From NCBI GenBank assembly GCA_964270895.1, contig OZ185453.1: DNA of 64,000 bases. One strand, written 5' to 3'. The position numbers and the translations under genes were made by a program. The notes below the pieces were generated by a model. That model was not told where the DNA came from. It was given only the letters and a program-made list of their open reading frames with translations, and did not search any database. This document shows, piece after piece, positions 1 to 64,000 of this stretch (positions are counted from its first letter, which is position 1; every line of letters starts with the position of its first letter). This DNA is from Podarcis filfolensis. Taxonomy: Eukaryota.

Positions 1-284
1 AATGGGGGGGGGGCCCAGTTTTTTTCTAAGGGTGTGGGCCCTTTTGCCTCCCATAGCATGAGGACTGAGAAATCAGCCCAGAACCCCTTGGCACTTATAG
101 CAAGAATCATGCATGTAAGGCAGTTCCATGGAGCATAGCCAAGGCCAGGCAAATTCCTCCCACCCCATTACAATTTCTGTGTTCTAGCTTTAGAGGGTAG
201 GTGCCAAACACACTGTGCTGGCAGTGGCCTGCGGGATCATGTACGCTATAAAGGATCTCTAATGAATTCTATTCCCTCCTCCAG

Positions 285-337
285 ATCACCTTGCAGAACC
301 CCCTCGTGAGCCCGAAGAGAGTGATGAATTTGAGTGA
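285..337 (+). CDS. IRAK1: Last coding exon of interleukin-1 receptor-associated kinase 1 (rest of gene lies upstream of the window)
   Basis: Acceptor ttccctcctccag|AT at 284/285, then (D)HLAEPPREPEESDEFE* with TGA at 335-337. This matches the human IRAK1 C-terminus (..GPEESDEFQS). Orientation and position relative to TMEM187/HCFC1 match Xq28 synteny. Confidence 0.72.
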
Positions 338-364
338 TGAACTTGAGTGACATGGAAGGATTAA

Positions 365-372
365 AGTTCTCA
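365..372 (+). promoter_or_regulatory. miR-146 8mer seed site (AGTTCTCA) in the IRAK1 3'UTR
   Basis: AGTTCTCA lies 28 nt after the stop. It is the complement of the miR-146a/b seed GAGAACU plus A1. IRAK1 is an established miR-146 target. Confidence 0.6.
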
Positions 373-673
373 CAGCGCTGACGGCACTTTGCGTTTTACA
401 GGGTCCCACCATCCCTTGGGGGGGTCACATTCCTTAGCTGGTACTACCAACCCTGTGGCACCCAGGGGCTCCTGGTGGAATACGGCATGAAGTTAACAAC
501 ACAGCTCAAATGGGGGGTGGCAGGGGCAATGGAGTCTATTTGAGTAGAAGATTAAAGTTTCTACCCCAAAACTGGAAGGGCAGTAGGAGGAGGGGATTTG
601 TGTAGATTTTTACCCCTATGACCCTCCCTGCAAACGTCTCCGCACTACGTACTCCTTTTTCTTGAAGACAGTA

Positions 674-679
674 AATAAA
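674..679 (+). terminator. Candidate IRAK1 polyadenylation signal
   Basis: AATAAA followed by T/GT-rich sequence (about 700-770). Confidence 0.5.
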
Positions 680-1747
680 ACATTTTATATATTTGTAACC
701 TGTCTGTATCCTTTTGGCTTACAAATTTGTACTTGGTACTGACAGAGGTCTGTTTTTTGTTTTGCTAGATTCATGTGGTATTAGGCTGAACAGCCTCTTA
801 GGATATGGCAGTTTGTGACAAGGGAGGAGGAGAAAAACCATTTTATTTTCCATGTTCCCAGTATGCTGTGAATTCCGCCTGCCTTCCTCTTCCTCCTTTA
901 CCAGGATGAGAAGATGAGACAGTCACAAAGGAAGATGGAAGCCAAAGTCTCAAATAGGATGGTCAGACAGTTGCTTATTCTCTCTTTCTGACCCTTTTAA
1001 AGTGTGTCAAAGCAAGGGTAAAGAGGTGTCTGTAGGGGCTGCAGGTGGCCAGAGTCATGATTAAGAGTTGCTTGTATTTCCCCTGGTCTCTTTACATGCA
1101 GAGCTGGCATTGGAGCAGTCAGTTGTAGCACCAGCAAGCTGCCCAACTGAATCTGCATGGTGGGCTGGCATGCTGAAACATTTTGCTGCCTGAATCAGAA
1201 AAGCCAAAGGGCAGCTGCTTCATTCTAGAATGGCACAGGACACACTGGAGACCTTTGCCTCTCTCACTCACTAGACAAATGTCTAATGATCTTATTTATC
1301 CTATTTGATTTTTCTGTATAGTCTGATTTATGAAGCATCAGTTGTGGGCCATGGTGGGAATTCATGGAGTGGCTCCAATGCCATTCTGATTTGTTAGTGG
1401 CAGGGAAGCTCAGATACTTGTGAACTGCTTTATATATGAGTTCCTGAATAGTTTGAATCTAATCACTTCACATAAAACCTAACTCTTGCAGTCATACGCT
1501 ATCTGCTGCTTGGACATTGTGGGGGACGATGCAAGTGACATGATTAGAGGATGATCTTGCTGGTGTCTCACAGCAATAAAAAATCGTATGTGCCCTGGCT
1601 GTTCAGCCATGCCTTACAAATAGGGTTGTGAAAAATGTGCTTGTGGCTGGTCTTAAAAGTAACTGTGGAACAACAGGGAAAAGTTGGTCTCTGGTAGACA
1701 GAGCCCTAAACTTGCTGTGAATAGGATCATGGGAAATGTCAATTCTA

Positions 1748-2500
1748 AATAAGAACATAAGAGCCTGCTGGGTCAGGCCAGGGAGCCATCTAGTCCAGCC
1801 TCCTGTTCTCCCAGTGGCCAACCAGGTGCCTGTGGGAAAGCAGCAAGCAGAACCTGAGCACAAGAGCATCTCTCCTCTTCTGTGGTTTCCAGCAGCTGGG
1901 ATTAATAAGCATTGCTGCCTCAATCCTGGCTAGTATCACGGAGAGCCCTCTCCTCCTCTTTTAAAGCCATCTAAGTCAATGGCCATCGCTGCCTCCTGGG
2001 GGAGCAAGTTCCATAGTCTACGCACTGTATGAAGTACTTTTTAAAAATCTGTCTTGAGTCTTCCAGCAGTCAACTTCACTGGATGTTCCCAATGAGCTCT
2101 AGTGTTATGAAGAGGGGAAAAACCTCTCTCTGTCCCCTTTCTCCCTCCTTGCATAATTGTATAAACTTTGATCATGTTGCCTCTTACTCACCTTTTCTCT
2201 AAAAAGTTCCAAATGCTGCAATCTTTCTTCATTCCATTGATCATATGGGTGGTTTTTTTGTGTGGTTTTTTTGAAACTCTTCCAAATACTACTGCATGTG
2301 GCAGTAATGAAAAGGGCAAATGCTAAGGTTGGGATTATTGGAAACAGGATTGGAAATAAAATAATAAAGGGTAGCCGTAAAAGAGTATACAATAATAATG
2401 TAGGCCCAGAGTTGCAGAGGTGTGAATGGCAATTGCTTTATCTCAACCCAAGGGATCCTTAGAGGTGAGAAGATGACTAGCAACCAATAAACTCCGTCGT
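1748..2500 (-). mobile_element. CR1 LINE 3' fragment (degraded)
   Basis: Begins taagaacataagagcctgctgggtcaggcc..ccatctagtccagc, the reverse complement of the CR1 3' tail, followed by decayed ORF2-like sequence. The right boundary is approximate. Confidence 0.55.
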
Positions 2501-2526
2501 CCAGAGGTACCCATAGTTGTCTAGCA

Positions 2527-2772
2527 CAGCGGTCAGCAAACTTTTTCAGCAGGGGACTGGTCCACTGTCCCTCAGACCTTGTGGGGGGCTGGACTATATT
2601 TTTGGGGGGGGAGGGAAGGAACAAATTCCACAAATAAGGCAGAGATGCATTTTAAATTAAAGCACACATTCTACTCACGTAAAAACACGCTGATTCCTGG
2701 ACCGTCCGCGGGCCGGATTTAGAAGGTGATTGGGCTGGATCCAGCCCCCGGGCCTTAGTTTGCCTACCCATG
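2527..2772. mobile_element. hAT (Charlie-type) MITE
   Basis: Imperfect TIRs cagcggtcagcaaact / agtttgcctacccatg. Flanks gtctagca / gtctagat are an 8-bp TSD-like pair (6/8 match) with the TCTAG core typical of Charlie targets. Confidence 0.65.
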
Positions 2773-3169
2773 GTCTAGATATGGAACAACCATTATAGCA
2801 CTGGCTTGGTACTATTTTCAAAGCTCAAAAGTGCTGCTTTGGACTTACAGGGCCTGGCCCCACCTTTCTATGGAGATTGGGAGTACAAAGATGAAGATTG
2901 TTGGGGGAGATAGCAGATCCTAGCAGCACTTGGTAAGAAAGAAAAAGAAAAGCCTCTCACTAAATAAACTCCAGAGCAGGAATACGGACCTCTTTCCCAT
3001 CTATTTCCCAAACTTACTTATGATGCCTTTATTGGTGTCAGGCTTTCTATCCTCTACAGCACAGGAAAAGGAAAAATGCGTCCTCATAAAACAGTGGTCT
3101 AAAGGGGAGGGTGCATTTTCTGGGAGATTATCCCTTGAAAGCCATATGCCAACTAAAGGCGTGCGTGCA

Positions 3170-3174
3170 CACAG

Positions 3175-3202
<28 letters not shown>
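3170..3202. repeat. (CA)n microsatellite
   Basis: Directly visible acacacac run. Confidence 0.9.
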
Positions 3203-3205
<3 letters not shown>

Positions 3206-3924
3206 TTGCCACCAGTATTGTTTATGGAGAATCTCAAGTGAGAGAAAAATAATGTGGAGCAGTGATCTTTTAACCCCCCCCCCCTCATTCACCTGTGTGA
3301 AAGCAGGCTGAGGGTGGCACAAACTTAGGCCAGAGGTTAAATTCTGGTGCCTGGCAGCCCTTTGAGACCATCACCTCCCTGATACTCCATCACAGCTTTT
3401 CAAATCAACAGCACACCTTCCTGATGGTACTATGTGTGTATGTACATACACACACACACATTATCTCTCTGTGTTTATATGTAGAGAGAGAGGTGTGAAG
3501 TTGGGTGTTTTAATAAGTGCCTCATTGCCTGCCCTGAGACTCGGTGGAGGTTGGTCCATGGGGGCAAATAGGGCTCTGGCCCAGGAACTTCAGCCTTCGA
3601 TTCCTCCCAGCCCACCTGCCTTTACTTGCAATCAGTCTAGAGGGTGTTTCTGGCTGCCACCTTCCTCCTTGGTCTCAGTGCTGCCCTTGTAGAACTAGCA
3701 GGCTGGCACTAGAATCAATGGACTCTGTTTCTACCTATTGCTTACTTATCTCCCTGTCTTCTGCCCTGCCAGTCCCAGTGGACACCAGCCTCCGCAGCTG
3801 AGACCTTTCTACTTGGGCAGGAAATAAACAGAACAAGCAACACTGTAGAAAGAAGTCCTTACCAACACCCCTGCCGGCCCTCTTGCACATGAAGAGAAGC
3901 TGGAGAAGTTTCTGTGTGCAGCTT

Positions 3925-3930
3925 TTTATT
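3925..3930 (-). terminator. Candidate TMEM187 polyadenylation signal
   Basis: tttatt on + = AATAAA on -, about 110 nt past the stop codon. Confidence 0.5.
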
Positions 3931-4039
3931 TCAGATCCAGCAATTTAAAACCCCTCTGCCATTGCAGCCATGGCTAATGTTATGTACTTTGACTGTTAAG
4001 TTTATAAAAAAAAATGGCATGTGACGATTGTGGACTAAT

Positions 4040-4885
4040 TCACTGAGACCAGAGCTGGCGCCTGCTCAGCTGGGTAAAAAAGCAGAAGGCAAAATGGAAC
4101 TGCAGCACATCGCAGATCTTGGACCAAAAGTGACCAGTAAGCCGGCGGAAAGGTGCCCATTGTGCCAGCTCCTGGTCCCACAGCTTGAGGCTTACAAAGC
4201 CCAGGCAAGAGACCAATCCTAGCACCAGGATCCAAGCCGACCGGGCATTACCCAAATGTCTCTGCGCCTTCAGTGCTCTCCAAACAATTATAAATATATG
4301 TCCACTCAATGCCAGCTCAAAGCCTTGGGGGTGAAGCAATGCCAGAACATAACTCGTCAGTGAAGCTGCTTCCATGGCCAGGAAAGTGCCTGGTTGCCAC
4401 CCGTGCTCCAGAAAGTGACACCAGACAACACCCCAAGCAAAAATTGGCAATGTCAACCACTGATCTAAGACAGCTGCCCAGTGACGCTGTGTCCAGAGTC
4501 GCACCCATTGTACAGGCCCATATGCAAGCGCCATAAGGGCAAAGACCTCCTGGAGGTAGCATGCCTGACCTCTCTCGTCACCTGAAGGCAGCCAGTGCCA
4601 GCCCAGAAAGATGTAGGCCAAGTTGACTAAACAATTGGCAGGCATAGCCAGTACGGGAGGCAATCCTGACACAGTTGGTTCAGCATAGTACTCGTACCCA
4701 ACTTCCGTGTGAACACCGTCAAAGACTCCTGAAGCCACAAGTCCCACACACAGCAGGAGACCTCCAGACACCAGCAAGAGTGGTTCTCTGCCTCCTGGTT
4801 TCCTCACAGTCCTTTCCAAAGTTCTGGAGGGTTCTTCCTGAATGACGGCCGAACTGCTCCTGCAGCAACTGTTCTGCTGTAACAT
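4040..4885 (-). CDS. TMEM187: Transmembrane protein 187 (single coding exon, 281 aa from the first in-frame ATG)
   Basis: The translation contains VGYEYYAE, LAMPANCLVNLAY, YGPVQWVRLWTQ, VLDQWLTLPIFAW, ALLHPQGFE and LTGHFWSKICDVLQFHFAF, all matching TMEM187. The track start at 4924 is a GTG; the first ATG is at 4885. The gene is head-to-head with HCFC1 as in human. Confidence 0.93.
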   Translation of the reverse strand: MLQQNSCCRSSSAVIQEEPSRTLERTVRKPGGREPLLLVSGGLLLCVGLVASGVFDGVHTEVGYEYYAEPTVSGLPPVLAMPANCLVNLAYIFLGWHWLPSGDERGQACYLQEVFALMALAYGPVQWVRLWTQRHWAAVLDQWLTLPIFAWGVVWCHFLEHGWQPGTFLAMEAASLTSYVLALLHPQGFELALSGHIFIIVWRALKAQRHLGNARSAWILVLGLVSCLGFVSLKLWDQELAQWAPFRRLTGHFWSKICDVLQFHFAFCFFTQLSRRQLWSQ

Positions 4886-5574
4886 GTTGCTTGTTTTGGC
4901 AAAAGCCTCCCAAATGCAATTCACAGGTGGTGCGAGGCAGGCTTCTGAGCCTGGTGTTTTCCTATCCCAGTGTGGACTTTGATTCTCCTTCCCCTACTAA
5001 CAGCACAAAAAAGGCGGAGTGAATGGGCATTCATGACCAAGAGGGACAGCTGTGCTCTTATCTGGCAAGTTTAATGTATTATTGGCCTTTTCTCTTCTTC
5101 ACTCCACCCCTCCCCTTTCCCCCCAGAGCAGAGATTGGTGCCTGTGTAGAACTACTTACATGCATAGGCCCTGTCGGTTTCCTTGGCAGCCGCTCCAGTC
5201 ACGCTCCTTCCAGTGAATGTGGTTATGAAACAGCTGCAGCGGCAGGATTGGCTGCTGGTGACATCACGGCACAGCGGGGGTAAGGTTGCTTCCTTCCCAA
5301 GGTCTTGTGTTTTGTAACCATGGGGACAGCAGCTGCCAGCCTCTAGGTGGTCCCTTGGGCTAGGCCTGCAAGACATCCTGTAGCTGGATCTTTACTGCAG
5401 AGGCATTGCTCCCTGCGCCTTTAAAAGAACCTCTACAGCACCCGTGTCAGTTCTTCAAAACGACATAATACAAAACAAAACAACCCACCACACAAAAGTA
5501 CCGAGTCTAAATATCATTCAGGAAGTGTTTGGTTATCAAGTTTCTTTGGATATGAGGGCAGCATTAATGAGGAA

Positions 5575-5760
5575 TGTTGTTTATTATATTTATAGCTTAC
5601 TTTTCCGCTAAGAAGCTAAAGGCAGTTTGCATTTTATCCTTGCAACAGCCCCATGAAGCAGGTTAGGTACAGGAAGAAGGTGGCTGGCCTAGAGTCGCCC
5701 AGGCAGCTTCAGGGCTGAGAGCAGCAATTTGAACCAGGGCAAGTGGATCCCTAACATTTT
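5575..5760. mobile_element. Old L2-tail/MIR-like interspersed repeat
   Basis: tttatccttgcaacagccccatgaagcaggttagg..ggcctagagtcgcccag..atttgaaccaggg resembles the common squamate L2-3' SINE-like repeat. A related copy lies at about 52455-52620. Confidence 0.4.
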
Positions 5761-6525
5761 CTCCCCTGGACCTCTTAAAAACTGCTGAGGGTCTTAATGA
5801 TTTTTCTGTAGCAACTGTAATGCGCTTTGCTAGATGCTGCATGGTTTTTAATTCTGTTTTCATTGCTTCTTTTACTTCTTAAGTACAGTGTTCTATTTAT
5901 TCTATTCCACAGAAGTCAAATTGTAGTGCAATAAAATAAGAAATAAAAGCAATAAAAATGCAATTTAAACTCATTATGAATATTTAACACAATGGATGTG
6001 TGGTCTTCCATTTTCAGTCACAAATCTAGAGACATGCAGTGGACCACCTGAATGAAGCTTGCGGGTAACAGTTTGGAAACCTCTGAACTAGAGTCTTTCT
6101 AGCCCCAATGTGTGACACACTGGCTCTCTTAGTTTAGGACATGTCCCTTTAAATGTGCAGTTTAAAGGGTGCTTTAAATGAGAGAAGGAATGAATTTTTA
6201 AGTCTTTTAAACAAATATATTCATATTTTAATTCATCATTAACAAAAAGGGAAGGGAAAACAAGAAGCATCAGACTCTGGCTGAAATCCTGTACCCAGTT
6301 TCCTGGAAGTAAGCCCTATGCAACTAAATGGGACATAGTTACATCTATAAGATGATGATCTTAAAACTATTATAACATATTCTTCAACATCTGTCATGAC
6401 TCTTTTAACCGATGAACATGTCCAAAATATCACCAAAATCTGTTTATCACCAGCCCTAGTTTTAAGATAGCCAGCCTTTACCCCCATTAAATCTACATCT
6501 CAAACAGCTCTGGAGTATTGGAATG

Positions 6526-6718
6526 CAGTGGTACCTCGAGTTAAGAATTTGTTCTGGAGGTCCATTCTTAACCTGATGTACCACTTTAGTTAATGGGGCC
6601 TCCCGCTGCTGGTGCGCGATTTCTGTTCTCATCCTGAAGCAAAGTTCTTAACCCGAGGTACTATTTCTGGGTTAGCGAAGTCTGTAACCTGAAGCGTCTG
6701 CAACCTGAGGTACCACTG
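6526..6718. mobile_element. Tc1/mariner (Tigger/pogo-like) MITE
   Basis: TIRs cagtggtacctc / gaggtaccactg with TA on the right. Same family as 12262-12494. Confidence 0.75.
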
Positions 6719-6977
6719 TAGTCACAACTTTCCCCATGCTTTTGTTAGACATATCTTTGTTGCTACTTAGAAAAGCATGTTGTTCACAAGTTATATATTT
6801 TGAAAGGTGTCCTTTGGCTGCAGAAGTCAAGCCCATGCACCACAAAACCATTGTCAATGCACTTTCGGGGGAGGGGCACCTTGCGTGAAAGGGATGCAAT
6901 AGAACTGGAAAGTATTGCACTGTGTGTGGAGCACACGACAAAAGTGTGTTCACACCATGACAAATATGAATAAAATA

Positions 6978-7691
6978 CAGTGGTGCCTCGCAAGACGAAA
7001 TTAATTCGTTCCGCAAGTTTTTTCTTCTTGCGAGTTTTTCGTCTTGCGAAGCACGGTTTCCCATAGGAATGCATTGAAAATCAATTAATGTGTTCCTATG
7101 GAGACCGCTTGCCAGGCTGGCGGTGCGGAGAAGGGCTTTTCTCCCCACCGCAAGCCTTCAGGAGAGGTACGGGAACAGAGGGGAAGGCGCGCAGCGCTTC
7201 TCCTCTGTTCCCGGGGCTTGCGGTGGGAGGAGGGTTTTTCCTCCCCACCGCCAACATTCAGAACAGCATTCTGAATGTTGGCGGTGGGAAGGAAAACCCT
7301 CCTCCCACCGCAAGTCTTCAGGACAGCCATCCGAAGGCTGCCGGTGGGGCGGAGAGACCTCCTCCCGCCGCCAGCCTTCGGAGCAGCCTTCCGAAGGCTG
7401 GCGGCGGGAGGAGGTCTCTCCGCCCCACCGCCAGCCTTCGGAGCAGCCTTCTGAAGGCTGGCGGCGGGAGGAGGTCTCTCCGCCCCACCGCCAGCCTTCG
7501 GAGGAGGTCCGAGGACAGTGGGGAAGACGCGCTGCGCTTCCCCGCTGTCCTGGAGATTTCCCTATGGGCTTTCGTCTTGCGAAGGAAGCCCATAGGGAAA
7601 TTCGTCTTGCGAAGCGCATCGAAAAACGGAAAACCCTTTCGTCTAGCGGGTTTTTTGTCTTGCGAGGCGTTCGTCTTGCGGGGCACCACTG
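6978..7691. mobile_element. Tigger/pogo-like non-autonomous DNA transposon with an internal GC-rich 60-bp minisatellite
   Basis: TA|cagtggtgcctcgcaagacgaa ... ttcgtcttgcggggcaccactg|TA. Tandem 60-bp units at 7381-7500 and an inverted unit at 7321-7380. Confidence 0.85.
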
Positions 7692-8319
7692 TACTATGTG
7701 TATAAACCCCCAAGGATGGTAACATACAGACATTTGTGACTTTCTGATTCATGTTCATTATTCAGCCCCAAACATCTTGAATGTTTACTTTAAAAATGAA
7801 AGACTGTTGGGGGACTTTAGTGTTGTGCTATTATAATTGTTTTGTCAGTGCAAGCATTTCTGTTTGTCAGATGGAATAATCCCCCTCTCCTCCCCGACTC
7901 GCTCTTCTGGGGGTTCTCTTGACCCTCCAGAGCAGATCTGTGGGAGGCCGGGAAAGTCTACTTGCATTAGCCAATGTTATTGCGCTGGCTTCCACTAGTG
8001 AGCCGGGTATAAGCCCCAGGTTTTTTCAACTTTGTTGAAAATGATATCACTTTCCCTATAAAATAGAATGGGGACTCTGTAGCCCCCCCAGATCCTCTTG
8101 GACCCCAACTTCCATCACCCCAGATAGCATGGCCAGCACTCAAAGATGATGGGAGTTGTAGTCCAGCAATGCCTGGAAAGTTGCAGGCTCCCCATCCCTG
8201 CTATAAAAAATAATTCAAGGGACTGGCCCATGACATTTAAGAAAATTCCAATTAACACTTGCTCCCCTCCCAGCAAGTGGAAAGATCAACCTAGAAAGTG
8301 TCTTCTGCAATCCCCACTG

Positions 8320-8910
8320 AAATGAGTAGCATAGAGCAGTGCACAACCTCTTGAAGGAGGCTGTTCCACTGTTGAACAGCTCTTACAGAAAGTTCTTCCT
8401 GATATTTACCGGTAGTTGGAATCTCCTTTCTTGTAACTTGAATCCATTGGTTCATGTTGTACCCTTCAGAGCAGGTAAAAACAAGCTTGCTCCATCTTCC
8501 ATGTGACAGCTCTTGAGATATCTGAAGATGCCTACCATATCTCCTATTTGCCAGGTTAAACCTACCCAGCTCTTTCAACCATTCCTCAACAGGCTTGGTT
8601 TCCAGACCCTTGATCATCTTGGTCGCCCTCATCTGCACACATTCCAACTTGTCAATATCCTTCTTAAATTGTGGCATCCAGGTGTGGTCTGACCAAGGCA
8701 GAATAGAGGAGGACTATTACTTCCCTTGATCGGGACACTAGATCTTTTTTGCTGTTGCATCGCACTGTTGATTCATGTTCAGCTTGTGGTCCACTAAGAC
8801 CCCTAGATCTCTTTCACATGTACTACTGACAAACCAGGTGTCCCCCATCTTGTATTGGTGCAGCAGCTTCTTCCTACCTAAGTGTAGAACCTTGCATTTG
8901 TCCCTCTTGA
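8320..8910 (-). mobile_element. CR1 LINE ORF2 C-terminal fragment
   Basis: Translation FKKDIDKLECVQMRATKMIKGLETKP.EE.LKELG is the typical CR1 ORF2 C-terminus. Frameshifted. Confidence 0.8.
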
Positions 8911-8928
8911 AATGTATTTAGTTAGTGG

Positions 8929-10350
8929 ACTTCTGGGGAGGAACCATGGTGGATTAAATGTATCCTGTTGAAACTCCATCGACAGAGATAGTTATGTAGT
9001 GACTGATGACAGCCAAGCCATAAATCTAGGTTATTGAATTATCTCCGAATAATAGACACAACAGGGATTAACTTCCAGTGCTCTGAAAAGGCTGCTTTCT
9101 CACTGAGGGACAAAGAAACTTTCAAGAGACTCAGATGGGGTGAGTGACTGAGAACAGAAGAACCGTAATCTTGCCCAAACACCGCATAATAGCCCTAAGG
9201 GTCAATCCTTAGGGCAAAGATTGACTAAACCTCTCTTTCTTCAATTAATTCTGAATCTGCTATAAATTATCACTGAGACTATCTCTCTGCCAGTTAAAAT
9301 GTACATCTGAAATATGACCTAACTGCTGTCTTAAGATGAGATGGCACTAAGGGGATGAAAACAAAACAAAAATTATGGTTTAAGCATACATATCTAAGAA
9401 AGATTCTAAACAGCTAAGAGGCGATCCAAGTTTCAGGAATTTTCATTTAATTTTGTTCTATTTTTAATCCTCCACTTCACTGGTGAATGTGCTGATTATA
9501 ACATGAAACTACATGTTATAATCATGTGTTGCTGTGAGATAGGAATGCTAGAAATGTATTTCTGATAAGCAAGGACTGTGTGGATCTTAGAGAAAGCACT
9601 CAGTATGATGAAATACTGGAAAAAAAACTCCACTGACTGTTGGTTTCATGCAGCAACTACTGAATGAGCAATTGAAAGAGCTCAGAGCGGAGATGCATAA
9701 AATGGTGACTAAAAATGGAATGGACAAAGCTGAGGCTGAAGAAGCCACAGAGTGTTTTGGGGGAAAATACTGATGGAGGATTGCCAGAACAGGAGAATGG
9801 AATGGCAAAGCTGGAGGTAGTAGATGATGAAATGGAGAGGACCTCCACACAGGTGCCTGGATGAGTGAAACAGCCAAATGATGAAATTATGATGTTGGAG
9901 GAGTAGAATGAAACCATGGACAGAGAGATTAAGAAATACCCAGAGCTGGAAGAGACATTGATGAGAAAGAAAAGACTCTGCATATAATTTGGAGTGAAAT
10001 TAAGAGGGGGAAAGCTCCTAAGCCTCTGGCAACACTTTTGGAAAAAGAATGGAAGAGGAAATGGAAGCCATCAAAAAAGAAGATGGAAAACCTAAGCCAA
10101 CAGGAAATGGGATTGGAAGAGATGGATCTGGGTGTGAATTGGGGAATATACAATAAGTAAATAACTATGGATTACTGGGTCAATATATGAATGCAGAGAA
10201 GAGACTTCTGGGGGAATAAAAATCAAGGATTTATTGTTTCTCAATATTGGATGTAAAGTCGTTATGTTGGATTGGGGAAACAATATTGTTGACTTTTACC
10301 GATAATAGTAATTGGAAAACCTCTTTTAGACTTTTTGTGTGGAAGGGAAA
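8929..10350 (+). mobile_element. Degraded, internally deleted L1/Tx1-clade LINE remnant
   Basis: Strongly purine-rich + strand. Coiled-coil ORF1-like peptide (QQLLNEQLKELRAEMHKM) near 9650 and a KEWK-type ORF2 tail near 10045. Family assignment and boundaries are uncertain. Confidence 0.4.
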
Positions 10351-10589
10351 ATGAATGAGCTTGCAATACCTGGACTTGAAAACTGGAAAAACATTGCCTA
10401 GCAGAAGGAGAAACAGCTGAACAGTTTTGTTTTTTTATGTTCTCTGATCTGGGTTAATGAGGGGACTGCACACAGGTGGAGGTGATGGGTGGTTGGTGAA
10501 GGACCCTGTGTGAGAGGCAGGGAAAGGAAGATTTCCCAAGATGGGAGGCTGGGAGAAGAAACAGAAGCTCCCAGGTAACAGCTGGGAGG

Positions 10590-11640
10590 GTTCACCTCTT
10601 TCTGTGTGGGACAAGAGCTAAGATCTACCTGTGAGAAATGAGATTCATCCGGCATGACTTGCTGTAGGATGCAGTGCCATGAGTAGAATTTCCCCAGATG
10701 AGCAAAGTGATCTTGCAGTCTTCCAGGCAACCTGGTCCCAAGTTGTACAGGGTTTTATTTGTTAACAAGACCCCAAATATAGCCCGGTAGCTGATCAGCA
10801 ACCAGTGCAGTTCCCTCAGTGCACATGTATGTGTGTGCAGGTATTCCACTCAACCTCACTGCAGCATTGTGCACCAATAGCACAGAAAGACCGGAATAGA
10901 GTGCATTACAGTAGTCCAGTTGTGAGGACTATTACATGAATCACAGTGACTAAGCTATCCCTGTTGAAGAAATGGTACAACTGGCATACCAGCCTAAGGT
11001 GATAATAGGCATTCCATGTCACAGAGGTCACCTGAGCATGGCAGGAGATCAATTTAGTAACACCATCGTATTATGGGCCTGTTCCTCCAGAGGGCATGCA
11101 ACTCCATCCAGAACAGGTGAACTCCTTGGGCGTGGGAACCGCTTACCCCCAGTGTCTCCATCTCACCAGGATTCAGCCTCAGCTTGTTGGCCCTCACAGT
11201 GTCTCACTGCATCCAGGCACTGGTTTAAAACAGTCACAGCCTCTCCCGGTTCAGATGTTATGGAGAAACAGAGGTGGGTGTCATCAGCATACAGATGACA
11301 CTGCACCCCAAATCTCCTAATGACTGCTTCCAACAGCTTCAAATCAATATTAAACAGAACAGGGCTTTGCCTTTGTGCATCAAGCATGTTCAGATGGGGG
11401 ACAAGAGATCATCTCTCACTGCTACTGGGGTGCTTCTCCCTGTATCTGTTCTCATGCCCAATTGCCACCTGCTACCCAGGAAACTGCCACAGCTGCAGGG
11501 TTTGATATGCCTCAGCATCCACTTCCCACCCCACAAACTAGGGCAGGAAACCCACAGCTGCAGAGATGGGTTAGCAAAACTGGAGGTAGGTCAAGGAGGC
11601 CTCACCTCACCACTACCTGAGGCTCAGCTTAACCTTTTCT
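10590..11640 (-). mobile_element. L2 LINE fragment (RT and 3' ORF2, decayed)
   Basis: LFNI..CHLYADDTHL (RT YADD motif) at about 11260-11360, and LRELHWL..YR....L..K.L..LGP..L at about 10730-10830. Confidence 0.8.
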
Positions 11641-12261
11641 CTAGCCTTGCTCCTGTGTTTGTAACTGCTGTCTGACATTTAAAAGAAAGCTTTGCCTACT
11701 GAAGCACTGTGTACCAGGTGCAGTAAAACAAAAATACAAAATTTAGCAACCTTTGAGGGCAATATGGCAATTCAGAAATGCTGTGTGGGTATGCACTGGG
11801 CAGCTGCACATGGATTCCTAATCTCTCTGTAAGACTCAGTGCCCAGCATTCTGTCACAGCATGACTATGAACCTTGAACCTCCACATGGGCCTATGCAGA
11901 CACAAGAACCTCAGTGGCATTCTCCAGTGTGCCTTTTGGCTTTCTCCTATATAAAGGAACAATTGCCAATTTCTGCTATGAGGAAAGAGTAAGACACCCA
12001 AGGATACGATTGTTGTGAGAACAAACACCTGCCCTCCAGCCCTGGCTCTCGGTGGCTTTGCCCTCATTTACAGAGACCTGCAGGAGGGACTGCAGCCTCT
12101 CATGACTTTGCAGCAAAGAAGCTCTCGGACCATCCTCACACTTAACGCTCATTTTGCCAAGTACTGTGGTTTTTTAGCATCTGAAACTAGCAGGTGTTGA
12201 AACTGATTGAACTCCCCTTCTGCCTTTCTTGCTATTTCTTTTGTAATGGTTTTTAAACATA

Positions 12262-12494
12262 CAGTGGTACCTCGGGTTAAGTACTTAATTCGTTCCGGAG
12301 GTCCGTACTTAACCTGAAACTGTTCTTAATCTGAAGCACAACTTTAGCTAATGGGGCCTCCTGCTGCCGCCGGAGTGCGATTTCTGTTCTCATCCTGAAG
12401 CAAAGTTCTTAACCTGAAGCACTATTCTGGGTTAGTGGAGCATGTAACCTGAAGCGCATGTAACCTGAAGCGTATGTAACCTGAGGTACCACTG
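12262..12494. mobile_element. Tc1/mariner (Tigger/pogo-like) MITE
   Basis: TA|cagtggtacctcgggttaag ... ctgaggtaccactg|TA. Confidence 0.85.
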
Positions 12495-13353
12495 TATATA
12501 TGTCAGCAACTTTCCCCCAGTTCAGGGCGAGCATTTAGTTTTAAACACAGGATTGACTGTTAATGTATTTGTTGTTGTTGTTCTAGATTAGGAAGAACAC
12601 CACAGAACCCACTGTGTATCACATTGGTTTTGCTTTATTCGTAGCAATGATTGGATTTGGATTGCATTCCTATGTCTGCTGAGAGTAAGCGCAACTGCAC
12701 TCAAAGGGACCGATTTCTGAGCAGACATATATCGAACTGTGCTATGAATCAGATGCAACTTCTTGTCATGCACTTTCAGTCTTCAAAATGCTCTGATTCC
12801 CACTTGCTCAACGTTATATCCAAATCTACATTTATTGGGGGGGGGGAAGCAAGTGTTGCTTATTTGCATGAAATGCTCCTCACACTGCTACCTTCCTAAA
12901 ATAGCATACTATGGCCACAAAACATATATGTACTCCCCCCCCCAATATACTGCGCGTCGTGTTTGCTACAGAAACAAGCAAACCAGGCGGCTCCCTGCCT
13001 GAGCAAGCAAGTGTAGGAGGGGAGGATAGTCACAAATGCAGCTAATTGTGGATACAACATTTCCCGCTCCACATCCCCCCCCCAAAAAAAACCCTGCCGG
13101 CGACTTTACGCAAGGGAGACAGCATCGAGGGACCCTTTATCAGTACAGTGGTATTATTTAAACGGAAACACGCCGCTTGCAGTCCTGGCCACCCCTACCT
13201 GAGCTTAAGCTTCCTTGAACGCACTTACTTCCGTGTAAGGCTTGGGGGGGGCGGTGTCGGGAACTGAACTTTTATTTAGGAAAGATTTAAGGGGCTGCAG
13301 CGCACCCCCTCTGCGTATTTACACGGAAGCAAATCCGTTCCCGGGGGCTTATT

Positions 13354-13372
13354 CTCACCTGCGCATGCACAG
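13354..13372 (-). other. TMEM187: Candidate splice donor of the non-coding first exon of TMEM187
   Basis: Minus-strand GCAG|GTGAGA with GT at 13358-13357, at the edge of the CpG island. A matching acceptor ccttttttgtgctgttag|tag| lies at 4997/4994, upstream of the CDS. Human TMEM187 has the same non-coding exon 1 plus coding exon 2 layout. Confidence 0.45.
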
Positions 13373-13399
13373 GCTTGCAGCAGCAGAGGCCACGAGAGC

Positions 13400-39295
<25,896 letters not shown>

Positions 39296-40710
39296 AGGGC
39301 ATCCCCTGCTGTCCCCTCTTCCTGCCTGCTCCACAGCCTCCACCTGAACCCCCAGCCAGTCAGCCGCCCCTTTGTGTGGAGGAAGATGGAACCGCTGAAA
39401 GCACATTTCATACACCACGGGGCTGGACTCTTGGGGTGGAGGACACAGAGGCTCAAGTGAGGGAGCCCCAAGCAGGGGCCATCGCTGTGCCATGCCATGC
39501 TATGCCATGCCATGCCCCAGCCTAGGGAGGGGGAAGAAGGACTGGAGTTCCTCCCCTGCCCCCTGCTGCTGCCCCGTTTAACATGGACGCTGATGTTAGG
39601 GGTGGGTTTGGAGGGGGAAATTGTTATGGGGGGAGGGGGGCTGTTGGGTTTTTTACAAGTTGCAGTTACAGGAATGAAGTTCTTTTTGTATACCCCAGCA
39701 TCCTGTGTCTTGGGGGTGGGAGGGTTATTCTCCCTGCCTCCATTTCTTGCCTCTGTACAGACCCTCTCCCTCAGTTTAGTTTTTAGTGTCTGCGTTGGTA
39801 ATGGAGAGAGAGGAGTCTCTACTGTTTGGGAAGGGAGGGAGGGGCGGGAGGTGGTTGGACCACCAATGCAGCTACTTTTGGGGGTGGGTGGGGGGATGCA
39901 GCTCATTCTACAACAGCTGTTCAAATGCTCAGCCCAGGGCGCTTGTGGCTTCAACCCACCCCCTCTTCTCTACACATGCAGCAATTCCTCTAACAGCACA
40001 AGCTGATTTTTCCCTCTGCTCTTCCCTCTCCAGACCACAAGGCGGCATGTCTAGGCAAAAATGCTTAGCCATTCCTCTCCATCGTTTTATATAAAACCCT
40101 TTTTAGGGGGGAGGGGGAGACATTTTGGAGGGATGGAACCTGACCCCACAAGGTCAGGGTGATAAGCTAGGAACAAGACTGCTGGACAATACTTTTGCCT
40201 GTTGAAGTACAGCTTTCCCTCTGGCTGGGGCAGGGATCCAGGTTTCCTCCCACTCCAAAGGACTATGTACACCCCCTCCACTCGCTGCCTCTCTGGACAT
40301 TCCACAGAGGGGAAGGGAGAAGAGCAGTCAGGGCTTATTCTTCAGAGATGGTGGGGAATAGGCTATAAAATGAAAAGCAAACAGCTGCACTGACTGCTAT
40401 GTCCTACCTCTCCATTGTCAAAGAGATTTGGCAGGTAAAGCAGGCCCCCTCCAAAAAATAGCAAACAAACCCAGGAGCAGACCCCCTTCCCCACCAACTT
40501 GCTCTGTGCCCTGGTCTTTTGTATTATAATGTATTTCGCTGTGTCCCCTTCCTGTTCAGACCCTAAGATCCTTCCTGCCCTCCTCTCCTACCCCATTTAT
40601 TTTCCTTTGAGACAGGAACAGTCCTCCTAGGAGTTCCCCATGGCTGTCCACCCCTCCGCTCCCCCTCACCCTAGTGCTGCGTATCTGTCGTTTTTGTGCT
40701 ATTTTGAAGA

Positions 40711-40716
40711 ATTAAA
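40711..40716 (+). terminator. Candidate HCFC1 polyadenylation signal (ATTAAA)
   Basis: First AATAAA/ATTAAA-type hexamer I found after the stop, about 1.4 kb downstream, followed by a T-rich tract. Confidence 0.45.
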
Positions 40717-40889
40717 GACCTCCTTTTTTTGGAAACCAGGTTCTGTCTGTGAAACTAGATCTTTCCCTCATCCTCTTCTAGCACTAGGGCGTTTCTGGCT
40801 ACCTTTTGGGAGAAGATCCCTCTTACCCTCGTGGGAGGGCTGGGACACAAGTGTTTTCACCATTGAAAAGCACAATATTGGCATTCAGC

Positions 40890-40895
40890 TTTATT
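40890..40895 (-). terminator. Candidate polyadenylation signal of the RAB7-like gene
   Basis: tttatt on + = AATAAA on -, about 240 nt past the stop. Confidence 0.5.
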
Positions 40896-41131
40896 TCCAT
40901 GTGCTTGGGAAGAGTAGCCTGGGATATGATCCAGCTCTCCCAAGTGCTAGGCTGTGTCATCCAGAGAACAAAGGTCTGCCTTGGGATCCAGCTCCAGAAG
41001 CTGTGTGCTGCAGCCTTGCCAAATGTCCTTGGGGCTGTTCTGTGGGGTTGCACTTTCACCCTTCGGGATTGCAGAGCATGAAGAGCCCACCCCTTAGACA
41101 GAAGGAATCTCCCCATCTGTATTTGGTCAGA

Positions 41132-44100
41132 TCAGCAGCTACACCTCTCTCTGGTTGCCCCTTCTGGTGGCCTGGTCTCCAGGTGAACTGAGTCCGGTTG
41201 TGGCTCTTCAGGTACCCTCCGCTGAGGTGAAACAAAAAGAAAAGTGGTGAGGGGGCAAGTGGTTGATGCAGATGGGCAGAGGGCATGAGATGCAGGCTGT
41301 TGGGAAGGACTTTGTCTTATAAGAAAGTTGAAAGCTGGGAGAGGTGTTTTTGTTTTTAGGGATAAAAGCAATCACAAAGGTATGTGGTCTGTCGGGGCCT
41401 TATAAGGGCAGGGCTGAAAATGAGGTTTCTTACATTCTTTAGTACGGCCCGTATGGCCCACTCAAACACCTCCTGCACGTTGGTGGCTTCCTTGGCGCTG
41501 GTTTCAAAGTATTTGGCTTCATGAAGCTTGCTCCACATTTCTGCTTCCTCAGAAGACACCTGGACAAAAACAGGGCTTGGGCATACTCTGCTCTCTTCCC
41601 AATTCCATCTGCAGCTCTTAATCAAAAAGCTTGTGGTCTTTTTAGTGTACATAATGAGAGCAAATCTTTAAGATAATATAATTCTTCCCCAGATACCAAA
41701 TTCTACATCTCTGCTCGACAATTATGCCAAAGTCCTCTGGTGAAGCTGTTCATTAGGATACAATATTCCCTGAACTTTCTGTCCACTCCCCGTCTCCTTG
41801 AGTCGTTGCAAAGAGTTCTTACAGCCCCCTAACAGAACCCCTAAAGAGTTCTGACCCCTAACTACTCCAACCCAATATGTCTGAGAGCCATACAGGATGT
41901 GGACTTGTGCCCTGCGCATGGCTTCATATGGAGCCCTACCCAGTGGCAGACTTTGGGCTTTAAAATTTCAGCAGTGCACTGTGCAATGCCAAAATCTGGA
42001 GGGTGGGGGTGGCGCCTCTCGCCTTCCGCTGTTTGCTATTGTTGCAGGGCCCCCTTAGCTTGGCAGCCAGTGTGGGTGAACCAGTGGCACTCCCCTAAAT
42101 CCACCTCTGCCCCACCTCACGGTTCTCCAGGTCCATCTTGTTCCCAATGACAGCAGTGGGGAAAGTGGGCTCTTCCTCTGGCTCAATCTGCAACAGGAGC
42201 TGCTTGTGCCACTTCTCCAGGGCTTGGAAAGAGCTGACGGATGTGACATCGAAGACGAGAAGGCAGCAGTCTGACCCCCGGTAGAGGGCAGTCCCCAGTG
42301 CTTGGAACCTTTCTGTACCAGCTGTGTCCCAAATCTAGGTGCAAGAAGGGATAGAAGCTGAGACCTTGATTTCAAGACATCCCTGGGTCCTTGGTGACTT
42401 GCCTCCATTAATCTTGGTTCTCACAAAGGTTAGCAAGCATAGGTTTTGTCGTCTGGGGGCATCAGGGGATACCATGCCAAATGATGGTGTGGACTAGAGT
42501 CTCTTGTTTCTTTATTCAATTGATGTTCTGGATTCTTCCACCATGTTTGACCAGGGTTGAGTGGCTGCCACAATTCTGCCAACAGCGAACTAATCTACAC
42601 ATCAGAATGTATATAATACCAAATGGCTATAAAGAGATGGAGAGCTGAAGGGGAGCAGCTTTCTTGAACCCCATCTCCCCAGCTACATTGCTGGGAGTGC
42701 AGAAGAATGATCCATACTTATACATTTCAGGTGCCAGCTGCCCATTGTGACTGGCACCCAGAAAACGAGTGCTGTGGTGTGCTGTTTTGCCATAAAAGTT
42801 GGCAATCTTGGATTAAACCAGCAGCCAGAAAAAGTACTGAATTAGATGGGGACTGCAGCCCTGTCATGTTGAATGTTGCTTCCTATGATTAGTGGAAACT
42901 GACAATTGTGCAAAATGAGAAACCACAGGAATATGCTTCCCACAAGCTGCTGAATTCAGCTTTGTCACAGAACTTGGGTCTGCGTGGTGCAGTACTGTAC
43001 ACGGACACGACTACTTTGCTATATGGGTTAGAAGCCTTTTCTCAAGCCAAATTGGCTGCTAGCATTGTAAAGGATCTTTGGGGTGGGGGGGGGCCTATCT
43101 TGGTACATGCACTTTGATCAGGAGTGTTTGCTGTAAAGGTGCCTTTTCTGCCATGCTCTTGATTTTTTTTTCTTTTGCTTTTTTGAATGGATGGTGTTTA
43201 ATTTTGCCCTGTTGGTATGGCACTGGCCATCATTATTGTCTATGAATTGATAAAACTTTGCATGGAACAATTGATAACATGATCCCAAAGAATGATCTGA
43301 ACACATGTGGTGTAAATTCTTCTCAGCTTGAGGCTAACCTGGTCTAGCTTTGTAAGTTTTTGCATAGATAGAAGATCACTTTGGAAGCCATATGGTAAGC
43401 TCCTTACAGGAAGGGCCAAGTGTAGGTGCGTTTCGTTGACCTTGCAGCCCAAGGGAGAATTGTGTTAGTTCATGAGAGTTGGGCCACTGCATATTTGGGA
43501 CTGCAGCAATATTGGAATTTCAGTTTTTTAGTTGTGCATATTGCTTCTGTACAAATCGGGGAACAAGAAATGGAAATAAGAATTCAGCATTGTCATTAAC
43601 ATTAATTCTAGAAGGGAAAGGGTGTTTGCTTTAACTAAGAACTGATTTTTAGCAAATAGCTAGAGTCCACGTTGTAATATGCTCGTGGCACCGCCCCCCC
43701 CCCCCCCGGGGCATGTCTCATGGTGACAGGCTTTAGTCCACAAATGCCTGTATCTTATTGACTCTCTTAAGGCTGCCACAATAAAGCTAAAACAAGGCAC
43801 TTGTAACGAAACATAGCAGATTTGGGGTGCTCATACTGAGGGGGCCAGAGGACCCCTTTTCTAGAACATTCTGTTCCATTTTCCTGTATTTTATTTGCCA
43901 CCACAATTGTCACTGAGCACAATCGTCAATCCACTTGCCCATTTTAGATTCTCTTCCTTACACACAAACCTTTAAATATTTTCCTGAAATAGGTGCTTGT
44001 ACAGAAATTGGATCCCTGCTACTGCTCCCTCCATCTTGTGCATGAAGGGTGCCATTCTGTCCACATAAGGCACATATAGGATAATTTTAGACCTGGCGTG

Positions 44101-46523
44101 GGGAACTTGTGGCCTCCAGGTGGTGTTAAGGCTCCCTCCAGTCTCAGCCAGCATGGCCAATGGCTTAGGGATTATGGGAGCTGGAAATGGAGTAGGTTGC
44201 TAAAATTGCCCTAGGCTGGAGCACAGGGTTTTTTTAATGGGTAACATGGGATGAGCTTACGGGGCGATCTTTGCCCAACAGTGAGCCTCTGCTGAGCCTA
44301 CCTGCACGGTCAGTTTGCGTCCATCAATGTTTACTTCCTTGCTGAGGAAATCTGCTCCAATGGTGGCTCTGTAGCGACTGCTGAAGCGGTTGTTAACATA
44401 CTGGTTCATCAGGGCAGATTTGCCCGCCCTGCGGGGAACGGAGAAGGGTTGACATTTTAAATTTGGAGGTCTAGTCGGTAACCTCCCCCCCACCCCGCCG
44501 CCTCATCAACCAGCACAGGGCTGCAGAGGTGGAGCTGATTCTCTGCTCCTGAACGGCCTCTTGCACACATGCACACAGCCTTGTGATAAAGCCTTTTTGG
44601 TGGCAGCAGTGGGGAATCCCACGGTAAGATGGCGAAGGCCTTTTGAGTAGCAGTCACTGGGGCACAGCAGCAGGACGGGAAGGTCTGGTGATTTGCTTGT
44701 CGCCTTCTGAGGAATATCTAGTTGGCTACTGTAGGAAACACGCTGCGTGAGGCTCAGTTGGCCTTTTGAGTACAAAGGTTTGAAAAAGGCATAAGGAATG
44801 CCTGATGCAACTCCAAAGGCAGAATAAGTCATCTTGGTAAAACATGCTTAAAATCAAACAATGGCAAAAGCATATCTTGCATCAAAATGCTTTGGCATTG
44901 CATGTACAAATTCTCCAGAAGCCTTTTCTGATGGTGCCCTTTTTTTACTTGGGTCACTTTTGTACAAAGCTTTGTGTTTGACTGATTTTTGTCTTAATCA
45001 TTTCAAACAACTGACATGGTTTCAAAATGATACTCAGTGCTTTGCATGCACTGTGTCTGGCAGTGTTTGAGCCCTACTCTTCTTGTATGTTTTTCTTCAC
45101 ATTTGGTAGATAAAGGTTAAACCTAACTATTTTACTTTTTGGCATAAAAGGTAAATGAGAAATCTTAAATCCTCATTGCATTGGACAGTTGTATGCATTC
45201 ATAATATCTTAAACACATACTAAGGCCCCTTTTGAGTTTAGATACAGATAATGGAAATAACCAAATTATTTTACTCAATACATAAAAACTACACTATGTT
45301 TAAATAATGGTTATAAAAAGTTGAAGGTGAGTGTTAATTATAATTATACAGTAAGGTTTATTACTACACTGCCATAAAGCTGTGGTTACTTAATAAATTA
45401 GTTGCAACAGCAGCTGCTACCAGGCTCTTCAGAGTCAGGTTGATGGGGGAAGGTTAAGCAAGCACATTTTTCTGAGTATTTTGATGTACAGGTGTTTTTG
45501 TTAACACTTGTGAAGTTATGCTAATTTTCCAAGCATGCTGGACTAGAGGGGAAGCTGAATAAAAATGCAGTAAGTTCTCATGTTCCATTTAGCTCCCCAT
45601 GACTAGCAAATGCAGACTTGCAGCTTGACCCTGCACCTGTCTACTCAGAGGTAAATCCCACTGAGTTCAAGAGGGTTGTACTCCTGCAGTCTAAATTATG
45701 CAACATATTTAAAATGGCAAAATAATGTGAAGAGAACAAATCACAGTTGTGCATAAAACATACAGGCTGCAGGTTTTTCTTTTCTTAAAAAGCACCTTTT
45801 TATTGCATCGATGCTCTCCGGGTTCAGGCAATGGTAATACCACTGTGTCCATAGGATAATAGTCACTTGACTTGGCCTCTAGTTATTTGGTGTTGCCTCT
45901 TCCATCTGCTTTAATTCTGGGAACAAACAGCTGGTCTAATACAGCTGCGCCCCACAAAATTGTCCTGTTCTCAGCTGCCTGTGGTACACACGTGGTCCCA
46001 CTTGCTGCAGGTACTTTAAAGGACTTTGAAGGAGGTGGGACAGGAGAGCGGCGTGCAGCGCGCCGGGATCTCGCTGCCCGTGCGAAGCAGAGACTTAGTA
46101 GGCGCTCGGGGAGCGAATCAAGAAGACTTCTTCAAGTGGGCGCCTCGCTTCCCAGCCTGGGCTACAGAGGATACCGCGAGGATGGTTGCGGAGGCAGCAG
46201 AGCCTCGCGGAAGTTTCTCCCCGCGCGCGTTGACCGGGCTGCACCGGACGGGCTGCACCTGCCCCTGCCCCTCGCGGCGCCGCCCCCTCCGCCCCGTCCA
46301 CCTGCCGCCTTAACCCCTCGGCTGCCAAACGGGGACAGGATCCCCGGAAGCCTTCCTCTTCCCGCCAGCCGGGAGCCCCGACACCCGCTTAGCCGCCGGA
46401 GCCCGGCCGGGGGGCGAGGAGGGGCCAGCTCTCCCGGCGGGCCTGCCTTCCCCATCCAGGCGCCCCTTGTGCTTACCCGGAATTGCCGATCAGCAGGATC
46501 TTGAGGTGGGAACGTCTGAACAT
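41132..46523 (-). CDS. RAB7A-like small GTPase (divergent Rab7 paralogue), 5 coding exons, 202 aa
   Basis: complement(join(41132-41221,41434-41559,42116-42334,44302-44428,46477-46523)). Exon sizes 47/127/219/126/90 have the RAB7A phases (RAB7A exons 127 and 219 are identical in size). Protein: [202 protein letters not shown]. Open frame, canonical splice sites, CXC prenylation motif. Confidence 0.9.
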
Positions 46524-46950
46524 GGGGCGTCTGCGCCAGAACCTGCGGAGAGACGGGCGGGTGAGGGCGGCGGCGGCGGCGGAGCAGCAGCCCTACGGGA
46601 GCAGCTCTGGAGCGGGAGCCTCCGTCGAGACCCCCCCGCGGCCAGGCGTGTGGGGGTCCCCTGCTCAGTCCGCGGGGCGGGCGCCCGGACCTCGGCCCCG
46701 AAGCCCGGCCCCGGCCGTGCGCCCCCCCGAGCCACCTCGGCGCGGCACAGCCTCCCTCAAACTGCCTCCGAAGAAGGAAGGGCGCTGCTTGGGGCTCCTG
46801 GCAGCTGCTGGCTCTCGCCCTCCTGGCCGGCGCGCCTTCCTGCCGGGCTTCTCGGCGCCGGGGAGGAGGAAGGGCGCGGGGCTGCGCCTTCCGGCCACGC
46901 TTTCAGGTGAGGCCGGTGGGATCCGGCTTGTGCCCAGGCGAAGCAAGGAT
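46040..46950. promoter_or_regulatory. CpG island over the RAB7-like first exon and promoter
   Basis: Very high CpG density with GC boxes around the ATG at 46523. Confidence 0.75.
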
Positions 46951-49549
46951 CGTGATGGAGAATCTCATGTCATAGTTAAGTCAATCTTAATGCTTATTAA
47001 GATCTACAGAAATAAACCATAGAAATCAGATCAGATTCACACACCTGTTCACAGGTGCTATTATCCTCACAACAGTTCTGCGGAGATTGGTGCTGGGCGC
47101 TTCCAGGAAACGTCGCCCTTGACCCTTAACCTAGTCTTGGAACCATGGGGGGGGGGGACGGGCATGCAGGGTCCGCATCGTGGGGCATCTGCTGAGGCCC
47201 ACAGCCCTCCCTGCAGGGCCCTCCCACCCCACTGCAACCCCCTGCTTTGCTGCCCCTCTTTGCCACCCCTTCACCAGCAATCGGAGGGAGTGGCGGCCTG
47301 GCCCGGGTCCAGAAGGGAAGGCGAAGTGAGCAGGCGGCAGCTGCACAGGAGGGGGGAGAGGAAGCCCAAGGTGCACCCCCCCCGGCTGTGCTCATCCAAG
47401 CGGTGGGAGAAATAAAAGGCACCCTGCCCATGCTCAGATACAAGCACATACGGGTTTTAACAAACCATTCCGCGAGTGCTGTGAGCAGGTTCTGCTGCTG
47501 GCACAAACTAAGTCTTCTTCAGCCCTTAGCGAGTGCCTGCCAACTCTCTTGTTGGGCAGCCCTTTCCCTTCCTGTCTGATTCTGAAACTGCATTCGTATA
47601 TTCCTTCATTTTCATTTCATATAATAAACCAAGCTTTGTTAATGTGTGTCTCAAGACTCTTAATGTACAGCTATTTGTTTGCCTCTAAAAAATATTGGGT
47701 TGCCCATCTGGCATTTAAGAGGTCTTTAGGATCGCCAGCTCAGGACAAAATTAAATATTAGGTGTCAGGAGTTTTATTTAAGCAGGGATAGAGGCAAACA
47801 CATATTCGTAAATGGGTACACATTATAACTCTAGCAAAAGATTCTAAATCTTGGGGGGGGTATGAATACATGTGAGTGCTGGACATGCATGTGAATTCAG
47901 ACATATACTGTAACACAGTCTGGAATGCCATATTAATACCTGTTTTTGATGTGTGAGGAATGCCTTGAGAAGCACTGACCCTGGAAACCTAGCTTGGCTC
48001 AGTTCTGGAACAATCCGAGGTTGCCCCACCCCCACCCCACAACCTTCTGCCAATGCTGTGTATTCTCCTCACTACTAGGTAGCTAAATGTGCTTCTGTAC
48101 ACCTGGAATGTGGGGAAAGGTTGAATCTTAGAAGAACAATATGTGCATTGTTATATAATTAAGGTTAAGTGTAGAAAGGCCATGGAGCTTTATAAAGCAT
48201 TACATATGGGAAAACCCAGGGACCAGGCAGGCCCTGCCTCACAGAATTTGCAAACTACATTTTGATCGTAGGGGAGACCACAGAGGAACAGTTAAGGATG
48301 CTCTAACTACTTTCAATGTGTCCTACACACAAGAACTTCCCAGATAATTGTGCACCGTATTAGTTAGTGTGTGATGGTTATTTGGTGCTGTTTAAGGCAC
48401 ACAAATGTGTCTTGTGTGCACCATCATGTGTGACAAATGTGCATGGATCTATTTTGCCACATGTGCACATTCATCCAGTGAACGGGGCAGAGGATAGTGA
48501 GTGACCTCCCTTGCACCACAGCACGTGTACAAGCCTGCATGGGAACATAGATGGGGGGGGGGGGATATCTTGGTAGACCACCTGCCTTTCCTTGGATGTC
48601 CAAATGCAAAGGAAGTAGGGTGAACAGAAAGGAGGACCGCTATTCCTTCACCTTTAATTGTTGTGCAGGTAATTTCAGCCAGAGCAGCTTGTTGTGTAAG
48701 CTACATCTGCTGCATTTCCCTTTTCTGCACCACTGTTAAAAGAAGCTGGAGCCACAGGCACCGGTTCCACCCAACTTGGTGGGGGGCAGAGCAAGCACAT
48801 GACATCATGTGCACAACATGCACATGTGATGTCACACAACGGGAGGAGGCCACAAGGCCCAGTGCAGCTACAGACAGGCTGGGTGAGGCCCTTCGTAGGC
48901 CACAGAATATTGAGAGTCTGGCCCCTCTGAAAATTTGGGGGGAGGGCTTCAGCCCCCCCAGATGGTGCCCCTGGCAGGAACCCAGTCCTCTTTTTACACG
49001 GCCTCCTCATGGGAAGACAAGCCTCTTGCATCTTTAAAAGTTGCATAAAAGAAGGGGGGGCCTGGTGGGGCAGTTTGTCCTGCTGCGGGGCTGAGAAAAG
49101 CTCAGTCTGCATTCTTTTTATTTGCACAATTGCCTTACCTGACACATGTCCAATAGACCACTTTTATTTGTAGAACTGGCACTGTGGCAGGTGCTACATA
49201 ATACTCATTCCACAGTTGAAAGAAAAATCAGTATTTTAGTGCGGCAGCAACTACACTTTGGAACTCCCTGCCTGTTGCCTATTGATAACAGGCAGCCGCC
49301 TTTACTGCACTTTTTTCAGTACCTGCTAAAAACATTTTTGCTTTGGGAAAGCCTATCTAGACATGTAGAAGTTACATGTTTTGATATTTTGTTGCTGATA
49401 ATTTTAATCACCTGCTTATCCTTCTTTGTTTTTATTGATACTTTTAATGTTTTTAAAACTGCTTAGAGGTTTGACTGCAATCAAGTGTTATATAAATGCT
49501 GTTAAGTAAAATAACAGCAACTAAATTCCTGCTTTCAGCTAAGTGTTAA

Positions 49550-50560
49550 AGACACGCGAGGCCTCCTTCGCATGGAGTCGCCCCCCAGCTCCGAAACGTG
49601 GCTCTGAAGTAAGTAGGAGAGAGCAGGGGGTCCCTCCCCACCTCCCCCAGATTGGCAGCAAGATTATTTGGATGCCTCGGCACCTTGCTGTGGTATATAT
49701 TTGAAACGAGCCATGTGGTCCTAGAGGGAAAGCACACGCACCGCCCTCTCTCTCCAGAGCTCACCTGGGACGGGGGCGGCAGCTGATGGGTTTTGCTGCC
49801 AAGGGGGATTCCTCCCCTGACGTACGAGCGGGGCATCCTAATAGCGGTGACATCACGCAGCCGCCTTTGGGGTCGTCCCTGCTCCCCGTCGCCCCTCGGC
49901 CCTTCCGCTCAGCAGTCCCTCAGGAGGCAGCGGGGAGCCACCCGAGTCAGGAAGGCTTCCTGGGAGCGTTTAAATGCTTTGTGCCTCATTGCTGCCCTTT
50001 TCTTGTCACGATCACTGTTCTGGGATTCCTGCTGCCGATCTCTGGGCCGGATCACGGCAGATGTAGGGTTAACAAATGGAAACAGAGGAAAAGGAACAAA
50101 TCAGGGTCTTCGCCCCCCCACGTGGGGAAAGGGTGGGGCTAGTGTCAGGTGACTTGGGCAAATCATATGACCAGCAGTTCCCTACTTTGTAAATTTTTAA
50201 GTTTTGGGGGGTGGGCGTTGTACGTGGTTTTATGCTAGTTTCCCGCGGACAGCGGCAGCGCGTTTCGGGACTCTCCCCTCCCCTCTCGGGGTCGGATCCT
50301 GGGACGGGCTGACTCTGCTGATCCAGAAACACCTTCGCGCCCCTACAGGGATCGCCGCTGGAGGAAGCAGCGAGGATGGAGTTGGCGTCGCTCTTGAGCT
50401 GGCATGGACGCATCTCCCGAGAGCTGGACGCCGTGGTGGATTTCTGGCTTCAGCATTCGCACGACGAGGAATACGGGTGATGGATCGCTGCCTGTCTATT
50501 CATCTAGGCCCCCCCCCCGTCGCCCCAGGGCCAGCCAGCGTGGGTTGTGGCTGAGGGGGC
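49550..50560. promoter_or_regulatory. CpG-rich RENBP promoter / 5' region
   Basis: CpG-rich segment ending at the first coding exon. An acceptor-like cgcgcccctacag| at 50348 just upstream of the ATG suggests a 5' non-coding exon. Confidence 0.5.
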
Positions 50561-53500
50561 ATTTGAACACGGCTCTCCCGCAGTCCAGTCCTGTACCTAC
50601 CACACTGACTCCCTCTCACGACATGGGGGGGAGGTTATGTTTATAGTGATGCTATACAGGCCATTAAGGAAATCGACCCAAATGGGGAGGGGGAAGAGGG
50701 TATGTGAAACAGGGGAGCCCTTCCCAGAAAGGGGGGGGGGGTGGAACATACCACTGAGATGCGAGGAGATACTTCCCCTTCCCTCCCCTCACGTGGCCTG
50801 AGGCAGACAAATCTACCCTCTAATGCAGGGGGGAAGGGACCTCTGACTTGGCAACCCTTTTCATTTAGCCCACTATTTTCGGGAGGCTGTGCCCACCTGA
50901 CTCACACGTGACGTCATGCATGACTTGAAAGCAACCACCCGGAGCTTAGGGCTCCCTGTTGCTCCTTGGACCAGCATGGATGACATTCCACTGGGAAATT
51001 CTCCTCTGCAAGCTTCATGGAAACAAATGTGAGCTGTGGGCAAGATGCTGCTGTCCCCAGATATGCTCTCCTTCCATTTCTGTGGGCTTGCGGAGAAGAA
51101 TGTCCTGGCAGATGGTGCTCTGTGAAGCAGATCTGCCTGCCCTCTTAAAGGCATTCCACGTTTTCTGCGCCTGCTTTAGCTCTAACTCCTGACGCTGCCA
51201 GAGGCAGCTTCCTGTCTTACTTCTCGCAGGCCAGGGCTGGGGGAATCTCCAAAACTCCTTGGACTCCAACTCCCACCCCCCCCCCCGGCCATTTGCTGTG
51301 CTGGCTGAGGGGCTATGGGGAGCCCCACTCAGCCACGCCCCACGACAAGTTCCTCTTTAGTCAGTAGTTCTCTGCCCGGCCTGCTTTCATCCTTTCCTCT
51401 AGGAAATTGTGCCCCCCCTCCTGGTTCTCACCCCTGCCTCTTCTTTCTCTCTAGGGGGTTCTTTACATGTCTGGGCCAGGATGGGAAAGTTTATGATGAC
51501 TTGAAATATGTTTGGCTGCAAGGCCGGCAGGTAGGGGTCCTCAGGGGCTGTGGATTTTGGAAATTTTTTTAGATTTTCTGTTGGGATCACCTTTGTGTGG
51601 TTGGGGCTGGGGTGGGAAATGAGGCTGGGGAGGGCCAGCTTCTCTGAAGCCAGCCAAGGCTTGATTGGAACCTGGCTTGCCTGGAGTTGGCCTCAGAATC
51701 TGGTTTCAGTGCTGGCCTTAAAGCTTGGAATGAACAGGTAAAGCAAATTTAATAAATAAATGGCACAAGTCTCTCTGAGCATGTGCAGAATGCCTCAACA
51801 CTGCAGCTCCCCCATCAGTCCCCCATATTGGGAACGTTTTTGCACGAGGAATTTCCAAGCCAGCCTGAGGTCCAGCACCTGTCTCCTTAAGAACAGGCCA
51901 GGCCTGCGCATCACTGTGGAGAGCCACGCTCACAGCTCATACCCTGAATGGCAGGCATCAGTGCCGGGGCTTAAGCCAAGGAAAGGAAAGGTGTGGCCCT
52001 CCAGGAACGGATGGAGTCCAATTCCCATCATCCCTGACCACTGACCTTGCTGGCTGGGGCTGATGAGTGCTGGAGTGAGCAAGTGTCCTCATCCCTGGCT
52101 GAGCCAAGGCAGATGTCTGCCATGAGACTAGAGGGCCCAGGTTACCTCTCCATCCCTTCCCAAACAGGTGTGGATGTACAGTCGGCTGTATCGAAAAGTA
52201 CCAAGATTCCGGCGCCCTGAACTCCTGCAGGCAGCCCGAGCAGGTAACTTCTTCCACCTTGTGTACAGAAGGGATGGGATTTGGGAATGAAGGCAAAGAA
52301 GGGATAATATTGGGTGGGCAGACAGAGGTCTGTGGTGTGTGGACTGGGGCAGGGAATTGAGATGAGGGCTGAGAGACTCTTGAAAGTTCTGATACTTTGG
52401 AATGGTGGTGGGATTATAGGGGTTGTCCCCCCACAATTAATCATCATCACAATCTAATCAGTTAGCCTTTTCTGTTAACTGAGTACTCCTTGTATGGTAA
52501 GCCATTCCGCCCCCCAAGAGTGAGCCTGAGGCAGAGAGATTTTGCCTAAGGCCACCTACTGCGCCTGTGGGAGAGGGGCAATTTGTACTGGGGCTTCCCA
52601 ATTCATAGCTCAATCCCTGCTTGTGATCAGTTGGAGAAAGTGTAAAAAGTTGGTGGGGGGTCTTGGCCCAAGTGCTCTGGGTATTTGGTTGCCAGTAGCA
52701 GAGAGGGGCAGAGCTGCCTTCCTCCAAATCTATTTCTTTCTCTGAGGTGGGGAGTTCCTGTTAGAGCATGCGCGAGTGGCCCCACCATCACAGAAGTGTG
52801 CCTTTGTCCTGACTCGTGATGGGCGCCCTGTGAAAATCCAGCGCACCATTTTCAGCGAGTGCTTCTATGTCCTTGGGCTGGATGAACTTGGACGAGCAAC
52901 TGGGGAACCTCGTTACCAGGTGAGGTCAGGAGAGCTGGATACAGATGTCCTGATTGCCTGCCTGCCTCCTTATATGAACAGTGGGCATCTAAACCTGTTT
53001 ATCCTCCTTCTCTTCTCCCTCTGATTATTACCTCAGCAAAAATACCCTTTCCCCAAAGCTATGGTACAGCTCCTAGCACATGGCTGATAAAACCGCAGCT
53101 GTAGGGTTGGGCCCAGAGTGGAGAGACCAGCTCATTTTACCTCATGGTGCTGCGGTTGAGGCACGTCTTCCTGTCTCTATGGATACTGGAGTTCCGTTGA
53201 TAGAACTAGAAGAAGAATAGCCATCATCTACATAGAGGAAGAGGCTGGTCAGCTGGTTGAGTCTGCTCTTGTGTAGGGTTAACCCTTGTCCAAAGTACTG
53301 GTCCATGGGAGGTGCTGTGAACCTCTGCTCCCCCAGGAGGCAGTGATGGCCACCAACTTAGATGGCTTTAAAAGAGGATTAGACAAATTCTTGGAGGAGG
53401 CGAGGGCTATCATTGCTCACTAACCATGATGGCTCTGCTCTGCCTCCGTAGAAGAGCGCTTAAGAACGGAAGAGGAGCCCTTCTGGATCAGACCAAAGGC

Positions 53501-56500
53501 CTACTTCATCCTTATCCTCTTTCCCACACTAGCCAACCAGATGCCTTCAAGCAACACATGAGAGCGACCCTTTTCTCTTGGGTAGTGGAACTCTACTATA
53601 ACGCATATCTCTGTTGGTTGGAGGAGTGCTGAGTGGTTGGTTGTTGGTCATCTCTCTGGCTTCTTCACTTGCTCTCTCTCACCCTCCCTGCCGATCAGCC
53701 GTGATGAAGCCTGAGCAGTGAGCAAATGAGTTTGGCCAAGGCCTGCTGAGTCCCTTGGAGAAGAGGGAAACCTGACTCCAGGCATGGATGTTGTGGGAGT
53801 GAGACCAGCCCTAGCCTTAGGTTTCCACTTGGCTAATGGGTATTTTCGTAGATTGTAACGATGTTCCTGTTGGCAGAGGGAAGCCCTGGCAATGATGGAG
53901 GCCATTGTGCACTGGGTGAGGGAGGATCCCTCTGAGCTGGGACGCCCACTGCTGGCGGGGGCAAGCCCACATGACTCCATGGCTGTTCCCATGATGCTCC
54001 TCAACCTGGTGGATCAGCTGTCAGAAGGAGATGCAGAGGCTGCAAGCCGGTTCAGTGAGCTGGGAGGCTGGTCTGCTCAGCGAATCCTCATGCACGTGCA
54101 GGTAAAGGGGTGGGAATGGTCGGCCCCCCCTGCCCCTTAGTTTTGCTTTTGTCTTCGTTTGGTATGTTTTAGAATAGAATTCTTATTTCGCTACAGAGGG
54201 ATGGTGCTGCTGTGTTGGAGAACGTTTCTGAAGAGGGTGAGGAGTTGCCAGGGTGTTTGGGAAGACAACAGAATCCTGGTAAGAAGAGACCAAGAGCCAG
54301 GATGCTTTGGGAGTCAAGTGCAGCAGCGTATATTTTGCTGAGGAATTTCATGTTAGCCAGAACCCCAGGAATCTAGATTTTTAGCAAACAAATTTCTAGC
54401 CTGTTTAGCAGTAGAGCAAAGTTTGAAAATATCTCTGTCAGACCCACAGGTTAGGGTCCTGAATGAAGAGTTGGGCTGGTGTATACATTGCACTCCATTG
54501 CTGGGAGATTTGTAGCTCTCCAGATGTTGGATATCAACTCCCATCAGCCCCAGCCAGCAGGGCCAACAGTCAGGAACGATGGGAACTGTACTCCCAGCAG
54601 CACCTCAAGGTCCACACATTCTCCAGCCCTGTATTGCACAGGATCAGGTGGTGGAACTCTGCACTGCACCACTGTAGATTGCAGGGGCCATATTTTTAAT
54701 GTAACTAGTCATGGGCTTAGCCAAGAGGGGACAGGGAGGGGCAGCTGCCCCCAAAATCAATAAAAATCAATAAAACTACATAGCTAACTGAGGTTCTGCC
54801 CCCCCCAAACAAAAATCCTGGCTATGCCCAACTAGTTCAGATTTTGCCAGCCTGGTATGTCCTGCCCCCACCATAAGACATAGGGGCCGAGGCGATTTTG
54901 ACATCCCCCCAATGTCAGCCCCCTCAATTTTCAGAGGATGTTTTGCTCTGCCCCCTGGTTCTTGCAATGTTGCACAACGTTGCATCAGGTCCCCTCAATC
55001 CTCTGGAGAAGCCGGCGCCTCTGCACCAGAATGTTTTGGACTACAATTTCCATCAGCCCCAACCAGTATGGTTTTGCTGGCTGGGGCTGGGGCTGGGGGG
55101 GTGTTGGATATTCCAAAGTATTTGGAGGTTGCCAGGTTGGTGGGGGTTGGCACGTCAGGGCTACTGTTAGCCGTGCTCACTTGCTACGTGCAGGGAGTCT
55201 TTACATGGAGCCTTCAAAAGTACTACACCGTTCTCTGCAGTCTGAAGTGGTGCAGCCTAGATAGCTACCCTCTCATACTGCAAAGATTGGCACCTAGACC
55301 CTGGCACATATCCTTACTAGCATCCCTGCCTCCACAGCCCCCTTGCCCCTTGTGACAGTCTTCTTTCTCCCATCCCCAATTTATGCAAGAGAGAGAGAGG
55401 CTGCTCAGCTGGGAAGCAGGAACAGTTTCACAGAGTCCCCATCCTGCCACCAGCAGGTGCAAGCCAGTGGCGTGTAGGGGGCTCCATAAAACTGCCTGGC
55501 TGAGCAATGGCAGATGTATGCTTCTCAACCAAGCAGTTTAAAGAAGTGAAGGGAGGAACAAGCTGTATTGGCCCCTCTCCGATGCAGCATGTTTCTCCCT
55601 CTGCGCCGGTTTGAGGGCAAAGTGGGATGGCAGCTTCACTCAGCAGGATATCGCTGGTGAAACTGCCGCTGCCCCTGAGTCCCTCTGCCTCCAGTGCCCG
55701 GCTGCAGCTTGTTTCTCCCTTGGCGCGCTGGGCACTGGTGGCTAAGGAACTGAGGAGGAGGCTGTTTCACCTGTAATATACCACTGAGTGAAGCTGCCAT
55801 TGCTGTCTGCCCCTCATACCGGTCCTGGGCGATGTATTGATGCATCACCCAGGCCTACTGGAGATGGAGAGGAAAGGTGTATCAAAAGGAAAATGAATTG
55901 ATAATGATTTTTATATATTAGTAACTTTGTATTACTGTAACATTTCTGTATGTGTGTTTTTGTAATATTTTGTGTATGTTGTCTGTTGTTATGTCAAATT
56001 TCTGTCTACTTATTAGAGATATTTTATATATATTAAGTGATATAGAAATAAAATAACCAATCTGCCTTGGGATGGGGTGGGAGCCATTTTTTCCTGTCAA
56101 GGGCTGCATTTCCTCAGCATTCTCTGCCGGGAGCTGTGTGCCAGTGCTGAGTGGATGGATCACCCTCCCTCCTTCCCTCCCTCCGCCCCCTGCATGGAAT
56201 TAGTCTGAGGGCAGTAGGTTGCCTGCCCCAGAACTCTGAGCCAGCACTGGGGTGTTTCTTCTCCATTTTTGTTTCTAAGGCCATGCGATTGAAGCAGGCT
56301 GGTTCCTGCTCCGCTACGCGCAGCGCCAGCAGGACTCGGACCTCGTGGCCCAGGCTGTGGAGAAGTTCATGAAGGAGCCATTCCGTCTGGGCTGGGACCC
56401 TGAACATGGTGGACTCTTTGCCTTCCAGGATGTGGATGGCCTCTGCCCAACGCAGGTACAGAAGCTTGGACCCTAAAGCCTACATTCACCATGCATTTGA

Positions 56501-59500
56501 CAACTGCCCTCCTCCTGGGATCTCTTGGGTTGTTCCCTCCCACCCCCCAACTTTCCCCTCTTTCTTCTTCAGTTAGAGTGGAAAATGAAGCTTTGGTGGC
56601 CACACACAGAAGCCATGATTGCATTTCTGATGGGCTTTGCTGAGACTCGAGACCAAGAGCTCCTGGAACGCTTTGTCCAAGTGGCTAAATATGCCTTTGC
56701 CAAGGTAAGCTTGAAGGCTGGCCATGGAGGGCAGGGGGTGCCATTAAGTTAGAAGAGAGGTGGTGAGATGAGGTTTGAAGAAAGTGCATTTCCTGGTCAA
56801 AGGCTCTGGGGGCTGGGAAAGAAGCGGTGCCCGAGACCTTGCAGAGCGGGGTGCTGCTTGGGTGCAGCCTAAGGCAGCTTCCACTGGTCAATATGGTGAC
56901 CGTCAGCTTCCTAACCTATGGGAGTGGCACCAGGAACCTAAAACCCCTCCATAGCTCACATCTCACACTGTAGATCGTCTTATAATCTGATATGCATATT
57001 GTTTCACCATCTTTGCTTGTTCTTCTCTTAGTTCAGTGACCCACAGGCAGGTGAATGGTTTGGCTATCTGAGCCAGGAGGGCAAGGTGGCTCTCACAATC
57101 AAAGGAGGGCCATTCAAAGGTAAAGAGGCTGTGTGGTGGCTTAATTGTGACGGTTGGGGAGGGGGGGCAGTAATAAGATTTAATCTGAGCAAGAATGTCA
57201 GCAAGGCACACCTGCAAGGCCTTTTTCCAGTACTGAAGCTCAGTGGTAGAATGCAGAGCGCAGTGTAACAAGAGTGGCTCTAGAATGTGTGTTCACTTTG
57301 CTACTGATAACCAGCACCCACTCACAGCTACCTAGAATTAGCAGTGCGGGCAGAAAGAGACAGCAGCATATACCTGCCTCAAGTAAATGCTCTCTTGGGA
57401 TCACCTGCTGCTTTTGGAATAAAATGACATGCTTCCCCTATGACCAGTCTGCCCTTATGCATCCATAGGGCTTTGAGGGGGAAACTACTACTGCCCTGTT
57501 TGAAGTGTTAATGCTTCTATAGCACTATCAGCATGCAAAACTTGTCAAGGACATTGAGGGAGAATTGCAATATCCCCATTAGGACTGCAACTTTTTCAGG
57601 TTTTACAACTATTACTCTTGTTTTCATAGGCAACCAACGTGCTCTTGATTTAAGTGCTATTTGTTTATAACACATCTAGATTATTTATGAAAGCTAAAGA
57701 TAGCAGGCCCCATGGCTCAACTCCTCACACAGGAAGGAATGCCTCTTTTTTAATTAACTTATTTATTGATATTTGTTAATAGATACTACAAAAACACATA
57801 CCCATTACAAAGTACATTTTATAATATACTAAGACAGCTACTTAGTCTAAAAAAGAACGAAGTCAGAAAGGAGAGACCTGAAAAACGAAAAAGGGAGAGA
57901 AAAGGGGAAGAAAGGAAAAACTACAGAACTATAGAAAAGAGTAAGAGGACTTCTGTCTCTCTGTCCTGCAGCTATATATAATATTTATTCCTTAAAATCC
58001 AACCATCCTATCTTCTATATACCAGTATTTTTTCAGTCTTCAGATTCTGACAAGTTCATTTTCTCTTTCATGCAAAAAGTCCTTAAGAAATTTCCAATCC
58101 TTAACAAATGTAATGATTTTTCTCTAATTAAAACATGTTAACTTTGCCATCTCAGCCAGATCCAATAATTTCATCAGCCATTCTTCTATAGTGGGTAGGA
58201 CTATCTTTTCATCTTTGTGCATATAGCAGTCTTGTTGCTGTAGTCATATATTGGAGTAATCAGGAATAAAGTTAAGGAACTACTGGTGGAATTTCTGGAA
58301 AAGGAGGCTAGAAATATGGAAGCAGAATTGGATAAAATTTATAGAATCAACACACTACGAAAAAATAAACTTCCAAGAGATGTCTTGGTCCAATTTGTTA
58401 GGATAAAAAACACCTAGAGACGATACAGATTTGACTGTGCTGAAAGAAATTCCGTCTAAGATACTACATAAAAGAAAAGAATACAGCTTAACAGATAAAC
58501 TTAAACAGAAAAGAATCCAATTTAGATAGGATGCAGCAGAAGGATTCTGACTTAATACAGTACAGAGAGCAAGAGAATTTGTGGAGAGATTTAAATTTGA
58601 TATTAAAGATATGCAAATGGAGGAGACTTAAGATGCAGCAATGGGAGCATCAAGTATAGAGGTGACAAATTAACTTGACTGACTATGGATTACAAAATTT
58701 TAACATGGAATATAAATGGGGCAAATGCTTCACAAAAGAGGAAAAAGGTATTTTATCACTTGAATATAGTGAAATTAGATTTAAGATGTTCACAAAAAAC
58801 ACTTATTAGGAAAAAGGACACAAAATATTTGATTCAAAAGAAATTAGGGGAAGAATGTATTTCTGCAGGAACAAAGAAAAGAAATGGAGTTATATTGTGT
58901 ATATACATTCCCAATTTTGTCCAAAATTGATTCTTTTGGATGAACAAGGTAGATTTATTGGGGTGGAAATTAACATTTGTGGAAAAATGATTTTGGATCT
59001 AGGTATATATGCTCCAAATGATAACAAATCAGCTTTTTATAAAGGATTCATGGATAGACTGAGGGATTATGCATATGAAAACTGGTGCCTTATGGCAGAT
59101 TAGAATGCTCCCCCCACCACAGACAAGGCAGGAGTCAGAGAAATGTATTTTGCAGCCTGTTGTCTAATGTGGATAAAGGAGTGGTTGACATGGAGAAGGG
59201 AGAGGACTTTAGAAATAGGACATGACCTAAGGTTTGGATGGCATGGATATCTGTGATATAATAAAGTTAAAGTTAATGTAGATTTTAAAAATCACTGTAT
59301 TTGAACTGCCATATTAAGAATTTGGAATAAATGCAAACCTAGGTTGCACCAAAAGACACCTGTATGGATTTCACCACAAGAAGTTTTTCACAGAAAAGAG
59401 ATGACAGGCAAAGGGAAATGGATAACATACCACAAAATAATGGAAACACCTCAGTGAGATGGGGGAGCCTCTTGAAGCAAAGCAAGTATGCTTCCCCCAA

Positions 59501-60308
59501 AAAACTATTTGTGTTGTTCATGCACAAATTATGCAATCCTAACCATGTCTACGCAGAAATAGCTTATATTGAGTTCAGTGGTGCTTACTCCCAGGTCAAT
59601 AGGGTTAGGCTTGCATCTTAAGATTTGCCACACTGGAATCCTCTTAGCCTTGGTGGTATTTTTTCTGATCTGTAATATGCATTCTGCTAGCTAAACTTCC
59701 ATTGTTGTGATTTTTTAGTAACCTGCAGGCATTCTGGAGAGATTAGACCAGCCTTCCTCAGCCTTGGCCCTCCAGGTGTTTTTGGCCTACAACTCCCACG
59801 ATCCCTAGCTAGCAGGACCAATGGTCAGGGATGCTGGGAATTGTAGTCTCAAAACATCTGGAGGGCCAAGGTTGAGGAAGCCTGGATTAGACAAATGACT
59901 GCTTGACTTCCTTTTCAACCTTCTTTTTACCATTTCCCTCATTTTTATGAAGTTTCTCCACAGCTGTTCAAATGAGCCAAGAGCTGCCCCTGATGGTTCC
60001 AAATCTACTTCCTGTTTGGGTTGCTTCTGCCACTAAACCTTGCTGGCTCACTTGCTTAAGACACATGACTTGCAATACTTTAATGCCCCCACACCAAGCT
60101 GTGGTTAGGGAAATGCAGTAAAAGAGGGTGTTTGGGAGACAGGATCCCTGTCTTGTTTCATTTATTTAAAGCATTTTTATCCTGCCCCCTTACATTCCTC
60201 CCCATCTCTATCTTTGCAGGCTGTTTCCATGTCCCCCGTGCGCTCTATATCTGTGAAGAAATTCTGGAATCGCTCATAAGGGAAACTCAGTTGACCAGCC
60301 AGGGATGA
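50376..60308 (+). CDS. RENBP: N-acylglucosamine 2-epimerase (renin-binding protein), 10 coding exons, 405 aa
   Basis: join(50376-50476,51455-51530,52168-52243,52747-52919,53877-54101,54197-54278,56280-56455,56573-56704,57032-57119,60220-60308) = 1218 nt, in frame. Motifs [74 protein letters not shown] and KGGPFKGCFHVPR are present. Confidence 0.95.
53340..53580. mobile_element. CR1 3' fragments (one sense, one antisense)
   Basis: gtgatggccaccaacttagatggctttaaaagaggattagacaaattc (CR1 ORF2 end) followed by taagaac..ctggatcagaccaaaggcc (reverse CR1 tail). Confidence 0.6.
54710..54829. mobile_element. Short hAT-like MITE
   Basis: Termini catgggcttagcc / ggctatgccc, flanked on both sides by aactagt. 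Confidence 0.55.
57748..59466. mobile_element. Rearranged L1-clade LINE in the last RENBP intron (minus-strand 3' end joined to plus-strand ORF1/EN/post-RT pieces)
   Basis: Minus 57748-58250: T-tract, 3'UTR and [19 protein letters not shown]. Plus 58250-59100: ORF1 ([20 protein letters not shown]) and APE endonuclease ([18 protein letters not shown]). Plus 59105-59440: post-RT ORF2 ([22 protein letters not shown]). Confidence 0.8.
59749..59884. mobile_element. 136-bp hairpin hAT MITE
   Basis: Near-perfect inverted arms cagccttcctcagccttggccctccag / ctggagggccaaggttgaggaagcctg, with a perfect 8-bp TSD GATTAGAC (59741-59748, 59885-59892). Confidence 0.9.
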
Positions 60309-60945
60309 AACACTCCACTAACTCTTGTATTAAATGAAGGGATGGGTGTTCTCTACTTTCTGCCTGGGATAAATCTTAATTCCAGCCACATTCTTCTTCA
60401 ACCATGGTAGAAACTAAAGAACCCCTTTTCAGCCACTTCTCACTCCCAGTTCCAGTGGCTGTTTTACACTCCTGGCCAGCCTTGATTTTGCAGAACTCCA
60501 TCATGAACAAACTTGCTATGGGTCCCAGGCTGTGCTCTCTTACAGGAGGAGATAACCGCTGGTCACATCCAGACCATACCTTTAAAACATTATGAAGCAC
60601 TCTTATACCACTTTAACAGTCAGGTTTTCCCCAAACAATCCTGGGAACTGTAGTTTGTGTGATGACCCAACAAACCTATAATTCCTAGCACTGTTGACAA
60701 ACCATAGTTCCCAGGATTCTCCATGACTGTTATAGTAGTATAAGAGTGCTTTAAATGTATACTGTGAATGTGACAATATTTTGGCTCTTAACCGTTTTCA
60801 TGGTGGGAGAACTTTGGGGTTGTTTTTTCAAAAAAATGCTTTCATTCTCTTCCTGGTTAGGGAGCCTTTGCCATTTCCTTGCCTGATGTTCACCACTTGC
60901 CTTTTCTTCTTTGAGGGTCCAAATGAATCTCTGCAATTGAGAAAC

Positions 60946-60951
60946 AATAAA
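60946..60951 (+). terminator. Candidate RENBP polyadenylation signal
   Basis: AATAAA about 640 nt after the stop. A proximal ATTAAA also occurs at about 60330. Confidence 0.4.
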
Positions 60952-61491
60952 AAAGATACACACTGAATGGAAAACGGGAGTGTGTTGGGTCTTACCCTGT
61001 TGTGCTTTTTTCCTATTCATGGGGAGAGACACTACTGGGGGATGGAGCTTGAGGGTCTGCCAGAGGCCTAGTTTCACTGAAGTGACTGGGCTATATACCA
61101 TATCTGACTGAGGGGGGGGCCTCACAAAAATTGCCTCTCGACATATAACCTAAGCATGTTGGAGTGACAGGTTCTATCCTAGCCTTCTCCCTGACATGCC
61201 CGTTTTCTGTGTGAAGTGATTTATTTGTTTTTAATGGGGTATTCTGTCATGTGAAGCCCAACCTACAGCCTAGACTCAGAAGAAGTTCTAAAGAGACAGA
61301 GAGAGCAATCCTCTTCAGGGAGTCGCAGGGGCTACTTGGATGGGTGCAGTGGCGGGGGAGCATGCCACATTCTATATTCTCCCAGTGCAGAAGGGGCCTT
61401 GGCCAGGTGGAAGAGCTCAGGTTTCACATGCAGGAGCCTCCCAGGTTTAAATTCCAGGATCACGTCCTCCCACTTAGGTATGTCTGGGAGG

Positions 61492-61717
61492 ACTCTGTCC
61501 CAGTTTCTGCCAAACTGGCAGTTCGAAAGCATACCAGTGCAAGTAGATGAATAGGTACTGCTGCGGCGGGAAGGTAAACTGTGTTTCTGTGTGCTGGTCA
61601 CATGACACAGAAAGGTATCTGTGAACAAGCGCCGGTTCCCTTGGCCTAAAGCAAGATGAGTGCCACACCCCATAGTCGCCTTTGGTTGGACTTAACTGTC
61701 CAGGGGTCCTTTATCTT
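61492..61717 (+). mobile_element. 5'-truncated Sauria SINE
   Basis: gcagttcgaaagcataccagtgcaagtagatgaataggtac..gggaaggtaaac..ccccatagtcgcctt..gacttaactgtccaggggtcctttatcttt matches the Sauria SINE body and its (ACCTTT)-like tail. 13-bp TSD tatgtctgggagg (61479-61491, 61718-61730). Confidence 0.8.
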
Positions 61718-62376
61718 TATGTCTGGGAGGGCCCGCAGGTCCACCTGTGAGAGTGTCGCTGAGGAGTGCAGCAGCAGTAGCCAATAGGCTCTGGTGCGTA
61801 CCAACCATCCCTTTGGGGCCATGATGCAATGGCACCCCCTTACTACTCTGCCTGATAGACCAACCCAGCGAAGGTGGCCCATTCTCCACCCTGCTAACAC
61901 AGCAGCAGCAGTGATCCCTGGTAGGCCTAAGTACCTTACTGGGCAGAGAGTGACTATCCTGGAGTCCTAGGAGCATCTAGATCAGGGAAGTCCAAAGCAT
62001 GGCCCAAGGACTGCATGTGGCTGTTGAGGACTTTTGGCAGCCCTCCACAACATTTGACACCTCTCTCTTTGCCTTCCCAAAGCCTGGTAAGCAAGGTGCT
62101 GGGCTTTGGGAAGGAGGTGTGAGAGCTTTGACAGGGTCCTTGAGTCCTCGAGTCCTCCTGCATCCTTCCCGAAGCCTAGTTAGCACCTTGCCAGCTTTAG
62201 GGAGGAGTTGGGAGGGCTCTAGGACACCGCCAGAGGCTTGCAACTCCTCCCCAAATCCCGGCTCCTCGCTTAGCCAGCTTTGGGAAGGCTGGGCGGGATG
62301 TCAAGTTTTGGCCTCGCTTCCCCACACATGACAGGTTGGTGCGCAGCCCGCAGGTTCTGTGTCAAAAGTACTGTTG

Positions 62377-63608
62377 AACCCCAAGGTGGTTGTCACCGAT
62401 GGAAGCGAAAGCTCAGAAAAAGCTCAATATGGAGGCTAAATGGCCGAAATATTGGGAAATTTTGGAACAAGATGGAGATAGATTAAAATTGCAGAGTTTT
62501 GAGAAACTAAAGAATAAAGTGCGAGATTGGCTCCATTATTATCAGATAATGGAGGCATATAATCTGGACAAGAAAATTGGCTTCCAGGTGGAAAAATCAA
62601 AACTAGAAACAGAACTGCTAGATCCCAAAACTAAGATACTTTCAAGAATGTATAACTTGCTGTTAAAATGTAATACACAGGATGAAACAGTTAAATCTGC
62701 AATGATTAAATGGGCACAAGATGTTGGACATGACATAATGTTTGCTGACTGGGAACAGTTGTGGACCACAGGTATGAAATTCACGGCATGTAATGCCTTA
62801 AGAGAGAATATTATGAAAATGATTTATAGGTGGTACATGACCCCGGTCAAGCTTGTGAAAATTTATCATTTGCCTGATAATATATGTTGGAAATGTAAAG
62901 AAAATGAAGGCACATTCTTTCACCTTTGGTGGACGTGCCCAAGGATTAAGGCTTTCTGGGAGATGATATATAATGAACTGAAAAAGGTATTTAAATATAC
63001 CTTCTTGAAGAAACCAGAGGCCTTTCTTCTGGGCATAGTTGACCAATCGGTGTTAAAGAAGGATAGAACTTTCTTTATGTATGCCACAACAGCAGCAAGA
63101 ATACTTATTGCAAAATACTGGAAGACACAAGATCTACCCACTTTGGAAGAATGGCAGATGAAGGTGATGGACTGTATGGAATTGGCGGAAATGACCGGCA
63201 GGATCCGAGATCAGGGGGAAGAGTCAGTGGAAGAAGATTGGAAGAAATTTAAAGATTATTTACAGAGATATTGTAAAATTAATGAACTTTAGAATAATGT
63301 TGGATTAAAATTAAGAGGTTTCTAGCTGTAATGGGTTAAAAGAATATGAAAAAATGGGTTTATAAAAGTAAAATTTCAAGATCACAATAATTTAAGAATA
63401 AAGATTTGGGTAGAATAAAGAGGGAAACAAATTGCTGAGCTAATAAATTGAACTGGAATACAAAAAAGAGAGGTATGAGGAGGTCCAAGAAACAAGTAAA
63501 TGAAAAATAATGTGATGGAAAGACTTTTTTTTCTTTTTTTCTCTTTTTCTGTTTGTTTTTATTTTTTGTAATGTAAAAATCTTAATAAAAATCTTATATA
63601 AAAAAAAA
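62377..63608 (+). mobile_element. Young 5'-truncated L1-clade LINE (ORF2 C-terminus, 3'UTR, poly-A)
   Basis: Uninterrupted 300-codon ORF with the CWKC..HLWWTC zinc knuckle, an AATAAA plus A-tail, and a perfect 15-bp TSD tcaaaagtactgttg (62362-62376, 63609-63623). Confidence 0.9.
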
Positions 63609-64000
63609 TCAAAAGTACTGTTGTGGGCCACTTGGTATGAAACGTTAGACTGGCCTGAGCTAGATCCTTGCCCACCACTGTAGAGTCTCATGCTGAGGCC
63701 AGCTGGAAACAGGGTGGAGCCCAGGATGTGGAGAAAGACTCCTTCCCAGCCAACCCTGGCAACATGAGGCACAGTTATACATCTCTCTCTTCTTAAAGAG
63801 CATTCAGAATGGATTGAGTTTTGAGAGTAAAAGATGGTGTTCATGAGGTGGCCCCTGCTCAGCCCAGCGACGCTCATGTGGCTAGTCCCAGTTGTCCTGT
63901 CCCTTGTAGCTTCATCCCCACACAAGGGAGGCCATTACCTGTTGCATAACTCCTTGTCACAAAGCTTGCAGAGGGTTAAGGACCCTTTATTGAACAAGTA

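What the first reader, a model, noticed from the sequence alone, without database searches (positions are those of the whole stretch)
41132..46523. Intact extra Rab7 paralogue between HCFC1 and RENBP, absent from the human locus
Seen: a complete, cleanly spliced 202-aa Rab with its own CpG island and poly(A) signal. Known: human HCFC1 and RENBP are neighbours with no Rab gene between them. The protein has RAB7A hallmarks ([37 protein letters not shown] tail, intron phases) but is too divergent to be RAB7A, and does not resemble RAB7B (TTLGASIL, CC tail) or RAB9. Inference: RAB7A lies on human 3q21, which has known paralogy with X-linked blocks (GATA2/GATA1, RHO/OPN1LW, PLXNA1/PLXNA3). This may therefore be a whole-genome-duplication ohnologue of RAB7A kept in squamates and lost in mammals, i.e. 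an uncharacterised endolysosomal GTPase.
Basis: partly seen in the sequence, partly recalled or inferred. Interest (0 to 1): 0.85.

Follow-up and report, generated by a model that had tools for sequence, protein, structure and literature searches.

The report
Lizard copy of Rab7c GTPase
This is a real, expressed gene for Rab7c, an old and barely studied sister of the lysosome regulator RAB7A; sharks, fishes, frogs, lizards and platypus keep it next to HCFC1, placental mammals do not appear to have it, and its usual catalytic glutamine is always a threonine.

Summary
A five-exon, 202-aa Rab gene lies on the minus strand (ATG 46523, stop 41132). All splice sites are GT-AG. It has its own CpG island and an AATAAA signal. 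All four junctions appear in RNA contigs from four studies of two related species.

The gene is not a recent RAB7A copy, and it does not fit RAB7B or RAB9. It belongs to a clade with full support (100/100) whose branching follows the species tree from sharks and rays to lizards.

That clade contains the two sequences named "Rab7c" by Mackiewicz and Wyroba in 2009 (PMC2693434), so the family is already named. NCBI also annotates it, as "Rab-7a-like".

It was not kept only in squamates. Platypus has it in the same RENBP | Rab | HCFC1 slot. No therian, bird, turtle or crocodilian copy turned up.

Points that looked unreported in the papers I could search:
- Amniotes retain it, although the 2009 paper assumed amniote loss.
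- Cartilaginous fishes have it.
- Gln67 to Thr is invariant (DTAGTERF in 33 of 33), together with T22S and F77L.
- Selection is strongly purifying (dN/dS about 0.08-0.10).

A whole-genome-duplication origin is plausible but unproven.

The parts
46477..46523 (-). Coding part of exon 1 (ATG at 46523; [16 protein letters not shown], split codon, phase 2)
   Evidence: The joint 44428/46477 is in RNA contigs of four runs. The MFRRSHLK start is conserved from caecilians to squamates (listing).
44302..44428 (-). Exon 2 (127 nt): end of the P-loop (GAGKS), switch I (YRATIGADF) and strand beta-2/3
   Evidence: Pfam Ras 5.5e-10. It is 100% identical to Podarcis lilfordi. Joints on both sides are seen in RNA.
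42116..42334 (-). Exon 3 (219 nt): switch [10 protein letters not shown] through the G4 motif NKMD
   Evidence: Pfam Ras 2.2e-20. Best PDB match is RAB7A at 94 bits, against RAB9A at 75 bits.
42314..42316 (-). Codon ACA = Thr65, at the position of the catalytic Gln67 of RAB7A
   Evidence: Thr is present in all 33 Rab7c sequences and Gln in all 19 Rab7 sequences compared. The codon is unchanged in the RNA contigs.
41434..41559 (-). Exon 4 (126 nt): G5 motif ETSAKEA and the C-terminal helix
   Evidence: The donor at 41434 was fixed by the RNA joint 41221/41434. Pfam Ras 3.9e-07. No differences from the RNA contigs of relatives.
41132..41221 (-). Exon 5 coding part: hypervariable tail, the CSC prenylation motif and TGA
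   Evidence: A CxC end is seen in nearly all full-length clade members.
40862..41131 (-). 3' UTR with AATAAA at 40895-40890
   Evidence: The signal was found. RNA contigs of runs X2 and X13 end at 40878 and 40862.
45750..47000 (.). CpG island over exon 1 and the promoter
   Evidence: GC 0.54-0.76 and CpG observed/expected 0.78-0.84. The first conserved RENBP coding exon is about 3.8 kb away at 50322.
15000..40700 (+). HCFC1, the convergent (tail-to-tail) neighbour (approximate extent)
   Evidence: fn3 hit at 35874-36320. Exons at 35355-36320 are 85-94% identical to the downstream gene in platypus, gar and medaka. Podarcis and Zootoca annotate Kelch_HCF proteins here.
50322..60305 (+). RENBP coding exons, the divergent neighbour
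   Evidence: tblastn shows collinearity with platypus RENBP. Pfam GlcNAc_2-epim 4.2e-08 at 56279-56473.

Best explanation
The window, from a lacertid lizard close to Podarcis, carries the squamate orthologue of Rab7c. Rab7c is a Rab7-subfamily small GTPase that split from RAB7A by a DNA-level duplication before jawed vertebrates radiated. It has stayed next to HCFC1 ever since.

Shown here:
- The gene is intact, spliced and transcribed in close relatives, and under strong purifying selection.
- The protein keeps every nucleotide-binding motif (GNSGAGKS, T of switch I, DTAG, NKMD, SAK), the C83/C84 pair and a CxC geranylgeranylation end.
- Every member differs from Rab7 at a fixed set of sites: I13L, T22S, K32R, K38R, Q67T, F77L, V85L and I149A.

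Inferred mechanism:
- It probably works as a prenylated, membrane-bound GTP/GDP switch on endolysosomal membranes.
- With Thr in place of the catalytic Gln (the Rap-type arrangement DTAGTE), intrinsic GTP hydrolysis should be slow. Inactivation would then rely on a GAP that supplies catalytic residues in trans, as TBC RabGAPs do.
- Three changes point to a partner set different from RAB7A's: Leu at the third residue of the hydrophobic triad (F77L), His at RabSF1 position 8, and an unrelated tail. RILP-type binding in particular is unlikely.

The gene appears to have been lost in therian mammals, and probably in birds, turtles and crocodilians.
For: - Gene model and RNA: 202 aa, GT-AG at all introns, and all four junctions in RNA contigs from four studies.
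- Orthology: 96% identical to Zootoca and about 98% to Podarcis (4 of 202 residues differ). The window is collinear with Podarcis L006 at 92-97% identity.
- Clade: Rab7c is supported 100/100. Cartilaginous fishes are basal, followed by ray-finned fishes, then lungfish, amphibians, and monotremes with squamates.
- Link to the literature: both 2009 'Rab7c' accessions are inside the clade.
- Synteny: RENBP | Rab7c | HCFC1 in platypus, Zootoca, Podarcis, Pogona and Varanus. Rab7c | HCFC1 in Xenopus, gar and medaka. The same kinase neighbour appears in ray and gar.
- Gene structure: exon lengths are conserved from gar to lizard. Intron positions and phases are identical to medaka RAB7A.
- Selection: dN/dS is 0.08-0.10 between lacertids and Pogona or Varanus, and 0.06-0.08 in the G domain. 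In RNA contigs of relatives, exons differ at about 0.9% and introns at about 3%.
- Fixed substitutions, including Q67T in 33 of 33.
- TBC GAPs use Arg and Gln fingers in trans, and the hydrophobic triad and the Rab7 C-terminal region determine effector and RILP binding (PMC5902227).
Against: - No experiment or localisation data exist for any Rab7c. The endolysosomal role and slow hydrolysis are inferred from sequence and by analogy. The Rap Thr61 analogy and the RILP contact residues come from my own knowledge, not from a tool.
- RAB7B and RAB9 sequences could not be put in my trees. Their exclusion rests on PDB scores, on discriminating sites from the 2009 paper, and on Rab7b and Rab7c coexisting in Xenopus tropicalis.
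- The position of the clade relative to invertebrate Rab7 is unresolved because of its long stem (0.67-0.77).
- The RNA runs are from related species, not the window's own, and their tissues are coded.
- Absence from therians and archelosaurs rests on a top-120 list.
Confidence: 0.85

Rival explanations
1. It is a recent, lineage-specific duplicate or retrocopy of RAB7A that arose within squamates.
For: RAB7A is the best match among solved structures. NCBI names the lizard proteins 'Rab-7a' or 'Rab-7a-like'.
Against: - Identity to RAB7A is only 50%.
- The gene has four introns, so it is not a retrocopy.
- It groups at 100/100 with shark, fish, frog and platypus proteins, and vertebrate RAB7A forms its own clade.
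- The same HCFC1-linked locus is found from gar to platypus.
Confidence: 0.01
2. It is the non-mammalian orthologue of mammalian RAB7B, as UniProt's automatic name 'Ras-related protein Rab-7b' for many clade members implies.
For: UniRef names many clade members Rab-7b. No true RAB7B sequence could be fetched for my trees.
Against: - The 2009 study lists separate Rab7a, Rab7b (NP_001096381.1) and Rab7c (NP_989167.1) genes in Xenopus tropicalis. Each has its own syntenic neighbours.
- The sites that study gives as Rab7b-specific are not present here: Asp at position 8, Thr at position 42 and a one-residue deletion at position 115. The window protein has His and Ala at those positions and no gap.
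- Tail: CxC here.
Confidence: 0.04
3. The gene is transcribed, but the protein is a degenerating or catalytically dead pseudo-GTPase, because the catalytic Gln is lost.
For: - Q67T removes the canonical catalytic residue.
- The clade evolves much faster than RAB7A: its stem is 0.67 and its tips are long, while RAB7A branches are near zero.
- The gene has been lost in several amniote lineages.
Against: - All nucleotide-binding motifs and the prenylation motif are kept.
- 49 columns are invariant across 33 species, and Thr itself is invariant, which points to selection for Thr rather than decay.
- dN/dS is 0.06-0.10.
- Rap GTPases work normally with Thr at this position (my own knowledge).
Confidence: 0.07
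4. On origin only: Rab7c arose by a small-scale or segmental duplication in an early vertebrate, not by the 1R/2R whole-genome duplications.
For: - In medaka, RAB7A (3.64 Mb) and Rab7c (26.35 Mb) lie on the same chromosome record, CP020669.1.
- The tree does not resolve the node.
- No paralogon analysis could be run here.
Against: - Timing fits 2R. Rab7c is present in cartilaginous and bony fishes, and the only hagfish sequence that came up is RAB7A-like.
- In medaka a GATA1/2/3-class gene sits beside Rab7c. This mirrors the GATA2-RAB7A linkage on human 3q21 and the X / 3q / 1q32 paralogy, both from my own knowledge.
- The 2009 authors also proposed a 1R/2R origin.
Confidence: 0.25

Closest known systems
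Rab7c (Mackiewicz & Wyroba 2009, BMC Evol Biol 9:101, PMC2693434), defined from Danio rerio NP_001013496.1 and Xenopus tropicalis NP_989167.1
   Same: The window gene falls in the same 100/100 clade as both accessions. It shares His at 'position 8', which the paper gives as Rab7c-specific, and it shares conserved local synteny. The paper also proposes a 1R/2R origin at the base of vertebrate Rab7a.
   Different: The paper knew only two sequences and assumed the isoform was lost in amniotes. Here it is present in squamates and monotremes, and also in cartilaginous fishes. The paper does not mention the Gln-to-Thr change.
RAB7A (late-endosome and lysosome Rab; PDB 1VG8, 1T91, 1YHN)
   Same: It is the best match among solved structures: 214 bits full length and 94 bits for exon 3. 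All four intron positions and phases are identical. The switch I sequence, the C83/C84 pair, the G4 and G5 motifs and the CxC tail are shared.
   Different: Identity is only 50%. Fixed changes are Q67T, T22S, F77L, K38R, K32R, I13L, V85L and I149A. The RabSF1 residue L8 is His, and the C-terminal tail is unrelated. The clade evolves much faster and sits at a different locus.
RAB9A/RAB9B
   Same: Same Rab7/Rab9 functional group. RAB9A is the next-best match among solved structures at 194 bits. The motifs YRGSDCCLL and EVSxEEA resemble RAB9.
   Different: The Rab9-discriminating residues given in PMC2693434 are Asp, Phe and His at the positions aligned to RAB7A S34, K38 and A39. Here they are Ser, Arg and Ala, which is Rab7-like. 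The score is lower than for RAB7A.
Rap1/Rap2 (Ras-family GTPases with Thr61 in DTAGTEQF). Own knowledge, not tested here.
   Same: The same Thr replaces the catalytic Gln within DTAGTE.
   Different: A different family (Ras, not Rab), with different GAPs (RapGAP supplies an Asn in trans) and different lipid modification. The resemblance is at one motif only.
Atypical Rabs lacking the catalytic Gln (Rab24 Ser, Rab25 Leu, Rab20 Arg). Own knowledge.
   Same: These Rabs also have a non-Gln residue at this position and are reported or presumed to hydrolyse GTP slowly.
   Different: They belong to other Rab subfamilies, none of them has Thr, and none is a Rab7 paralogue.

Membership tests
Rab family of small GTPases | Ras-type G domain with the P-loop GxxxxGK[ST], switch I Thr, DxxG, NKxD and SAK motifs | tested here: met
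   The motifs [24 protein letters not shown] and TSAK are all present. Pfam Ras hits exons 2, 3 and 4.
Rab family of small GTPases | C-terminal double-cysteine geranylgeranylation motif (CXC, CC and similar) | tested here: met
   The protein ends in CSC. A CxC end is seen in nearly all full-length clade members. Prenylation itself was not tested.
Rab7 subfamily | Closest similarity to Rab7/Ypt7 rather than to other Rabs | tested here: met
   PDB scores: RAB7A 214 bits, RAB9A 194, Ypt7 177, and other Rabs 119 or less. For exon 3: RAB7A 94 bits, Ypt7 82, RAB9A 75.
Rab7 subfamily | Gene structure shared with RAB7A | tested here: met
   The four introns are at identical alignment positions with phases 2, 0, 0, 0. 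Exon lengths are 47/127/219/126/90 here and 53/127/219/129/96 in medaka RAB7A.
Rab7 subfamily | Catalytic Gln67 in WDTAGQERF | tested here: not met
   Thr is present in the window and in all 33 clade members. Gln is present in all 19 Rab7 sequences.
Rab7c clade (PMC2693434) | Monophyly with NP_989167.1 (Xenopus tropicalis) and NP_001013496.1 (Danio rerio) | tested here: met
   Both accessions were identified. The clade has 100/100 support.
Rab7c clade (PMC2693434) | His at alignment position 8, where other Rab7/Rab9 groups have Leu | tested here: met
   The window has H6 aligned to RAB7A L8. The clade consensus is 'hLK'.
Rab7c clade (PMC2693434) | Its own conserved syntenic neighbours | tested here: met
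   HCFC1 lies tail-to-tail in window, Zootoca, Podarcis, Pogona, Varanus, platypus, Xenopus laevis, gar and medaka.
RAB7B | Asp at position 8, Thr at position 42 and a one-residue deletion at position 115 (PMC2693434 section 15) | tested here: not met
   The window has His and Ala at those positions, and no gap against RAB7A in that region. No RAB7B sequence was available for a tree.
RAB9 | Asp, Phe and His at consensus positions 37, 41 and 42 (PMC2693434 section 15) | tested here: not met
   The window has Ser32, Arg36 and Ala37 at the aligned positions.
2R ohnologue of RAB7A | Duplication node after the invertebrate split and before the gnathostome radiation, on paralogous chromosome blocks | tested here: inconclusive
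   The gene is present in Chondrichthyes and Osteichthyes. An all-vertebrate clade is not rejected (AU p = 0.61, lnL +2.7), but the node is unresolved. No paralogon analysis was possible. Medaka RAB7A and Rab7c share one chromosome.
Endolysosomal Rab7-like function | Late-endosome or lysosome localisation, and binding of Rab7 effectors, GEF and GAPs | not testable with these tools
   There is no experimental data. No paper in the searched library contains DTAGTERF or LOC494576.

The most novel reading that the evidence does not exclude
Rab7c is a third, functionally distinct endolysosomal Rab7-type switch of jawed vertebrates, and a 2R ohnologue of RAB7A. A Rap-like Thr has replaced its catalytic Gln for more than 400 million years. 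As a result it stays GTP-bound unless a trans-acting GAP switches it off, and it uses an altered effector surface (F77L, L8H, a new tail). Therian mammals, and probably archelosaurs, lost it independently. If so, the textbook mammalian Rab7 system is a reduced version of the ancestral vertebrate one.
Probability: 0.3. Interest if true: 0.6.

Novelty: new member of a known kind. Interest (0 to 1): 0.48.

Why it matters
RAB7A is the master regulator of late-endosome and lysosome traffic, and almost all of its biology comes from therian mammals and yeast. This locus shows that most jawed vertebrates carry a second, strongly conserved Rab7-type GTPase. The literature I could search has named it once, in 2009 from two sequences, and never studied it.

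The analysis changes the recorded picture in three ways:
- It overturns the published assumption that the gene was lost in amniotes.
- It places the mammalian loss after the monotreme split.
- It shows the family is defined by an invariant Gln-to-Thr change at the catalytic position.

That gives a clear, testable biochemical hypothesis. It also offers tractable models (zebrafish, Xenopus, lizard cells) for asking what a slow-hydrolysing Rab7 does and why therians could dispense with it. In addition, it flags a naming problem: databases call these proteins Rab-7a, Rab-7a-like, rab7 or Rab-7b.

Tried and rejected
- My first gene model used a GTACTA donor at 41446 and gave 198 aa. RNA joints showed the real donor is at 41434, giving 202 aa.
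- The spliced protein has no single reference, so I did not type it into the search tools. I searched with exon 3 by reference and then with database orthologues.
- I could not obtain RAB7B or RAB9 sequences as tool objects. All three homology searches returned only Rab7 and Rab7c proteins, so these groups are missing from my trees. PDB scores and literature-defined sites stand in for them.
- In the first tree, hagfish Rab7 grouped with Rab7c (89/90). After its spurious N-terminus was trimmed and sharks were added, it moved into the RAB7A clade (94/92). I treat the earlier grouping as an artefact.
- Four ORFs of 110 aa or more downstream of the gene gave no Pfam hit. RENBP was then found by tblastn of short ORF pieces against the platypus locus.
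- The look-up of Zootoca isoform X2 failed because only the longest product is indexed.
- PDB searches could not say whether the medaka GATA neighbour is GATA1, GATA2 or GATA3.
- The ESM Atlas search added nothing beyond 'Rab fold'.
- A literature search for Rap1 Thr61 found nothing in the held library.
- I did not run a structure prediction. A Rab fold is not in doubt, and the prediction would not discriminate between subfamilies.

Full report
**1. What is in the sequence**

The minus strand between 46523 and 41132 carries five coding exons: 46523-46477, 44428-44302, 42334-42116, 41559-41434 and 41221-41132. Every intron starts with GT and ends with AG, and the phases are 2, 0, 0, 0. The joined CDS is 609 nt and encodes 202 aa ending in CSC, followed by TGA.

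My first model used a donor at 41446 and gave 198 aa. Exon 1 lies in a CpG island: windows across 45750-47000 have GC 0.54-0.76 and CpG observed/expected 0.78-0.84. An AATAAA sits 237 nt past the stop, at 40895-40890 on the minus strand.

**2. Transcription and splicing**

Twenty-four public runs share words with the locus. I laid the contigs of four RNA runs on 40660-46640. Three were from organism A, in three different studies, and one was from organism B.

- All four predicted junctions appear as CT..AC joints, which are GT..AG on the minus strand: 41221/41434, 41559/42116, 42334/44302 and 44428/46477. Each is seen in three or four runs, on contigs with assembler depths up to 320.
- Two contigs end at 40878 and 40862, just past the AATAAA.
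- One run also shows a minor exon-2-skipping joint (42334/46477). This removes 127 nt and breaks the frame.
- The contigs are from relatives, not the window species. Introns differ at about 3% (for example 12 of 410 and 25 of 774 positions). Exons 2 and 4 show no difference, exon 3 shows one to three, and exon 5 shows two.

**3. Neighbours**

- TMEM187 lies at 4040-4921 on the minus strand (Pfam 1e-103).
- HCFC1 runs on the + strand up to about 40 kb. It has an fn3 exon, and its C-terminal exons are 85-94% identical to the downstream gene in platypus, gar and medaka.
- RENBP follows on the + strand. Its exons between 50322 and 60305 are collinear with platypus RENBP, and one of them hits Pfam GlcNAc_2-epim.
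- The window is collinear with Podarcis lilfordi at 92-97% identity, and the Rab exons are 99.6-100% identical. It therefore comes from a lacertid close to Podarcis.

**4. What the protein is**

Exon 3 matches RAB7A best among solved structures (94 bits), ahead of Ypt7 (82) and RAB9A (75). The full-length Pogona orthologue gives RAB7A 214 bits, RAB9A 194, Ypt7 177 and other Rabs 119 or less.

An exhaustive search with exon 3, followed by a named search with a snake orthologue, found a family annotated as 'Rab-7a-like', 'rab7-like' or, in UniRef, 'Rab-7b'. It occurs in squamates, frogs, salamanders, caecilians, echidna, lungfish, bichir, gar, paddlefish and teleosts. Nearly every full-length member has DTAGTERF and a CxC end. 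A search with the bichir protein added sharks and rays: Heptranchias, Stegostoma, Hemitrygon, Mobula and Hypanus.

No therian, bird, turtle or crocodilian protein is among the 120 best matches to the snake query. That list reaches down to teleosts and includes echidna.

**5. It already has a name**

Mackiewicz and Wyroba (2009, PMC2693434) named 'Rab7c' from one zebrafish and one Xenopus tropicalis sequence. They placed it at the base of vertebrate Rab7a, attributed it to 1R/2R, noted conserved local synteny and assumed it was lost in amniotes.

Their supplement gives the accessions NP_001013496.1 and NP_989167.1. Both are in this family: NP_989167.1 is P0268 and NP_001013496.1 is P0480. The His that the paper gives as Rab7c-specific at 'position 8' is present in the window protein and in the clade consensus. 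The paper does not mention the Gln-to-Thr change.

A whole-word search for 'Rab7c' finds no other animal paper. Searches for 'DTAGTERF' and 'LOC494576' find none at all.

**6. Phylogeny**

I built a 52-sequence maximum-likelihood tree (LG+C20+F+G4) rooted on Capsaspora.

- All 33 DTAGTERF proteins form one clade with 100/100 support on a long stem (0.67).
- Inside it, cartilaginous fishes branch first. Ray-finned fishes follow in the order bichir, paddlefish, gar, teleosts. Then come lungfish, amphibians, and echidna with squamates. This is the species tree.
- The window protein is sister to Zootoca (100/98).
- Vertebrate RAB7A, including hagfish, is a separate clade (94/92).
- The clade's position relative to invertebrate Rab7 is unresolved.
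- A tree that forces all vertebrate Rab7 sequences together is slightly better than the free tree (lnL +2.7; AU p = 0.61). A vertebrate-specific duplication is therefore allowed but not demonstrated.
- An earlier tree grouped Rab7c with hagfish Rab7. This disappeared once a spurious N-terminus was trimmed.

**7. Synteny and gene structure**

- RENBP | Rab7c | HCFC1, with the same orientations as in the window, is found in platypus, Zootoca (31), Podarcis (37), Pogona (38) and Varanus (39).
- Xenopus laevis has a LEM-domain gene | Rab7c | HCFC1.
- Gar has a protein-kinase gene | Rab7c | HCFC1, and a stingray has the same kinase neighbour.
- Medaka has a GATA1/2/3-class gene | Rab7c | HCFC1.
- Exon lengths are conserved from gar to lizard: 47 or 53, 127, 219, 126 and 81-93 nt.
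- Medaka RAB7A has introns at the same four alignment positions and phases. The duplication was therefore DNA-based, not a retrocopy.
- The 217-aa monotreme models carry a 16-aa insert inside the P-loop. A canonical acceptor 48 nt downstream gives an intact 201-aa protein in platypus, and echidna isoform X3 has that form.

**8. Selection and signature**

Nei-Gojobori dN/dS between lacertids and Pogona or Varanus is 0.08-0.10, at dS of about 0.6. In the G domain it is 0.06-0.08, and the tail is freer.

Eight positions are at least 90% fixed in both groups but differ between Rab7c (33 sequences) and Rab7 (19 sequences). In RAB7A numbering they are I13L, T22S, K32R, K38R, Q67T, F77L, V85L and I149A. 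Of these, I13L, T22S, Q67T and F77L are invariant on both sides.

That change is confined to some squamates. Ser is kept in Pogona, Gekko and all non-squamates.

**9. How it most likely works**

Shown: the protein has a complete nucleotide-binding apparatus and a prenylation motif, and it is under strong constraint.

Inferred:
- It is a membrane-anchored GTP/GDP switch of the Rab7 type.
- Thr at the catalytic Gln position is the arrangement of Rap GTPases (DTAGTEQF; my own knowledge). It predicts slow intrinsic hydrolysis.
- TBC RabGAPs provide Arg and Gln fingers in trans (PMC5902227), so regulated inactivation remains possible.
- F77 is the third residue of the Rab hydrophobic triad, which shapes partner specificity. 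RILP binding also needs Rab7's C-terminal helix and hypervariable domain.
- With F77L, L8H and an unrelated tail, Rab7c probably has partners different from RAB7A's.

None of this has been tested experimentally.

**10. Origin**

The timing fits 1R/2R: the gene is present in cartilaginous and bony fishes. So does the locus. The HCFC1 region corresponds to human Xq28, which is paralogous to 3q21, where GATA2 and RAB7A lie, and to 1q32, where RAB7B lies. Those map positions are my own knowledge.

The GATA-class neighbour in medaka is suggestive. However, I could not run a paralogon analysis, and medaka RAB7A and Rab7c lie on one chromosome record. I rate whole-genome duplication as likelier than a small-scale duplication, roughly 3 to 1.

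**11. Verdict**

It is wrong on distribution, because monotremes and most other jawed vertebrates keep the gene. It is also wrong on novelty, because the family was named in 2009 and is annotated by NCBI.

Four points I did not find in the papers I could search:
- Amniotes retain the gene.
- Cartilaginous fishes have it.
- The gene has stayed next to HCFC1 throughout.
- The Q67T, T22S and F77L signature is invariant.

The gene is worth a bench test. It is a new member of a known kind, not a new kind.

Noticed in passing
window 42334/46477 joint: One RNA run (X2) has a low-depth contig that joins exon 1 directly to exon 3. Skipping the 127-nt exon 2 shifts the frame, so this is probably a non-productive minor isoform.
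   Followed up: partly
window about 41560-41616; L006 (Podarcis lilfordi): The annotated Podarcis isoform X1 (221 aa) uses an acceptor 57 nt upstream of exon 4. This inserts 19 aa ([19 protein letters not shown]) between the G4 and G5 regions. The RNA contigs laid here show only the canonical acceptor.
   Followed up: partly
L001 10501-10548 (platypus); echidna P0184: Monotreme reference models use an exon 2 that is 48 nt longer, which puts 16 aa inside the P-loop. A canonical acceptor (tccctcag|GG) restores GNSGVGKS, and echidna isoform X3 has that form. The 217-aa models look like mis-annotation or a non-functional splice form.
   Followed up: yes
window 44131-44183 and 45638-45670 (introns 1 and 2): Many unrelated RNA contigs in all four runs have loose ends at these places and raise the local depth. 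These are probably interspersed repeats (SINE-like) transcribed elsewhere in the genome.
   Followed up: no
window about 39900-41221: A 1316-nt contig in run X1 runs without a break from the Rab7c 3' UTR into the HCFC1 3' region. The two convergent genes may therefore have overlapping or abutting 3' ends. The contigs are unstranded, so this is not shown.
   Followed up: no
L009 and L010 (medaka CP020669.1, 3.64 Mb and 26.35 Mb): RAB7A and Rab7c lie on the same medaka chromosome record, and a GATA1/2/3-class gene sits directly upstream of Rab7c. Both facts bear on whether the duplication came from a whole-genome or a segmental event.
   Followed up: partly
database names: UniRef automatically names many Rab7c proteins 'Ras-related protein Rab-7b', and it also names some true RAB7A proteins 'RAB7b' (for example Callorhinchus). 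NCBI calls Rab7c 'Rab-7a', 'Rab-7a-like' or 'rab7'. The names cannot be used to tell the paralogues apart.
   Followed up: yes
window 46524-46553, minus strand upstream of the ATG: The reading frame stays open upstream of the ATG, and a possible acceptor (ccgcag|GTTCTGG) lies 19 nt before it. This may explain the N-terminally extended Zootoca isoforms X1 and X2 (307 and 240 aa). MFRRSH is the conserved start.
   Followed up: partly
P0113 (Drosophila busckii XP_017844727.1): Drosophila busckii has a divergent second rab7-like protein that keeps the catalytic Gln. It is an independent insect Rab7 duplicate, unrelated to Rab7c.
   Followed up: no
window 43693-43710 and 42639: The relatives' contigs show length differences at an intronic poly-C/G tract and a 13-nt indel. 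These are ordinary intron variation.
   Followed up: no

Follow-up and report, generated by a model that had tools for sequence, protein, structure and literature searches.

The locus raises the question of whether a Rab7-like protein with Thr in place of the catalytic switch-II Gln comes from a genuine, working gene, which gene that is, and how its product would be switched off. Late endosomes and lysosomes have RAB7A as their master switch, and the Q67L and S72 variants of this protein serve as standard tools and are disease-linked. The gene in question lies on the minus strand of the window, the 64,000-nucleotide stretch of Podarcis filfolensis DNA that we analyzed (contig OZ185453.1). Our gene model places a Rab gene at 46523-41132, with five coding exons, GT-AG borders at all introns and a 202-aa product with a C-terminal CSC. 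Its parts are as follows:

46477..46523, minus strand: coding exon 1, starting with M1 and ending two bases into the G16 codon, with a GT donor next; it encodes H6 (a His at the place of RAB7A residue 8), N14 (46484-46482) and the P-loop's first half
44302..44428, minus strand: coding exon 2, which completes the P-loop with AGKS (S20 at 44418-44416); Pfam Ras match at 5.5e-10
44373-44356, minus strand: switch I, YRATIG, in exon 2, with R36 at 44370-44368
42116..42334, minus strand: coding exon 3, from switch II to G4 (NKMD, 42142-42131); Pfam Ras match at 2.2e-20
42314..42316, minus strand: codon ACA, Thr65, opposite the RAB7A catalytic Gln67 (Ras Gln61)
42299..42301, minus strand: codon GCA, Ala70, opposite RAB7A Ser72
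42284..42286, minus strand: codon CTC, Leu75, opposite RAB7A Phe77, the third residue of the Rab hydrophobic triad
41434..41559, minus strand: coding exon 4, with G5 (ETSAK, 41505-41491) and the last helix; Pfam Ras match at 3.9e-07
41132..41221, minus strand: coding exon 5, with the hypervariable tail, the CSC prenylation motif (41143-41135) and the stop codon TGA (41134-41132)

The initial annotation had read T65 and A70 from two codons of switch II, and both the codons and their numbering match the five-exon model. The minus strand at 42328-42296 reads GAC ACA GCT GGT ACA GAA AGG TTC CAA GCA CTG, and in the gap-free alignment of exon 3 with RAB7A residues 61-133, T65 faces Q67 and A70 faces S72. 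The product has a Ras-type G domain (GNSGAGKS, T38, DTAG, NKMD and ETSAK), with Pfam Ras matches in each of exons 2-4, and the motifs earlier described as intact, G1, switch I YRATIG, G4 NKMD and G5 ETSAK, were all located in the model, G1 being interrupted by intron 1 between GNSG and AGKS. At the place of the Rab hallmark switch-II Gln (WDTAGQE) the window protein has Thr65, and its C terminus, CSC, is a double-cysteine geranylgeranylation motif.

Orthologues were reached from the exon 3 open reading frame through a 122-aa Naja fragment to full-length proteins. Proteins with DTAGTERF were found in squamates, frogs, a salamander, caecilians, lungfish, bichir, gar, paddlefish, teleosts and sharks, and the same exon structure occurs in gar, Xenopus and three squamates. 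In trees built without RAB7B or RAB9 sequences, these proteins formed a single branch with support of 100/100 and an inner topology that tracks the species tree; with the two trait columns masked and Xenopus tropicalis NP_989167.1 included, the clade kept an SH-aLRT of 99. This X. tropicalis protein, which falls in the clade and carries the Thr, is the Rab7c of Mackiewicz and Wyroba (2009, BMC Evol Biol 9:101), who described Rab7c from two sequences, of zebrafish and X. tropicalis, and assumed its loss in amniotes (PMC2693434). A separate RAB7A was found alongside Rab7c in Nanorana, Lithobates, Oryzias and Nematolebias, and a lizard RAB7A also exists. The window gene is the squamate orthologue of Rab7c, a RAB7A paralogue older than the jawed-vertebrate divergence. 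The TLD-GEF motif and the switch I Thr are kept in Rab7c.

Thr stood at the catalytic Gln position in 119 of the 120 best matches, and the Q/T column changes once on the tree. The Thr codons ACA, ACG and ACC replace one another synonymously across species, and T65 is fixed in all the orthologues found; the refuting condition of the initial annotation, Gln or Ser in orthologues or raw reads, is not borne out for T65. Thr for the switch-II Gln is a hallmark of the Rab7c clade, gained once in its ancestor and kept. The rest of switch II is invariant in the clade (E66, R67, F68, L71 and G72), as are G18, K19, T38, D61, G64, N123, K124, D126, S152, A153 and K154. The initial annotation had presented a single Rab7-like protein with an odd Thr; the Thr is real, but it marks an old vertebrate paralogue and is not one protein's peculiarity. 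The change from Gln to Thr is absent from the text of the 2009 paper, in which the terms "glutamine", "Q67" and "catalytic" do not occur (PMC2693434). We found no mention of the Rab7c Thr in the literature and, as far as our literature searches reach, no description of a natural Rab7-subfamily member lacking the Gln.

HCFC1 is the convergent neighbor of Rab7c in the window, Pogona, Xenopus and gar, and RENBP is a neighbor in both the window and Pogona. In the window, these neighbors are represented by:

~21284-21733: HCFC1 Kelch exon (Kelch_HCF, 1e-33)
28962-31001: HCFC1 large exon
35874..36323, plus strand: HCFC1 Fn3 exon, the convergent downstream neighbor (PDB HCF-1 C-terminal chain, 1e-60)
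50322..60305, plus strand: RENBP exons, the divergent upstream neighbor, as exon-like open reading frames with GlcNAc_2-epim matches at 56279-56473 and 56501-56749

Rab7c has stayed beside HCFC1 since its origin before the jawed-vertebrate divergence. Birds, mammals, turtles and crocodilians did not appear among the best 120 matches, and the absence of Rab7c from these groups is read from those matches and the 2009 paper only.

An assembly or sequencing error, or one animal's private allele, has a negligible probability as the source of T65 and A70 and is ruled out by the orthologues and an independent DNA sample: Thr was found in 128 proteins of other species, Ala70 is common to skinks, a cordylid, an anguid, a monitor, iguanians and snakes, and the sample, from the same organism, agrees, one 5267-nt contig spanning 41948-46553 with 25 differences, none of the 23 listed ones in exon 3.

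A decaying RAB7A duplicate, whether pseudogene or relaxed copy, might be suspected from the fast evolution of the gene (frog and medaka are 57% identical for Rab7c vs. 95% for RAB7A) and from the long squamate stem branch in the trees. However, the open reading frame and splice sites are intact, and RNA contigs of a related species contain all four splice joints (44428/46477, 42334/44302, 41559/42116 and 41221/41434), which have GT..AG ends and are seen in RNA runs only; one such contig has two differences in exon 3 that are not among the listed, best-supported ones and are hence unplaced. Among squamates, dN/dS of Rab7c was 0.089-0.118. Forty columns are invariant across the clade, among them those of the nucleotide-binding motifs and of the second CxC cysteine, the first being nearly invariant, and the gene has been kept since before the split of sharks and bony fishes. 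The spliced RNA, a dN/dS of about 0.1 and the age of the clade rule out a pseudogene, leaving decay with next to no probability; squamate Rab7c is an intact, transcribed and spliced gene under purifying selection.

Database names for Rab7c conflict (Rab-7a-like, rab7, Rab-7b and Rab-9A). Many UniRef entries are labeled "Rab-7b" and one NCBI entry "Rab-9A", and among PDB matches the RAB7A score of the squamate protein exceeds its RAB9A score by just 12 bits (208 vs. 196, a weaker margin than elsewhere in the clade). We nevertheless regard it as very improbable that the gene is a nonmammalian orthologue of RAB7B, as the UniProt names would have it, or of RAB9: X. tropicalis has distinct Rab7b (NP_001096381.1) and Rab7c (NP_989167.1) genes, each with its own synteny (PMC2693434), the CxC tail is as in RAB7A, and frog and shark members score higher on Rab7, even on fungal Ypt7, than on Rab9, with 252 bits for RAB7A vs. 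191 for RAB9A in the frog and 242 vs. 181 in the shark. The best PDB sequence match of exon 3 is likewise RAB7A (94 bits vs. 75 for RAB9A), and the best PDB matches of the squamate protein are all Rabs, with no Rap among the best 60. For the Elgaria orthologue, which is 90% identical, the AlphaFold model (pLDDT 76) has Rab7 structures as its best PDB matches, at a target-normalized TM of 0.80-0.88; switch I is of low confidence in this model, which contains no nucleotide and is uninformative on catalysis. A look-alike search of the ESM Atlas returned generic Rab clusters only, for which the taxonomic range was not given.

We also asked whether zebrafish rab7ba and rab7bb might be Rab7c and concluded that they are not. 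Together with rab7a, they are the targets of the zebrafish "triple rab7" knockouts, and the three are canonical types with 88% mutual identity, so Rab7c is not among the genes knocked out.

The history of position 70 differs from that of T65. The residue is Ser in fishes, amphibians, Gekko and Pogona, and A70, unlike T65, is not fixed across orthologues; it arose within squamates after the gecko split and reverted in Pogona. The predicted phospho-acceptor equivalent to Ser72 is thus lost in most squamates, and the description of the protein as kinase-insensitive may stand for most nongekkotan squamates, which have Ala70, but not for the rest of the clade, which has Ser. Other differences from RAB7A are clade-wide. 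Apart from Q67T, those fixed are T22S, K38R, F77L, A92S, T95S, T98A, I149A and I169A, with D16N in most. Leu at the RAB7A Phe77 position was found in 88 of 89 Rab7c proteins, and the CxC tail in the same number; 86 of 89, including the window protein with R36, have Arg at the K38 position, the neighboring F31 and Y35 being kept. At RAB7A position 8, His (42/89; H6 in the window) is the commonest residue without being fixed, and Thr accounts for 29/89. The Arg sits where tri-longin GEFs push a lysine into the Mg site (PMC5216073, PMC12383261). Switch I with YR where RAB7A has YK, a Leu in the triad instead of Phe77, a His replacing Leu8 and the divergent tail together suggest a set of partners differing from that of RAB7A.

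How such a protein would cycle can be approached through Rap1, which has Thr for Gln61 and whose GAP, Rap1GAP, provides an Asn in trans (PMC2265111). By this analogy, we consider it probable that Rab7c hydrolyzes GTP very slowly by itself and is switched off by a Gln that a GAP supplies in trans. Rab7c would be a working, prenylated, nucleotide-binding Rab, as G1, G3 bar the Gln, G4, G5, the switch I Thr and CxC are intact. The switch-II Gln positions the attacking water, and its loss would make intrinsic GTP hydrolysis very slow, as with Thr61 of Rap1; the "slowly hydrolyzing" of the initial annotation seems reasonable on the same analogy (PMC2265111). Rab7c would then stay on until a GAP provided, in trans, the carboxamide that it lacks, for which the TBC-domain RabGAPs, through their Gln finger, would be a ready source. 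It would act as a long-lived "on" switch, its lifetime set by GAP access and not by an internal clock. The gene model, expression, orthology, conservation, selection and synteny are results of the analysis; the hydrolysis rate, the GAP dependence and the change of partners are what we infer for Rab7c. The earlier caveat about a trans-Gln from TBC GAPs is correct, and it is still the chief uncertainty: these GAPs bring both an Arg and a Gln, and the Rab's own Gln takes no part in catalysis (PMC5902221).

Two readings of the Thr compete with this slow, GAP-dependent switch. In Gyp1-Rab33, the GAP backbone is touched by the Gln of the Rab itself (PMC5902221), so that a Thr in its place could weaken GAP binding and GAP action and leave Rab7c locked on. 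With its cis-Gln lost, the protein would be beyond the reach of any GAP, a constitutive membrane tag controlled by abundance, exchange or extraction, like Rab24 or Rab25. We think this distinctly unlikely, as switch II is otherwise invariant and the switch I Thr and TLD-GEF motif are retained, as expected of a cycling protein. Conversely, as TBC GAPs come with a Gln of their own, the cycle in vivo may be near normal and the substitution may matter little: inactivated by these GAPs, Rab7c would cycle like RAB7A, its divergence lying in partners and not in kinetics. The dual-finger mechanism, with the Rab's own Gln outside GAP catalysis (PMC5902221), is consistent with this, as are the clade-wide changes at partner-contact positions (K38R, F77L, L8H and the tail). 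On the other hand, the Thr has been absolutely conserved for >400 million years with synonymous codon turnover, which argues for selection on the residue, and going from Gln to Thr takes two base changes and is no trivial drift step. A nearly neutral Thr is somewhat less improbable than a locked-on Rab7c, and still doubtful.

A broader version of slow intrinsic hydrolysis with GAP-supplied Gln can be put forward only tentatively. Rab7c might be a switch of late endosomes and lysosome-related organelles in fishes, amphibians and squamates that has done without a cis-Gln for >400 million years, relying on GAPs alone for hydrolysis as Rap does, with the Rab32/38-like YR of switch I and F77L giving it its own set of GEFs and effectors, and with most squamates uncoupled from Ser72-type kinases. 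If this were true, an entire trafficking module would have disappeared from mammals and birds along with Rab7c. Previously almost unstudied, Rab7c offers a natural test of the extent to which the trans-Gln of TBC GAPs can sustain a Rab cycle, and the literature is corrected in that the gene was not lost in all amniotes. As both zebrafish and Xenopus carry Rab7c, its function is directly testable.

Among known systems, RAB7A is the best match in sequence and fold and shares the G motifs and the CxC tail, but its identity to Rab7c is only ~49-50% and Rab7c has evolved roughly ten times faster. Rab24, with Ser, and Rab25, with Leu, are natural Rabs without the switch-II Gln; unlike Rab7c, they belong to other Rab subfamilies and have other residues in its place. 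Rab32 and Rab38, substrates of BLOC-3, have the Y-R of switch I in common with Rab7c, vs. Y-K in Rab7, whereas the overall similarity of Rab7c is to Rab7. The Rab7c of the 2009 study fits our clade in its position-8 His, fast evolution, own synteny and origin before jawed vertebrates, and differs in the assumed amniote loss, against which stands the intact, expressed squamate gene (PMC2693434). Rap1 is of another family, and its GAP, Rap1GAP, has a fold of another kind (an Asn thumb), and Rab7c is a Rab by every test; the analogy, in how the switch works only, is that a natural Thr occupies the Ras Gln61 position in both proteins and that Rap1 hydrolysis needs a carboxamide supplied in trans (PMC2265111).

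The Rab7-like gene of the window was rebuilt on the minus strand with five coding exons, all of them with GT-AG borders:

46523-46477, minus strand, Rab7c coding exon 1
44428-44302, minus strand, Rab7c coding exon 2
42334-42116, minus strand, Rab7c coding exon 3
41559-41434, minus strand, Rab7c coding exon 4
41221-41132, minus strand, Rab7c coding exon 5

The product has 202 aa, ends in CSC and carries the motifs GNSGAGKS (split by intron 1 after GNSG), YRATIG, NKMD and ETSAK; it keeps all that nucleotide and Mg binding and prenylation require. Exons 2, 3 and 4 each gave a separate Pfam Ras match, and the identity to RAB7A was 48.5-50%. As exon 3 aligned without gaps to residues 61-133 of RAB7A (94 bits, in comparison with 75 bits for RAB9A), T65 stands opposite the catalytic Q67 and A70 opposite S72. 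Switch II is encoded by 42328-42296 of the minus strand, with the codon ACA for T65 at 42316-42314 and GCA for A70 at 42301-42299. The initial annotation, which had read Thr and Ala at these two sites, thus had codons, coordinates, residue numbering and all four motifs right. At G4 (42131-42142) the window has NKMD, where the majority of Rab7c proteins carry NKTD and RAB7A carries NKID; the four commonest residues of the clade at that position do not include Met.

We aligned contigs from four public runs to window positions 41100-46600. In X3, DNA sampled independently from the same organism, a single 5267-nt contig covered 41948-46553 with 25 differences, and none of the 23 that were listed fell within exon 3; as orthologues also carry DTAGTERF, the Thr is not an assembly error. 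Contigs of two RNA runs from a closely related species carried the joints 41221/41434, 41559/42116, 42334/44302 and 44428/46477, that is, all four predicted, with GT..AG ends on the strand of the gene, and none of these joints was seen in either DNA run. The gene is therefore transcribed and spliced as modelled. One caveat is that the spliced RNA contig of the related species had two differences inside exon 3, at unlisted positions. At about 41940-41999, 44131-44185 and 45638-45670, short intronic stretches had spikes in depth (500 to 8000) and numerous loose ends in the DNA runs; they look like interspersed repeats.

Searched as an ORF, exon 3 retrieved a Naja fragment of 122 aa (93% identity) and also fragments from Xenopus and fish; DTAGTERF is present in every one of them. 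With the Naja fragment as a second query, the motif was found in 119 of the best 120 of 511 matches, the sole exception being a canonical Rab7 close to the end of the ranking. These 120 included many squamates (Pogona, Varanus, Anolis, Sceloporus, Gekko and Hemicordylus, to which cluster members added skinks, Elgaria, Phrynocephalus and many snakes) and, among other vertebrates, frogs, a salamander, caecilians, lungfish, bichir, gar, paddlefish, many teleosts and two sharks. Birds, mammals, turtles and crocodilians were missing from the best 120 of 511 matches, which is suggestive, not conclusive, of the absence of Rab7c from these groups. A third search retrieved canonical RAB7A from, among other sources, Nanorana, Lithobates, Oryzias and Nematolebias, frogs and fishes that also have the Thr form, and from a lizard, a bird and mammals. 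Squamates encode the Thr as ACA, Xenopus as ACG and gar as ACC, so the codon has drifted under a constant residue; the step from Gln (CAR) to Thr (ACN) takes two base changes. As an ancient feature that does not vary, Thr65 is a hallmark of the paralogue.

Maximum-likelihood analysis united the Thr proteins in one clade (support 100/100, long stem of 0.55) apart from vertebrate RAB7A, branching as the species tree does, with shark splitting off first, ray-finned fishes next, and amphibians and squamates after them. Masking the two trait columns left the clade with an SH-aLRT of 99, and this second tree showed one Q/T change and two S/A changes at position 70. In 2009, Mackiewicz and Wyroba gave the name 'Rab7c' to a clade made up of two 'highly diverged' sequences, NP_001013496.1 of Danio rerio and NP_989167.1 of Xenopus tropicalis, with His at position 8 and its own synteny, placed at the base of vertebrate Rab7a; they dated its origin before jawed vertebrates, possibly to the 1R/2R genome duplications, and 'assumed' its loss in amniotes (PMC2693434). 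NP_989167.1 is a member of our retrieved Xenopus cluster, carries the Thr and groups with the frogs of the Thr clade; the window gene is therefore squamate Rab7c, and its survival contradicts the published assumption of an amniote-wide loss. Zebrafish rab7a, rab7ba and rab7bb were rejected as Rab7c, being canonical genes and 88% identical. At 0.46-0.56 changes per site, the branch leading to the squamates is very long and indicates that Rab7c changed in a burst before the living squamates diverged; in squamate Rab7c the PDB-score lead of RAB7A over RAB9A is down to 12 bits.

The neighbouring genes in the window are the following:

4040-4924, minus strand, TMEM187, single-exon ORF (Pfam 1e-103), upstream of HCFC1
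near 21.3 kb, plus strand, HCFC1 Kelch_HCF exon (Kelch_HCF match)
35874-36323, plus strand, HCFC1 Fn3 exon (PDB HCF-1 C-terminal chain, 1e-60)
between 50.3 and 60.3 kb, plus strand, RENBP exons (GlcNAc_2-epim)

The order is thus TMEM187, HCFC1, Rab7c and RENBP, with Rab7c convergent with HCFC1; TMEM187 lies upstream of HCFC1 also at human Xq28. Pogona has RENBP, Rab7c and HCFC1 ordered as in the window, HCFC1 is the convergent neighbour in Xenopus and gar, and gar, Xenopus, Gekko, Varanus and Pogona share one identical five-exon structure. A LINE-like ORF with an endonuclease-like stretch (58679-59100, plus strand) sits between the exon-like RENBP ORFs at 57.0 and 60.1 kb; a second one downstream (62378-63289, plus strand, 304 aa) had no match in a Pfam search.

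Position 70 has a different history. Ser is found in sharks, fishes, amphibians, Gekko (TCT) and Pogona (TCA, one base from GCA), and Ala in skinks, Hemicordylus, Elgaria, Varanus, Anolis, Sceloporus, snakes, the window and Phrynocephalus, like Pogona an agamid. The distribution implies that Ala arose after the gecko split, with one reversion, in Pogona; Ala70 is a squamate-internal feature and not a hallmark of Rab7c. Ser72 of RAB7A is an LRRK1 and TBK1 site (PMC7886321, PMC11090050). The initial annotation had proposed a slowly hydrolysing, kinase-insensitive Rab7, a reading that is partly supported and needs reframing: the Thr belongs to the whole paralogue, the Ala does not.

Residue counts over 89 Rab7c proteins revealed further clade-wide differences from RAB7A: T22S in the P-loop, A92S, T95S, T98A, I149A and I169A, with D16N in 80, K38R in 86 and F77L in 88 of the 89. 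The Leu codon lies at 42284-42286 in the window, and F77 is by alignment third in the hydrophobic triad of Rabs; Leu in its place hints at an altered effector surface. Rab7c evolves fast, frog and medaka sharing 57% identity in comparison with 95% for RAB7A; pairwise Nei-Gojobori dN/dS of the window gene was 0.089 against Pogona, 0.093 against Varanus and 0.118 against Gekko.

The family was named in 2009, and its orthologues are auto-annotated under misleading names. NCBI uses 'Rab-7a-like', 'Rab-7a', 'rab7' and once 'Rab-9A' (Thamnophis sirtalis XP_013915178.1), UniProt uses 'Rab-7b', and no name in either flags a separate paralogue. The text of PMC2693434 does not mention the Gln-to-Thr change, and our literature search found no other paper using 'Rab7c' as a vertebrate name and none containing DTAGTER; as far as that search reached, the loss of the catalytic Gln and the other functional substitutions are previously undescribed.

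The predicted fold is a Rab7-like G domain (mean pLDDT 76), the best PDB matches being Rab7 (target-normalised TM 0.80-0.88). Thr, short and beta-branched, would be unable to position the attacking water as Gln does. In Rap1 the equivalent residue, Thr61, plays no catalytic role, and an Asn is supplied in trans by Rap1GAP (PMC2265111). TBC RabGAPs insert Arg and Gln and push the Rab's own Gln aside (PMC5902221). The most economical reading is that Rab7c would hydrolyse GTP very slowly on its own and be switched off only through a TBC-type GAP; the two rival readings are that the exchange is kinetically neutral in cells and that Rab7c is locked on. In switch I, the Y-K pair is described as invariant among Rab7-subfamily members, and its K38 is the lysine inserted by Mon1-Ccz1 into the Mg site; the window has Y-R (44368-44373), and Arg is also found at this position in Rab32 and Rab38, the substrates of BLOC-3, which is related to Mon1-Ccz1 (PMC5216073, PMC12383261).
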